A stretch of DNA of 63,948 bases from a virus (lineage: Duplodnaviria; Caudoviricetes). The notes beneath the pieces were generated by a model. That model worked only from the letters and a program-made list of their open reading frames with translations. It ran no database searches and was not told the DNA's origin. Numbering within the stretch: position 1 is the first letter of the stretch; each line of letters opens with the position of its first letter. Positions 1 through 63,948 of the stretch are shown in pieces. Location of the stretch: positions 1 to 63,948 of IMG/VR virus record IMGVR_UViG_3300046787_000415. One strand, written 5' to 3'. The position numbers and the translations under genes were made by a program.

Positions 1-117
1 GTTCTATAGACGTTATTTTATATATGCAACAATTTTTTACCTAAGGCCCTAAGAGAACTCTATACGCGTATTGGAAATAATTGTTAGCAATATAAACTAA
101 GGTCTATTAAACCCTGT

Positions 118-307
118 TTATTATCAGAAATTTCCCCTCCCTTACAAACTTTCTCTGATAATAACTACCTCCTTTTATTATCAACTTTCCCCCCCCTACT
201 CCAAACTTTTCTCGATAATAACTTTCCCCTCTCTTCTTCCTCTTCTTCTATCAATATTGGCGTCTATTATCAAGAAATTCTTCCTCCAACTCCGAAAGTT
301 ATCCACA
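118..307. repeat. AT-rich non-coding region with repeated TTATTATCA...(T)GATAATAA inverted units and a DnaA-box match
   Basis: TTATTATCAGA (118-128) is the perfect reverse complement of TCTGATAATAA (154-164); related units at 175-221 and 265-274 are separated by pyrimidine tracts; TTATCCACA at 299-307. Confidence 0.55.
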
Positions 308-399
308 GGCAAGAAACCTTGCAAATCTTAAAATGCCCCATCTTTCATCCAATAACCACTCCAATAACACCCCCAACACCCTCAGCTACAATAGAAACC

Positions 400-630
400 A
401 TGTCAACAGATAGACTCCCACACGCGTCACTAGTCAACGCCCTTAGGCGTTTAGATTTATGCGCGTACGCAGTTCAGGAGATTCACACAGAGGTTGACGA
501 ACCAGCAGACTCAGAGTCTAAGGCTGACCTTTTAATCGCCACAGAGAAGCTAGTGTCCGAAGTATTCGACCTATACTCAACCGTTAGGCGTTACGTTTGG
601 GGGCCAGACCCAGAAGATGAAGATGACTGA
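400..630 (+). CDS. hypothetical protein
   Basis: ORF 319-630; start moved to ATG 400, which lies 7 nt after a TACAAT -10 box. Confidence 0.6.
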   Translation: MSTDRLPHASLVNALRRLDLCAYAVQEIHTEVDEPADSESKADLLIATEKLVSEVFDLYSTVRRYVWGPDPEDEDD

Positions 631-1219
631 CACCCAGCCCCCTACCCCCATATTCTTACCTAATCTATTCACTCCAGAAGAGTTAGCTGCCATAAATCAT
701 GCTTTAGATACTCTTCCAGATAGGGACGTCTACGCATATAGAGAGCTAGGCAGGGTTCACTTAGAGAATGGCATGTTGCCACCAGAGATAGAACTTAAGC
801 TCAACAAACTAATTAAAGAGCTCTTTCCTAACTTAGAGCTTGAAGTTATGAACCCACCACTTTGCGTTGAATACAGCAATAAGTATGGCGTTCCGAAGTT
901 ACGTCCGCACTATGACGGTGACTTCACAGATTACATCATTGACTTCCAGCTAAGCTCCAGTCCAAATACTAGTTGGCCCCTAGGTGTTGACACTACACTT
1001 CATACCTTAGAAGACAACTCTGCCCTACTATTCCACCCGAATAGGAACGTTCACTGGAGACCACGCAAGACTTTTAAAGACGACGAATATATTCGCGTTA
1101 TGTTTTTTAGGTTCATTCAGCACCCGCACTCAGACTTCTTCCACCTAAGTCAGCTAGACCCAAGCTCACCTATCTTTGACGAAGTCAATGCCTTTAGGGA
1201 TTCTCTAGGAACCCTCTAA
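617..1219 (+). CDS. 2OG-Fe(II) oxygenase superfamily protein
   Basis: HYD...HWR metal-ligand pattern with beta-strand spacing; resembles 27952-28680. Confidence 0.75.
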   Translation: MKMTDTQPPTPIFLPNLFTPEELAAINHALDTLPDRDVYAYRELGRVHLENGMLPPEIELKLNKLIKELFPNLELEVMNPPLCVEYSNKYGVPKLRPHYDGDFTDYIIDFQLSSSPNTSWPLGVDTTLHTLEDNSALLFHPNRNVHWRPRKTFKDDEYIRVMFFRFIQHPHSDFFHLSQLDPSSPIFDEVNAFRDSLGTL

Positions 1220-1225
1220 CGCTTT

Positions 1226-1600
1226 CTAACGTCTACCAGCCCTAGCAGTTGCCTTAGCAATCTGTACAACTTCCTCCAGCACCTCAGACACATACATGTC
1301 CAACTCAGCTTCAGGAATTAGCGACTCATAGTAAATACGGGCGTCCAGTGCAACCCTCTGACGTCTACGATATGCAGCCTGCAGTGTTGAATACTCCGAA
1401 CTATCAAAGAAGGCACGCTCCTCAGCGTTGCAGAATACCCAGCGATATAGTGCCAAAGCCAGCACTACTCCAATAGGGATAGATGCCAGCACCCCCAGTA
1501 CTCCACCAAAGAAGGCTATACAGCCAGCAACTAGCGCACCAATTCCCCAAGACCAATAGGCTTTAGGAGTTGTATAAGCTGCATAAGTTTCATAGTCCAT
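1226..1600 (-). CDS. hypothetical membrane protein
   Basis: two N-terminal hydrophobic segments; own promoter upstream. Confidence 0.7.
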   Translation of the reverse strand: MDYETYAAYTTPKAYWSWGIGALVAGCIAFFGGVLGVLASIPIGVVLALALYRWVFCNAEERAFFDSSEYSTLQAAYRRRQRVALDARIYYESLIPEAELDMYVSEVLEEVVQIAKATARAGRR

Positions 1601-1606
1601 ACTTCA

Positions 1607-1634
1607 ATAGTACAGCACTACGCTTATTTGTCAA
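1607..1634 (-). promoter_or_regulatory. sigma70/SigA-type promoter, leaderless
   Basis: minus strand TTGACA-N16-TACTAT-N6-ATG(1600). Confidence 0.65.
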
Positions 1635-1643
1635 GTATTACTT

Positions 1644-1835
1644 CTACTTAAAGAACCTAGGTGGATAGGCGACCTTTGTAAGAATCTGGCGCTTTGTCTC
1701 TTCCTTCATTCCCATGGCATCTAGATCATTATGTATCTTAGGGATGACCTTCAAAGTCAGCCACAGGACAAAAGAAATAACCCCCACCAGCCAAGAGGCA
1801 GCGAGGGTTATTAGGATCCACTCGAAGTTAGACAT
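1644..1835 (-). CDS. small membrane protein
   Basis: single TM helix; TGT-TAGCAT-N6-ATG upstream. Confidence 0.65.
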   Translation of the reverse strand: MSNFEWILITLAASWLVGVISFVLWLTLKVIPKIHNDLDAMGMKEETKRQILTKVAYPPRFFK

Positions 1836-1879
1836 AGTTCTATGCTAACACAGAGCGGAAATATCTAGGCGTTTCAGTC

Positions 1880-2056
1880 TTATTTGTTGCCCTGACCGAA
1901 CATTCTGTCTACTGTCCAGTCATCAGCGAATGATGCAGCCTTCTTCTGCTGCTTCTTCCACTGCTTGAATGCAATGAAGATTACCAGCCAAAACTCAACG
2001 GTTAGCGTTGCCAATACTCCAGCAAAGAACGCCCACCAACTCCAGTCAATGGTCAC
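1880..2056 (-). CDS. small membrane protein (58 aa, not in ORF track)
   Basis: hand translation (GTG start) MTIDWSWWAFFAGVLATLTVEFWLVIFIAFKQWKKQQKKAASF...; GAGAGG RBS; start overlaps upstream stop. Confidence 0.6.
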   Translation of the reverse strand: MTIDWSWWAFFAGVLATLTVEFWLVIFIAFKQWKKQQKKAASFADDWTVDRMFGQGNK

Positions 2057-2346
2057 TAGAAACTAACCTCTCTTTTGTTTTTTGCATCAATGAAGTCAAT
2101 ATCATTTTCAAAGTCAAACATCTTATTCACTGATAAATGATTGATTCGTGACATAGGGATGTAGACCACCTCATTGTCAGCGTTTGTCTTATAGATAATT
2201 CCGTCTTCCGCAACGTGAAGTATTTCGTCCTTAGTTAAGCCACCGTCATAGGCTCGCTGATCTTCGCCTTCAATATAGATATCTAACACGTGACCCTTTT
2301 CAAGAGTGTCAAGTAGTAGAGCTATTGCTGGAACTGAAGTCGCCAT
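2056..2346 (-). CDS. hypothetical protein
   Basis: AAGGAGAG RBS; co-oriented in operon. Confidence 0.7.
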   Translation of the reverse strand: MATSVPAIALLLDTLEKGHVLDIYIEGEDQRAYDGGLTKDEILHVAEDGIIYKTNADNEVVYIPMSRINHLSVNKMFDFENDIDFIDAKNKREVSF

Positions 2347-2367
2347 GTTCTCTCCTTTTATTCTTTC

Positions 2368-2679
2368 CTAGTACTTCTCTTTGCCTCGGCTAATTTTATA
2401 TCTAGCCAAGCTTACAGGATCCATACTAGCAGAATCTATCTCATAGTCAAGGTATTTAAGAGCTTCCATTGCAGTAGCACCGTTACGCTCATCTAGTTCG
2501 ATGACCATACCCACACCACCAAGTACTTCAAGCAGCTTACGTTCAGAGATGTAGATACCTTCCCACCTCTTAAGCCACTCAGATAGGAACTCGGCTCTAA
2601 TCCTTTGGATATCGCTAGGGGTAGCATAACCTTCAACAGGCTCGAACTCTACTGGAACTTCTAGTTCTTCTTCGCTCAT
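2368..2679 (-). CDS. hypothetical protein
   Basis: start refined to MSEEEL (TATACT -10 box 8 nt upstream). Confidence 0.65.
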   Translation of the reverse strand: MSEEELEVPVEFEPVEGYATPSDIQRIRAEFLSEWLKRWEGIYISERKLLEVLGGVGMVIELDERNGATAMEALKYLDYEIDSASMDPVSLARYKISRGKEKY

Positions 2680-2907
2680 AGTTCTAGAGTATACCCCCAG
2701 AAATAGAAAAGCGGCCCAGGCGGAAAGAAGGGAATGAGTAACCCAAAAGTTCCTGGACCGCCTTTCCGCACACAATAGAAAGGAGTTCACAAAATGGATT
2801 GGAGCACTTAATGAACCATTTACAGTATATACCCAATCACATTCATTTACAAGCATTTCTGGTAAAATAGTTACAGGGAGAGGCCGCCCAGCACACAGGA
2901 GCCTCTA

Positions 2908-3210
2908 GTGTCTAGCACTAAACCAAAGCCTAAAAGCAAAACCAAAAAAGCCAAGCTAACTCTTGACATCTCGTACAGAGTAATAGCTACGTTTATCGCG
3001 TCTGCCCTCAGCGTTATAGGTGCAGGCTCAATCATTGGTATCGACGTCTGGCTATCCGCATCTCTCGGCGGACTATTAGCTGTTGCCAAAGTTGTAGAGA
3101 AGCTTGCTCTAGCTTTCCTTGAAGACGGCAAGATTGACCAAGCGGAAGTTAACGCCATCTTCTCTCAGGTAGTTCGTCTAAAGAACGCTGAAGAGATGGA
3201 GGGCAAGTAG
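2908..3210 (+). CDS. membrane protein, holin candidate; paralog of 42560-42838
   Basis: two hydrophobic segments; shares GSI-G...W...V-E-L--A---DG--D-AE-N--F with 42560-42838; AGGAG RBS. Confidence 0.6.
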   Translation: MSSTKPKPKSKTKKAKLTLDISYRVIATFIASALSVIGAGSIIGIDVWLSASLGGLLAVAKVVEKLALAFLEDGKIDQAEVNAIFSQVVRLKNAEEMEGK

Positions 3211-5105
3211 TGTCCAAAACCAACAAAGCCTTAAGACTATATTTAGCTCTAGCCTTAACATTTGGTTGGACCTTAGCCGTTGGCGCTACTTCAGCATTTG
3301 CCGAAGACCTACCAGCAGAACCAGTTGTAGTTGTAGTTACCACTCCAGGTGGAGATGACTCGTCCTATCAAATTCCATTGACAACCACTGTAACTTTTGA
3401 TGGAGTTCAGTACGGCTCAGTATATGCAACCACCAATTCAGTAATTACATTCGGGCAACCAGATGGGACGTACTGGACTTTCCCCCAGACTCCATCCATT
3501 TCTCTATACTCGATGGACTGGGTTGTATACCCTGACCAGCGTGCAGACGAGCATCTAACAATTTCCGCGTCAGATGGTGGATTTCAAGTAGACATTTCTG
3601 CTAGACCCATCTGGCTACAGAACGCAACAGAGCCTACCAATATAAACATCGTTGCCGCGATTAACGTTGACGGGACAGTTGCCATCTCTTACTCAATTGT
3701 TGGACCAACTTATGAAGGTCAGACCCGCACTGGTGTAACTCTTACCAGCGGTCAGGTAGTAACTCTAGAGGAGTACGGCGTTATTCAGGTCGAGGAGCCT
3801 CCTGTGCTAACGCCAGAACCCGTAGTACCAACACCTGAACCGACGCTAGAGCCAACTCCAGTACCCACAGTTGACCCAACTCCAACCCCAACAGTGGACC
3901 CAACACCCCCAGCGGAGGTAACGCCGACACCAACGCCAGAGCCAACTCCTGAACCTTCACCAGTCCCGACCACAGAGCCAACCCCAGAACCAACAGTAAC
4001 CCCAGACCCAACACCAGAACCAACTCCTTCTACTCCAGCACCGTTTGTGCCTCAGGGTGCAACTCTACTATCTGAAGGATCATCTATTCAAGTAGTTGCC
4101 CCCGAGGGTCAGCGAATTACAAGCATTACTGCTTGGTATGGCGATCCTAATGATGCAACTCGTGGAGTTGATGTATCATCCACACTCACACAGTTAGCAT
4201 CTGGACAGACTTCAGTAACTATCGAGTCATCAAACATTTATGGTGATCCAGCAGGTGGCACAGTAAAGGTGCTTATTTTTGTTGTGAACTATGAGCCACT
4301 GCCAGTACCTACACCTATACCGACACCGACACCGACACCAGAGCCTGTAGCTACTCCCACCCCAGAGCCAGTTATAACTCCAGACCCTACGCCTTCACCA
4401 ACTCCAACTCCTCAGCCAGAGCCAACTCCTTCGCCGAGTGTCGGACCAAGTCCCGAACCAACCATCCCAGTAGAGCCAACACCAGAACCGACTCCCACTC
4501 CAGAGCCAACACCAGAGCCAACACCAGAGCCAACACCAGAGCCAACGGAATCAGAGGAACCAGTACCGCCAGTAGTAGAACCTGAAGAACCTGTTGTTGA
4601 ACCGACACCTGCACCTCTTCCAGAAGAACCTGTAAATGAAATTCCAGAAGAACCTGAAACCGTAGACAAAGTTATCACAGAGGCTAAGAATTTGCCAACT
4701 GAAATCTCTGCTGAAGAACTTCTAGCAGTTGACTTAACCAGCATTATTGCAACTGACTTAACAGAAGCACAGGCGGAGGCTTTAGTTGAAGCCGCCCTAG
4801 AGACATTCGAAACAGCAGAGCCAGGAAGCGCAGCCTACGAGCAAGCACTAGACGCTCTTATGGTTGCAGCTGAACAGGATGACATCGTACTATCACCAGA
4901 ACTTGCAGCAATCCCTGGAGCCCAAGAGCTTGTTGCAGTTCTCAATTTACTTTCCAACGTAGGTGCTGACATGAACCCAACCGTTCGTGCTGAAGCACAG
5001 AAGGCAACAGTAGCTGCCGTCATCGTTGGACAGATTGCGGGAGCAGCTGCATCAGTCGCATCAGCTGGAGCATCAAGTGCATCAACAAGAAGAACCAATA
5101 AGTAA
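3210..5105 (+). CDS. exported Pro/Thr/Glu-rich surface protein with putative SUEL/Gal_Lectin-like domain
   Basis: signal peptide (ends AFA); two long (PTPE)n linkers; WYGDPN...YGDPAGGTVKVL resembles the Gal_Lectin FGDPCPGxxKYL motif; hydrophobic C-terminus followed by basic residues. Confidence 0.7.
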   Translation: MSKTNKALRLYLALALTFGWTLAVGATSAFAEDLPAEPVVVVVTTPGGDDSSYQIPLTTTVTFDGVQYGSVYATTNSVITFGQPDGTYWTFPQTPSISLYSMDWVVYPDQRADEHLTISASDGGFQVDISARPIWLQNATEPTNINIVAAINVDGTVAISYSIVGPTYEGQTRTGVTLTSGQVVTLEEYGVIQVEEPPVLTPEPVVPTPEPTLEPTPVPTVDPTPTPTVDPTPPAEVTPTPTPEPTPEPSPVPTTEPTPEPTVTPDPTPEPTPSTPAPFVPQGATLLSEGSSIQVVAPEGQRITSITAWYGDPNDATRGVDVSSTLTQLASGQTSVTIESSNIYGDPAGGTVKVLIFVVNYEPLPVPTPIPTPTPTPEPVATPTPEPVITPDPTPSPTPTPQPEPTPSPSVGPSPEPTIPVEPTPEPTPTPEPTPEPTPEPTPEPTESEEPVPPVVEPEEPVVEPTPAPLPEEPVNEIPEEPETVDKVITEAKNLPTEISAEELLAVDLTSIIATDLTEAQAEALVEAALETFETAEPGSAAYEQALDALMVAAEQDDIVLSPELAAIPGAQELVAVLNLLSNVGADMNPTVRAEAQKATVAAVIVGQIAGAAASVASAGASSASTRRTNK

Positions 5106-5114
5106 GGAACCCGA

Positions 5115-5315
5115 ATGAAGCATTTCATTAAGGCACTATTTCAGGACCTAGTAGATCAGGCTTGGACCCTATTGGGTCTAGGTACTGCTTGGGTACTCCT
5201 GGAAGGCTCAGCTCGCGAGCTAGTAGGTAATATGATTCTGATCACCCTAAGCTTTTGGGTAATCACCTTCCCTATCTTCCGCTATGAGACGCCAGAAAAA
5301 GAAGACACGAAGTAG
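5115..5315 (+). CDS. small membrane protein
   Basis: two TM segments; AAGGA RBS. Confidence 0.7.
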   Translation: MKHFIKALFQDLVDQAWTLLGLGTAWVLLEGSARELVGNMILITLSFWVITFPIFRYETPEKEDTK

Positions 5316-5337
5316 AAATACTCTGAGGGCCCTCGGC

Positions 5338-5871
5338 TTATTCCTTTATATATTTAAGGTATAGGTCGAGGGTTTCTTTGTCATATGCAACAAGTATTAC
5401 CTCTAGGCCACTACCTTCGTACATTTCCTCAAGTGCTTCGACAGTCCTCATAGAAGCCTCGACTGCAATCTTTGCAGCTCGATCTTTAGGGAATCCATAA
5501 ACACCAGCACTAATAGCAGGGATTGCAATACTCTTAGCACCATTGTAGTGAGCAGCTATGATAGCTCTTTGGTAGCAAGTCTCCAGTGCTAGATACTCAC
5601 CAGAACCACCATGGCCATATTTAGGTCCAACCGTGTGGACAATAAACTTTGCCTTTAGATTGTAGCCATCGGTTATGGCAGTCTTAGCTACATAAAGAGG
5701 AGCGTGCTTAATTGTCTCTAACTTAAGTAGCGGACCTGCAGCACGATGAATCGCACCATCGACTCCGCCACCACCAGCCATGTCCTCGTTTGCTGCATTA
5801 ACAATAGCGTCAACACCGAGCGTAGTGATATCTGTCAATATTGCCGAAACGGCTTTTATCTTAATTGTCAT
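5338..5871 (-). CDS. macro domain protein (ADP-ribose binding/hydrolase, YmdB-like)
   Basis: DAIVNAAN...GGGGVDGAIHRAAG and AISAGVYGFP signatures. Confidence 0.92.
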   Translation of the reverse strand: MTIKIKAVSAILTDITTLGVDAIVNAANEDMAGGGGVDGAIHRAAGPLLKLETIKHAPLYVAKTAITDGYNLKAKFIVHTVGPKYGHGGSGEYLALETCYQRAIIAAHYNGAKSIAIPAISAGVYGFPKDRAAKIAVEASMRTVEALEEMYEGSGLEVILVAYDKETLDLYLKYIKE

Positions 5872-5877
5872 AGATTG

Positions 5878-5906
5878 AATCTAACACAGTCAAGATATTA
5901 TGTCAA
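5878..5906 (-). promoter_or_regulatory. SigA-type promoter, leaderless
   Basis: TTGACA-N17-TAGATT-N6-ATG(5871), with extended TGn. Confidence 0.7.
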
Positions 5907-5910
5907 GTAG

Positions 5911-6753
5911 CTACTTTCTAGCTTTAACTAGAGCTTCTCGCCTGCGCCACTCGGCACCTATACGAGAAGGATCTTCCTTACCGACAATCTTTTTATAGTT
6001 CCACGGTTTTATCTGACTAGCAAAGTGAATCATGATTGCATGCTTATAGTACAGGGGCAAGGACTCAGAGCTGTCAAAGTCAGGGATACCATGAGCATCT
6101 CGCGTAAAGAACAGAAAGTTAAAGGTGAAGGGGATTAGAGTCCAATTAGATCTGATAGTTTCATTTCTATTTAAAAGATCTTCATCAGATCCAAGCGTAG
6201 AATCCCACTCTTCCATAGCGACTCTGAACTCACTCTCAATACCTGAATCTCTCCACCAGTTAAGATCAGCAATCAAAGTTCCAGCATGCAGCCTAGGTAG
6301 TTCACCACGGGACTTCAGGAACATAATCTCGAAGCCAGTCACATCAACAGTTGCCATAAACGGGCTGTACATTTTGTGATCGAGTATTGGTTGAATGTTG
6401 TCTACAATTAAGGCATCCACATCAAAATAGATAACCTTGTCATACTCAGGCAACACAGTGCCTAGGAATAGACGATACCAAGTCATAGAAGGTACCCAAG
6501 AGAATCTCTGCTTAACTGCCCCTGATATCCAGTCGGACAGGTCCTTAGGGTATACAACTTTTATTAGGTGGATACGAGGAGTGACTGACACTAGCTTCGC
6601 TAGCTCATCAAAAGATTCAGACTCATATTCTGGGACTACACAGGTAATGTCAAGCTTCTCACTACCATGGTAGTTCTCCGATAGAGAGTCAATGAATATT
6701 GCCGCCTTCTCTGTATAGTTAGCGTCAAACACTATGGCGATGGCAGTCTTCAT
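5911..6753 (-). CDS. glycosyltransferase family 8
   Basis: YRL, KVIYFDVD (DxD), D-DLLN and HF...KPW motifs. Confidence 0.88.
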   Translation of the reverse strand: MKTAIAIVFDANYTEKAAIFIDSLSENYHGSEKLDITCVVPEYESESFDELAKLVSVTPRIHLIKVVYPKDLSDWISGAVKQRFSWVPSMTWYRLFLGTVLPEYDKVIYFDVDALIVDNIQPILDHKMYSPFMATVDVTGFEIMFLKSRGELPRLHAGTLIADLNWWRDSGIESEFRVAMEEWDSTLGSDEDLLNRNETIRSNWTLIPFTFNFLFFTRDAHGIPDFDSSESLPLYYKHAIMIHFASQIKPWNYKKIVGKEDPSRIGAEWRRREALVKARK

Positions 6754-6770
6754 GATAGGCTTATCCTACC

Positions 6771-7808
6771 ATGTCGAAGCGAATTTTACTAACAGGTGCT
6801 GGTGGATTCATTGGCCATCACACCCTTGAGCACATCCTCAAGACTACCGACTGGGAAGTAGTATGCCTAGAGAGCTTCAGACACAAAGGCATAAGCGCAC
6901 GACTACGTGAAGTACTAGATGCTAATCCATCAGAGCAACACCGTGTCTCTATTCTGACTCACAACATTGTGGCACCGATTGATTCAGTCACAGCTCGCGA
7001 GATCGGTCATGTAGATGTAATCATCAATATGGCATCGGAGTCTCACGTCGATAGAAGTCTAGAAGAACCTAGACACTTCATTGAGAACAACATCATGCTC
7101 GCGACTACCATGCTTGACTACGCACGCACACTCCCAAACTTGGACTTATTCATTCAGATAAGCACTGATGAGGTTTATGGACCAGCGGTCAATGGAACTG
7201 CCCACCCAGAGTACGATGCAATACTCCCATCCAATCCATACTCTGCATCTAAGGCAGCACAGGAAGCAATCGCTATTGCATACTGGAGAAGCTACGACGT
7301 TCCAGTTGTTATCACTAACACGATGAACATTATTGGCGAGCGCCAGGACCCAGAGAAGTTTGTACCTAAGACAATTAAGAAGTTGCTCTCTGGTGAAAAG
7401 ATGCCAGTGCACGGCCAGATGATTGACGGTAAGTGGATCTCTGGAAGTAGATTCTACCTACACGCTCGCAATCAAGCTGATGCACTAACTCACATCATCA
7501 AGCACGCTCCAGAGCACAAGCTCAAGAAGTCGGAAGCAGTCGCGCGTCCACTACGATTCCACGTAGGCGGCGAGCGCGAAGTTTCTAATGACGAGATGGC
7601 AAACCTAATTGCAACATTCATGGGACTAGAAGGCGACTGGGTGGAGTACAACGATGTTGGAAATACCCGCCCTGGTCACGACCTGCGCTATGGATTAGAG
7701 CGCGGATCCCTAGAAGAATGGGGCTGGACTCCAGTAGTGCCATTCGAGGAATCCCTGAAGAACACAGTTAAGTGGACCCTAGATCGTAAGTACTGGTTAG
7801 GCATCTAA
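6771..7808 (+). CDS. rfbB: dTDP-glucose 4,6-dehydratase
   Basis: TGAGGFIG, ASESHVDRS, STDEVYG, PYSASKA, RPGHDLRY. Confidence 0.9.
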   Translation: MSKRILLTGAGGFIGHHTLEHILKTTDWEVVCLESFRHKGISARLREVLDANPSEQHRVSILTHNIVAPIDSVTAREIGHVDVIINMASESHVDRSLEEPRHFIENNIMLATTMLDYARTLPNLDLFIQISTDEVYGPAVNGTAHPEYDAILPSNPYSASKAAQEAIAIAYWRSYDVPVVITNTMNIIGERQDPEKFVPKTIKKLLSGEKMPVHGQMIDGKWISGSRFYLHARNQADALTHIIKHAPEHKLKKSEAVARPLRFHVGGEREVSNDEMANLIATFMGLEGDWVEYNDVGNTRPGHDLRYGLERGSLEEWGWTPVVPFEESLKNTVKWTLDRKYWLGI

Positions 7809-7840
7809 TCACTATCTTCACTCTGCGGTAAAATTGCCGT

Positions 7841-8098
7841 ATGAGAGGACTCTCCAACCTTTTCTGGTACTTGGTGTACTTCTTCCAAGCAGAAACGTCA
7901 GCCCTGCGTAAAGAGGCATTCAACTCTGCAAAGCAGTATTACGCTACACGTCCACTTAGACACAGGAACAATCCATTCCCTAGGACTATCGAGTATCAGC
8001 AGAGACGAGATGACTTCCAGGCATACCAGCGAGCATATATCAATGCCAAGTGCAGCCTGCTAGCTAAAGAAAAACTAGCCCTAAAGTACACCAAGTAA
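7841..8098 (+). CDS. hypothetical protein
   Basis: TGCGG-TAAAAT-N6-ATG leaderless start. Confidence 0.6.
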   Translation: MRGLSNLFWYLVYFFQAETSALRKEAFNSAKQYYATRPLRHRNNPFPRTIEYQQRRDDFQAYQRAYINAKCSLLAKEKLALKYTK

Positions 8099-8131
8099 AA
8101 TTAAACTATTCCATAACTACAAGGATTAAAT

Positions 8132-8980
8132 ATGTCAAAGGCACAGTTCCCAATCGACGGGAAGTTAGGTAAGGACTTCAAGGTCACTTCCTACATGGGT
8201 ATGCGTATCCACCCTGTAACCAAGCAGAAGAAGCACCACAACGGAACTGACATCTGGTCTCCACATGAGCCATGTATCATCGAAGCTCCATTCGACGGTA
8301 AGGTTCTAGAAGCCAAGAAGTCAACCGCTGCAGGTGGTGGCTTCGGTAACTATGTTATCCTTCTACACAAGATCGATGGCAAGTTCTATACAACCCTTTA
8401 TGCTCACATGAAGGATGGCTCTCTTAAGGTTAAGAAGGGCGACAAAGTTACAGCAGGTCAGATGCTCGGAAAGATGGGCACCACTGGTATGTCAACTGGT
8501 AAGCACCTACACTGGGAGCTTCGTCTTGGTAAGGTTCACACCTGGGATGCAAATGGTAAGAACTACATCGAACCAATCGCATTCTTCAAGGCCCTCATTG
8601 CTAAGGAGAAAGCTATCGCTTCAGCTGCAGTTGTTGCAACTGACAACGACCCAGTAGAGGACGCACCAGAGCATGGTGAAGCACAGGCTAATGCGGTAGA
8701 GGCAGCACGTCAGGCAGCTAAGGCTCCAGTAGCAACTGCACCGACAGCAGCCCCGACTGTAGTGACTCCAGTAGTGATTTCTAATCCTGGCTACCCTGGA
8801 CACTATATTCAAAAGGGTGCAACAGGTAATTCAGTAAAATTCATTCAACAGCAGCTTAAGGTTACTGTTGATGGAACCTTCGGCGATAAAACACACGTAG
8901 CAGTCGAAGCACTGCAGAGCAAGCACGGTCTAAAGGTTGACGGTATCGTTGGCCCTAAGACTTGGGCATTCCTAGATTAA
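8132..8980 (+). CDS. endolysin: M23 peptidase with C-terminal peptidoglycan-binding domain
   Basis: HNGTD, YAH and STGKHLHWE M23 motifs; VDGTFG...VDGIVGPKTW PG_binding_1 motif. Confidence 0.92.
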   Translation: MSKAQFPIDGKLGKDFKVTSYMGMRIHPVTKQKKHHNGTDIWSPHEPCIIEAPFDGKVLEAKKSTAAGGGFGNYVILLHKIDGKFYTTLYAHMKDGSLKVKKGDKVTAGQMLGKMGTTGMSTGKHLHWELRLGKVHTWDANGKNYIEPIAFFKALIAKEKAIASAAVVATDNDPVEDAPEHGEAQANAVEAARQAAKAPVATAPTAAPTVVTPVVISNPGYPGHYIQKGATGNSVKFIQQQLKVTVDGTFGDKTHVAVEALQSKHGLKVDGIVGPKTWAFLD

Positions 8981-8998
8981 TCCCGACAAGGTAAAGAG

Positions 8999-9032
8999 AA
9001 ACCCCCTGCTAAACACAGGGGGTTTTCCTTTT
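8999..9032. terminator. intrinsic terminator between convergent genes
   Basis: AAACCCCCTG-7 nt-CAGGGGGTTT hairpin followed by T-rich tract. Confidence 0.8.
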
Positions 9033-9040
9033 CTTGTTTA

Positions 9041-10189
9041 CTAGTTAGTAATAGTGAAGGTAGCACTGGCAACATTGCTTGGTTTAAATGTGCCATTGCC
9101 ATCTACAGATGCTTGTAGTTTACAAGTTCCTATTGTCTTCAACTCAATCTTATCTCCTACCACGTCGCAAACTAACGGGCTTAGAGATAGGACACGAGGG
9201 GTAGTGGTGAATCCTAGGGTAACCGACTTGCTGGTAGCGGTCAATTTAGCAAACCATGAGATACCGATTAACTTCCATATAGCGAGTGAATACTTACCAG
9301 AGATACTTAGAGTTGCTTTATTAGCGAACTTAGTAGGTAACTCTGGGTGAGAAACCTGAGTCGCAGATGGCACAACCACAGGGTAAGTAGCAGGGTTGGC
9401 AACAACTGAACCACATGAACCTAGGTTAGTTTCGCCAGCATTCGCATCGTAGATTGACTCGAAGCAAGTAGTACTAGCCGACCCGCCACTAATGATGGTT
9501 GGCAAGACAATTGCTTTAACAGCAGCAGAGTCGGGGTTAGTTGCTACATATGACCAGTAGTTGGCGGAGTTACAGCCAAGGGCATTACATGATGCCACGT
9601 CAATGATGTACATAGTTTCAGGAGATACAGCCAGCTCAGCGTGAGTGTCAGTATCTATGAACTCCACCTTGGTCGAGTTAATAGGGCTTCCAGTCAATCC
9701 AGACTTCCAGTAAGTAACCCTGTAGCCATAGATAGGCAGGTTGCCAGTGCCTGTAGCAGGTACCCACGCGACATTCACCTCAGTATCAGACACCGCTTCA
9801 GAGGTCACCAGAAGAGGCGCACTAGGGATTGATGCAGCACCTACAGTATTTGACACACCAGAGGTCGCTAGGGTCGTAGAACCGCTCTTAGTGGCTACAG
9901 TGAAGTTAAAGCTCCCCGTGTAACCCAACTGAGCATTGCTAAAGGTACATACATTTGTTAGCGCACCAGTGACTGTACAGGTCTTACCGCCAGTAGCGGT
10001 AACGACATAGCCAGTCACATTTGTCTTAGTGGTGGGAGTCTGCCAAGTAACCATATACCCCAGGTCAACTCGGTAGTAGGCACTGACGCCAAGAGCTTCT
10101 TGGCCAGTAGCAGCATTAGCTGCACCACCAGCAAATAGGCTTCCAGCAGCGATAAGTACAGCGGAGAGTGTTGCGATTGCCTTGTTCAT
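9041..10189 (-). CDS. exported fibronectin type III domain protein
   Basis: signal peptide (ANA); two FN3-like repeats (W..P....GY.V). Confidence 0.75.
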   Translation of the reverse strand: MNKAIATLSAVLIAAGSLFAGGAANAATGQEALGVSAYYRVDLGYMVTWQTPTTKTNVTGYVVTATGGKTCTVTGALTNVCTFSNAQLGYTGSFNFTVATKSGSTTLATSGVSNTVGAASIPSAPLLVTSEAVSDTEVNVAWVPATGTGNLPIYGYRVTYWKSGLTGSPINSTKVEFIDTDTHAELAVSPETMYIIDVASCNALGCNSANYWSYVATNPDSAAVKAIVLPTIISGGSASTTCFESIYDANAGETNLGSCGSVVANPATYPVVVPSATQVSHPELPTKFANKATLSISGKYSLAIWKLIGISWFAKLTATSKSVTLGFTTTPRVLSLSPLVCDVVGDKIELKTIGTCKLQASVDGNGTFKPSNVASATFTITN

Positions 10190-10217
10190 TTAGTTTCCTT
10201 TCTAAAGGCTTATTTAG

Positions 10218-10246
10218 AAAGTACTACACCTAAAACTATTTGTCAA
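10218..10246 (-). promoter_or_regulatory. SigA-type promoter
   Basis: TTGACA-N17-TACTTT, then AAAGGA RBS before ATG 10189. Confidence 0.6.
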
Positions 10247-10254
10247 GTACTTAG

Positions 10255-10818
10255 TTAAAATCCGAGTCTCGATATTGCCATATATTTACTTCCTGACGTT
10301 ACAGGAGTGCCATAATGCATATAGTAGCTAGGGAACATCAATATGTCACCAATAGATGGCTTAATCTCTACATCAAAATCAGTGAAGCCAACATGTCCCC
10401 CAGTATAATCTTCATTTAAGTAGACGATACAGGTATAGATGCCATTGTCAAACGTGTAGTCTTCATCTCTATGAGGCACTATATGCCCACCCAAAACATA
10501 TTTTGATACGTGTGCTAACCACATTTCGCCGACAATAGTGTCGCGTCCGTCATGTGCAGATGAATTGATTAGGGATGCATAGGTTTTTAGAACTGTATTT
10601 AGTTCCTCTAGTATAGATTTTCCAAAAGGCAAAGACCTAGTAATTTCAATATCTTGCTCGTATCTGCGAGTTATGCCATCATTGTGGTTGTCATGCTGAT
10701 TACTACGCCACTCACCCTCGTCAGCCATGTTAGTGACTAATAGGGAATCACTCAGCGCATTATGAAATAGAACTACTCTATCTGCTAGCACACTATAGTT
10801 AGGGTCTAAAGTCGTCAT
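10255..10818 (-). CDS. 2OG-Fe(II) oxygenase (prolyl 4-hydroxylase-like)
   Basis: PHRD, YLNEDYTGG, FPS...H...V.SG.K motifs. Confidence 0.85.
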   Translation of the reverse strand: MTTLDPNYSVLADRVVLFHNALSDSLLVTNMADEGEWRSNQHDNHNDGITRRYEQDIEITRSLPFGKSILEELNTVLKTYASLINSSAHDGRDTIVGEMWLAHVSKYVLGGHIVPHRDEDYTFDNGIYTCIVYLNEDYTGGHVGFTDFDVEIKPSIGDILMFPSYYMHYGTPVTSGSKYMAISRLGF

Positions 10819-11098
10819 CTTCTTCGCCACGAATGTCCCCATCCAGGGCATCATTAATCATGTCATTAAAGCTGTTGATAATGTCATCGAACGATTCATT
10901 CACACGCACAATCTGCTTGTCTCGCATGAATACTTCAATCATCTCAGCTTTATATAGTAGCTTCTGAAGGACCTTTTGGTCACGACTAGTTAAGTTTTTT
11001 AGTAGAGGATTGGCCAAAATCATCTGCTGAATGTCATACATGTGGCGCTGCTTCTGAAGCTTGCGAAGCTGCTTTTCAGTGGCTCTAATACCGCTCAT
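10799..11098 (-). CDS. hypothetical protein
   Basis: GAGGA RBS; operon context. Confidence 0.65.
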   Translation of the reverse strand: MSGIRATEKQLRKLQKQRHMYDIQQMILANPLLKNLTSRDQKVLQKLLYKAEMIEVFMRDKQIVRVNESFDDIINSFNDMINDALDGDIRGEEDDDFRP

Positions 11099-11167
11099 GT
11101 TCCTCTATCTTCTCTACTACATGGTAGCAATATTGAATGCTCTTATAACTAATTTTACCTTGGATAG

Positions 11168-11359
11168 CTAATCTTTATTCATAGCTCTACGCCAAGGAAA
11201 TACAGTTAGTCGTTCAGACTTCCAGTCGTACTTAAAATATTCATTGTCATAACTGCTATAGTTCAGAATTTCTCTTAAAACTAGCCAGTCAAGTACTTCT
11301 TCACGACCCTCTTGGCGAAATCTTTCCGCCTCTTCGCTACTCAGTTGGCCATTTGTCAT
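11168..11359 (-). CDS. hypothetical protein
   Basis: overlapping operon context. Confidence 0.55.
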   Translation of the reverse strand: MTNGQLSSEEAERFRQEGREEVLDWLVLREILNYSSYDNEYFKYDWKSERLTVFPWRRAMNKD

Positions 11360-11639
11360 CGATAACCATCATTGCAATCATGCTATAGTTCGCAAGATCT
11401 AGGAAAGAATCACGCAAACTCTCATTTTCAGGAGTTGCACCACTGTCAATTAGGTGATTGATACGAGCAAGCTTGTCATGCATACGCACACGGAGGCCAT
11501 TAAGTGGTCCACCAGGAGAACGAGCAATGTTGAATGGCCCATAGTCCATCTGCTTCTTTACAAGCACTTGGTATGTCTCACCGTAATACGGCTTCGATAC
11601 TTCTTTGAATTCCTCAATGTCCATGACTATCCTTTCCAA
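11337..11639 (-). CDS. DUF1599 / nucleotide-modification-associated domain protein (all-alpha NTP pyrophosphatase-like)
   Basis: KQMDYG...RMHDKLARI...ESLRDSFLDLANY. Confidence 0.8.
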   Translation of the reverse strand: MERIVMDIEEFKEVSKPYYGETYQVLVKKQMDYGPFNIARSPGGPLNGLRVRMHDKLARINHLIDSGATPENESLRDSFLDLANYSMIAMMVIDDKWPTE

Positions 11640-11895
11640 GAATCTCTTTAACTAGATCTTTTGCACTCTTCTTGTCCTCGTCAGGCAAAGCGCCATACTT
11701 ATGTAGAAGATGTAACAATATAGAAGCATACAGCACTTCATCCATGAAAGTTAGTCCAGGGACCCAATCAAACGGATCAGGAAGAAGTATCAAAGCTATA
11801 AGTAGCCAAGTAGATGCTTTAACCCACCAAGGGCATCTTTTATAGTTCTGGGTATACCTGCCCGCAACAGCCTTTACACGTTTTTTAATCGTCAA
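11614..11895 (-). CDS. YkvA/DUF1232-like membrane protein
   Basis: P-D-(F)D-VPGL-F-DE motif between two hydrophobic segments. Confidence 0.6.
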   Translation of the reverse strand: MTIKKRVKAVAGRYTQNYKRCPWWVKASTWLLIALILLPDPFDWVPGLTFMDEVLYASILLHLLHKYGALPDEDKKSAKDLVKEILGKDSHGH

Positions 11896-12346
11896 GATCT
11901 ATCTCATCAATCTGCTCTCCCAGTATGACGCACTCTTCACATACATGCCACAAGACATCATCGACTAGCTGAGTTATATAATATGCACCTGCAGTTGCAG
12001 CATGCTCTTCGAAATCTTTATGTTTATCACACAAGGCGCATCTAAACATTTTGTGACCCATATTGAACTCACCATCTTTAGTAAGCTCTACCCTGAAAGT
12101 TACACCGTTATCGATGCTTCGCATTTCCATGACCATGGCAATGCCATAGCCATCTTCATACGCTTCCTCGTATAAGTCTTCTTCATCCTGAGTAGCAATG
12201 CGCATTTTTACCTGAGCGTAGCTACTTTTGTAATCTTCTACTTCAGAATGCTTAAGCCATACCCAGTCAACATAGTTACAGTTGTCGTCGGCTTCATAGT
12301 AGTCGAACTTATATAAATTCTTTACTTCGTCATTGGATGATTCCAT
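11885..12346 (-). CDS. hypothetical protein with two CxxC pairs
   Basis: CALC...CEEC. Confidence 0.65.
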   Translation of the reverse strand: MESSNDEVKNLYKFDYYEADDNCNYVDWVWLKHSEVEDYKSSYAQVKMRIATQDEEDLYEEAYEDGYGIAMVMEMRSIDNGVTFRVELTKDGEFNMGHKMFRCALCDKHKDFEEHAATAGAYYITQLVDDVLWHVCEECVILGEQIDEIDLDD

Positions 12347-12358
12347 ATATAAAATCTA

Positions 12359-12700
12359 TCAGTATTTATATAAATCTTCATCAAATTTAATGGTATATCT
12401 TGGATCATTAGGATTGGCGTCTGCCGCGAGCGCCCCTGGATATACGGTGTGTGACCTAGAAATTAAGTCAGCAGAGACTCTATAAGCTACTTCCATAGCA
12501 GCCATGTGCTCTTTCAGGGTAGGGCTATCAGTAGCTTCACCCATCAATCTACACTCGCCAGCCTTACGCATAAGGTCGCGCCAAAAGATCTCGCGAGCTC
12601 TAGTGAACCCATCTATAAATCCATCACGGAACCTATCCTCGTAGGGATCCCTAGGGTGCCCATCGTGATAGTTCACTGCCTCGTTGTTATTCTGACTCAC
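12359..12700 (-). CDS. hypothetical protein
   Basis: AGGAG RBS; operon context. Confidence 0.65.
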   Translation of the reverse strand: MSQNNNEAVNYHDGHPRDPYEDRFRDGFIDGFTRAREIFWRDLMRKAGECRLMGEATDSPTLKEHMAAMEVAYRVSADLISRSHTVYPGALAADANPNDPRYTIKFDEDLYKY

Positions 12701-12935
12701 GTAGATCTATCTCCTTTAGAAGGTGTATCACATAGTTGATTCCGTCTTCCCAACGGAGGTCTCGGTCTGGCAGAGACTCTCTAGCCGAGATGACCTGCGA
12801 GGCTAAGACCTCGGCAAACTTTTCCCTGAAACGTAGCTCGCCCTCTTGCATGAATATCTTAACTACCAGCTCTACCGCGGTGTTATCTAGTTCTAGCTCT
12901 AGTTCCTCAGAGAACTTATCTTTATAGGCCATCAC
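12687..12935 (-). CDS. hypothetical protein
   Basis: overlaps neighbouring genes in operon. Confidence 0.6.
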   Translation of the reverse strand: MMAYKDKFSEELELELDNTAVELVVKIFMQEGELRFREKFAEVLASQVISARESLPDRDLRWEDGINYVIHLLKEIDLRESE

Positions 12936-14017
12936 ATCCCAATCTCTAGTGCCCTAGCTGAAAGATCTTCAGCTATATGAATATGCTTGTGGACCCCGTA
13001 ATGGGACCCGTCTCTAGTAAACCTATCAGTTCCTTCATGAAAAGATAGGCCATATTTTTCTATTAGACCTTGATGACAAGGCCAGAAACAGACGCATCTC
13101 TGTGAATCTGCTAGTTCATTAGAGCATCCAAAATCTGCCATCGTATCTTCCATATGAGCTAACTTGAAGTCTGCGATACCCTCTGGATCTTTCTCTGTAC
13201 TTTCCAGGGTATACAGATGCGACTTCCAAAGAGATAGTCCATCTAACTTTACGTAATTCTCAAACTGATACTTCTCAGGTAGGCCTCTAACTAGCCAAAC
13301 TAGGCTATCAGCCCAGCTGGACCAGACTAGTTTTATGTCAGCAGCCTTGCAGAATCTCTCTAAGTCTTTTATTTTTGTAATAGAAGCCTTAACTGACTCT
13401 TCTAGAATCATCGTATTTTCTATAGGATACGGCTTTTTCAAGTAGTTAGGTGCAGGGTATCCAGCTGGACTATACGAGAGAAGCTTAAGTTTCCCGTCGT
13501 TACTTCTGTACTGGGGAATGAAGTCATTATCACTAGTTTCCGTGGTGTCATTTATCTCAGAGTTGATGACCACATCATGCCTAAGAATGTCGGGGAATAG
13601 TACAATAATTCCACGGACAGGTTTGCCAAAAGTATCTATGTATCTATATATAGAATCAATAATCCATTCGACACTAGCACCAGGCATCGACACGTTCACA
13701 TATGAGGCATCTAGCGTTTTAGATAGATGTACGGGCCATGGCCCATCATCAGGCACACCTATCCCAAACGTCTGAGAACAGCCAGCAGTTAGTACATCAT
13801 ATTTACTAGAGAAGTCAGGCCCCCGATAGTTGTAGTTATTTAGAGTGTATATATTATAACTATCATGATTGGCTTGGATATCCGAGCTTCTCCAGGATAT
13901 TGGAGTAGGCATAGGCATAATAGTTTTACCAAATATTGATTCCTTAAAATCACCAGAGAAGCTTAGCTTCCTACGATAATTTTTAGGTGGTATAACTATT
14001 ACTGGATCGTCAGTCAC
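12932..14017 (-). CDS. SGNH-like family protein, paralog 1 of 6
   Basis: NNYNYRGPDF, AGCSQTFGIG, NVSMPG and D....HYGVHKHIHIA motifs shared with five other ORFs. Confidence 0.7.
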   Translation of the reverse strand: MTDDPVIVIPPKNYRRKLSFSGDFKESIFGKTIMPMPTPISWRSSDIQANHDSYNIYTLNNYNYRGPDFSSKYDVLTAGCSQTFGIGVPDDGPWPVHLSKTLDASYVNVSMPGASVEWIIDSIYRYIDTFGKPVRGIIVLFPDILRHDVVINSEINDTTETSDNDFIPQYRSNDGKLKLLSYSPAGYPAPNYLKKPYPIENTMILEESVKASITKIKDLERFCKAADIKLVWSSWADSLVWLVRGLPEKYQFENYVKLDGLSLWKSHLYTLESTEKDPEGIADFKLAHMEDTMADFGCSNELADSQRCVCFWPCHQGLIEKYGLSFHEGTDRFTRDGSHYGVHKHIHIAEDLSARALEIGM

Positions 14018-14221
14018 TTACTTCAAGCTTCTAGTCTCTACAACAAAGTCATAGAGATATCTAATCTGCATGGTTTTATCGCAGGCATGGTCAGATAGAT
14101 CTCCACTACAAAAAGTTTTGTGGTACTTTTCTAGAACCTTACGCAAGCGAGTACGCTCTTCGTCAACACCAGCCTCGAAAGCGCGATGCTCTGGAGTTCC
14201 TTCTTCATATGTATTAGCCAT
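14018..14221 (-). CDS. hypothetical protein
   Basis: operon context. Confidence 0.6.
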   Translation of the reverse strand: MANTYEEGTPEHRAFEAGVDEERTRLRKVLEKYHKTFCSGDLSDHACDKTMQIRYLYDFVVETRSLK

Positions 14222-14268
14222 TTATAGCTCACCAATCATATCTGTCAATATATTACCCAAAGTCTATC

Positions 14269-15288
14269 TCATATACCCATATCCGATGCCCGATGAGCAA
14301 ACTCATCAGCAATGTGGATGTGTTTGTGGACTCCAATGTGGGACTGACCATCATTAAATTTAAACCTATCTGTGCCAGCATAGAAGGATAGGTCGTACAG
14401 TGCACTCAGCTCCGAGTGGCAGGTAAGGTCTACACCATGTTCATCTACTAGGTAGTCTTGGACAACATCTACATCATTAAAACGAGACTCCCAGGAGTGC
14501 TTACTAACATTTATGTAGTTGCTGAACTTATATTCAGTCGGTAGATTGTTGACTAGCTCAGATAGAGTCTCGCTCCATGTCCCCCATATAAGAGGTATTC
14601 CAGCTTGAGCGCAAAATATCTCTAGGTCTTTTATAGCTTTGATAGTACGTCTGATTGACTCTTCTTCAATAGTCGTATCCTCAATAGGGAACGGCTTCTT
14701 TAGGAAACTCACGGGATCTTTATGCTTTAGGTGGTATGTAACCAGTCGTACATCCTTGGCATCATCTCCATAGTACTGAGGCACATAGTCAGAGATCGAG
14801 GGGTTGGGGCAGCTATTTAGGACATTATTCACTATTTGGTCTACTCGATACATATCTGGAGCAAGGACCATAATGCCACGACTTGGCTTACCAAAAGTGT
14901 GGACATATCTATATATAGAATCAGTGATCCACTCCATACCAGCGCCAAGCATCGATAGATTCACATAAGTGCCATCTAGGGTTTCAGCTACAAATCTTGG
15001 CCAGACACCGTCATCAGGTACACCTATACCAAAAGTTTGGGAGCAACCTGCAAAAATAAAATCTACATCGCTAGTAAACTCTGGGCCTCTACAGTTGTAG
15101 GAATTTAAAGTGTACTCATTGTAAGTGTCGTACTTGGCCTGTACATCGGAAGTGCTCCAGCCATTAGGTAGTGGACTCTTCAGAAGTTTTTTAGAGAAGA
15201 TATTATCAGCCAGATTGCCAGAAAATGATGGAGCTTTCTCATGCCCACTTGTGTGGTACGTACGACCAGGAATCTGAACTTCACTCAT
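14269..15288 (-). CDS. SGNH-like family protein, paralog 2 of 6
   Basis: AGCSQTFGIGVPDDG, HIGVHKHIHIA; close to paralog 1; start refined to MSEVQ. Confidence 0.7.
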   Translation of the reverse strand: MSEVQIPGRTYHTSGHEKAPSFSGNLADNIFSKKLLKSPLPNGWSTSDVQAKYDTYNEYTLNSYNCRGPEFTSDVDFIFAGCSQTFGIGVPDDGVWPRFVAETLDGTYVNLSMLGAGMEWITDSIYRYVHTFGKPSRGIMVLAPDMYRVDQIVNNVLNSCPNPSISDYVPQYYGDDAKDVRLVTYHLKHKDPVSFLKKPFPIEDTTIEEESIRRTIKAIKDLEIFCAQAGIPLIWGTWSETLSELVNNLPTEYKFSNYINVSKHSWESRFNDVDVVQDYLVDEHGVDLTCHSELSALYDLSFYAGTDRFKFNDGQSHIGVHKHIHIADEFAHRASDMGI

Positions 15289-15557
15289 CGTGGATCTCCT
15301 CCGCAGCACCCATCGCACCCATGGATTGTATTTAGAACGATATCATCTGGGTCTGGATGCCCGATACCATGAGGGCACATACGCTCCATAAACTTACGGT
15401 CCTGACGCCACCTCTGAGGAAATTCAACCATAGAGTGAGGAGAAGGGTTGTGAATAGTGCAGTAATCATTTCTACACTGGTTAGGTCGATGGACATTTAC
15501 AATCAATTGATTATAATCATCTACCCAGGATGTCTCACTAACCTTCTCAACACTCAT
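15285..15557 (-). CDS. Cys/His-rich hypothetical protein
   Basis: C..YCTIH, ERMCPHGIGHPDPD, HGCDGCC. Confidence 0.7.
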   Translation of the reverse strand: MSVEKVSETSWVDDYNQLIVNVHRPNQCRNDYCTIHNPSPHSMVEFPQRWRQDRKFMERMCPHGIGHPDPDDIVLNTIHGCDGCCGGDPR

Positions 15558-15567
15558 GGTGGGTTCC

Positions 15568-15846
15568 TTAGATTACGTGTAGCTCGCCAGTCGTCCAAGC
15601 AAGCTCTTCGTAGCCACCACGAGGGGCAACCTTGAACTGCGCACCGTCTGGAATCTCTACGATAGTTAGAGTAGATCCGCCATCTCCGCGATTGTCTCCT
15701 GCTTCGAAAGAAGCAATTAGACGTGGATCGGTTCGACTTACATCAGAAACCTGCATGTTTGGATTAGTCTTTAGCTCAGGGAAAAGCTCCTTCTGAGCCT
15801 CTGACAAAGTAAATCCATGAGGACAACGGTTTATTAGTACCTTCAT
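15568..15846 (-). CDS. hypothetical phage protein
   Basis: AAGGAG RBS; KVLINRC.GF.LS...L.IVEIPD pattern. Confidence 0.7.
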   Translation of the reverse strand: MKVLINRCPHGFTLSEAQKELFPELKTNPNMQVSDVSRTDPRLIASFEAGDNRGDGGSTLTIVEIPDGAQFKVAPRGGYEELAWTTGELHVI

Positions 15847-15868
15847 AATATCTCCTTCTTAGACTGGA

Positions 15869-16006
15869 TTAGTCTATCACGGCATCTAGAAAATAGAGTT
15901 CAGGTCCAAACTGCTCATTCAAAATATTTAGCTGATGCTCCAGCGAATCTATGCTAGAGCTCACCCACAGAGATGAGCCAGTGGCTTTAACGTATATTGC
16001 CCACAT
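15869..16006 (-). CDS. possible small protein (45 aa, not in ORF track)
   Basis: hand translation MWAIYVKATG...DAVID fills the gap in the operon. Confidence 0.35.
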   Translation of the reverse strand: MWAIYVKATGSSLWVSSSIDSLEHQLNILNEQFGPELYFLDAVID

Positions 16007-16012
16007 AAGCGG

Positions 16013-16204
16013 CTAGACTTCTCGCATTTTATGCTTATGAGCCCCGTCACAGATTGGCTTTTCTTTAGTCAATCCACATCCACAGAGTTTAATATTAGTG
16101 ACCGTCTCGAGGACATTACCTTCAATGTCCACTAAATCGACAGTCCCCGCGATCTTGATAGACCCAGACTTAGGGTTGATGAATACCTTTACGTTATCTG
16201 ACAT
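16013..16204 (-). CDS. CDGSH-type 2Fe-2S protein
   Basis: LCGCGLTKEKPICDGAH matches C-x-C-x2-(S/T)-x3-P-x-C-D-G-(S/A)-H. Confidence 0.85.
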   Translation of the reverse strand: MSDNVKVFINPKSGSIKIAGTVDLVDIEGNVLETVTNIKLCGCGLTKEKPICDGAHKHKMREV

Positions 16205-16500
16205 TAGAACGCCTCGCATTCAGGACAGCCGACGTTTTCTTCATAGACACGCACGCCTTTAAGGATGCGAGCAGCCATCTCCATACCACGTGCATGCTGC
16301 GCAAATTGGTCGTGGTCTCGAACTAGCTCCGCAACTTCAGAAAACTCGCGTAATTGTCTCGCTTTACGCTCTAGCTCAGCAATCATGTTGGCACGTTCTA
16401 AACTTGCACCTTTAATTTGGTGCTCCATAGTTAGTTCGTCATACTCATCTAGAGTCAGCTCGCGAGCTACATCTTTTTTAGTAGGTGGCTTCTTTCTCAT
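16204..16500 (-). CDS. hypothetical protein
   Basis: AGGAG RBS; operon context. Confidence 0.65.
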   Translation of the reverse strand: MRKKPPTKKDVARELTLDEYDELTMEHQIKGASLERANMIAELERKARQLREFSEVAELVRDHDQFAQHARGMEMAARILKGVRVYEENVGCPECEAF

Positions 16501-16509
16501 TTGAATCTC

Positions 16510-17613
16510 CTAATCTGCATCCGAGCTTACCACACGGAAGGTATTTCCGCCAGTTGGCTTTAGCTCTTTCCAGATCATAGGGATAGTAGTACGGTCTTCA
16601 TACATCATAAAGAAGTAGCCCTTATCCTTTTCATCCTTGACAGCCAATGCAAAGTTCTTCTTTGCTTCGCGCTCTTCAACATGTGGGTGAGAGAAGGTAT
16701 CTTCTAGTGGTCCAAACATGATTGCCCGATACGCCTTGATAAGTTCTAGGTGGCGCTTCTCGAAATCTGCCCATAGGCGGTTAGCTACTTCTTTAATCCA
16801 AACGTGAAACTCGTCAGGTGCTCCAGCGAACTCGGAGTCTAGGTCCTTCTCTTCCATCAGGCACTCCCAGACGTGACGTTCAGTCACACGAGTCATGTAC
16901 TTGTGAAGTCGCTTGTAGTCTTCGTACTTAATCTTGACCATTGCACCATCGGATACGCGAGTAACGACAAAGCCCTCAGCATTTTCACGCTCAGGGGCAT
17001 TTAGAACATCACCCCAGGTCTCGTAACTGTAGCGAGTAGCACAGTCCACCTCAGGAACCCAGCTAGGCTCGAAATGACCAGTCTCGTTATCCACAGTGCC
17101 AAGAAATACCAAGCCCTCTTTACCGTTGTAATCAACGACGATTCGGTTCTCAGGAAAAATGATTTCCCATAAATAGGTCTTTCCAGCCTCAAGAGCAATA
17201 TCTGGACGATTTTCGCGCCACCAGTTAGTTGCCCAAATAGCCTGGTCCGATGCAAAAGATCCACGGGTAGCGATAGCCTCCGAGAAGTCAGGCAGATAGT
17301 ATAAGATACCTAGAGATCCGTCAGCCTTATCAGAAGCGATAACTTTGTCGTCCAAAGACAACTTAGGAGCTTGCTCCTGGTCAGAGTTAAAGAACTTAGG
17401 CATACCGCGTGCAACGATATTGCCATCGTCATCCGTAATAAGTCCACGACAATTTAGGGTTGCCTCATCCCAAGCTTGGTCCCATGTGCAGGCGTCAGTG
17501 TAGTTGTGAACTAAATACCCTTGCACTTCAGGGTGCGACTGAACTTTGATATACCCAGCTTCTACAGCTTTTTTGTAGGTACCGCGGTCAATTACGTTGA
17601 AAATGTTAGCCAT
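16510..17613 (-). CDS. RNA ligase (T4 Rnl1-like)
   Basis: CRGL, KFFN, KADGS, TRGSF, EGFV and KIK nucleotidyltransferase motifs; coupled to Pnk. Confidence 0.9.
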   Translation of the reverse strand: MANIFNVIDRGTYKKAVEAGYIKVQSHPEVQGYLVHNYTDACTWDQAWDEATLNCRGLITDDDGNIVARGMPKFFNSDQEQAPKLSLDDKVIASDKADGSLGILYYLPDFSEAIATRGSFASDQAIWATNWWRENRPDIALEAGKTYLWEIIFPENRIVVDYNGKEGLVFLGTVDNETGHFEPSWVPEVDCATRYSYETWGDVLNAPERENAEGFVVTRVSDGAMVKIKYEDYKRLHKYMTRVTERHVWECLMEEKDLDSEFAGAPDEFHVWIKEVANRLWADFEKRHLELIKAYRAIMFGPLEDTFSHPHVEEREAKKNFALAVKDEKDKGYFFMMYEDRTTIPMIWKELKPTGGNTFRVVSSDAD

Positions 17614-18527
17614 CAGAAATTCCCTTCTGCAACCTGAAAAGTTGGCAACCCTAGCTTATTACGCCAGAGCTCTACTACCTGATTGCGGTCATCTAGCACG
17701 AACCACACCTTGTACTTATCAGCAATGTGCTCTTGAAATAGTTCATACTTTACAATCCAGTCAGGACGCATGTCTCCAGCAGCTCGCATATAGAGCTCAG
17801 TCTCAATGCCAAGCTCATTCCATAGCCAATCTTCCGTCTGCTTACGAGACTCTTCACCACGACCAGACATGAAGATGACCTTGTAGTCAGTCCAGGCAAG
17901 GTGATGCACCAAGGCAGAGACCGAATAGTTAGGAAGATCGGTGTGGACTTTATCTAGCTCATAAGGTCCACGGCCGTTCATAAGAGCCATGGTCCCATCA
18001 ATGTCGCAAAGAATAACCAAAGGCAGGTCCTGCTCATTGTCGTACTTCTCAATAGTCGGAATAGGAGGAGTAACCCATGGCTTCAACTTCTCCACTGGCT
18101 TAGCCATCTTGCGGATAATGTCTGCACCAACTACACGGTCGCGCTTCGAGTCTCGCTCGATGCACTCTTCAATAGGAACGTTCAAGAAATTATCTACAAC
18201 GATGAACTCAGCACCGTGCAACAAAGTAACATCCTGCAAAGCCTTCACGGTATTAGTCGCAAGGTTAGTGTTATCGATATAGATATGCGTGATGTAGTCC
18301 TGCTCTAGAAAGGTCCTGAGCATTGAAAGACGCAAATGGTGCAACAACTCCTTAGAGTCATTGTTGAACATATTGCCCCACAGCTCGTTATAGAGCATCA
18401 CAGATAGGTCGTCATTATTGAGACGAACTGCAGATCCAGGCGGGTGCATAGCTAGCTGGTTCTTAACATAAGTGCTTTTACCAGAGCCAGGAATGCCACG
18501 AGGCAGGATAACTTTTTTAATAGGCAT
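17613..18527 (-). CDS. pseT: polynucleotide 5'-kinase/3'-phosphatase (T4 PseT-like)
   Basis: P-loop GIPGSGKST; HAD DIDGT; SGR; DDR motifs. Confidence 0.92.
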   Translation of the reverse strand: MPIKKVILPRGIPGSGKSTYVKNQLAMHPPGSAVRLNNDDLSVMLYNELWGNMFNNDSKELLHHLRLSMLRTFLEQDYITHIYIDNTNLATNTVKALQDVTLLHGAEFIVVDNFLNVPIEECIERDSKRDRVVGADIIRKMAKPVEKLKPWVTPPIPTIEKYDNEQDLPLVILCDIDGTMALMNGRGPYELDKVHTDLPNYSVSALVHHLAWTDYKVIFMSGRGEESRKQTEDWLWNELGIETELYMRAAGDMRPDWIVKYELFQEHIADKYKVWFVLDDRNQVVELWRNKLGLPTFQVAEGNF

Positions 18528-18873
18528 CTGGATCGAAACCCAACTGCTTCTCTAGTGGCTTGTTAGGGTCAGCAAGTATAACCTTGCCAAGCTTCTCTGC
18601 ATCTTTAGATACACGAAACACCTTTTCGAGACGGCGTAGATCTTCCTTGCGATGAGCAATCTGATCTAGGCTTACTTTCTTTAGAAAGCTTGCAGTAAAA
18701 GCCTTAGGAGATTTTTCTGCAGCAGCGAGGATACCTTCACGGAGAAGGTCATTTTCCAAAGTCAGCTTGTCAGCAATCTTCTTCCACTTCTCCGCGAGCT
18801 CCTGAGCCTTATCTGCATCAGAGCTGTAGCGACGTACAGTGCCTTCCCACGGTTCTTCAACACGACATGGCAT
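18517..18873 (-). CDS. hypothetical protein
   Basis: operon context. Confidence 0.65.
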   Translation of the reverse strand: MPCRVEEPWEGTVRRYSSDADKAQELAEKWKKIADKLTLENDLLREGILAAAEKSPKAFTASFLKKVSLDQIAHRKEDLRRLEKVFRVSKDAEKLGKVILADPNKPLEKQLGFDPDAY

Positions 18874-19055
18874 TAGTATCTCCTTCCAAAGATAATTACA
18901 ATCATACGCGTTCCTAGCATAATGTCAAGTGTATATTTACGCGGGCCATGGATACCATTTCTCTTGACACCCCATAGGTTCCAACCCCACATACGTGACT
19001 GCTCGCCCTGAGTTTTAGTGAGATCATATCGAATAACTCTAATGAACTTACTCAA
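18873..19055 (-). CDS. hypothetical protein
   Basis: operon context. Confidence 0.55.
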   Translation of the reverse strand: MSKFIRVIRYDLTKTQGEQSRMWGWNLWGVKRNGIHGPRKYTLDIMLGTRMIVIIFGRRY

Positions 19056-19296
19056 TTGACATCACCTTAGTACTAATCCAAGAATCATTCATTCCACCTA
19101 TGTAGAGACGTTTACCGATCTCTGGCTCACTTCTAGGGATTTCATAGAGCTCTATTACGCTGGTAACTTCGTCAGGAACAGCATACTTATAGAAAACTTT
19201 AAATGAGTCAAGTAGCTCACCATCTTTACTGTACTTACGACAAATCCCATGATCGTCAATGTCGTAGACCGATCCAGTTTCGGTTGTTATTCTCAT
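19048..19296 (-). CDS. hypothetical protein
   Basis: operon context. Confidence 0.65.
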   Translation of the reverse strand: MRITTETGSVYDIDDHGICRKYSKDGELLDSFKVFYKYAVPDEVTSVIELYEIPRSEPEIGKRLYIGGMNDSWISTKVMSIE

Positions 19297-19736
19297 TTGA
19301 GTCCCTCACTGTCTTCAAATAGTTTACGTAGTTTTTCAACTACCTCTGGGTTAGGTGGCGCGTCTAGTGCTTCCTCCAACTGAGTAAACTCTTTGGCTGA
19401 AACAATGATCTGTTCTGGGATGAGACCGAACGCTTCGATCATCGCTTCGCGTTGACGTTCACGCACATCTGGCGGGGTTATATACTCTTCTATATGCGCA
19501 TCAAGATCTGCATGCTCATCGCGAATACGCTCAAAAGCTTTCTGTGGGACCTTATGCCCTAGAGCAACGTGCTCATCTAGGTGCGCCAAAGCTTCGCGAG
19601 CAGTGTTTAGATTGGCAAAGCCAACTATTTCGTAGTCTTCTGGTTCAGTGATGCTACACCCACAGCACTGGATAAATCCGTTAGCGTGCTCGAAGATGTA
19701 GACATCACTGCTATCACTCATACGTGCGTAACTCAT
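19293..19736 (-). CDS. hypothetical protein
   Basis: operon context. Confidence 0.65.
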   Translation of the reverse strand: MSYARMSDSSDVYIFEHANGFIQCCGCSITEPEDYEIVGFANLNTAREALAHLDEHVALGHKVPQKAFERIRDEHADLDAHIEEYITPPDVRERQREAMIEAFGLIPEQIIVSAKEFTQLEEALDAPPNPEVVEKLRKLFEDSEGLK

Positions 19737-20284
19737 AGTGCCAACTCCTGTCTCAAGTACTCAAAGCAATACAGACTCATCTTGGCATCCCAGCCAGCAT
19801 CGTGAGCATTCTCATAGCCAATCTTTTCAATTGCATACTCCTTAGAGCGCTTCTTCCAGGACTCGAAGTTTAAGTTGTTCCTACTATCAAGTACAAAGCA
19901 TAGAGCATTGAGATCTACAGTACGACGCGAGAACAGGGAGTATGTTAAAGGTAACGTCTCACGAACGAACGGCATGTCGAAAGCTCCAACATTCCACCCA
20001 ACGGGTACAGTTTTCATGCGACGGTTAGGTTTAGCGCCTTGACTTATTAAGAAGTCATATGCATTTTTATCGACTTCTTCAGAGTTAACATAGCTAGGTA
20101 GATCAGAGCGGGAGATTCCAGGAACAGCCACGGCCTCTTCATCCCACAGCATCTCGCCAGGATTAATCATTGCCAAATATGCTGAACCATCAGCGAGCGC
20201 AAGACCGATTTGAATCAGGCGTCCACCTTGCTCTAACTCACTGCTTGACATCTCTCCATCAAGCCCTACATACATGAAAGCCAT
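19733..20284 (-). CDS. DEDDh 3'-5' exonuclease
   Basis: LDGE (ExoI), N..AFD (ExoII), HDA..DA (ExoIII). Confidence 0.82.
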   Translation of the reverse strand: MAFMYVGLDGEMSSSELEQGGRLIQIGLALADGSAYLAMINPGEMLWDEEAVAVPGISRSDLPSYVNSEEVDKNAYDFLISQGAKPNRRMKTVPVGWNVGAFDMPFVRETLPLTYSLFSRRTVDLNALCFVLDSRNNLNFESWKKRSKEYAIEKIGYENAHDAGWDAKMSLYCFEYLRQELAL

Positions 20285-20512
20285 TTATATAACCCTTTCT
20301 GGTAGCGGTAGCTCAATGTAGGTAATAGGTTCCGACCTACGAGCCACCACCTTGCGAACATATCGATCAGCAGCTTTAATACTTCTACAGTATTTGATAG
20401 GGTGCCATCCACCACTTACTTCAGATTTACCTTGAACCCAACCAGCGCGTCTAGTCTCCCAGTCGCGCTTGAATCTAAATTCCGCGTAGGGTAGTCCATT
20501 TGGTAGTGTCAT
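20285..20512 (-). CDS. hypothetical protein
   Basis: operon context. Confidence 0.55.
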   Translation of the reverse strand: MTLPNGLPYAEFRFKRDWETRRAGWVQGKSEVSGGWHPIKYCRSIKAADRYVRKVVARRSEPITYIELPLPERVI

Positions 20513-20745
20513 TATTTTCCCTTCCCAGGCTTGACAATTTCATAGCCAATTTTAGCCATATCCGTTCGTAAGTGCTGGAAGAATCTCTTTCTATCCGAGG
20601 GGGTGGATGCTGAAATCACAAAGCTTCCTCCAGGGGATATCCACTTTAGGTGATCACCCTTAGTTTTTACTACGGTCCAACCCTGTCGCTCCGCAAGTTT
20701 CACAAACTCACGGATCTCTTTTATATGACTTATTTGGTAGCTCAT
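20512..20745 (-). CDS. HicA-like protein (dsRBD-like mRNA interferase fold)
   Basis: QGW.V..TKGDHLKW..P.G...STPSD pattern. Confidence 0.7.
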   Translation of the reverse strand: MSYQISHIKEIREFVKLAERQGWTVVKTKGDHLKWISPGGSFVISASTPSDRKRFFQHLRTDMAKIGYEIVKPGKGK

Positions 20746-21329
20746 TATCCCAGATACTCCATCTGACCAGCTTCAGCCATTTTAGTCAAACTCTTAGCTC
20801 TAGTATGCGAGACATCTTTCCATCCAGTACCACTCACATAGTTGTAGAGGACCGCGGTATCATCTTGATACCAACCACTAGGGATGTGAGAGAGCTCCTG
20901 CTCTTCTTCTATCTCTCCACTATCGATAGGGCCGTTTGGCTTTTTATTGCCATTACCGCCATAAGTAGCAATCTTGCTAGTCCCAGCAATCTCAACCCAA
21001 TTAGGATTACTCATGTCATTAGCTTTTAGCCAATAGAGTTTTCCCTCTTTGCGACGGACATAAACCATTTCACCTTCGTGAGGGATTAGCTTGTCTGCCC
21101 ATGAAAAGTCAGGCTCTACTTTAGATGTCTTGGGCAATACTCCAGCACTACCACCAATAGGCATCCAAGTAGTGCCATCACTAACATAAGTACTGGAGTC
21201 TTTGGTCAGGAAGAATAATTCGCCAACACTGCCAGCAGTTTTAGGTAGTTCATCGCCAAGAGCCATTCCTAGCTTGACGGTAGGGTCTGCAGGGAGATCA
21301 ACTCCACGATGCGCTTTAGTAGTTTCCAT
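20745..21329 (-). CDS. hypothetical protein
   Basis: start refined to ATG 6 nt after the -10 box. Confidence 0.65.
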   Translation of the reverse strand: METTKAHRGVDLPADPTVKLGMALGDELPKTAGSVGELFFLTKDSSTYVSDGTTWMPIGGSAGVLPKTSKVEPDFSWADKLIPHEGEMVYVRRKEGKLYWLKANDMSNPNWVEIAGTSKIATYGGNGNKKPNGPIDSGEIEEEQELSHIPSGWYQDDTAVLYNYVSGTGWKDVSHTRAKSLTKMAEAGQMEYLG

Positions 21330-21335
21330 AGTCAA

Positions 21336-21364
21336 ACTATAGAACTAAAAATTTAATATGTCAA
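21336..21364 (-). promoter_or_regulatory. SigA-type promoter, leaderless; heads the long leftward operon
   Basis: TTGACA-N17-TATAGT-N6-ATG(21329). Confidence 0.75.
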
Positions 21365-21607
21365 CTATTCAGAAAGATCTATTTGATACTTCTCAGCAAG
21401 CTCTAGCCAGAGCCACTCTAGGATTGCCCCAGCGGTATCATCGCCAGAGGCATATTTATCTGCCATCGCCTCGCGTATAAGCTGAAATAGCTCTATACGG
21501 GCTTTAACCTCGCCAAGCTTTACTGAAGATCTAATTAACATCTCGGCTCTAGTTCCGAGGATCATCATATCTGATTCAAGCTCGCCAGGTAGATCTTTGG
21601 CATCCAT
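21365..21607 (-). CDS. hypothetical protein
   Basis: GG-TAAAAT-N6-ATG leaderless start. Confidence 0.65.
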   Translation of the reverse strand: MDAKDLPGELESDMMILGTRAEMLIRSSVKLGEVKARIELFQLIREAMADKYASGDDTAGAILEWLWLELAEKYQIDLSE

Positions 21608-21627
21608 CTACCAATTTTACCAAAGTA

Positions 21628-21703
21628 TGGAGCCCCCGACAGGATTCGAACCTGCGACTTCAATATTACAAGTATTGCACTCTACCAACTGAGTTACAAG
21701 GGC
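21628..21703 (-). tRNA. tRNA-Thr(UGU)
   Basis: hand-folded cloverleaf GCCCTTG...CT-TGT-AA...TTCGAAT...CGGGGGC-T-CCA. Confidence 0.93.
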
Positions 21704-21705
21704 GG

Positions 21706-21761
21706 GCGAGGTAGTCCGCATAGCGAAAGGACAGTATCTGCAGCCTGACCCGCTACCTCGC
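21706..21761 (-). ncRNA. stem-closed structured element E1 between tRNA-Asp and tRNA-Thr
   Basis: GCGAGGTAG/CTACCTCGC 9-bp stem; core GGGTCAGGCTGCAGATACT shared with 41232-41281. Confidence 0.4.
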
Positions 21762-21834
21762 GATCCTGACCAGACTTGAACTGGCGACCTTCTCCGTGAC
21801 AGGGAGACGCGCTAACCAACTGCGCCACAGGACC
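21761..21834 (-). tRNA. tRNA-Asp(GUC)
   Basis: cloverleaf with TCTCC-CT-GTC-AC-GGAGA; CCA not encoded. Confidence 0.93.
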
Positions 21835-21858
21835 TTACTTCTTTATTCTATTATATAG

Positions 21859-21931
21859 TCCGCCTAGTAGGACTCGAACCTACAACCTTGAAGGTAGAAA
21901 CTTCCTGCGCTATCCGTTGCGCCATAGACGG
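21859..21931 (-). tRNA. tRNA-Arg(UCU)
   Basis: cloverleaf with loop TT-TCT-AC. Confidence 0.88.
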
Positions 21932-21932
21932 T

Positions 21933-22008
21933 TGGTACTCCAGGTGGGACTCGAACCCACACTGTAGCGATTTTAAGTCGCCCTTCTCTGCCATTGGAAT
22001 ACTGGAGC
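21933..22008 (-). tRNA. tRNA-Leu(UAA), short variable arm
   Basis: GGCGA-CT-TAA-AA-TCGCT; 5-nt variable loop; encoded CCA. Confidence 0.88.
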
Positions 22009-22009
22009 G

Positions 22010-22083
22010 TACTGCGACTGGGGCTTGAACCCAGATACCCCACCTTATAAGAGTGGTTCCTTGACCAATTAGGATATCGCAGA
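22010..22083 (-). tRNA. tRNA-Ile(UAU)
   Basis: CCACT-CT-TAT-AA-GGTGG; discriminator A; U1:U72 mismatch. Confidence 0.82.
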
Positions 22084-22084
22084 G

Positions 22085-22158
22085 TCGAGACTGTGGGACT
22101 TGAACCCACGACCGACGGATTATGAGTCCGCTGCTCTAACCAGCTGAGCTAAGTCTCG
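22085..22158 (-). tRNA. tRNA with CAU anticodon (elongator Met or lysidine-modified Ile2)
   Basis: GCGGA-CT-CAT-AA-TCCGT; paired C1-G72. Confidence 0.88.
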
Positions 22159-22214
22159 TAGTTACTATATTTATCTACTTATCAAGTAGATCATTTGAAA
22201 ATATAAAAGTCAAA

Positions 22215-23207
22215 TCAGCGCTCCGATATTTTTTTGTGAAGCATCTCCGCGAGATGGGTATGCATATGCACCCCCATGTGCCTCGCCTTATCTAACGCGT
22301 AGTCCCAGTCAGAGTTATGGGGCAGATCTTGGTGACACTCGGTTACTAGATTTGCACTCCTAAGAAGAAGATCTAAGTCCTCTAATACTATGTAGTCCGA
22401 CATATCTAGAGTGTTATCATATCTAGTTGCAGTATCTAGAGTTTTAGCTTTCTTCTCCGATAAAAATCTATCTGTGTCTGGATACCATGTAGTCAGTACA
22501 AGTTTTATCTTTGCTGCCTTACAGTAATCAATCAAATGATTTATAGACATCATCGACATATATAGGACTGCTTCGTAGGAAATAACTTTAGTTATGTCAT
22601 ACGGACGTTTACTATATGTTGGCCAATTTATGACGTCATCGGCTTCGCTCCCAGAGGGGGTCATGTTCATGTCAAAAGGTATAACTTTACTATAGCTAGG
22701 GTATGTAGTTTTCTCGACCCTATGCGGCTCACCCCCTGGACCAGTGTATGGGTATGAATTTATGTCTACCCTGATAGGTAGGCTAAATCTATATAAGCTA
22801 GGTAAATTTACGCATATAATTTTTGGTACACCATACTCTCGTATGTAAGCAAAAATTAAGTTAATTATAGTTTGATTACCCGCACCAGGCTTCGCTACAT
22901 TTGCGTAAGACATACCCAAAGACGCCGCTAAAATTGCTGGCCAAGTATCACTGTCGTTTTGAATACCAGTGCCAAACGTCTGAGAACAGCCAGCTACAAG
23001 TAGTTCAGTAGATCCTAATTCTGGACCACGAAAACCTCTAGAGTTTAGATTGTACGTAACTGGATCACCTGATTCGTCAGACCTATCAGTACTGGTTCCA
23101 AGCAGGGTAAATTCTGTAAGTTTTCTATACAGCTGATTATCATTAAATACATCTTTAGATAGCTGATCATACTCATATGCATAAGTCTTATCATCACGTT
23201 TAGGCAT
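22215..23207 (-). CDS. SGNH-like family protein, paralog 3 of 6
   Basis: NSRGFRGPEL, AGCSQTFGTG, NVAKPG, D..RHMGVHMHTHLA. Confidence 0.7.
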   Translation of the reverse strand: MPKRDDKTYAYEYDQLSKDVFNDNQLYRKLTEFTLLGTSTDRSDESGDPVTYNLNSRGFRGPELGSTELLVAGCSQTFGTGIQNDSDTWPAILAASLGMSYANVAKPGAGNQTIINLIFAYIREYGVPKIICVNLPSLYRFSLPIRVDINSYPYTGPGGEPHRVEKTTYPSYSKVIPFDMNMTPSGSEADDVINWPTYSKRPYDITKVISYEAVLYMSMMSINHLIDYCKAAKIKLVLTTWYPDTDRFLSEKKAKTLDTATRYDNTLDMSDYIVLEDLDLLLRSANLVTECHQDLPHNSDWDYALDKARHMGVHMHTHLAEMLHKKISER

Positions 23208-23217
23208 AAATCATCTC

Positions 23218-23718
23218 CTAGCTAGTCAGGACACTAGATGACGGAGCAAGATGAGTGACCCAGTAATAGTTGCAACGCTCGCAACAAGGTTCATTATTTT
23301 TATCAGTGACAGCTGTAACAAATCCGTGATAGTAATCTGGATCTTTACGATACAAGTTTGCTTTATGGGTAGCAGTTACTCTAGCCATCTCGGACTTACT
23401 TCCGTACCATGACGGTCTACCGTTTCCCCAGCGCTCAATGGTTCTTACGCGCAGTTGAATTAGGTTCTCCTTGTTTTTGTCCGTCTTAATTCCACGGCGG
23501 TCTGCTTCAGCAATCATCGCCATGATGTACTCAAACAATGCATTTTCATGTCCACGCCACATTTTTACTGCAGGGTGGTTGCGCCAACCCGCACGCGGGT
23601 CATCACTCATGAGGACATTCATTATTTGGTAGCCCTCTAGAATCTGTTTGTTGAGGCGCTTCGAATCCAAAGCGTGAGCTGACTTATCAAAGTCTTTATA
23701 AGGTAGGAACGTTTGCAT
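23218..23718 (-). CDS. pyrimidine-dimer DNA glycosylase / endonuclease V family (MSMEG_6728-like)
   Basis: MQTFLPY...LD.KRL.KQ..E...NHPAVKMWRG.E. Confidence 0.85.
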   Translation of the reverse strand: MQTFLPYKDFDKSAHALDSKRLNKQILEGYQIMNVLMSDDPRAGWRNHPAVKMWRGHENALFEYIMAMIAEADRRGIKTDKNKENLIQLRVRTIERWGNGRPSWYGSKSEMARVTATHKANLYRKDPDYYHGFVTAVTDKNNEPCCERCNYYWVTHLAPSSSVLTS

Positions 23719-23784
23719 ATCTATCTTTCTCTATATCTACATATAAATATATACGTAAATATATAATATGTCAAATACTAAAGA

Positions 23785-24150
23785 CTATTCTCCATTAGAG
23801 ATATCTCGGAATCTTTCGGGAAGGTTTTTACCAGACTCTTCTAAGTCAGTTGGCTCATCCTCTGATTCCGAGTCATCACCTTCTACAGCCTCAAACATGT
23901 CGTCTAGGGTTTCGTAAGCCGTATCCTCGTCGTCTAGCTCTAGCCCCTCCAGGAGTAGGTAGAAAGTCTCTTCGATAAACCTTCTAGCGGTCTCAGTCTC
24001 TTCGACAATTTCATTAGATATGACATAAGCGAGCGGTAGGCCTATATCGTTGTATTCGATAAAATCAGCGAAGTCTGGATCACTGCGGTAGTTGAGCCAC
24101 AGGTCAGCAAGAATACTGCACTTGTCTTCAAAACTAGTCTTCGAGGCCAT
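23785..24150 (-). CDS. hypothetical acidic protein
   Basis: operon context. Confidence 0.7.
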   Translation of the reverse strand: MASKTSFEDKCSILADLWLNYRSDPDFADFIEYNDIGLPLAYVISNEIVEETETARRFIEETFYLLLEGLELDDEDTAYETLDDMFEAVEGDDSESEDEPTDLEESGKNLPERFRDISNGE

Positions 24151-24295
24151 TAGAGATCCTAAAGAACTTGATGTCAGTCTCAGCTTGCTTGGCCATTTCG
24201 GTGCCCATCTTCATAAGAAGCTTGGCTACCTCCAGCTTTGCGTAAATCTCAGACACCTGGTCTGTAGAGTATTTAAACCCGTTTTGCTCTTCCAT
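24134..24295 (-). CDS. small hypothetical protein (53 aa, not in ORF track)
   Basis: hand translation MEEQNGFKYS...NGLED; GGGAGGA RBS. Confidence 0.55.
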   Translation of the reverse strand: MEEQNGFKYSTDQVSEIYAKLEVAKLLMKMGTEMAKQAETDIKFFRISNGLED

Positions 24296-24322
24296 GGATT
24301 CCTCCCAGCCGAGCTACAGAGA

Positions 24323-24571
24323 CTATTCGTCTTCTACTACTCCAGCTAACTTTCTAATTATGTGGATCGTCAGTTTGGCGTCCTCTTCAGAGCCTAGCAG
24401 GCTATTCTCTAAATTGTCAAGTAGCTCTAACCATCTATCTTTTTCGGCAATCTCCCCTAGAGTAAATCCAAATTCACAGGCTCTATCCACGGCCAACCTT
24501 ACGTCTTCCGTTTGTATAGCATCTATGACACCAGATATATCCATATAGTATGGCTCACGGCTATTTGACAT
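24323..24571 (-). CDS. hypothetical protein
   Basis: operon context. Confidence 0.6.
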   Translation of the reverse strand: MSNSREPYYMDISGVIDAIQTEDVRLAVDRACEFGFTLGEIAEKDRWLELLDNLENSLLGSEEDAKLTIHIIRKLAGVVEDE

Positions 24572-25592
24572 AGGTGCCCTCTAACTCTTTATAAAAGGCA
24601 TCAGCACAGTGGGCGTACACATGAACCCCAGGGTGGGAATACTCTATCCCCTCAGGATGCCTATCATCTCCTATATAGAAATGATCTGGGTAGCTATCCA
24701 ACAAAGACTGATGACACGCACTTAATGCGCAATCAGTACAGTCTCCCTCTGCATGGGACGCTAGGCATGAATTTCTAGTCTCCCAGTCTGGGTAGCAGAT
24801 ATATCTAGATAGAGTAGTTGATACCGAAGAGGCCAAAGAATTACTAATTTTTTTCGAGTAGCTTTCAAACTTTAAAAATTCATAGCTATCTAAGCGCTCT
24901 ATAAGTTCTACAAACCCATGAGACCAGGTTCCCCAGATAAATTTTATATTCGAGGATTTACAGTACTGCTCTAGATGTCTTATTGCTCTAATACTTGCAT
25001 ACAGAGCCGCATCTACGCTAACTGCTTCCTCGGGAGATATAGGTTTTTTCACTATTTTTGTAGAAGTAACTAGATCGTAATTATGGTTAGTGTATAAAGT
25101 CTTAAAGTATTTACTTGACTTATAAGACCTAGTAGACATGACGCCATCTTCACCATCTACCCGTGAAGCGAGGATGTTACCATCGATAGGAACTGTAATC
25201 CTATAAGGGTCAGGAAATACAATCGCAAGATATTTAGGATTTTCATATCTAGAAAAATAGATAAATAGCTCGTCCACTAATCTGTCAATAGCTATTCCAG
25301 GAGATGCCAGCGTAGAGAAGGATTCGGTCCCTAGCCGCCCAGCAAGCAGGTCCCCCCATCTACCATCATTTGGCACTCCCGTTGCACTTGTGTACGAGCA
25401 CCCAGCAATTAGTAATTCAGTGCCCACAGAGAATTCATTAGATCTATATCCTAAAGAATTACGTCTAGTTTTAGGATCAGAGTCGTAGGTATTCAGCGGC
25501 CCTGGATCTCTAGCAGTGGAACTACTAAAAAACTTACCACCATATAGATACGTGAGGTAGTCATCGTATCTATCAAAATCTATAGACACCAC
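24561..25592 (-). CDS. SGNH-like family protein, paralog 4 of 6
   Basis: NSLGYRSNEF, AGCSYTSATG, HPGVHVYAHCA; start overlaps the thyX stop. Confidence 0.7.
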   Translation of the reverse strand: MVSIDFDRYDDYLTYLYGGKFFSSSTARDPGPLNTYDSDPKTRRNSLGYRSNEFSVGTELLIAGCSYTSATGVPNDGRWGDLLAGRLGTESFSTLASPGIAIDRLVDELFIYFSRYENPKYLAIVFPDPYRITVPIDGNILASRVDGEDGVMSTRSYKSSKYFKTLYTNHNYDLVTSTKIVKKPISPEEAVSVDAALYASIRAIRHLEQYCKSSNIKFIWGTWSHGFVELIERLDSYEFLKFESYSKKISNSLASSVSTTLSRYICYPDWETRNSCLASHAEGDCTDCALSACHQSLLDSYPDHFYIGDDRHPEGIEYSHPGVHVYAHCADAFYKELEGTYVK

Positions 25593-26302
25593 TATGGAGC
25601 TACTCGACCATTTTTATTGAAGGTTTCGTAAGTGATAGGCATCTTCTCAGCGAAGAACTCTTCCATCTTCTCAGCAACCATCTCGATCTCCCGCTGAGGA
25701 AAGCTAGGAAAGTGGGTACCTTCACGAGTTGTACGTAGTGATAGGAAGTTCATAAGTGAGCGAGCATTCATAGTTACATACATAGACGAGTAGATGTTGA
25801 CTGGAAGTACTGCACGAGCAACTTCACGAGCAACTCCAGCCTTTAGCATTCTGGTATATGCCAGATATGCATCGTCATTAGCTCGCATAATTTCTGCTGG
25901 CACCATCTTCTTCTGAGAATAGTCACCATCTTCAAAGGTGTAGGCTCCAGCCTTACCAACCTGAACTAACTTTCGATCTTCTCCAGGCACGTAGAAAACT
26001 GGGCTTAGCTCCTTGTAACGTCCAGATTCTTCGTTGTAGCTGGCAATTCGGTGACGCATGAACTCACGGAACACAAAGATTGGAGCTTCAATAAAGAAGG
26101 TAAATGCGTTGTGCTCAAACGGTGAACCGTGACGGTCACGCATCAGGTAGTTGATTAGTCCTTCTTCTTTGGTTCCCATATCAACATTGCGACTATCACT
26201 GCTAGTAGACACACGAGCGCTGCGAACAACTGCATCATCTCCACCCATTGATTGAATAAGCTCGACGGTAACGTCAGATCTAAATGTAATTCCAGTAGTC
26301 AT
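25592..26302 (-). CDS. thyX: flavin-dependent thymidylate synthase
   Basis: HGSPFEH and RHR...YNEESGRY signature. Confidence 0.95.
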   Translation of the reverse strand: MTTGITFRSDVTVELIQSMGGDDAVVRSARVSTSSDSRNVDMGTKEEGLINYLMRDRHGSPFEHNAFTFFIEAPIFVFREFMRHRIASYNEESGRYKELSPVFYVPGEDRKLVQVGKAGAYTFEDGDYSQKKMVPAEIMRANDDAYLAYTRMLKAGVAREVARAVLPVNIYSSMYVTMNARSLMNFLSLRTTREGTHFPSFPQREIEMVAEKMEEFFAEKMPITYETFNKNGRVAP

Positions 26303-26316
26303 AGGAATATCCTAAC

Positions 26317-26850
26317 CTACTGAAGCCCACACTGGGGGGCGTTATATGAATCCTCTAGGGTCTTCTTCCTTTGAGATGCTAACTTAACTAAATACCACTC
26401 ATCTAGTAGTCCAATAAGACTATGCACTGTATCGCAGTAAGTTATAGTAGTTCCGCCCTCATCGGCGGCGGCTTCAAGTATCCCCGCGTACTTTTCTGCA
26501 TATACCCTACTTGTTATGTAGGTACGATAGCCCTTCTTAATCAAATGGATTAAAGTCTCCAGATACCTATCTACATCGTCTACAGCTTCAACAATAATGT
26601 CATGTCCATTGGAGTCGAGTAGCCAATCTCTGTCGTTACCTATACTTGACTCTTTTTTAGTTTTTTGGTGCCCGTCATTTAGAACATTCGCATAATTACC
26701 GTCAGTAAGTTGGTATCGATAAACTAGGTCACTGTCTAGCAGGGAGGCATCATCTACGTACGTGGTATGGATTCGAATACCCTCAGTGTCTGAATCTCTT
26801 TTCTTATAGTATGGAAGTTGTTTAAATTCTGACGTAAAAGATCTAGCCAT
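26317..26850 (-). CDS. hypothetical protein
   Basis: GGAGG RBS before MARSF. Confidence 0.6.
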   Translation of the reverse strand: MARSFTSEFKQLPYYKKRDSDTEGIRIHTTYVDDASLLDSDLVYRYQLTDGNYANVLNDGHQKTKKESSIGNDRDWLLDSNGHDIIVEAVDDVDRYLETLIHLIKKGYRTYITSRVYAEKYAGILEAAADEGGTTITYCDTVHSLIGLLDEWYLVKLASQRKKTLEDSYNAPQCGLQ

Positions 26851-26875
26851 CTCGGTTCCTCCGAGTACACAGACG

Positions 26876-27952
26876 CTAATTAGCATTATTCATCTTTCTG
26901 TATGTGAATACAATTGTTTCCAGCCCAGCATGTATCTCTCTTTTAGCTGGTGAATTTATCTTAGGTCTGTAGGAAAAAGAAGAGTATTCAGTGCCACCAA
27001 GTAGTTCTATAGCTGATAGCCCGTCGTTAGTGAGCACAGCTAGAGTACCAGAGTGTACGTATTCTATTACGTAATCACTTTCGGGTTCTGGCATTGGTAC
27101 AGCTTCATCAGATAAGTATTTGTAGTATTTAACAGAGTCAATTTCCAACTCAGGGGCTAGGAACTCCTTAGCAGCCAACTGCTCCGTGTGATGCCACCCA
27201 AAAAAGTATTCAAGCATGCCATGAGTAACTACTAGACAATCATGTTTAGCATCGTAGGTTTCAACTCTAGAATAAGCTTCACTATCTTCTCCATTTATAA
27301 CAAATCTATTTATTAACTCTCGATCAAAGTCTGGTATCGCAGCAAAAATAGAGTAGTGGTCAATAGCTGTAGCACCAGTAGGGTTACCCCCATGGATGAT
27401 CTGATTCTGCCGATTAATTTGGTGGTACCTAGCCATTTTAATTTCAGCCTCGGCATTCAGCTGGGACGCCTCCCTAAGCATCTCGCTACTAAAATCTACT
27501 GGTTCCCAGGGTTCTCCACCGTCTAGCATTATTCTAATTTTAGAGATTGTAGCCTCTGCTCCGATGACACTAGCAGGTATTATTCTAAGATCCCCCTCTG
27601 CTGACTTCAGTAATTCAGCTAGCAAAGAATATGATTCTTGAGTTCTATTGGTGCAGTCAATAATAATCTGAAAAGCTCCAGCCTTTGCCTCTTCTAGTAG
27701 CCAAGGCTTGTAGTTGCTCACTGTAGTTGCATACGTGTCTAGACCCTGTAGTCCGTCATTGTAAGTTCTGTACCCATCCCCATGGGGATCGGGAATTTCT
27801 ACTACAAGATCTTTGCCATAGCTGAGAGAGTTTCTACGAGTAAATATGTGATAGACAAATATTTTATCGTCTAGCCCATACTCAGGGAATCTCTTTATAT
27901 GGTCAGTAATTTTCCTAGCAAGAGGTCCAAATCCGACTATAAGGATTCTCAT
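26876..27952 (-). CDS. protein with N-terminal Rossmann-like NAD(P)-binding motif
   Basis: MRILIVGFGPLA and IIIDCT; C-terminal half unassigned. Confidence 0.55.
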   Translation of the reverse strand: MRILIVGFGPLARKITDHIKRFPEYGLDDKIFVYHIFTRRNSLSYGKDLVVEIPDPHGDGYRTYNDGLQGLDTYATTVSNYKPWLLEEAKAGAFQIIIDCTNRTQESYSLLAELLKSAEGDLRIIPASVIGAEATISKIRIMLDGGEPWEPVDFSSEMLREASQLNAEAEIKMARYHQINRQNQIIHGGNPTGATAIDHYSIFAAIPDFDRELINRFVINGEDSEAYSRVETYDAKHDCLVVTHGMLEYFFGWHHTEQLAAKEFLAPELEIDSVKYYKYLSDEAVPMPEPESDYVIEYVHSGTLAVLTNDGLSAIELLGGTEYSSFSYRPKINSPAKREIHAGLETIVFTYRKMNNAN

Positions 27953-28680
27953 TACTCAATAAGTCCATTTATTCGATCATGCATTGCCTCTAATCTAGCT
28001 AGCTCACTTCTCATATTTTCAATAGCGACGTTCAAAATTTTTAACTCTTCTTCGGAGACATTAGGGTCATTATCTCTAGCCCACTCTAAATCTTCAGCTT
28101 CCTTACGAACCTTACCGATCACCTCGAAGTGGTCCTGTACATCTTTGAAATGAGCCTCCCCTTTAGTGAAGTACCAATGATCTGCTGGACAGAAGTGAAA
28201 CATAACCAGTACAAGCTCTGCCCCCTCTTGGTCAATACGCTCCCTATAGTGAAAGTCATCGCAGCCCATGAATGCCAATGCTTCGCCTTCAGGTATATCT
28301 AACCCAACTCGATCTTCATCGGTACCGAACCAGATAGGCCACTCGACATTAGACTTAACGCAATAGTTGATTGTATAGATGTTTGCATTAGTATCGTGAT
28401 GCCCTACCAAATGAGATTTAGAATCATAGCTAAGCAGTATGCTGTAAGTTGCCTTTAGTGTCTCATCATCAAAGACCTCTTTGGCAATTGGCTCAAGGAT
28501 CTCATTAAACTTGGCTAGGCCCTTAGCTCGTCGCACTTCCCTATCACTGATGTCATCGAAGTAGTACTTCTTATCAGGTCCCAGATACTCGTCAACAACC
28601 GCCGATAGCTCAGCCCGCTGGTCCTCGGTAAATACGTTCTTTAGGGGTATTGGATCAAAAAACACTAGGCTGCCTTCCAA
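27952..28680 (-). CDS. 2OG-Fe(II) oxygenase superfamily protein
   Basis: HHD...WPI...HYRE pattern. Confidence 0.75.
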   Translation of the reverse strand: MEGSLVFFDPIPLKNVFTEDQRAELSAVVDEYLGPDKKYYFDDISDREVRRAKGLAKFNEILEPIAKEVFDDETLKATYSILLSYDSKSHLVGHHDTNANIYTINYCVKSNVEWPIWFGTDEDRVGLDIPEGEALAFMGCDDFHYRERIDQEGAELVLVMFHFCPADHWYFTKGEAHFKDVQDHFEVIGKVRKEAEDLEWARDNDPNVSEEELKILNVAIENMRSELARLEAMHDRINGLIE

Positions 28681-29129
28681 AAGACAAATAGTCTACAGTT
28701 GACACCGTCCACAGTTTTACCAAGCGAGAACTCGTCCCAGCTAGCTCTATCAAACCAGACAACATCCCCGATGTCACCGTTATAGGAATCCTTACCTAAA
28801 GTATCTCTATCTCCGCTGTAGTCGCGTCCAAGTTTTGACATGTAAATAACTCCGACAACAAGGGCCTCATCCGATAGCGACGGCTTAGTGTCATTAGCGC
28901 TAAATACTACTCGCTGCTGAGTAAGTTTAGTTCGATTATCCTCGTGCCGTCCTATGTGAAATAGGTTTATGGAATTAATCGAGGAGCCAATTCTAATGTT
29001 AAGAGGTTCAGCGACATGCACACCGTCAGGACTCTCTACGATAAAATCAGTTCCATTCTCTAGAATGTAGGAGAGATACTCTCTAATCTGGCTTCTAGAC
29101 AGATAATTTGCCAACATGTTAATACCCAT
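28665..29129 (-). CDS. hypothetical protein, possibly a degenerate oxygenase fold
   Basis: leaderless start; Y.G...GDVVWF resembles oxygenase strands but no HxD. Confidence 0.5.
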   Translation of the reverse strand: MGINMLANYLSRSQIREYLSYILENGTDFIVESPDGVHVAEPLNIRIGSSINSINLFHIGRHEDNRTKLTQQRVVFSANDTKPSLSDEALVVGVIYMSKLGRDYSGDRDTLGKDSYNGDIGDVVWFDRASWDEFSLGKTVDGVNCRLFVFWKAA

Positions 29130-29149
29130 GCGGCTATCTTATCATCCAC

Positions 29150-29353
29150 TTAGTCAGTTAATTTATAGCTGACTCTAGTTACTCTGCCCCAAGGGAACAT
29201 GCTCAATCGGCTCGGATCTCCTCCGATTGCTAGGTACACGCCCTGCGACAGTTCATTTTGAACGACCCCCTCGAACACTAGGCCATCTTCCAAGACTACA
29301 GTTGCCCACATACCAGCCGTCCCGCTAGTTCGATATTCACTAACCACTGACAT
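29150..29353 (-). CDS. small beta-rich protein (possible Sm/SH3-like fold)
   Basis: V.LEDG.VFEG.V...FPW..V..V pattern. Confidence 0.55.
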   Translation of the reverse strand: MSVVSEYRTSGTAGMWATVVLEDGLVFEGVVQNELSQGVYLAIGGDPSRLSMFPWGRVTRVSYKLTD

Positions 29354-29483
29354 TTTCAGTCTCCTCTATTACATGGCACTGGCAACCACAGCGATGTCCA
29401 GGGAATTCAAGTATACAAATCTTGTGATGCCCAGTTATGCACCAACCAAATAAGGTCCGCTTCTCGGCTAGATCGTCTTTCAT
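29340..29483 (-). CDS. small Cys/His-rich protein
   Basis: MKDDL...WCITGHHKIC...CGCQCH. Confidence 0.55.
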   Translation of the reverse strand: MKDDLAEKRTLFGWCITGHHKICILEFPGHRCGCQCHVIEETENVSG

Positions 29484-29525
29484 AGTGAACCCTAATTTAG
29501 CTATCTTAATTGATATAATTTGGCT

Positions 29526-30296
29526 ATGCAAGATGCCATACACAACTATACTCCATTTGATCACTGGGTGGTAGATAACTTCTTTGATGCTGATACTGCA
29601 ATGCAGCTTGCCTCTGACTTCTATGAATATGACGATCCTAGATGGTTAACTCAACATTCAAACGAGTTAGAGAATAAAAGAATTTCAACGTACTGGGATG
29701 GATATCCAAGAAGCATATATGCAGCCTTTTTCTATTTATGCTCTCAGGAGTTTATAGATCGGCTAGAGATACTTACAGGAATAGACGGACTAGTTGCAGA
29801 CTATGGACTTCATGGCGGGGGTATGCATATACACAGCGGAACCACTGGGAAGCTGAACTTACACCAAGACGCAGAGCTTCATCCTAAATTAGGACTAAAG
29901 CGTAAACTAAATATAGTGATCTATTTAAATCCAAACTGGGATGCTTCCTGGGGGGGTAGTCTTCAGTTTTGGTCATCAGATACTTTTAGTAGCCCTGGGG
30001 AGTTGGTTAAGGAAATAGAACCTAGCTTCAATAGAGCTGTAATTTTTGACACCACGCAAAATTCATGGCACGGGCTACCAGAAAAACTATCTGCACCAGA
30101 GGGACAGAATAGAAAAAGTATCGCTCTCTTCTATTACATAAAAGATGACAATAAATTAGAGGCGCGTAGGACTCGGGCTATGTTTGCCCCATCTAAAGAC
30201 CAGCGCGATGATCCTGCAATTTTAGAGGCCATTCAAGAAAGACTATCTACGACACGCCATCTAGGCGAGCAGACTCAAGCTTGTAGCTTAGAGTAG
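29526..30296 (+). CDS. 2OG-Fe(II) oxygenase
   Basis: HQD, IYLN..W...WGG.L.FW, SWHG...RKS; TATAAT-N6-ATG. Confidence 0.88.
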   Translation: MQDAIHNYTPFDHWVVDNFFDADTAMQLASDFYEYDDPRWLTQHSNELENKRISTYWDGYPRSIYAAFFYLCSQEFIDRLEILTGIDGLVADYGLHGGGMHIHSGTTGKLNLHQDAELHPKLGLKRKLNIVIYLNPNWDASWGGSLQFWSSDTFSSPGELVKEIEPSFNRAVIFDTTQNSWHGLPEKLSAPEGQNRKSIALFYYIKDDNKLEARRTRAMFAPSKDQRDDPAILEAIQERLSTTRHLGEQTQACSLE

Positions 30297-31303
30297 AATT
30301 TATCAGCAATATGAGCATGCATATGCACACCCATATGCTCTTGCTTATCGGTTGCCTCATCAAAGCAGCAGTCACCATGCTCGTCTCTCAATTCTTGGTG
30401 ACAATCAAGTTTAGAGAAGTCTTCTACGCAGTTGCCCTCTAGATAGAAAAATTCCATATCTATATAGCTATCAAAATCGGTATACGGCAGATGAGTCTCG
30501 GACAACTTTAACTCTCTAAAATCTCTCTCATCTTCCACAGTAGTGGGTAGATCTCTAACATATCTGGTGAGGTAGTCTAATCTAAAATCCCACGTGGCCC
30601 AAACTAGCTTGATTCCAGCTTCTTTGCAATACTCAGAGAAATGGGCCAGAGCCTGGCCAGACGCAAAGTATGCAGCTTCAGCATTCAAAACTTTATCAAT
30701 AGGGAACGGGCGCTTAGCATATTTAGGTGTATCAGCATTCTTCATAGATCTATTTGTATGAGTCAATCTAACTGGGTTGATGCTTCCAGTATTAAATTTT
30801 TCCTCTACGCAATATCTAGAGTTTGTCATAGTGTCAAATCTAGAAAAGTCAGGAAGTAGCAGTGCAACCACTTTAGGCTTTCCATATCTTTTTATGTGAT
30901 GCATTACTGCGCTGATAGCAGTTTTAGTTCCCCATCCAGGGACTGCAAGAGTTGCAGTAGTCATGCCCAGCTGTCCCCCTAGAAGGGTCGACCATCTGCC
31001 TTCTTCATGCACACCTTGACCGAAAGTGTGCGAACACCCAGCTGCAATTAATTCAGAAGGACCGTCGTATTCTCGATCTCTGTAGCCATAAGAATTCTGA
31101 TTATATGTATGCACCGAGTCTACAGTCTCTGACCAGTCAAACATGTCTTTAGAGTCTCTGGTGCGCAAGGCATAAATGCCAAATATGGATAGTAGTTGCT
31201 CTTTAGTGTAGAGCCCAGTATCCTCCCAAAGAGACGGGTCAAGCTCTAACTTGAGATCTTCACTATAGTCCCTATCAGGGTTTTTTGGATATGAACGTCC
31301 CAC
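30275..31303 (-). CDS. SGNH-like family protein, paralog 5 of 6
   Basis: NSYGYRDRE, AGCSHTFGQG, D.QEHMGVHMHAHIA; start overlaps the dut stop. Confidence 0.7.
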   Translation of the reverse strand: MGRSYPKNPDRDYSEDLKLELDPSLWEDTGLYTKEQLLSIFGIYALRTRDSKDMFDWSETVDSVHTYNQNSYGYRDREYDGPSELIAAGCSHTFGQGVHEEGRWSTLLGGQLGMTTATLAVPGWGTKTAISAVMHHIKRYGKPKVVALLLPDFSRFDTMTNSRYCVEEKFNTGSINPVRLTHTNRSMKNADTPKYAKRPFPIDKVLNAEAAYFASGQALAHFSEYCKEAGIKLVWATWDFRLDYLTRYVRDLPTTVEDERDFRELKLSETHLPYTDFDSYIDMEFFYLEGNCVEDFSKLDCHQELRDEHGDCCFDEATDKQEHMGVHMHAHIADKFYSKLQA

Positions 31304-31731
31304 TAGCTAGTAACTCCAGTAGAACCAAATCCTCCATCGCCTCTATCAGTTTCAGTCAGGGCGTCTACAATTTCGAACTCGGCGTATTCAACCTTTTGAA
31401 TTACTAACTGCGCAATGCGGTCCCCTGCTTTGACTTCAAAATCAAGAGATCCAGTATTTAGCAGAATAACCCCCACCTCGCCTCGATACCCAGCATCAAT
31501 GGTGCCAGGCGCATTCAACACAGTGATCCCATGCTTTAGAGCCAGTCCAGATCTCGGGTGAACTAGGCCGACATAGCCATTAGGAATTGCAATCTTAATT
31601 CCAGTCTTAACTAAAACCCTCTGGTGCGCAGCAATTCTTACGTCTTCAGCGGAGATTAGGTCAGCTCCAGCATCGCCGTCAGTAGCATATTTAGGGGCAG
31701 TAGAGCCCACTACTTGAATCTTTACGCCCAT
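31303..31731 (-). CDS. dut: dUTPase
   Basis: [35 protein letters not shown]. Confidence 0.96.
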
Positions 31732-31839
31732 CTGTAGGCTCCCTCTGTCTGTAATGCTCCTCTGCAAAAAGGGCACAGTCCGCTCAATAGAAATTCTAGT
31801 TTATACCAGTTGCCACATCTGTGGCAGCAGTCATTGTCT

Positions 31840-32190
31840 TTACTCATCGTCATTCATTTCTAGTTCGGCTTTCTTAGCAGCCATCTTTTCTTTGTGTTCA
31901 ATAGCCAGATTAGCTATTGTCTGATTTTTATAGTGTACGCGTTTCACGCGTTCAGGGTAGAAGCTTCTCATAGTTTCCATATGCTTAGGACCGCCAAAGA
32001 CGTCAATCCAAACTTTGCCCTCAGAGGTAGTTACATGCTGAACGAATCGAAACCGACCACGCTCTCCAGAGATTTTTAGTTCGGTGCCTTTAGATACGTG
32101 GCGTCCATTAATCTGTATCTCTACGAGATACACCCAGCCATCGTTAGGCTTTGGCCCCACGGGTAGGCTTGGTTTTTTCTTGCGCCCCAT
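31840..32190 (-). CDS. hypothetical protein
   Basis: GAGGA RBS before MGRKKK. Confidence 0.65.
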   Translation of the reverse strand: MGRKKKPSLPVGPKPNDGWVYLVEIQINGRHVSKGTELKISGERGRFRFVQHVTTSEGKVWIDVFGGPKHMETMRSFYPERVKRVHYKNQTIANLAIEHKEKMAAKKAELEMNDDE

Positions 32191-32539
32191 TAAAGTCCTC
32201 TTCCAACTGCAACCATTCAACAACATCAGGATTGTCTTTTATGAACGATAGCATAGGTGCTTCCCAAATTCCAATGAAATGATGTTCCCAAACATCGTAG
32301 TCATCTTTTGGTTTTGGCTGAACTTGACCAGCGTACACCATAGTTATGACATGTATAACTTCATGTAGAAGAGTTTGCTGCTTTTTAGTGAATGCAATAT
32401 TGGCGTCTATAACTATTAGATTCCCCTGATCGATAGTGTAGCCATAAGAGTTGTCGTTTAGGGTGCCGTCAGATTTGATTGTGCGTTCCTCGATCTTAAA
32501 GATCTGACCGCCAATTTTAACTCTCTTCGGAGTCCCCAT
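32144..32539 (-). CDS. HExxH zincin-like protein
   Basis: TLLHEVIH motif. Confidence 0.65.
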   Translation of the reverse strand: MGTPKRVKIGGQIFKIEERTIKSDGTLNDNSYGYTIDQGNLIVIDANIAFTKKQQTLLHEVIHVITMVYAGQVQPKPKDDYDVWEHHFIGIWEAPMLSFIKDNPDVVEWLQLEEDFNGAQEKTKPTRGAKA

Positions 32540-33209
32540 CTGTAGCCCCTCCAATAGTGGCGTCTAATACGTTTTTGATACTAGAAGGATACCAGCTCCC
32601 ACCCCTAGGGGTCTGGATGCCGCTTCGGTTAAGGTCATCAGCAATCCGCTGCAAAGAATACCCCATTCTACGCTTAATAGCAATCTGCTCCTTGGTGATC
32701 ATAGAGACTTCCATACGAGGCCCCATGTCTTTGCCCCAGACAATCCCCTGCTCACGACGGTCTTTGTGAATATCTTTCGCTCGTTCAGCAATGATTCCTC
32801 GCTCCATCTCCGCGAGCGCAGACATAATCGTAACTACAAAGCGTCCTTGGTATGTACTTGTGTCTAAGTTCAGGTCCAGCATAATCAAACGCCAACCATT
32901 TTTGCCAGCTCTATCCACGATATCCAAGAAGTCTTTTGTACTTCTAGCAAGTCGATCAATACGGGTAACAATAAGGGCGTCTGCGTCACCACGGTCTAAA
33001 CGTCTAAGCGCCTCAGTTAGGGCTGGTCGCCCCGTGACATTCTTACCAGACTTACCTTCTTCTAGGACTACTTCATAGCCAGAGAAGCCATACATCTCGG
33101 ATGCCTGAATAAGCTGACGCTCCTGGGCACCAAGGGATACCCCGTCCTCTACCTGCATCTGCGTCGATACTCGAGCATACAGTAGGGCTTTGCTGATAGG
33201 GGCGTCCAT
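32517..33209 (-). CDS. serine recombinase (resolvase/invertase family) with short C-terminal HTH
   Basis: YARVST, GKSGK...RP.L, RIDRLARS; TATAAT-N6-ATG. Confidence 0.9.
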   Translation of the reverse strand: MDAPISKALLYARVSTQMQVEDGVSLGAQERQLIQASEMYGFSGYEVVLEEGKSGKNVTGRPALTEALRRLDRGDADALIVTRIDRLARSTKDFLDIVDRAGKNGWRLIMLDLNLDTSTYQGRFVVTIMSALAEMERGIIAERAKDIHKDRREQGIVWGKDMGPRMEVSMITKEQIAIKRRMGYSLQRIADDLNRSGIQTPRGGSWYPSSIKNVLDATIGGATDGDSEES

Positions 33210-33252
33210 GACTCTATTATACGGTGCCCAGGACTCTGATAAAATAGGGGGC
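33210..33252. promoter_or_regulatory. back-to-back leaderless promoters
   Basis: minus TATAAT-N6-ATG(33209); plus TGA-TAAAAT-N7-ATG(33253). Confidence 0.6.
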
Positions 33253-33906
33253 ATGAACTTTGAATTTTTTGATGGAACCAAAATAGCCGTAACTCATGGG
33301 ATTCTAACCGACGAAGAGTGCGTAATCCTACACAACTATGCCGTGGAGACTAAGCTCGCGGAGACCGAAGAGTCTCGGGCACAGATGGAAATAGACAGCA
33401 AATACGGCGAGTCCGCGTTCATCCAGCTGGACCACACTATTACTAGAGACGTAGGCAGACTTAAGGACTTCTGGGGCTCTAAGAATGTCCACACCAAGCT
33501 TGGACCTAAGCACATCCAGGACATCATCGAAAAGTTGCAGCACAACCTGATTCCAGTAATCGAAGAGTACTTGCGATTGATTGACAACCCTAAGAAGTTT
33601 GTTGACCCAGGAGCAATTAAGTTTGACCCAATCCACGTATACTCAGCAGGGCACAGTTTCAATAATCACGTTGACTGCCATGAGTTTGCACTTGTTTTCT
33701 ACGTAAGTAATCCTGACCAGTTTGTTGGTGGCGATCTTGTATACGATGCTGGACCGAGAGTTACCCCTTCTAGAGGCGCTCTAGTTATTTCACCATCTGA
33801 CATGCCGCACGAAGTATATGAAGTGACCGAGGGTTTTAGGTGTAGCCTAACTAATTTCTTCTCAGCGCAGGATGACGCCTGGGCAGCTCATAGAGCTAAT
33901 AACTAA
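33253..33906 (+). CDS. 2OG-Fe(II) oxygenase
   Basis: HVD, F.GG.L.Y, HEV..V..G.R. Confidence 0.85.
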   Translation: MNFEFFDGTKIAVTHGILTDEECVILHNYAVETKLAETEESRAQMEIDSKYGESAFIQLDHTITRDVGRLKDFWGSKNVHTKLGPKHIQDIIEKLQHNLIPVIEEYLRLIDNPKKFVDPGAIKFDPIHVYSAGHSFNNHVDCHEFALVFYVSNPDQFVGGDLVYDAGPRVTPSRGALVISPSDMPHEVYEVTEGFRCSLTNFFSAQDDAWAAHRANN

Positions 33907-33909
33907 GTA

Positions 33910-34572
33910 TTAGAAACTAACAGAGCTCTCATCCAGCTGGTCTATAGGGTAGTCGTAGGAGACTTTACGATCTATTTCTTGGAAGACAATGATGAGATCC
34001 AGCCTCACCCCCGTTACAACTTCTACTATCTCCCAGTCGTTGAGTCTTTCATTTCTATGAATGACTATATCAGATCTAGCAGGTCTGAATCCCTCTCCAT
34101 TATTTAAGTAGAGGGTCTCTCCAGAATAGTAATCATCAGGGTGCGACGCAGTGACTATTGCAGTATATAGAATTTCGTTATTCTGATTGTACAATCCATA
34201 CTCTTCTTTATATGTTTGTACATCTTCCGTGCGCAGAATAGTAAAACTTCTAGGTTCTAGTTGACCAGAAACTGCATAAGTTTTATAGATATGCTCCCTA
34301 GCAATATCTTGAACTTTCTGCACTACTCCCATGGAATCCCACTCATCGGGGCGGTACTGCAGGGTACATACTTGACTAAAAGCTAAGTCAGTAGTGCTAG
34401 CTGAAAGCTTAGAGTTAATAAAATTCTCTAATGCAGCGCTCTCTTCAGGCGAGATTATTCCAGTTAAGGTGTCAAATTTTTTCTCGAGATATCTATTTTC
34501 TTTTGTAAAAATAGGATCTTCGTAGAATTCCTCTTTAGAGTCTTCAGGCTTTAGTGTAGGTTCGGATCTCAT
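33910..34572 (-). CDS. 2OG-Fe(II) oxygenase-like protein lacking metal ligands
   Basis: DYYSGETLY...RPARSDIVI...EVVTGVR keeps the fold pattern, but HxD and distal H are absent. Confidence 0.55.
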   Translation of the reverse strand: MRSEPTLKPEDSKEEFYEDPIFTKENRYLEKKFDTLTGIISPEESAALENFINSKLSASTTDLAFSQVCTLQYRPDEWDSMGVVQKVQDIAREHIYKTYAVSGQLEPRSFTILRTEDVQTYKEEYGLYNQNNEILYTAIVTASHPDDYYSGETLYLNNGEGFRPARSDIVIHRNERLNDWEIVEVVTGVRLDLIIVFQEIDRKVSYDYPIDQLDESSVSF

Positions 34573-34664
34573 TAGTATATAAAGTCTCTCTTTGGCTTTT
34601 TCTTAGGGAATAAGCAGTATTTAACCTTCAGGTATGCACGTTCTATATAGTATGCAATCTTCAT
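34572..34664 (-). CDS. 30-aa basic peptide coupled to the carbamoyltransferase (not in ORF track)
   Basis: MKIAYYIERAYLKVKYCLFPKKKPKRDFIY; TGATG and TAATG overlaps at its two ends. Confidence 0.6.
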   Translation of the reverse strand: MKIAYYIERAYLKVKYCLFPKKKPKRDFIY

Positions 34665-36100
34665 CATGATATAACACCCTTCTCGTAGTAGGTTTCCCAG
34701 GCAAGAACATCTACGTCATCATTTAAAACTGGTTGACCTTTTATATTCAAACTAGTGTTCAATAGAATTGGAACTCCAGTTTTTTGATAGAAAGCACTTA
34801 GTACAGCATACAGCCCTGGGTGCTGCTCTTTATTTACTGTCTGAACTCTAGAGGTGCCGTCAGCATGTACAACACTCGGTATCAGCTCTGGTTTTAGGCA
34901 TTTAGGCGTGAACTGCATATAAGGGGATGCGTAATCCATGTCAAACCACTCGCTTGCATATTCTTCCATAACTACTGGAGCAAACGGCCTGAACAGCTCA
35001 CGTTGCTTAATCTTATTTACTTTGTCCTTGATATTAGGATCACGAGGATCAGCAAGAATGCTACGATTCCCCAGAGCTCTTGGCCCATACTCTGCCTTTC
35101 CACTAGCTACTGGTGCCACTTTATCTTTAATAAGGGCGTCTACTATTTTGTCTACAGGATATTCACCAGGGATGTCAGTACCTAAGTACGGGCCCTGCCA
35201 GTCTAGCTTTTTACCGTAAACAATCGCTGCGGCACCTAGCGATGAGCCAGCATCCCCTGGGTTAGGCATAATCCAAACACCATCAAATAGATTCCATAGG
35301 GTGGTGTTTGCCTTACTATTTAAGGCACAGCCGCCCATGAATACAAGATTAGATTTACCAGTCTTCTTTTTTGCATAGAGCATGAAATCCCAAAGCCTGA
35401 GCTCATATACTTTTTGAACAGCAGCCGCGATATCAAAACGATCCTGCTCAGTTATTTCCTGGCCCCAGTTATCTATACCCTTATGAAAGTTATACGTCTG
35501 GTAGTCAAACCTAGGGAAGTAGTGAAGAACTTTATAGTAGTACTTAGTCCAGTCACCATAGGCAGCCATACCCATCATGATGTATTCTTCCTCGTTTGGC
35601 TTAAGACCAATCAAATGAGTAAACGCTGAGTAGAAAAGTCCATAACTAAATGGATACTTCCAACGTTTAACTTGCTTAAGTTCATCACCTTCGCCAACCC
35701 AGATAGAGCTGGTAGTAAACTCGCCAATAGCATCCAACACAACAACTACAGCATCATCGAACGGCGAGGTATAGTAGCCAGCTGCCGCATGGGAGTGATG
35801 GTGGTATGCAGTATAGGTTGGAATATCTCGCAGTTCTGGCATGCTCTTATAGAATGGCTTACCACCACCTAACCCGCCTCGCGAGAGTATGCGCCACTTC
35901 TTTAGCCAGCGATCCTCATAGTAGGCGATCTGGTCTGGCTTACCATAAGACAGTGCTTCTAGGAGTATCTCCCTATTGGTATACCAATCATTCTTCTTCT
36001 TGGAGTATCGCTCAGCGTGAGCAGCAAAAAGTATTTTGCCATTTTCAACGACAGAGACAGCTGCGTCGTGTGTTGTCTCATTTATCCCAAGTATTCTCAT
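34664..36100 (-). CDS. carbamoyltransferase (NodU/CmcH/TobZ family)
   Basis: HDAA, ER..K.K, HH.SHAA, GGCALN, GDAG, E.GPRALGNRSIL, RPFAP, NTSLN. Confidence 0.93.
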   Translation of the reverse strand: MRILGINETTHDAAVSVVENGKILFAAHAERYSKKKNDWYTNREILLEALSYGKPDQIAYYEDRWLKKWRILSRGGLGGGKPFYKSMPELRDIPTYTAYHHHSHAAAGYYTSPFDDAVVVVLDAIGEFTTSSIWVGEGDELKQVKRWKYPFSYGLFYSAFTHLIGLKPNEEEYIMMGMAAYGDWTKYYYKVLHYFPRFDYQTYNFHKGIDNWGQEITEQDRFDIAAAVQKVYELRLWDFMLYAKKKTGKSNLVFMGGCALNSKANTTLWNLFDGVWIMPNPGDAGSSLGAAAIVYGKKLDWQGPYLGTDIPGEYPVDKIVDALIKDKVAPVASGKAEYGPRALGNRSILADPRDPNIKDKVNKIKQRELFRPFAPVVMEEYASEWFDMDYASPYMQFTPKCLKPELIPSVVHADGTSRVQTVNKEQHPGLYAVLSAFYQKTGVPILLNTSLNIKGQPVLNDDVDVLAWETYYEKGVIS

Positions 36101-37008
36101 ACTTGAAGTTTATCTAAAAATGCATTGGCGTAGTGGAGATGCTCGTGAGCACCCATATGAGCGTGAAACTCACCAAGTTTTCTATCTCTAGCTACAGTAA
36201 AGAATTCCTCGCAGGCTAGCTTGTAGTCCTGATGACAATTCCTAGTAAATAGACCACCATCTTCTTTGTCTACATCTACAGGTATGTACTCTGGCACATC
36301 TAAGGTCGAGGCTAGATCCCTAAAGACACCGTCCCAGGATGACCAATGAAATTCTATTCCGAGGGATACGCAGTACAGTCTGAGTATGTTTATTGATTGC
36401 ATGCCAGCTCTTACAGCATCAAGAGCAGTATTAACATGCTCTACGCCATGAGGACGCTTGGATATTGATGCTCTATGTTCTGAACCATATGCTTCATAAG
36501 TAGCTGGATATACATTTCGAATTTTCTCCGAGGCCGAGAATGATGGCACATACCCTCTATCTATTTTTAGATATCGTTCATCTATTAGTATTTCTGATCT
36601 AGTTATATTAGGAAATAGGCATAAAATATACTTAGGTTTTTTATTAGTTGCTAAGTATGCAAATATCATCCTAACTATCTTCTCAGTTGACCACCCTGGT
36701 CCTGATATGTTCGCATAACTCAGGGATAATTCATTGGCAATTACAGACCCCCATAGATACTCCCTGTCGGGAATACCAACTCCCCAAGTCTGAGAACAGC
36801 CAGCATAGACAATATCGGCGTCCAAAAATTCAGGCGAACGGTATCCAAGAGAATTTTTATCCGCATAAACAGTACCCTCAAAGTCGGTGTATATGTGAGA
36901 GGTATCTACTGGAGGTAGGTCAAGTTTTAGGACATAATCTGCCACAGACTTTGCCACTAGTGTAGAGTTTTCCCCCAACTGGAGCACTACACTATATTCG
37001 TCACTCAT
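36097..37008 (-). CDS. SGNH-like family protein, paralog 6 of 6
   Basis: NSLGYRSPEF, AGCSQTWGVG, NISGPG, HMGAHEHLHYA; ATGA overlap with the carbamoyltransferase. Confidence 0.7.
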   Translation of the reverse strand: MSDEYSVVLQLGENSTLVAKSVADYVLKLDLPPVDTSHIYTDFEGTVYADKNSLGYRSPEFLDADIVYAGCSQTWGVGIPDREYLWGSVIANELSLSYANISGPGWSTEKIVRMIFAYLATNKKPKYILCLFPNITRSEILIDERYLKIDRGYVPSFSASEKIRNVYPATYEAYGSEHRASISKRPHGVEHVNTALDAVRAGMQSINILRLYCVSLGIEFHWSSWDGVFRDLASTLDVPEYIPVDVDKEDGGLFTRNCHQDYKLACEEFFTVARDRKLGEFHAHMGAHEHLHYANAFLDKLQV

Positions 37009-37033
37009 ATGGATATTATAGTAGACTATAGCC
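37009..37033. promoter_or_regulatory. adjacent divergent leaderless promoters
   Basis: minus TATAAT-N6-ATG(37008); plus TAGACT-N6-ATG(37034); near-palindrome TATAGTAGACTATA. Confidence 0.6.
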
Positions 37034-37597
37034 ATGACAGACTCTAAGCTACCTTATACCCTGGTAAAGGGTGTTCTAACTCCCGCTCAGTGCGCGGCAT
37101 ATAGAACCTGGATAGAGACATATGCAATAGCGGATGCCTTTAGGCCAGGATATCGACTATCTACTGTCGGTATTCCAGAGCTTTACAATGAAAATAATTC
37201 ATTCCTACAACCGCTGAGAGTGCTTCTAAATAAAGTAGAGAGCCACTTCAGGGGTAGCTATGACATTAAGCACACTTTTGACATGAAGCGCCTCTATGGA
37301 AACATCATGGATACAGGGGCTCAGAACCCAGCGCATGACGATGATGGTGACCACTATGATGGAAAGCCAAGTGTAGAGCTCCACTACTCATCAATCCTGA
37401 TGTTGAATAGCGATTACGAGGGTGGCGAACTATACTTCGAGCACCACGGGGTGGAAGTTAAGCTGGAAGAGGGCGACCTAATCATGTTCCGAGGTAACGC
37501 CGAGAATCTTCATGGAGTACGTACCGTCAAAGAGGGACGTCGATTTAACTTTATTTTCTTCTTTAGGGACTATATTCCGACTAGCTCTGCGTCGTAG
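37034..37597 (+). CDS. 2OG-Fe(II) oxygenase; close paralog of 40177-40764
   Basis: HDD, LNSDYEGGELYF, HGVR...G.R. Confidence 0.9.
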   Translation: MTDSKLPYTLVKGVLTPAQCAAYRTWIETYAIADAFRPGYRLSTVGIPELYNENNSFLQPLRVLLNKVESHFRGSYDIKHTFDMKRLYGNIMDTGAQNPAHDDDGDHYDGKPSVELHYSSILMLNSDYEGGELYFEHHGVEVKLEEGDLIMFRGNAENLHGVRTVKEGRRFNFIFFFRDYIPTSSAS

Positions 37598-38136
37598 CCC
37601 CAAGCAAAAGAAGTCATAGAGTAGCGAGTTCCGTTACTCACTGGATTCACCATGTGCAGGTTCCCTGCGTGGTGGACTATAAGCACTCCACGCTTTGGTT
37701 TGTATTGAATCCCATACTCTGGATAGCAGATCTCTCCGCCATCGAAGTCACTGTTTAAGTAGATCAGGATCCCGAACCTACATTCAGCATTTCTGTTGTC
37801 AACCATGTTTTCGTCTTCATTGTCTCGATGAAGGCCAACTGGATGAAGAGTCTCTGAGTTTCTGACAATAGTCCCTGTTGGAACCATGTGGTTTGCCCCA
37901 GTGAAGAGCGATGCAATTCTATGATTTATATCCTGTATTTTATATTTTGCTTCACGCATGTGAGCAACATGCAGAGACTTGCCAGCATAGTGGCCATCGT
38001 GCGGGTTTAGATTATCTACCCTCCAGCCAGGCTCATCTGTGGATTCGGCTATACGTAGCAGAGTGTCAACTTCATCATCAGTTAGGAAGTTTTCATATTC
38101 CCAGAGTCTATCTTTGACAAGTTCTTTAAGAGGCAT
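37570..38136 (-). CDS. 2OG-Fe(II) oxygenase
   Basis: HRD, YLNSDFDGGE, H.V..V..G.RY. Confidence 0.9.
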   Translation of the reverse strand: MPLKELVKDRLWEYENFLTDDEVDTLLRIAESTDEPGWRVDNLNPHDGHYAGKSLHVAHMREAKYKIQDINHRIASLFTGANHMVPTGTIVRNSETLHPVGLHRDNEDENMVDNRNAECRFGILIYLNSDFDGGEICYPEYGIQYKPKRGVLIVHHAGNLHMVNPVSNGTRYSMTSFAWGYDAELVGI

Positions 38137-38269
38137 ATAAGAATTATATCAACGTCATGTTGCATAGATTTATACAATCTTAGACCTAAGTTTGTATGAC
38201 TTTTATGTACATTACGTTTTGTACATTAACTATGCAAATAGCGGTGTCCAGTATGCTATATTTAGTACC

Positions 38270-40105
38270 TTAGTTTCCACGATATTGCACGATTCCTAGA
38301 TTCTGGGTCCCGCCCGACGAAAGCCTAGCCACTACCTTAATCATAATCTCTTGATTGATTCGGGTAGCAATAACCCTAGAGATGGCACTAGAAGACACAG
38401 ATCCAACAACTACCCAGACATCAGTACCTAGCGGAGCTGTATATATGTCATAGCCACTAGCCCCCAATACTGCGCCCCAGGAGACATTTACTGCGCCAGA
38501 TCCAGCTCTACGCTGAGTAGCAATTACGGTCCCCTGTAGACCAGAAGGTAAGTCTGATACTGGCTCAAAGGCATTAGGTATCCCAGTGCCGAGAATGGAT
38601 AGCTCCGTAGTTGGAGCTCCAGCACCAGCAACTGTCTTCGAGACCACCCTGTAAGTATCCGTAGCCCCAGCGGTAGGCTGGCCTGCCTGGTAGTAGCTAT
38701 TAGTAGTCTCATGCACGGTGACCCAAGTGCCGTTCTTCAATACTTGAATGGCATACGAAGGAATCACGCTACCTCCGTTATAGCTAGGGGCAGACCAAGT
38801 AAGGGTGTAGTTCTTAATCTTAAAGTTCTGAGGGGCACTAGGTACGCCATATGGAGCATAGAAGTAGACCAGTGAACCTTCAGCCAGCTTAACTCCACCT
38901 CGACCATACGGCACTACCTTAACTACATAGTCAGTGTTGCTATATAGATTGTCCACACTAATTTCTGTGTAGGAGGTGTTGGCAGTGTAGATGTATCCAG
39001 CTTGGCCCTTACGTCCAATCTTTACAGAGTAGTAGCTGACACTATCCCTAGGTGTCCATGCTAGAGACACTACCCTAGGTCCTATATTCATAATGAAGAC
39101 ATCCTGCGTAGCAGGGGTCATATCTAGGGTAGGCGTGGCTGGCAGACTCACAGGGGTGCTTGCTGATGTTTTGGCTACGATAGCTATATCATTGTACGAA
39201 GACTTACCACCAACAACTACAGACTTATCTGATAGCGAGTGCAGTAGAGACTCCGCCGATATTGCTGTAGTGACAGAGCGGTTAGAGATGTAGGTAGCGA
39301 TAATCCCAGAGACAAAAGGGCTAGCCTGAGACGTTCCGCTCTTCTGCACAGACGATGAGTGATTGAACGGGGTATCTGAGGCTATACGAGACCCTGGTGC
39401 AAAGATGTCTACACAGGAACCCCAGTTAGAGAAAGGTGACTTAACGTCTACGTTATCTACAGCACCAACTGCGATAACCCCAGGGGTGCTAGCAGGGGAA
39501 CTAGTGCATGCATCAACATTAGAATTACCAGCAGCTGATACCACAATAAGACCAGCGGAGATAAGTCTAGAAGTAGCGGCATTTACTGCATCGTCCTTCG
39601 GACCACCGAGGCTCATATTCACTATCTCCAGTGATCCAGGAGCATGATTAGCCAAGATCCAGTCAATGCCAGCAGTCAATGTCGAGGTCTTACCTTGACC
39701 AGCACAGTTCAACACTCTAACTGGAACGATTGTTGCTTTCTTTGCTACACCAAAATAGGCACCAGCGGCCAGCCCAGCGACATGAGTACCATGCCCATGG
39801 CAGTCAACTTGGTCTAAGTTCTCCCCAAAAGAGTCAAACCCATCCGCGACTCTCCCGCTAAAGTCTGGGTGAGTCGAGTCAACTCCAGTATCTACTATGT
39901 AGATACGAACACCGTCGCCAGATGATCCGTAGGTGTACGCCCCGTCTTTGATGCCATCTATGCGATCTAGCGACCAGGGAGCACTGCCCTGTGTTTCCAT
40001 GATGCTAAAAGTATTCTCTACAGCTGTACTAGGCATAGCTCCGAACCCATGTGGGATAAGGGCAAGCATGGCAGCTATGGCAGTACTAGTTAGTTTTCTA
40101 ATCAT
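38270..40105 (-). CDS. exported S8 subtilisin-like serine protease (proteinase K/aqualysin type) with FN3 domains
   Basis: signal peptide; VDTG, HGTHVAG and SGTSQA triad motifs; C-terminal FN3-like repeats. Confidence 0.92.
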   Translation of the reverse strand: MIRKLTSTAIAAMLALIPHGFGAMPSTAVENTFSIMETQGSAPWSLDRIDGIKDGAYTYGSSGDGVRIYIVDTGVDSTHPDFSGRVADGFDSFGENLDQVDCHGHGTHVAGLAAGAYFGVAKKATIVPVRVLNCAGQGKTSTLTAGIDWILANHAPGSLEIVNMSLGGPKDDAVNAATSRLISAGLIVVSAAGNSNVDACTSSPASTPGVIAVGAVDNVDVKSPFSNWGSCVDIFAPGSRIASDTPFNHSSSVQKSGTSQASPFVSGIIATYISNRSVTTAISAESLLHSLSDKSVVVGGKSSYNDIAIVAKTSASTPVSLPATPTLDMTPATQDVFIMNIGPRVVSLAWTPRDSVSYYSVKIGRKGQAGYIYTANTSYTEISVDNLYSNTDYVVKVVPYGRGGVKLAEGSLVYFYAPYGVPSAPQNFKIKNYTLTWSAPSYNGGSVIPSYAIQVLKNGTWVTVHETTNSYYQAGQPTAGATDTYRVVSKTVAGAGAPTTELSILGTGIPNAFEPVSDLPSGLQGTVIATQRRAGSGAVNVSWGAVLGASGYDIYTAPLGTDVWVVVGSVSSSAISRVIATRINQEIMIKVVARLSSGGTQNLGIVQYRGN

Positions 40106-40176
40106 GTCTAGAAACTAGCATACTTATTTTATTTATGCAACTACATAGGCATGCATAAAAATAGTAGACTGAAGAG

Positions 40177-40764
40177 ATGTCAGAGATATATCATCTAGAG
40201 CAGGGAGTATTGACTCCTGAAGAGTGCCTCAAGCTAGTAGATCACATAGCCGCAACAGCAGAGGCAGATCATCGCCCTGGATACCAACACTCTGGAATTC
40301 TAATCTACGATATTTTAGCGGGAGAAGTCCCCGCTGCTGTAGCCCCTATTCGCAAAGCAATAAAACTAGCCAACTCCGTGTTTAAGAAGAACTACGAGTT
40401 TACCTACAATAGGTTTGAGCTGAAGCGGTTATTTGGCAACATCATGAGTAAGGGCGCAATAAACGAGCCTCACGACGATGATGGCGATCGATACCCTGGC
40501 AAGCAGGCAATTGAAGAGCACTACTCCTGTGTACTCATGCTAAATAGCGACTATGAAGGTGGAGAGCTCTACTTCGAGCATCACGGTGTAGAGATTCGTC
40601 TAGAAGCAGGGGATCTAATTATGTTTAGAGGTAATGCCGAGAACTTGCACGGTGTCCGCGAGGTACTTAGCGGAACTAGAACTAACGTGATTATCTTCTT
40701 TAGAAACTTCGATTTAGACGTGCCATACGATGAAGACATTTGGCTAGATTTCATATCTGAATAA
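40177..40764 (+). CDS. 2OG-Fe(II) oxygenase; close paralog of 37034-37597
   Basis: HDDDGD...HYS..LMLNSDYEGGELYFEHHGVE...FRGNAENLHGVR. Confidence 0.9.
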   Translation: MSEIYHLEQGVLTPEECLKLVDHIAATAEADHRPGYQHSGILIYDILAGEVPAAVAPIRKAIKLANSVFKKNYEFTYNRFELKRLFGNIMSKGAINEPHDDDGDRYPGKQAIEEHYSCVLMLNSDYEGGELYFEHHGVEIRLEAGDLIMFRGNAENLHGVREVLSGTRTNVIIFFRNFDLDVPYDEDIWLDFISE

Positions 40765-40835
40765 GATAACCCACACATGACTAGCTGCTGACATAGCGTC
40801 AGACTTACCAATAGACAGCGGTGTGGGTGTTTACG

Positions 40836-41212
40836 TGGAGATGGCGGGAATTGAACCCGCGTCCGATCAAGGACTAACTATTCTTCTACAAGCTTAGTCG
40901 GTGTATATTTCCAGGACCGCGCCGACACATCCTGTGGTGCTTCAGTTTTACGTCTCCAGCATGGACGCAGTGCGGGTTATTCTATTTATTTAAGACCTGA
41001 CTGCCCAGCTAGAACTACTGCTTTGTCAGGGGCTCTAAAGCGTTTCTTATTCTATACATTTTCAATGAAATGTATAGAATAAGAATCATTTACGCTACTA
41101 GTGCGAATGCTGAACGTGAGTTTGCATTTATTGCTTTGCCCGATTTAAGAGGTACAGGCTTCTCTGCTTGCTTCACTAGTTTGCTGAATGACCGTCGAAA
41201 CCTGTCATCCCC
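40836..41212 (-). ncRNA. ssrA: tmRNA, tag peptide ANSRSAFALVA*
   Basis: 5' GGGGATGACAGGTTTCGAC; 3' GACGCGGGTTCAATTCCCGCCATCTCCA tRNA-like domain with G3:U; ATAAAT-GCA resume context; tag ORF 41125-41090. Confidence 0.95.
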
Positions 41213-41231
41213 GTCATATTTAGTTATAAGA

Positions 41232-41281
41232 GTATTGTAGCAGGTAGTACTGCAGACTGACTCAGTGAAATCATACAATAC
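41232..41281 (-). ncRNA. stem-closed structured element E2 between tRNA-Trp and tmRNA
   Basis: GTATTGTA/TACAATAC 8-bp stem; core GAGTCAGTCTGCAGTACT similar to E1. Confidence 0.4.
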
Positions 41282-41283
41282 AG

Positions 41284-41351
41284 CGCCGCGTCAAGGGATC
41301 GGACCCTGCAAGACAGACTTTGGAGATCCGTCCGTACCCAGTACCCGCGAC
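41284..41351 (-). tRNA. tRNA-Trp(CCA), reduced D-arm
   Basis: CGGAT-CT-CCA-AA-GTCTG; D-arm GTAC-TGG-GTAC; T-loop TCCGATC; 68 nt. Confidence 0.65.
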
Positions 41352-41355
41352 TAAA

Positions 41356-41438
41356 TTGAACTACCTGGATTCGAACCAGGGCTTCGGATTATGTCCTGCA
41401 TTTAGACCTCCGTGTGCTGCCACTAACACTATAGCTCC
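41356..41438 (-). ncRNA. tRNA-like element with expanded, non-canonical anticodon arm
   Basis: normal acceptor, D and T arms (CCTGG-TTCGAAT-CCAGG), but CGGA/TCCG encloses 20 nt. Confidence 0.6.
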
Positions 41439-41484
41439 AGGTTCAGCTTGTCTCGGATGCCTCCGAGATAGTTCCTCTGCCTGT

Positions 41485-41558
41485 TGGAGCGGATAGGGAG
41501 AATCGAACTCCCGCCTTCAACTTGGAAGGATGAGGCACTACCATTATGCAATATCCGC
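41485..41558 (-). tRNA. tRNA-Gly(UCC)
   Basis: GCGGATA...CT-TCC-AA...TATCCGC-T-CCA. Confidence 0.92.
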
Positions 41559-41560
41559 AA

Positions 41561-41669
41561 TCGAGGCACCTAAGGTAGCGATCCGTAGGCACCTCTCCAG
41601 AACTCGCATCTGGGACGGATACCTACTTGACGGCGCAGGTATCGAGCCGAATAGAAGTAAACTTCTATC
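41561..41669 (-). ncRNA. multi-hairpin structured spacer
   Basis: stems ATAGAAG/CTTCTAT, GATACCTGC/GTAGGTATC, CCAGA-TGCGAGT-TCTGG and GAGGTGCCTA/TAGGTGCCTC. Confidence 0.35.
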
Positions 41670-41670
41670 G

Positions 41671-41743
41671 CTGCCCCAGGAGGTCTCGATCCTCCGACAT
41701 CCGAGTTAACAGCTCGGCGCTCTGCCAACTGAGCTATAGGGCA
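41671..41743 (-). tRNA. tRNA-Asn(GUU)
   Basis: CCGAG-CT-GTT-AA-CTCGG; discriminator G. Confidence 0.92.
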
Positions 41744-41895
41744 TTACGGTTTATTTTGCTCTCTTGCGGAGAGGCACCCATAAACCAAGGGCTTCGCTAC
41801 TAAACTGCAAAGAACTCGGAACTACATTGACCATTCATATGATTCCGCAGTGCTGTTTAGTACTTGATACTAGAGGTGGTCATCCTTAGTACCCC

Positions 41896-41960
41896 GTGGA
41901 CTGTAGGGATTTGAACCCTGTTACCGCCTTAACGTGGTGCTCACGCATACAGTGCAGTCC
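41896..41960 (-). ncRNA. truncated tRNA-like element (65 nt)
   Basis: GGACTG/CAGTCC acceptor; T-arm AGGG-TTCAAAT-CCCT; shrunken D-arm; 6-nt anticodon-type loop GTTAAG. Confidence 0.5.
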
Positions 41961-42024
41961 TAAGCAGTTTCGACCGCTTGCTTAGGCGGCCTTAGTACGT
42001 AGGCTTTCGCCGTCTCTAGGAGGT

Positions 42025-42153
42025 TTATTTACCTGTAACTAGGCGACGCTTTACAGCGTCCCAAATCTTTGGACGTTTCTTAGATGCTTTACCGTTCTTA
42101 CGGTCACTAGTTGATTTTGATGGAGCTGGAGCTCCACCTTTACCCTTTGCCAT
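42025..42153 (-). CDS. 42-aa highly basic protein inside the tRNA cluster (not in ORF track)
   Basis: MAKGKGGAPAPSKSTSDRKNGKASKKRPKIWDAVKRRLVTGK; AAGGAGAG RBS. Confidence 0.7.
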   Translation of the reverse strand: MAKGKGGAPAPSKSTSDRKNGKASKKRPKIWDAVKRRLVTGK

Positions 42154-42177
42154 TTTCTCTCCTTCTTTTGTTGTTAG

Positions 42178-42251
42178 TTGCGGAGGCAGGATTTGAACCT
42201 ACGATCTCTAGGTTATGAGCCTAGCGGGCTGCCGAACTGCCCCACTCCGCG
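42178..42251 (-). tRNA. initiator tRNA-fMet(CAU)
   Basis: CGCGGAG 5' end with C1:A72 mismatch; CTAGG-CT-CAT-AA-CCTAG. Confidence 0.88.
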
Positions 42252-42262
42252 TCGTATATTTA

Positions 42263-42502
42263 TTATATATCTATCCCACGGTTAGTTGCACGCCAAGTAG
42301 ATGGTGAATGATTAGCTTCAACTGCTTTTTTGTGGTCAACATCTTCATACATTCTAACTATATGAATGCATGGATCAGCGCCATCTTCAAACTCGGCATC
42401 TTCGGGTTCTGACATCGGTAGCCCGTCGTGGGTGTAGCAGACTGCTGGTCCGCACCAACCCTTTTCAACACCGTGCTTAAGCCATGCTTCAAAATCTTCC
42501 AT
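42263..42502 (-). CDS. hypothetical protein
   Basis: leaderless ATG 42502; GWCGPAVC.THDG.P...DPCIH motif. Confidence 0.7.
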   Translation of the reverse strand: MEDFEAWLKHGVEKGWCGPAVCYTHDGLPMSEPEDAEFEDGADPCIHIVRMYEDVDHKKAVEANHSPSTWRATNRGIDI

Positions 42503-42508
42503 ACATAA

Positions 42509-42537
42509 ATAATAAACCCTACCTGACATAGTGTCAA
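42509..42537 (-). promoter_or_regulatory. SigA-type promoter, likely driving the tRNA/tmRNA cluster
   Basis: TTGACA-N17-TATTAT-N6-ATG(42502). Confidence 0.75.
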
Positions 42538-42559
42538 GTAGGGTTATTATTTTTAGATA

Positions 42560-42838
42560 TTAGAGGCCAGTGTCAGATGATGGTGAAGGCTCTTCAGCGG
42601 CACTCTTGCCACCAGCCTGTCCACCGAATGCAGAGTTGATCTCGGCAACATCAAGTACACCGTCAATCATGTAAGCACGTGACAGGTTCTCTGCTACGTC
42701 CATTACACCAATAAATGCAGCCATTGCGCCTGCCTGCCAGAGTTCAACTCCAGCAATCGAACCACCAGCAAAAGTTCCGCTTACGCGAAGAATAATTAGT
42801 GCCGCAGTTCGTCTGAATACTTCAGCGAATACTCCCAT
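42560..42838 (-). CDS. membrane protein, holin candidate; paralog of 2908-3210
   Basis: shared protein motifs and shared leader sequence. Confidence 0.6.
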   Translation of the reverse strand: MGVFAEVFRRTAALIILRVSGTFAGGSIAGVELWQAGAMAAFIGVMDVAENLSRAYMIDGVLDVAEINSAFGGQAGGKSAAEEPSPSSDTGL

Positions 42839-42905
42839 TAGAAGCTCCTAGGATAGATGTGATTAATTGTCGCCTCTCTCCCAAGGGCACTCTAATTATA
42901 CCACT

Positions 42906-43199
42906 CTAAGCTGGGCGTCTGTTCCTTCTAAGCGTGCTGCGCTGAGCTTCAGTAGTTCCGCCCCATATACCCATTACTCCAGTTTTCACTGCATATGATA
43001 GGCAATCAAACTTGAGCTCACATCCGCCGCAGACGCTTTTTGCCTGCTGAATACTTGGGTAAGAACTGCCTATAATCCTGCCTTGCGCATCCTCTGTGTC
43101 GACGGAGAAGAAAAGCTCTGGGTCTACCTGAGCGCAGGCTGCCTCACCTTCAAATACAAACTTCGGAATTTCTGCATTTAGGGAGGCTTTGGATGCCAT
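42906..43199 (-). CDS. whiB: WhiB family transcriptional regulator
   Basis: C...DPELFF...AKSVCGGC...C...GIWGG.TE..R. Confidence 0.92.
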   Translation of the reverse strand: MASKASLNAEIPKFVFEGEAACAQVDPELFFSVDTEDAQGRIIGSSYPSIQQAKSVCGGCELKFDCLSYAVKTGVMGIWGGTTEAQRSTLRRNRRPA

Positions 43200-43271
43200 A
43201 GGTGTGTATCCTTCTTTAGACGTATCTATATTGTATTTAAACAAGCAAATAAATGCAACTTAGAGTAGAAG

Positions 43272-43297
43272 AAAACCCCTCCCGAAGGAGGGGTTTT
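43272..43297 (-). terminator. intrinsic terminator after nrdF
   Basis: minus strand AAAACCCCTCC-TTCG-GGAGGGTTTT followed by CTTCT. Confidence 0.8.
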
Positions 43298-43307
43298 GCA
43301 GGTAGAA

Positions 43308-46338
<3,031 letters not shown>

Positions 46339-46366
<28 letters not shown>

Positions 46367-46755
46367 AGTTGGTTTAGCCTCTCGGTTACTTGTTCGACAT
46401 CATCTGGTGTACCTAATATTTCAACGCGATACAGCAAGGGTACACCTGTTTTAGCTGAAATCATCTCGGCGGCCTTACAGTAGTGGTCACCAAAATTTGT
46501 ATTGCCGAGTCCGACAACACCGCGTAATAAAATTCTATTAGTCTCGATATTTAAAAATTTCTTAACCTGTTTTGGAATCGTATGATCATCATTTCCACCA
46601 CCATAAGTTGGCACAAATAAGACATACGGTTCAGTGACTACTAGAGGATTGTCTCTATCCCACTTCAAAGGAATTCTAGTAGTTGGTTGACCTAACTTCT
46701 CGACAAATCTCTTAGTATTTTCAGAAATATTGGAGAAGTAGACTAGGCCATACAC
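46339..46755 (-). CDS. nrdI: RNR flavodoxin
   Basis: [21 protein letters not shown]. Confidence 0.95.
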
Positions 46756-46757
46756 CC

Positions 46758-46973
46758 TTAGATGGTAGCGAGAAGGTCAGGGCGAAAACCTGACCAGTGG
46801 CTGTCGCCAGCAACTACTACTGGAGCTGCTTGGTAACCGAGAGCCTTGACGGTGTCCATGGCTGACGCATCTTTGCTCAAATCTACTACTTCGAATGCCA
46901 CTTCCTTCATTGTCAAGTATTTCTTAGTGCTTTCGCACTGAACACATGATGGGAGAGTGTACACAGTTACCAT
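46758..46973 (-). CDS. nrdH: glutaredoxin-like NrdH-redoxin
   Basis: CVQC, APVV, WSGFRPD. Confidence 0.95.
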
Positions 46974-47087
46974 TTTGTTGGTACCTTTCAAGGTAGAGAT
47001 GAGAAATCCTGACGCTTTTCTGGTGAAAAATCACCTACGTCAGGACTGGCTGGATAACCAGTATAGAACAAAAATTAATCGTTGATT

Positions 47088-47318
47088 TTATTCTTCTGGT
47101 AATAGTAGCGACTCTGCTATTTTTTTGCAAATCGGGCAGATCGGAAACTTTTTAGGATCCCTGGACGGTATAAAAATCTCGCCACAGATGCCAACGACTG
47201 GCTTGCCGAGTATGTATCCTTCAGTCACTGACACGGATTCAGCATAGTGAGAGAACTTAATCTCATCTGAATCTACGTTCGAGGTCAATACATCTGGGTC
47301 ATCGAGCAATCTAGCCAT
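47088..47318 (-). CDS. DUF3039 family protein
   Basis: FSHY...G.PVV.ICG..F.P.RDP.KFPICP.CK. Confidence 0.85.
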   Translation of the reverse strand: MARLLDDPDVLTSNVDSDEIKFSHYAESVSVTEGYILGKPVVGICGEIFIPSRDPKKFPICPICKKIAESLLLPEE

Positions 47319-47408
47319 AAGTACAGTATACCTTCAACATAGAGGATACAGCCATGCGGTACAATTAAGTGAACTGTATTCCCACTCTCCAAGCCGAAAT
47401 GAGTCCAG

Positions 47409-47771
47409 TTGAGCGCCCCAGCAGCACTGTACAACATCGTAGCCGATCAAGGCTCGACACTTTCGCGCATCATCTATTACAAAGATCCAGCTAAAAAGCC
47501 TATAGCCTTCACAGGGTATAAAGCTCGTATGCAAGTTAGGGCTAATAACTCAAGTGAATCTCTAATTTTAGAGCTCACGACCGAGAATGGTGGCATTGAG
47601 CTGGGAACTACTGACGGCAGCATAGCTCTACTTGTAGATGACGTAACTATGGCCTCCATTTCAGAGGGTATCTACTCATACGATCTAGAGTTGGTAGCTC
47701 CCTCAGCAGACTTATTCGTATATAAAATCCTTCAAGGCAACTTTGCAGTTAGATCAGAGGTGACCAGATAA
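47409..47771 (+). CDS. virion structural/adaptor protein; paralog of the ORF starting at 63812
   Basis: DQGST...GYKARMQVR...YDLEL pattern seen at the start of tail-appendage operons. Confidence 0.7.
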   Translation: MSAPAALYNIVADQGSTLSRIIYYKDPAKKPIAFTGYKARMQVRANNSSESLILELTTENGGIELGTTDGSIALLVDDVTMASISEGIYSYDLELVAPSADLFVYKILQGNFAVRSEVTR

Positions 47772-48568
47772 TGGCTGGATACACAGTTAGCTCCGTTACT
47801 GCAGGCAAGCACGCTCGCCAGGTAACAGTAGCCGCTTCAGGGCCTCAGGGAGCTGCAGGGCCTAAGGGAGATAGAGGAGACGCTGGAGTCCCTGGCGGTC
47901 TCTCCGCTCCATATAAATTTTTGAATACTTATGCGTCAACAAATCCAGGAACTGGACACTTAGCCTTCAATACTTCTAGTATTTTTTCAGCAACTGCACT
48001 ATATATATCAGAGACTGACTCTCAGACAGATAGTCAGACGGGGCTACTAGATGCTGCAATAACTTCAACTAATAGCTACAAAGCAGTTATCACTGTTCAA
48101 GATGCGGTAAATACTCGAAAATTTTCTAGATACTACGTATTAGAGCAGTCGATGTCTTCTGGTTGGAGGACCCTAGACATCGCGTATATTGATGGCACTG
48201 CAAGATCCTGGACCTATAATGACAATCTAGTTTTTGTGGTCTCCCCTATTGGAGACGCAGGGACCACTGGCGCAGTAGGTCCAACGGGTGCCGTTGGTCC
48301 TGGAGTCCCTGCTGGTGGCTTGGCAGGTCAGATTCTACGTAAGACTGGGCTAGCAGACTATGCCACCGAGTGGGTAGACCCAAATCAGGTGGAAAGCGTT
48401 GCAGTATCAGAGTTGACTGATGTTCAACTCACTGATGTAGGCAATGGTCAGGTCTTGGTTTACGATCCTGAAATATCTAAATGGGTCAACAAGTCAACGC
48501 TGGAGATAGGCATATCAGCCTCCAGCATCTCAGGTACAATTAATGGTGGGTCAGCTAGCGAATTCTAG
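47771..48568 (+). CDS. tail fibre protein with short collagen-like repeats
   Basis: GPQGAAGPKGDRGDAGVPG and GDAGTTGAVGPTGAVGPG; GG..GQ.L.K...DY..EW; L.DV...GQVLVY...W.N. Confidence 0.75.
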   Translation: MAGYTVSSVTAGKHARQVTVAASGPQGAAGPKGDRGDAGVPGGLSAPYKFLNTYASTNPGTGHLAFNTSSIFSATALYISETDSQTDSQTGLLDAAITSTNSYKAVITVQDAVNTRKFSRYYVLEQSMSSGWRTLDIAYIDGTARSWTYNDNLVFVVSPIGDAGTTGAVGPTGAVGPGVPAGGLAGQILRKTGLADYATEWVDPNQVESVAVSELTDVQLTDVGNGQVLVYDPEISKWVNKSTLEIGISASSISGTINGGSASEF

Positions 48569-48589
48569 CAATAACTTTAGGGTGTAATT

Positions 48590-48964
48590 ATGGCAGTTCA
48601 AATACAACTACGAAATGATACAGCGGCAAACTGGACCGCAGCGAACCCAACTCTAGCTAAGGGAGAACTTGGCGTAGAGATCGACACTAACAAGATGAAA
48701 ATCGGAACTGGTGTCACTGCATGGAATGATCTTCCATATACAGGGATAGATTCACAAGAGATAGTACCTCTGGTGTCGTACTCCCACGTACAGGGTGCAG
48801 ATAGCACTATCTGGACAATCGAACACAATCTAGGCTTCTACCCTGCTGTCACGATCTTTATGAGCTCGGGCGACATTGTAGAGGGAGCTATCGAACACCA
48901 AGACACAAATAACCTAACCATCACCTTCTCGGTTGCTATCTCTGGCACCGCGTACCTCTCCTAA
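48590..48964 (+). CDS. small fibre adaptor: Mtd_N-like domain plus HNLG domain
   Basis: IQLR.DTAANW...NP.LA.GE.G.E.DT...KIG.G...WN.L.Y; W.IEHNLG.YP.V. Confidence 0.78.
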   Translation: MAVQIQLRNDTAANWTAANPTLAKGELGVEIDTNKMKIGTGVTAWNDLPYTGIDSQEIVPLVSYSHVQGADSTIWTIEHNLGFYPAVTIFMSSGDIVEGAIEHQDTNNLTITFSVAISGTAYLS

Positions 48965-48974
48965 GGAATAACAA

Positions 48975-51395
48975 ATGGCAAAGCAGTTCTTAACGAACCT
49001 GAACCTCAACAAGAATGAGCTTCAGAATGCAAGGATCCAAAACCTTGCTACAGCTCCCTCTTCGCCTGTTGTAGGTCAGATCTACTACAACACCGTAGAT
49101 TCAGCTCTAAAATACTACGACGGTACATCATGGGTGGCACTTGCTGCTGGTGGTAATGTTACCGAAGCCATCGCTGCCGCAATTACTGCGTTGGACTTGG
49201 CAAATACTTACGATGCAATTGGATCAGCGTCTGCAGCTCAGACTGCTGCAGAAGGCTATGCTGACTCTCTAGCAGTCAACTACGATGCAGCTGGTACAGC
49301 CGCAGCTGCAGGTGCCGCATCAAATGCATATGCAGATAGCCTTGCCACTAACTATGACGCCGCTGGCGCTGCTGACAACGCACTTGGCGATGCAAAAGAT
49401 TACACCAATACTGTCTCTAACACTCTCACTACTGCAATTGCAACCGCTAAATCAGAAGCTATCACTGCTGCTGAAGGTTACGCTGATACTGCAGTCGCTG
49501 CGTTAGTTGACGGTGCTCCAGATCTACTAAATACTCTAAACGAACTTGCAGCTGCTATTGCAGACAACCCGAGCTATGCAACTGACGTTGCAAACCTTGT
49601 TGCAGGTAAGCAAAACAATCTAACTGCTGGCACATCTATTAGCCTCGTAGATGATGTAATCTCTGTTGTTGCTTCAGACTTTGATGCTTCTGGATCTGCT
49701 GCATCTGCTGAAGCCGCAGCGAAGTCTTACGCAGATGGACTTGCAGCTAACTACGACGCTGCAGGCTCTGCTACTTATGCCCTTAATAGCGCCAAAGACT
49801 ACACAAATACTGTAGCAACTGGACTGCAGTCAGATATTGACAATGCTGTAGCAGGAATTTTCGCTACATCTTCTGGAGACGGTCTAAAAGTTGTTGATAG
49901 TGTACTAAGTGTCGATGCAGGTACTGGACTTGACTTCAACATTAATGGCGCTCTAAAGGTTGACCGCACAGCTACAGATGCTTGGTATGATGCAGCTGGA
50001 TCGGCCTCAACAGCTGAATCTAATGCAGCTACCTACACTGATTCGGCTGTTGCAAGTCAGGCAACAACTACAGAAGCCGCGTACAAGAACTATGCAAATG
50101 CTATTGGCACTAACGTAACTTCAGCTTTCGAGCTTGCGGACCAGGGGCTATCGCAGGACATCTCTGACCTGTCTAACACAGTAACAGCTTCTGTTAGCGG
50201 TCTTGGTACTGATATCAGCAACGCTATTCAGACCTCGAAGGACTACACCAACACTGTAGCTTCTGGTCTATCTACCGATATCAGCAACGTAGCCTCCGAC
50301 CTAACCTCTGGGCTAGACGCACTCGAGATCAGCCTAACCTCTGACTTCAACGCTGCAGATGATGTAGTTCTTTCTACTCTCCGTGGCGAGATCGCGGCTT
50401 CCGCTCAAGGGCTAGACGTAAAAGAGTCTGTAAAGGCTCTCGTTACAACTAATGTAAATATCGCTACTACCATGACAATCTACGACCAGATTGTGGATGG
50501 ACCAGGAGTAGACGGGGTACCATTTACAAACGGAGTACCAGTCCGACTACTCCTTGTCGGTCAGACAGATGCTTCAGAGAATGGTATCTATGTACACAAC
50601 TATGGTGCAAATACTTGGACCCGTGCCGACGATGCGTTAGAGATCACCCCAGGAACCTTCACCTTTGTTGAGTCAGGAACCGTTCACGGAGACACTGGCT
50701 GGGTAGTCACAACTGATGGCGATATCGTAGTAGGTACTACTTCAATTTCATGGACTCAGTTCTCTGGTACTGGTCAAATCACAGCTGGAAATGGCATCAC
50801 CAAGAGCGGCAGCACCCTCTCAGCTGCAGCTGGTTCTGGAATTACTGTTGATGTAAACGGCATCTCAATTGCGTCTGACTACGCTGGTCAGTCTTCAATC
50901 GATACAGTCGGAACCATCACTTCTGGTACATGGAATGGCTCAACCATTGATGTTGCTAACGGTGGTACTGGAGCTAGCTCACTTACTGGTTATGTAGTAG
51001 GTAACGGCACCGATCCTCTAGGCGCTCTAGCTGTAATACCTGGTTCAGACATCGATGGTGACATCTCTGGAAACGCCGAGAACGTAAATGGAACCGTGGC
51101 AATTGCTAACGGTGGTACTGGAGCAACTACTGCTGCTGGTGCACGTTCAAACCTTGGTGCAACCACTAAGTACTCAGAGAACAACTCAAGCTTGACTCCT
51201 TCAGCTGGTGTTGTTACCTGGACCGTAACCCACGGGATTGGCACCCTCGATGTGACAGTCCAGATCCGCGACCTAGCAGATAACTCGCTAGTGGAAGCTG
51301 ATGTAATGGTTACAAGCACCAATGCAGTCACTATTTCATGGATCGCTAGCTCAACTGTTTCAGCTGACAGCTACCGTGTAGTGGTAATCGGTTAA
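48975..51395 (+). CDS. long tail fibre protein
   Basis: Ala-rich YADSLA.NYDAAG.A repeats; LNTLNELAAA; Q....ENGIY...W.RA.D; V.NGGTGA repeats. Confidence 0.82.
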   Translation: MAKQFLTNLNLNKNELQNARIQNLATAPSSPVVGQIYYNTVDSALKYYDGTSWVALAAGGNVTEAIAAAITALDLANTYDAIGSASAAQTAAEGYADSLAVNYDAAGTAAAAGAASNAYADSLATNYDAAGAADNALGDAKDYTNTVSNTLTTAIATAKSEAITAAEGYADTAVAALVDGAPDLLNTLNELAAAIADNPSYATDVANLVAGKQNNLTAGTSISLVDDVISVVASDFDASGSAASAEAAAKSYADGLAANYDAAGSATYALNSAKDYTNTVATGLQSDIDNAVAGIFATSSGDGLKVVDSVLSVDAGTGLDFNINGALKVDRTATDAWYDAAGSASTAESNAATYTDSAVASQATTTEAAYKNYANAIGTNVTSAFELADQGLSQDISDLSNTVTASVSGLGTDISNAIQTSKDYTNTVASGLSTDISNVASDLTSGLDALEISLTSDFNAADDVVLSTLRGEIAASAQGLDVKESVKALVTTNVNIATTMTIYDQIVDGPGVDGVPFTNGVPVRLLLVGQTDASENGIYVHNYGANTWTRADDALEITPGTFTFVESGTVHGDTGWVVTTDGDIVVGTTSISWTQFSGTGQITAGNGITKSGSTLSAAAGSGITVDVNGISIASDYAGQSSIDTVGTITSGTWNGSTIDVANGGTGASSLTGYVVGNGTDPLGALAVIPGSDIDGDISGNAENVNGTVAIANGGTGATTAAGARSNLGATTKYSENNSSLTPSAGVVTWTVTHGIGTLDVTVQIRDLADNSLVEADVMVTSTNAVTISWIASSTVSADSYRVVVIG

Positions 51396-51435
51396 TAGTA
51401 AAATATTTAGACAGACTAAGGAAAAGGTCACTTAA

Positions 51436-51663
51436 ATGGCAAAGAAGTTTCTCTCCCCGATTAACATCGTTAACGGAACAGAGTATCCAGTTCAGGCATC
51501 TTCTGGTGACCTTTTCTTTAGATCTGACTTAGGAGCTATGTACACCTACGATGGTTCGGCATGGGTCTCTATGACAGCTTCAGACATTACAAATGTAGAT
51601 GGTGGAAATGCATCAAGTGCGTACAACATCAACTACGACGGTGGAAACCCTTCCAGCTTCTAG
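51436..51663 (+). CDS. small fibre adaptor protein
   Basis: N-terminus MAKKFL similar to 48975; C-terminal DGG motifs. Confidence 0.7.
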   Translation: MAKKFLSPINIVNGTEYPVQASSGDLFFRSDLGAMYTYDGSAWVSMTASDITNVDGGNASSAYNINYDGGNPSSF

Positions 51664-51684
51664 AGTATATAAGGAATAAGACAA

Positions 51685-53886
51685 ATGGCAGTTAGAATTC
51701 AGTTCAGACGCGGCACCGCCGCTGAGTGGGCAAATGCTAATCCAGTACTAGCCGCTGGTGAACTAGGTTATGAGTCAGATACTGGCTCGTTCAAAATTGG
51801 TGACGCTACCAACAACTGGAACGCACTTTCATATGGTGCAATCAGTCAGTCATATGTAGACAATGCGCTTGCAGATGTAGTAGGTCTTGCCCCAGAGACT
51901 CTAGATACTCTAGCCGAGCTAGCTGCCTCTATTGGCGGCGACGCGAACTTCGGTAACACAGTTACAACTGGGTTAGCAACACTAGACGCCCACATAGATG
52001 ACTCTACAAATGTACATGGGATTGCAGATACTGCAGCTCTAGAAACTCAGACTGGCGCTCAAAACAAGGCAAATGCTGCTCAGGCAAACGCTGCGTCATA
52101 TACAGACACAGCCGTTGCTAATTTAGTAGACTCGGCTCCAGGGACTCTAAATACCCTGAATGAACTTGCAGCAGCTCTTTCGGATGACCCTAATTTTGCA
52201 ACCACCATAACTACATCGCTCGGTGGAAAAATTAATTTTGTAGTGGATACTGCTGCTAATTTTGCAGCCGCAAACGCAATAACTACAGTAGATACTCTAT
52301 ACATTGAAAGCGATCATGCTGGCTTTGTGCGCGTTGGCGATGGGGTCACACACTACAACAACTTAGATTTTGTTGGCAAGTCATACGCTGACAATCTGAT
52401 AAACGATCATGAAAACTTGGATACTAACGTTCACGGTATCTCCAATACCGCGAACTTGGCATACCAGACTGACATCACTAGCGCCCTAAATGCTACCTCA
52501 GACGTAGCAAATACACTGAGCAGCCACGAAGATCTAACTTCTGGGGTTCATGGCATCGCTAGCGTTGCTGACCTAGTAGTTACTTCAGGCCTAAACTCAG
52601 CTATAGATGTCCACAACTCGGACACCACTAACGTTCACGGTATTGCAAATACTGCAGAGCTAGTTACCACAACTATTTTGGCAGCACACTCAGATGATAC
52701 GATCAACGTTCACGGTATCGCAGACACTAGCACCCTAGTTGTTGCCTCGGACCTAGATGCTTATGCTCAATTGGATAGCCCTAGCTTCACTGGTACCGTT
52801 GCACTACCATCATCTACCTCGGTAGGAGACGTATCAGCTGCAGAACTTAGCTATGTAAATGGTGTCACTGGTTCAATTCAGACTCAGTTGGATTCAAAGC
52901 TTGACTCATCCACTGCAGCCACTACCTATGCCCCGCTAGCCGCTCCAACCTTCACTGGCACTGTAGGCCTACCATCGACTACTTCAATAGGAGATGTATC
53001 TGATGTAGAGATTGGCTACTTGAATGGCGTAACCTCTGCAATTCAGACTCAGATTGACACTAAAGCACCAACTGCAAATGCAACCTTCACTGGCACTACC
53101 TCTGGTATCACAAAGGGAATGGTTGGCCTGGGCAGTGTCGACAATACCGCCGATGCAGACAAGCCAATCTCTGATTCCGCTCAAGCTGCACTAGATTTAA
53201 AGGCAAACCTTGCTGGGGCAATCTTTAGCGGTGATGTGACCGTTACTGGTGACTTCACGGTAACTGGTACCACTACTACCGTTAACACCTCTAATTTCAC
53301 AACTTCAGACCCTCTCATATACCTAGGCGAGGGCAACGTTGGCAACACTGCTGACCTTGGCTTTGTAGCAAACTTCGATGACGGTACCTATCAACACACT
53401 GGGCTAGTTCGCGACGCATCCGCTAATACTTGGAAGCTATTTAAAGGTGTAACAGATGAGCCAACTGCCACAGTGAACTTTGGTCAGGGGTCACTTGATA
53501 ACCTAGCTGCAAATAACATTTCTGTAGCTGGAGTCGCGTTCACCGATGGTACTCAAACAAAAGTTGGCGTACCTTCAATATCTAGTTTTATATACAAGAC
53601 CTCTGGGTACACTCTAGACTCACTGTCCTTGCGGGACGGCATTATCGAAGTGGCAAATACCTTGCCATCGACTATTACAATCCCTCTGGACTCTGCTGTA
53701 GATTATCCGATCGGTACTAGCATTGACATTCTTCAGACATCAACTGGTCAAGTGACTATCGCTGGTTCTGGTGGAGTTACTATCAATTCAACTCCTGGAC
53801 TGAAACTAAGGACTCAGTGGTCATCTGCTACACTATTAAAGAGAGCTGCTAACACCTGGATCGTCTACGGCGACCTGACTGCTTAG
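51685..53886 (+). CDS. tail fibre protein with Mtd_N-like N-terminus and H-x7-HG repeats
   Basis: MAVRIQFRRGTA..W...NP.LA.GE; five VHGI repeats; C-terminal W.VYGDL domain. Confidence 0.82.
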   Translation: MAVRIQFRRGTAAEWANANPVLAAGELGYESDTGSFKIGDATNNWNALSYGAISQSYVDNALADVVGLAPETLDTLAELAASIGGDANFGNTVTTGLATLDAHIDDSTNVHGIADTAALETQTGAQNKANAAQANAASYTDTAVANLVDSAPGTLNTLNELAAALSDDPNFATTITTSLGGKINFVVDTAANFAAANAITTVDTLYIESDHAGFVRVGDGVTHYNNLDFVGKSYADNLINDHENLDTNVHGISNTANLAYQTDITSALNATSDVANTLSSHEDLTSGVHGIASVADLVVTSGLNSAIDVHNSDTTNVHGIANTAELVTTTILAAHSDDTINVHGIADTSTLVVASDLDAYAQLDSPSFTGTVALPSSTSVGDVSAAELSYVNGVTGSIQTQLDSKLDSSTAATTYAPLAAPTFTGTVGLPSTTSIGDVSDVEIGYLNGVTSAIQTQIDTKAPTANATFTGTTSGITKGMVGLGSVDNTADADKPISDSAQAALDLKANLAGAIFSGDVTVTGDFTVTGTTTTVNTSNFTTSDPLIYLGEGNVGNTADLGFVANFDDGTYQHTGLVRDASANTWKLFKGVTDEPTATVNFGQGSLDNLAANNISVAGVAFTDGTQTKVGVPSISSFIYKTSGYTLDSLSLRDGIIEVANTLPSTITIPLDSAVDYPIGTSIDILQTSTGQVTIAGSGGVTINSTPGLKLRTQWSSATLLKRAANTWIVYGDLTA

Positions 53887-53904
53887 TACTTAGGGAGATA
53901 AAAA

Positions 53905-54798
53905 ATGGCAAAGAAAGAGGCTGGCGGCCGTTCCGCTGCTCAAAATGACTTCCTGGAGCCCTTGGCACCAGAGAATGTGACCGCGACTGATGTAGGCACT
54001 AACCGTGCCTACGATAATGGCGCACTTACAATTACCTGGACGATTAATGCTTTATCTCCAGCGCCTACAGACTATCTAGTAGTCAATAGCGCTGGTACAA
54101 CCATCGGCAGCGGAACTCTTCCTACACCATCTAACGGTACATACACAGCTACAGTTACAGGACTAGCTAGCAACTCTTCAGTCACAGCTATTGTCAAGCT
54201 ATCTAATGCCGCTGGAACTTCTCAGGGGACTGCGGCACCTGCTAGAACCGTGACTACTGTACCAGCTAAGCCCGCTGCACCAACAGCATCTTCAACAGTG
54301 CCAGACCAAGACTCTGTCTCTTGGACAGCACCAGCCGACGGTGGAAAAGCTATTTCCAGCTACACCTGGGCATCTACAGATGCTAAGGGAAATACAGTCG
54401 CTTCAACTATCACTTCAATAGTTGTTCCACAGGAAATGAATACAGCGCAGCAGTACAGTGTTATTGCGACTAACGCTAACGGTAATTCTGCTGCATCAGA
54501 TCTGTCAGGTAACGTAACAACACTACCTCCGTTCTTCCCACCATTCTTCCCACCTTTCTTCCCACCTTTCTTCCCATTCTTCCCACCTTTCTTCCCACCA
54601 TTCTTCCCGTTCTTCCCACCTTTCTTCCCACCATTCTTCCCGTTCTTCCCACCTTTCTTCCCTCCTTTCTTCCCTCCATTCTTCCCACCATTCTTCCCGT
54701 TCTTCCCACCTTTCTTCCCTCCTTTCTTCCCGCCATACTTCGCTTACTCGATTCCATGGGAATCATGGGAAGAGCTAAAGGAAGACGACGATAAGTAG
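53905..54798 (+). CDS. FN3-domain virion appendage protein with C-terminal (PPFF)n tract
   Basis: two FN3-like domains (W.AP.DGG..I..Y); 72-aa Pro/Phe tract; acidic tail. Confidence 0.8.
   Translation: MAKKEAGGRSAAQNDFLEPLAPENVTATDVGTNRAYDNGALTITWTINALSPAPTDYLVVNSAGTTIGSGTLPTPSNGTYTATVTGLASNSSVTAIVKLSNAAGTSQGTAAPARTVTTVPAKPAAPTASSTVPDQDSVSWTAPADGGKAISSYTWASTDAKGNTVASTITSIVVPQEMNTAQQYSVIATNANGNSAASDLSGNVTTLPPFFPPFFPPFFPPFFPFFPPFFPPFFPFFPPFFPPFFPFFPPFFPPFFPPFFPPFFPFFPPFFPPFFPPYFAYSIPWESWEELKEDDDK
54526..54741 (+). repeat. coding tandem repeat: 14 x PPFF, 4 x PFF, 1 x PPYF
   Basis: CCN-CCN-TTC-TTC units with varied Pro wobble bases. Confidence 0.95.
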
Positions 54799-54813
54799 TC
54801 TCCAAAAAGAGAT

Positions 54814-54846
54814 AGCGGCTAGAGAAATCTAGCCGCTTTTCTTTTT
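54814..54846 (+). terminator. intrinsic terminator after the fibre operon
   Basis: AGCGGCTAGA-GAAA-TCTAGCCGCT followed by TTTCTTTTT. Confidence 0.85.
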
Positions 54847-54867
54847 ATCTGTAGTAGGATATCTACT

Positions 54868-55599
54868 ATGAATATTTGGTTCACTAAAGATAGATCAGAG
54901 ACTGCATCCTCTAGAATGGCAGACCGCCAACTAGGCCATATGTCAGTACTCAATCCAGCACTAGGTATAAACGTCTATCGAAACGCTATATCAGCATCCG
55001 ACTGCGACAGATACATCTCTCAGTTGGAGGCCAATTTAGACGGCAGCACCCAGTTTCAGTGGAGCAATGCCAAAGTCTCCAACTCTGCTGAGGTCGATGA
55101 TTACGCTAGAAAAGCTCAGGACTTCAAGGTTTCAAGCAACAACTTAGGGCCTAGAACTTCAGAGAACTCTACCCTCTACGATCTCCACGAAGAGATTTTT
55201 CAGAAGCTACGCATGTGCGTCGATGACTACGGAGCCTACTGGGGCGTAGGCATACGAGCTTACGAAGCATTTAATTTTGTAAAGTATGAAGGTGCTGGCA
55301 CTCAGTTTAGGATTCACGCCGATCACGGGCCAACATACGTCGCAACAATATCTGCCGTTATATATTTAAATGATAACTACGAAGGCGGGGAGCTCTGGTT
55401 CCCACGATTCGGTGTAGACTTAAAGCCGAAACAGGGCGATATTGCAATTTTCCCTTCTACATTCATTTACGAGCATGCCTCGAAAGAAATGATAGACGGG
55501 ACCAAGTATGCCGTAGTTGTTATGACTGACTATCACGATAGAGATGGCGTCAATCAAAGAGTTTCCCAAGTTGTCGAAGACTATAAACTAAAGTACTAA
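54868..55599 (+). CDS. 2OG-Fe(II) oxygenase (prolyl 4-hydroxylase-like)
   Basis: HADHG, YLNDNYEGGEL, FPS...H......G.KY. Confidence 0.9.
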   Translation: MNIWFTKDRSETASSRMADRQLGHMSVLNPALGINVYRNAISASDCDRYISQLEANLDGSTQFQWSNAKVSNSAEVDDYARKAQDFKVSSNNLGPRTSENSTLYDLHEEIFQKLRMCVDDYGAYWGVGIRAYEAFNFVKYEGAGTQFRIHADHGPTYVATISAVIYLNDNYEGGELWFPRFGVDLKPKQGDIAIFPSTFIYEHASKEMIDGTKYAVVVMTDYHDRDGVNQRVSQVVEDYKLKY

Positions 55600-55607
55600 G
55601 GATAAAA

Positions 55608-56390
55608 ATGGCACAGGACCTAACTCCAGAAGAGCTAGTAGAGAAGCAAAAAGCAGACGCCGCTATTGATCTAAAGGGCAAGCAAGAGCAGCAAAATCTT
55701 CAAAATAGATTAGCTAAGTGGTACACCTTAGATGAGCAAACATGGTCATCCTCTCAGGAAGTAATCCCTGGTAGCGGTATCTGGGTCTATAGGGACGTTC
55801 TCCCTAAAGAGATGAATATCATTAAGCGACTAGAGTCTGTTGTAGACGATCCATCCAATAACTATGACTGGCGTGAAGCTATGGTTGGGTATCAAATGAA
55901 GATGCCAGAGTATCGCGACTGCGTAGATTTTAAATACAAGAAGACCGACATAGAGCATGACAGTTCTGAAGCTGGAGAAATCCTAAAGAAGCTAGCAGAT
56001 GACGTGACATATAGAGAACTCCAGGTAGTTAAGGACTATACCCGCCACTACAACATCGGCGAGCTTCGCTACTGGGAAGCGACTAACTACGTTCGTTACG
56101 GCGAAGGCCAGCACTTCCAGGAGCACCACGATCACGGCTACTCATACAACTGCGTAGTCTCTCTAGTAGCATTTCCAAACGACGAGTATGAGGGGGGCGA
56201 GCTGTTCTTTAGACTGCAGAACGCGCAAATAAAGGCTCGCGCTGGTGATGTATATATCTTTCCATCGAACTTCATGTATCCTCACCGCGCTATGCCAGTG
56301 AAGTCAGGTGTCAAATACTCAATGGTTACGATGCTAGATTTCTCTGAAAAATATCACCGCCCAGAATTCTATGAAGATACAGACGCATAG
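55608..56390 (+). CDS. 2OG-Fe(II) oxygenase (prolyl 4-hydroxylase-like)
   Basis: HHDHG, NDEYEGGEL, FPSN..YPH....V.SG.KYS. Confidence 0.9.
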   Translation: MAQDLTPEELVEKQKADAAIDLKGKQEQQNLQNRLAKWYTLDEQTWSSSQEVIPGSGIWVYRDVLPKEMNIIKRLESVVDDPSNNYDWREAMVGYQMKMPEYRDCVDFKYKKTDIEHDSSEAGEILKKLADDVTYRELQVVKDYTRHYNIGELRYWEATNYVRYGEGQHFQEHHDHGYSYNCVVSLVAFPNDEYEGGELFFRLQNAQIKARAGDVYIFPSNFMYPHRAMPVKSGVKYSMVTMLDFSEKYHRPEFYEDTDA

Positions 56391-57157
56391 TGAGTGTTAT
56401 CAAAGTCCAAAAGCTTTTCCCCGAGGGTAAAACAGCTAACATAGAGCAGCTCCAAGCTCGTCGAGATTGGATGGATAGTACCGACGATAAGCACGCCTAC
56501 ATGTGCTTCCCGATCAATCTGACTAATAGACTTGGATGGGGGATATCGTTTCCCGAGGATCTTAGGTTCATCTGGGACGGCATAACTGACACCACTCCAG
56601 ACCATGTGACGATTTTAGAGGGTCATCAGTTTCTAAATACTGGTAGAGGAAACGCCACTATTAGTTTTACTACTGGATTGAAACTTATAACCGACTCTGA
56701 TACTACGATGTTGACCATGCCAGTCCCTAATCAATTTATTAGAGGGACCCAGTGCTATACGACTCTAATGAGTACCTCGTTCTATATGCACATGTTGCCT
56801 ATAGCCTGGCGACTCACTGAGCCTAATGTAGAAATATATATCCCTGCGGGGACACCAATTGCCGCAGTATTGCCAATATCATTGAACGCCCTGCAGCAGG
56901 ACTACAGCCTAGAAATTTTAGATGGCCTTCCGACCCAGGAGTACTGGCAGGAAGTTCGCAAGTATGGCGACATCCAAGAAATCAAGAATGGTGTAGGCGA
57001 TTGGTCAAAAATGTACCGAGATGCTGTCGACTATAGAGGAGAAACAGTGGGAGCCCACGAAACAAAATCAATCAAGCTTAAGACAGTAACGTGCCCATTC
57101 ACTGGCCAGACCTATGAAGTAGAGGAGGGGGAGTCGGATGGACACTCAGAAAGCTAA
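56390..57157 (+). CDS. DUF6065-like protein
   Basis: RDWMD.T..KHAY.C.P....N..GW; I.AGTPIA.VLPI. Confidence 0.65.
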   Translation: MSVIKVQKLFPEGKTANIEQLQARRDWMDSTDDKHAYMCFPINLTNRLGWGISFPEDLRFIWDGITDTTPDHVTILEGHQFLNTGRGNATISFTTGLKLITDSDTTMLTMPVPNQFIRGTQCYTTLMSTSFYMHMLPIAWRLTEPNVEIYIPAGTPIAAVLPISLNALQQDYSLEILDGLPTQEYWQEVRKYGDIQEIKNGVGDWSKMYRDAVDYRGETVGAHETKSIKLKTVTCPFTGQTYEVEEGESDGHSES

Positions 57158-57878
57158 ATTCATACTAAATAGACCGTGGCTCAATAACGAGAGCCCGTCT
57201 AAGCCAGGACCTGCAATAAAGACTATTCCAGATTGGTATAGAAACGCAGATCGTTTTGCTGTCAACCCAATGACGGGGAAGCCCTGGGAGATGCCAAACG
57301 GTGGAGGTAAGATTCCCACATGGAAGGCGTGTCCAGCCGTATACGACATCATGGGCAGCGGGTATATGTATAAGACTCCCTGCGATATAGAGTTCTACGA
57401 GGATTCTATGGGGCAAATCCAAGTTAAAGTTTTGGACGAGAAGAATAAAGATTTTATCCAAGAACGTATGCCGATGCCGCAATTCCATAACCCATATGGA
57501 TACCACGAGAAGCATTTTGCTTGGTGGGCTGACTGGGCCGTAGAGCTGCCTGAAGGCTACAGCGCTCTATATACCCAGCCTTTCAACCGTTTCGAGTTAC
57601 CATTCCTGACGACCAGCGGGATTATCGACAATGACAAGGTGCATTTACCTGGCACTATGCCATTCTTCATTGCTAAAGGATTCAAGGGGACTATCCCAGC
57701 TGGCACACCCTACGCCCAGATACTTCCGTTCAAGCGCGAGAACTGGGAGTCGGAGACGATTACTAAGTTCGGGCCTATGGAGATGATGGCAAAAAATCAG
57801 GAAAATAGTGTTAAATATCGAGTTCCAGATGGCGGCGTATATCAACGCGAGGTCTGGGAACGACGTAAGTACGAGTAG
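57138..57878 (+). CDS. DUF6065-related (dUTPase-like beta fold) protein
   Basis: PDWY...TWKACP...GY; P.GYSAL.TQP.NR; SGIID.D; IPAGTP.AQ..PFKRE.W. Confidence 0.6.
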   Translation: MDTQKAKFILNRPWLNNESPSKPGPAIKTIPDWYRNADRFAVNPMTGKPWEMPNGGGKIPTWKACPAVYDIMGSGYMYKTPCDIEFYEDSMGQIQVKVLDEKNKDFIQERMPMPQFHNPYGYHEKHFAWWADWAVELPEGYSALYTQPFNRFELPFLTTSGIIDNDKVHLPGTMPFFIAKGFKGTIPAGTPYAQILPFKRENWESETITKFGPMEMMAKNQENSVKYRVPDGGVYQREVWERRKYE

Positions 57879-57892
57879 GGTAGGATAGCTAT

Positions 57893-58570
57893 ATGGCAAT
57901 GACAGCGCATGTTACTAACGGTAGCGATAGACCTTATGAATCAACCACGCCTTCTGGATTTTTCGGTGACTCTAAAGACAACATTGTTGCACTCGAAAAC
58001 TTTATGACCGAGGATGAGCTCAGAATTTTAACGGAGTTCGCCAAGACTAACCAGACCTGGGATAAAACCGAGACTCACTACAACGAGGACGGAACTGTCA
58101 TTTATGACTCTGGCTACTGGGACCATAGAGTTGCTACTGCCCCTACGCTAAACAGCGTGGATCCTTCGATCTCGGAACTTATTGTGGGCATGCAGCTTCG
58201 ACTAAAGGAGAAGGTAGACGAGTTCTTTAGCGTGGATGCGCATGCGACTAGCCCTGCAATCGTTAGGTGGCTTCCTGGCCAGCGCCAACAGCCTCATGCC
58301 GATAAAGAGCTTCACGAGGGCGAAAACCGCGGCAAGCCGAACGACTTCCCATACTACGACATCGCTGGTCTTTTCTACATCAACGATGACTACGAAGGTG
58401 GTGAACTATACTTCCCTAACCAGGGGATTCAGTTTAAACCTAAGGCTGGAGCGGCATACTTCTTTCCTGGTGACATGCACTACATCCATGGAGTGACGGA
58501 GATTAGGTCTGGAATTAGATATGTATGCCCATTCTTTTGGACTATAAAACGTCACTTAGATAAGGGTTAA
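57893..58570 (+). CDS. 2OG-Fe(II) oxygenase
   Basis: PHAD, YINDDYEGGELYF, HGV....G.RY. Confidence 0.9.
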   Translation: MAMTAHVTNGSDRPYESTTPSGFFGDSKDNIVALENFMTEDELRILTEFAKTNQTWDKTETHYNEDGTVIYDSGYWDHRVATAPTLNSVDPSISELIVGMQLRLKEKVDEFFSVDAHATSPAIVRWLPGQRQQPHADKELHEGENRGKPNDFPYYDIAGLFYINDDYEGGELYFPNQGIQFKPKAGAAYFFPGDMHYIHGVTEIRSGIRYVCPFFWTIKRHLDKG

Positions 58571-58572
58571 AT

Positions 58573-63948: not shown

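Follow-up and report, generated by a model that had tools for sequence, protein, structure and literature searches.

Host-recognition fibres are the most variable and the least interpretable part of phage genomes. The long tail fibre of T4 (gp34-gp35-gp36-gp37) is built of segments which join non-covalently in gene order, the receptor-binding end being on the last of them. Other phages carry several receptor-binding proteins on one hub. Genes for tail-fibre chaperones usually sit after, and not before, the fibre gene. In T5, according to the description in PMC10038345, the collar is a dodecamer of p132 that carries the grafted L-shaped fibres, some 50 residues from the N-terminus of pb1 being interwoven with it. 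In KP32, K11 and KP34, podophages of Klebsiella, a conserved docking peptide of RBP2 fits the branching domain of RBP1, as described in PMC6872550 and PMC13352976. Finally, Mtd of BPP-1 and streptococcal HylP begin with the N-terminal cap Mtd_N (PF18454; PDB 2c3f, 2yvv, 2dp5, 6x3m).

The DNA analysed here (the window, 63,948 nt) corresponds to positions 1 to 63,948 of the IMG/VR record IMGVR_UViG_3300046787_000415, an uncultured virus of the Caudoviricetes (Duplodnaviria); it represents only about 56% of the genome, and its genes were called by a crude greedy ORF rule. An initial annotation had proposed that, in a row of fibre genes, the C-terminus of each protein predicts the N-terminus of the next. 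The row contains four recurring modules, namely a DGG tail, an Mtd_N head, a C-terminal domain carrying WxIxHNLG (Cdom) and a MAKxFL head, distributed as follows:

47409-47771, plus strand: p120, Ig-like, similar to collar protein p132 of phage T5; likely anchor at the fibre base
47771-48568, plus strand: p265, putative first fibre segment with an anchor strand and collagen-like triplets; tail NGGSASEF
48590-48964, plus strand: p124, putative adaptor starting MAVQIQLR; Mtd_N head and Cdom A with WTIEHNLG
48975-51395, plus strand: p806, putative long fibre segment starting MAKQFL; Cdom B with WTVTHGIG
51436-51663, plus strand: p75, putative adaptor starting MAKKFL and ending DGGNPSSF
51685-53886, plus strand: p733, putative distal segment starting MAVRIQFR; C-terminal domain ending GDLTA
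53905-54798, plus strand: p297, FN3 domain and (PPFF)n repeat; neighbour of the chain

As in T4, whose gene order was checked, the putative segments are encoded by consecutive genes. Sequence homology of the chain to T4 gp34-gp37 was not found beyond a weak match of the Mtd_N profile to the N-terminus of gp37 (residues 6-32, 11 bits); no Cdom or MAKxFL module scores in gp34-gp38, and gp36 ends in ...DFGYY, without a DGG tail. Furthermore, the T4 joint is the monomeric hinge gp35, whereas the adaptors here would be minimal head-plus-tail proteins. As in T5, a gene of p132 fold (p120) directly precedes the first fibre gene; unlike the pb1 fibre, which is a single protein, the fibre considered here would be a chain of several. 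The KP32-type system shares the principle of a short conserved peptide docking on a domain of another protein, which makes fibres modular. However, that peptide is N-terminal on the second protein and gives a branch, whereas here it would be C-terminal on the first protein, with the cap N-terminal on the next; the docking modules, as far as the two KP32-type reports describe them, are unrelated to ours, and Pfam and PHROG scans named no T4 gp10-like branching domain. As for the proteins sharing the Mtd_N cap, the gene before BPP-1 mtd encodes the putative tail fibre Bbp9, whose end (...ADLGGIA) is a loose match only, and in Javan126 the protein encoded just before hylP closes with ...ILDGRRDR, without DGG. 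A PDB search turned up no structure of an Mtd_N cap with a partner peptide, and a literature search found no paper on the DGG/Mtd_N pairing.

Results

The six ORFs on which the initial proposal was built (p265, p124, p806, p75, p733 and p297) are all present where it placed them. A count over the 219 window ORFs of at least 50 aa gives exactly two occurrences for every one of the four motifs, all of them in the genes concerned and following the order claimed, so that the rule linking each C-terminus to the next N-terminus is borne out. Pfam recognizes Mtd_N (gathering cut-off 26.3) in p124 (56.7 bits, residues 5-43) and p733 (51.8 bits, residues 5-40), both of which were also recovered by a genome search; p124 aligns with the N-terminus of p733 at 52% over 58 aa (pairwise BLASTP, E 9e-16). 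By the same method p75 aligns with the N-terminus of p806 at 29% over 72 columns (E 5e-6) and the C-terminal domain of p124 weakly with that of p806, at 27% over 52 (E 0.02); the two DGG tails of the window are too short for significance alone when compared with each other (E 0.7-2.6). Two details of the original motifs had to be revised. WxIxHNLG opens the last domain, of about 50-60 aa, rather than ending the protein; and a looser tail of the form (I/L/V)DGG-x-(A/P)... is general, whereas the strict eight-residue form is clade-specific, [DN]GG.[AP]S.F$ being found in 0 of 74 upstream genes at other Mtd_N junctions.

The base of the chain would lie one gene further upstream than initially annotated, since p120, which had been missed, is likely the anchor, judging from its predicted fold. 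Its AlphaFold model (pLDDT 87.8) superposes in Foldseek on the Ig-like fold of a T5 p132-type collar protein; the best matches are chains of ~140 aa in the T5 tail tip (7qg9 J/L) and the DT57C baseplate (8hqz Q/T), with TM 0.72-0.76, E 3e-7 to 8e-7 and a sequence identity of only 12-16%. Our reading of these chains as p132 follows the entry title and PMC10038345. In PHROG, p120 matches phrog_1084 (E 3e-19) and, at E 7.7e-6, phrog_3304 ("L-shaped tail fiber protein assembly"). The stop of p120 and the start of p265 overlap by 1 nt, and a p120-like gene is located directly 5′ of a fibre protein in 48 of the 52 distinct loci with a downstream gene, this protein having a Cdom end in 40 loci and a DGG tail in 8.

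p265 consists of an N-terminal anchor strand, G-x-y triplets at residues 23-42 and the tail, encoded at 48542-48565; its collagen-like part matches PHROG tail-fibre families and scores 14.7 bits against Pfam Collagen (PF01391), below the cut-off of 27.2. p124 comprises the Mtd_N head (~residues 1-52) and Cdom A (~63-124, WTIEHNLG...AYLS); its C-terminal domain matches phrog_30556 and phrog_34633, and its monomer model is poor (pLDDT 54.9). In the relatives L050, L070 and L095 a single 105-aa protein has a p265-type N-terminus fused directly to Cdom A, and one such anchor-Cdom A protein of ~100 aa follows the p120-like gene in 40 of 52 loci. In its place the clade of the window has two proteins, one running from the anchor to a DGG tail and one joining an Mtd_N head to Cdom A.

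In p806 a "long" MAKxFL head (residues 1-60) is followed by a fibrous middle, a knob and Cdom B (~residues 745-806, WTVTHGIG...YRVVVIG); the fibrous part gives weak PDB matches to 80alpha FibU gp68 (6v8i, E 8e-4) and to "Tail collar fibers gp4" (9d93, E 0.013). p75 has a "short" MAKxFL head (~residues 1-46), followed by two DGG units, one at residues 54-63 and one at 68-75. It is 71-97% identical in relatives and 32-40% in more distant loci; its counterparts vary in length between 76 and 914 aa, with the ends retained. Both p124 and p75 are made of one head and one tail of opposite types and nothing else, and we therefore read them as adaptors. Their tiny size (124 and 75 aa), together with the finding of no match to p75 in 50,697 phage records (tblastn, E 0.01 or better), might suggest instead decaying fragments of a rearranged fibre gene, or non-structural assembly chaperones. 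This is highly improbable, considering that every one of the six close relatives, like many other loci, has intact orthologues of p124 and p75 (32-97% identity), that adaptor equivalents of 65-93 aa exist in other lineages (e.g., Arthrobacter phage Ryan gp31) and that the same ends are found on fibre proteins of 300-1100 aa; the usual location of chaperone genes, 3′ of the fibre gene, also speaks against the second possibility.

To assess how general the pairing is, we counted neighbouring genes on the same strand in about 200 viral loci, which gave 975 distinct pairs. These loci were fetched by the same modules that were later counted, and many share ancestry, so that the counts and p-values overstate independence. 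With the best 80 of about 600 matches taken per search, a DGG tail is followed by Mtd_N in 63 pairs, by MAKxFL in 0 and by something else in 2, a Cdom is followed by MAKxFL in 82, by Mtd_N in 0 and by something else in 14, and a Cdom is upstream of the MAKxFL head in 82 of 82 distinct pairs. Other ends precede Mtd_N in 64 pairs and MAKxFL in 0; cross pairs (DGG to MAKxFL, or Cdom to Mtd_N) are zero among the 975. Fisher's p is 2e-60 for DGG-to-Mtd_N and 3e-105 for Cdom-to-MAKxFL, on pairs which are not independent. Upstream of Mtd_N heads a DGG tail closes 53 of 74 genes, compared with 26 of 636 other genes; the GG tail is missing before 20 of 127 Mtd_N heads. When the search started from the tails alone, an Mtd_N start followed in 30 of 31 distinct loci, the exception being cut by the contig end. 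The modules keep to the termini: Mtd_N is N-terminal in 158 of 164 cases, and a C-terminal position is seen for 177 of 181 Cdom and 104 of 110 DGG matches.

The DGG-to-Mtd_N joint was also found in four of the six cultured phages checked, whose hosts are unrelated: Arthrobacter Ryan (gp31/32), Gordonia Catfish (gp26/27), Xanthomonas FoX4 (gp33/34) and Prochlorococcus PSS2 (gp066/067); S-RIM8 and Streptococcus Javan126 have no DGG tail before Mtd_N. The pairing of tails and heads is thus no peculiarity of the window: it recurs, with strict specificity of type, in hundreds of viral loci as well as in cultured phages. The initial pairing of DGG tails with Mtd_N is mostly true, but a third kind of head sometimes follows: a loose regular expression finds 97 DGG tails, of which 69 stand before Mtd_N, and 16 of the remaining 28 stand before a single other head that recurs. 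Furthermore, sub-classes of tail and head co-vary across the joint. The window combines GG.A..F with "RND" and GG.P..F with "RRG" heads, and 24 of 30 tails in the class of p265 (GG.A..F$) pair with "RND" heads. Such co-variation would make the joints within one virion orthogonal and thereby fix the order of assembly.

At DGG/Mtd_N junctions the joint stays constant while the rest of the proteins varies: those upstream (46 to 1101 aa) fall into five or more N-terminal classes, and the Mtd_N proteins (63 to 1292 aa) into five or more C-terminal ones. Near-identical junctions between very different bodies (e.g., Mtd_N proteins of 63-746 aa after almost the same tail), with mosaicism on either side, could be explained if the gene ends were mainly homology patches for the swapping of fibre cassettes, any contact being incidental. 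We find this explanation quite doubtful, because conservation is at the protein and not the DNA level, the intergenic DNA of the two window junctions having no similarity to each other, and because tails and heads are as low as ~30-40% identical across host phyla, which is too diverged for homologous recombination. Moreover, such swapping is compatible with docking and is probably its consequence rather than a true alternative.

As regards the second joint, gene adjacency suggests that Cdom may dock the MAKxFL head. The two docking pairs initially proposed do recur as types, but the second one consists of two Cdom subtypes co-varying with two head subtypes, Cdom A with the long and Cdom B with the short MAKxFL head. 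This row looks like one inherited block across loci, synteny being conserved from the window as far as phages of Rhodobacter (RcRios) and Dinoroseobacter (R26L). In Erwinia SNUABM_32 the Cdom protein gp97 is followed by a gene that has no MAKxFL head, and a search for a fused Cdom-MAKxFL protein found none. Conserved synteny would equally be expected if attachment were branched or independent, each headed protein binding a common hub (collar or baseplate) and adjacency reflecting inherited order plus translational coupling. Indeed, the 1-nt stop/start overlaps, present at 68 of 104 junctions, show coupled expression, for which physical contact is unnecessary, and multiple receptor-binding proteins per hub are well known in other phages. 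Nevertheless, we consider a common hub unlikely. It does not account for the strict type specificity, with zero cross pairs; p124 and p75, being head and tail alone, would be pointless as hub stubs; p265 plus p124 has an equivalent in one protein; unrelated gene neighbourhoods and host phyla have the DGG-to-Mtd_N joint as well; and the p75/p733 complex model described below beat its controls. A serial geometry is our tentative reading, a branched one being compatible with the same observations.

Docking itself was modelled for one of the four joints. ESMFold2 predictions of three copies of p733(1-100) with three copies of p75 gave ipSAE values of 0.63, 0.62 and 0.62, compared with 0.35 for the best of three controls; of 80 solved complexes 58 reach the ipSAE mark, as do 2 of 110 mismatched pairs, counts that are only roughly valid here. 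At least 94% of the contacts are shared between runs, with a pLDDT of 73 or more for the partner. Residues 1-11, 14-15, 17-18, 20, 23, 28 and 45 of Mtd_N are predicted to contact residues 51-61, 63 and 65 of p75. The model thus predicts that the DGG units of p75 bind the Mtd_N head of p733, in agreement with the initial idea that a C-terminal motif docks the next N-terminus (0.62 vs. 0.35); but the confident contacts are with the first DGG unit (residues 51-65), away from the last eight residues, which had been expected to make them. A sequence search found no like complex in the PDB.

At the other end of the chain, p733 consists of the Mtd_N head (residues 1-50), a further Mtd_N-like stretch inside the protein (residues 182-231; 52228-52377 in the window), a fibrous middle and a C-terminal domain at ~53554-53883; it matches PDB 9d93, "Tail collar fibers gp4", with E 1.6e-9. 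This last domain is shared by 25 distinct proteins, mostly at the end of the fibre gene row, and is likely the distal tip. The initial annotation had assigned this role to the PPFF protein, p297, but nothing links p297 to the chain: a PPFF protein follows the p733-type domain in just 5 of 20 evaluable loci (a non-PPFF homologue in 1 and an unrelated gene in 14), this adjacency is confined to a close clade, and no head module was found in p297. Its fn3 match (22.5 bits) is below the cut-off of 25, and it falls in viral FN3 clusters (Atlas).

Discussion

We consider it somewhat probable that the cluster at 47409-53886 encodes one segmented, probably trimeric side fibre, assembled in gene order through non-covalent head-to-tail joints. 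p120 would hold the N-terminus of p265, whose DGG-type tail would dock onto the Mtd_N head of p124. Cdom A of p124 would receive the long MAKxFL head of p806, and Cdom B of p806 the short MAKxFL head of p75; the DGG units of p75 would in turn dock onto the Mtd_N head of p733. The chain would end distally in the p733 C-terminal domain, which probably binds the receptor, and the role of p124 and p75 would be that of pure adaptors converting one joint type to the other. The modules, their terminal positions and their strict and widespread adjacency are observed directly in the genomes. More tentatively, we propose that phage fibres use portable plug-and-socket joints that can be read from sequence (DGG/Mtd_N, Cdom A/long MAKxFL and Cdom B/short MAKxFL), with orthogonal sub-classes and minimal adaptors.

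If these docking joints are real, it would be possible to predict from gene order and protein termini which proteins make up a multi-protein fibre and in what order, and the exchange of fibre modules among unrelated phages without loss of assembly would be explained. The contact surfaces would be defined, with Mtd_N residues 1-20, 23, 28 and 45 facing one DGG unit. The very common and functionally unexplained Mtd_N cap would acquire a role, as would many of the tiny "hypothetical" genes found between fibre genes. Docking pairs of this kind probably lend phages a way to clip separately made pieces into one host-finding fibre.

The fibre gene row and its terminal modules

Seven tightly spaced ORFs, named here by their length in amino acids, occupy positions 47409-54798 (+) of the window, which is estimated to be about 56% complete (63,948 bases, IMG/VR virus record). 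The N-terminal modules (heads) among them are of the Mtd_N (PF18454) or MAKxFL type, and the C-terminal modules (tails) are the DGG tail and a WxIxHNLG domain (Cdom).

ORFs of the fibre row
47409-47771, + strand: p120, 120 aa
47771-48568, + strand: p265, 265 aa
48590-48964, + strand: p124, 124 aa, an Mtd_N head and Cdom A alone
48975-51395, + strand: p806, 806 aa, long MAKxFL head and Cdom B
51436-51663, + strand: p75, 75 aa, a short MAKxFL head and two DGG units alone
51685-53886, + strand: p733, 733 aa, Mtd_N head
53905-54798, + strand: p297, 297 aa, the PPFF protein

The initial annotation had noticed that the C-terminus of one protein foretells the N-terminus of the next, and within the window this observation is correct: all the named motifs are present where it placed them and, among the 219 ORFs of at least 50 aa, each of the four occurs exactly twice and solely in the named genes. 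The Pfam Mtd_N profile hits both p124 (56.7 bits) and p733 (51.8 bits), whose N-termini share 52% identity over 58 aa (E 9e-16); p75 is similar to the N-terminus of p806 (E 5e-6), and the two C-terminal WxIxHNLG domains, of p124 and p806, match each other weakly (E 0.02). A recent duplication of the junction DNA was considered and rejected, as the two DGG/Mtd_N and two Cdom/MAKxFL junctions have no intergenic similarity and align at coding positions alone. The idea that the paired genes are read through or fused was likewise rejected: both spacers are in frame, yet each carries further in-frame stops, so that the genes are separate.

The same row is kept in six uncultured relatives (L003-L008). 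No cultured phage is close at the DNA level, all blastn matches being of about 110 bases or less, and p75 had no match in 50,697 phage records (tblastn, E 0.01 or better). A class Ib-like ribonucleotide reductase row lies upstream on the opposite strand, and a run of 2OG-Fe(II) oxygenase paralogues lies downstream; at 54868-61710 (+), at least seven adjoining paralogues match phrog_61 (2OG-Fe(II) oxygenase), broken by two phrog_7084 proteins of unknown function. Farther away, a 367-aa protein (16510-17613, -) matches phrog_562, "RNA ligase and tail fiber protein attachment catalyst" (E 1.4e-65), and resembles T4 gp63/Rnl1, which aids fibre attachment in T4. The window also holds a Nol-like carbamoyltransferase (34664-36100, -; phrog_1601, E 2e-102) and a protein matching the phage "protease" family phrog_3677 (38270-40105, -; E 4.5e-70).

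DGG tails precede Mtd_N heads across viruses

Of 584 confirmed IMG/VR matches to the Mtd_N head, the best 80 supplied the viral loci studied here, whose genes were called with a simple greedy ORF caller. In this best-80 set Mtd_N was N-terminal in 84/84 matches and never internal, and at 74 of 78 distinct junctions a gene on the same strand lay no more than 120 nt upstream. A DGG-type tail ended 53 of the 74 genes upstream of Mtd_N, compared with 26 of the 636 remaining genes. Several of these 26 do precede Mtd_N genes, which had dropped out through de-duplication or ORF choice. The strict 8-residue form of the tail motif holds in the window but is clade-specific, being found at none of the 74 Mtd_N junctions. 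Conversely, 40 loci were collected with a single tail subfamily as the query. Every match was 26-31 residues away from a stop, and an Mtd_N start came next, overlapping the stop by 1 nt, in 30 of 31 distinct loci, the exception being cut by the contig end.

Among six cultured phages checked, the joint is present in four (Arthrobacter Ryan gp31/32, Gordonia Catfish gp26/27, Xanthomonas FoX4 gp33/34 and Prochlorococcus PSS2 gp066/067) and absent from S-RIM8 and Streptococcus Javan126. The Pfam Mtd_N family was founded on Bordetella phage BPP-1, in which the putative tail fibre Bbp9 ends in ...ADLGGIA, 15 nt before Mtd. Sub-classes of tail and head co-vary: GG.A..F$ tails go with "RND" heads in 24/30 cases and GG.[PE]..F$ tails with "RRG" heads in 8/8, and the two DGG joints of the window belong one to each of these sub-classes.

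The association has exceptions on both sides. Mtd_N heads stand without an upstream GG tail in 20 of 127 cases and, with a loose regular expression, Mtd_N comes next after 69 of 97 DGG tails. Sixteen of the 28 exceptions form one recurring class, in which an ...IDGGTA tail is followed by a different head starting MAxxPSNxxYGTV, so a DGG tail can also stand before a head other than Mtd_N. This other head follows small Mtd_N proteins ending in ...IDGGTA (L012/L169, L024 and L168-L206, all loci of other phages) and may represent a further joint class. Separately, short hydrophobic C-terminal tags (...FLLMGA, ...VIMGAY) were seen on 13 of 104 Mtd_N-headed proteins (L019, L024, L050, L070 and others) and may be another terminal signal.

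Cdom precedes MAKxFL heads

A second set comprised the best 80 of 510 confirmed loci with a MAKxFL head. These hold 44 distinct MAKxFL-headed genes, and a Cdom-ending protein precedes all 41 that have an upstream gene. The type of Cdom matches the type of head: type A (...AYLS) is followed by a long MAKxFL head in 41/42 cases and type B (...YRVVVxG) by a short one in 39/39. Rhodobacter phage RcRios (gp9-gp12) and Dinoroseobacter phage R26L (gp104-gp101) carry the same row, in which a p120-like gene comes first, followed by a short protein with Cdom, a protein with both a head and Cdom, and one more headed protein. In Erwinia phage SNUABM_32, the step from gp98 to gp97 obeys the rule and that from gp97 to gp96 breaks it. 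No protein was found that fuses Cdom to a following MAKxFL head. The PDB sequence matches of the MAKxFL head, designer beta-propeller blades and the cyanophage P-SCSP1u fibre gp28 (E 0.26), were taken as chance. In R26L (L216), a 510-aa protein (1613-3145) whose N-terminus looked portal-like by eye directly precedes the p120-like gene and the fibre row.

Counting over all loci with four profiles from our own alignments, we found Mtd_N to be N-terminal in 158/164 matches, and Cdom and DGG to be C-terminal in 177/181 and 104/110, respectively.

Head of the next gene by upstream C-terminus, in 975 distinct adjacent same-strand pairs
DGG tail: Mtd_N 63, MAKxFL 0, other 2
Cdom: Mtd_N 0, MAKxFL 82, other 14
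Other C-terminus: Mtd_N 64, MAKxFL 0, other 750

In loci that were selected by the same modules and many of which are kin, the pairings noticed in the window recur across phage genomes (DGG to Mtd_N 63/65, Cdom to MAKxFL 82/96) with no cross pair; p-values on these counts serve as description alone. Stop and start overlap by 1 nt at 68 of 104 junctions. The joints stay constant in proteins that otherwise vary: tail-bearing proteins range from 46 to 1101 aa and fall into at least five N-terminal classes, and Mtd_N proteins range from 63 to 1292 aa, their C-terminal classes numbering at least five.

A predicted p75-p733 interface

One joint, that of the p75 tail with the p733 head, was modelled with three copies each of p733(1-100) and p75, both supplied as alignments. 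The 3:3 models scored 0.63, 0.62 and 0.62, and the highest of three controls 0.35. Among solved complexes 58 of 80 reach the mark, as do 2 of 110 mismatched pairs, counts that are only roughly valid here, since our own alignments and 3:3 copies were used. The runs share at least 94% of contacts, with a partner pLDDT of at least 73. The confident interface sets Mtd_N residues 1-11, 14-15, 17-18, 20, 23, 28 and 45 against p75 residues 51-61, 63 and 65; p75 contacts the best-conserved face of the Mtd_N cap through its first DGG unit. As a prediction, the model supports binding of p75 to the Mtd_N head of p733. By sequence, Mtd_N is seen in the PDB solely in phage hyaluronidases, where it has no partner. 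The p124 monomer model (pLDDT 54.9) was too poor for structure search.

A second, internal Mtd_N-like stretch occurs at residues 182-231 of p733 (52228-52377, +; E 3e-6 against p124) and is kept in L003-L007. In the window and L003 it is directly preceded by ...SLGGK, which is absent from the L005-L007 copies; together these two elements might form a covalently linked counterpart of the joint.

Base and tip of the row

The p120 model (pLDDT 87.8) has its best structural matches in chains of about 140 aa from the T5 tail tip and the DT57C baseplate (TM 0.72-0.76). In T5, the L-shaped fibres are grafted onto a collar, the p132 dodecamer (PMC10038345). By this likeness, p120, which the initial annotation had missed, is likely to be the fibre anchor.

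Of the 52 distinct loci in which another gene follows the p120-like one, 40 encode there a single protein of about 100 aa that joins an anchor N-terminus to Cdom A; a DGG-tailed protein follows in 8/52 and something else in 4/52. Members of the window's clade carry a DGG tail on the anchor protein p265, with p124 as the next gene, so that p265 and p124 occupy the place of the single polypeptide, as a non-covalent joint predicts. Loci L050, L070 and L095 have the one-protein form with a p265-type N-terminus. Being made of one head and one type of tail alone, p124 and p75 read as putative adaptors; counterparts of p75 range from 76 to 914 aa and keep the same two ends.

The placing of the PPFF protein at the fibre tip found no support. 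p297 lacks a head module. The C-terminal domain of p733 was found in 25 distinct proteins; of the 20 evaluable loci, five have a PPFF protein next, one (L008) its non-PPFF homologue and 14 unrelated genes. The Atlas sets p297 among viral FN3 proteins. Between its FN3 region and acidic end, about 100 residues (~54470-54760, +) consist almost wholly of PPFF/PFF units, and its nearest structural clusters in the Atlas bear the glycine-rich domain PF21722.

Relation to known fibres

The principle of joined fibre segments is already known. The T4 long tail fibre consists of joined segments encoded by successive genes, and T5 has its fibre grafted on a collar. In Klebsiella podophages, a second receptor-binding protein is reported to dock through a conserved peptide (PMC6872550, PMC13352976). 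The modules described here are different. The T4 gp36/gp37 joint was rejected as the same DGG/Mtd_N pair, gp37 being weak on our Mtd_N profile (11 bits) and gp36 having no DGG tail. The "two-protein chain-like fibres" of Pseudomonas phage A1002, which are dimers strung on a rope protein (PMC13730344), were also set aside as a different architecture. The literature searched, main texts mostly from outside subscription journals, yielded no description of either joint.

The docking scheme in the initial annotation is partly supported: the DGG/Mtd_N pair is well supported by adjacency and by the 3:3 model, and adjacency suggests that Cdom and MAKxFL may dock as well. Leaving the PPFF tip aside, we lean slightly towards a segmented fibre that would follow gene order and be held together by the DGG/Mtd_N and Cdom/MAKxFL joints.
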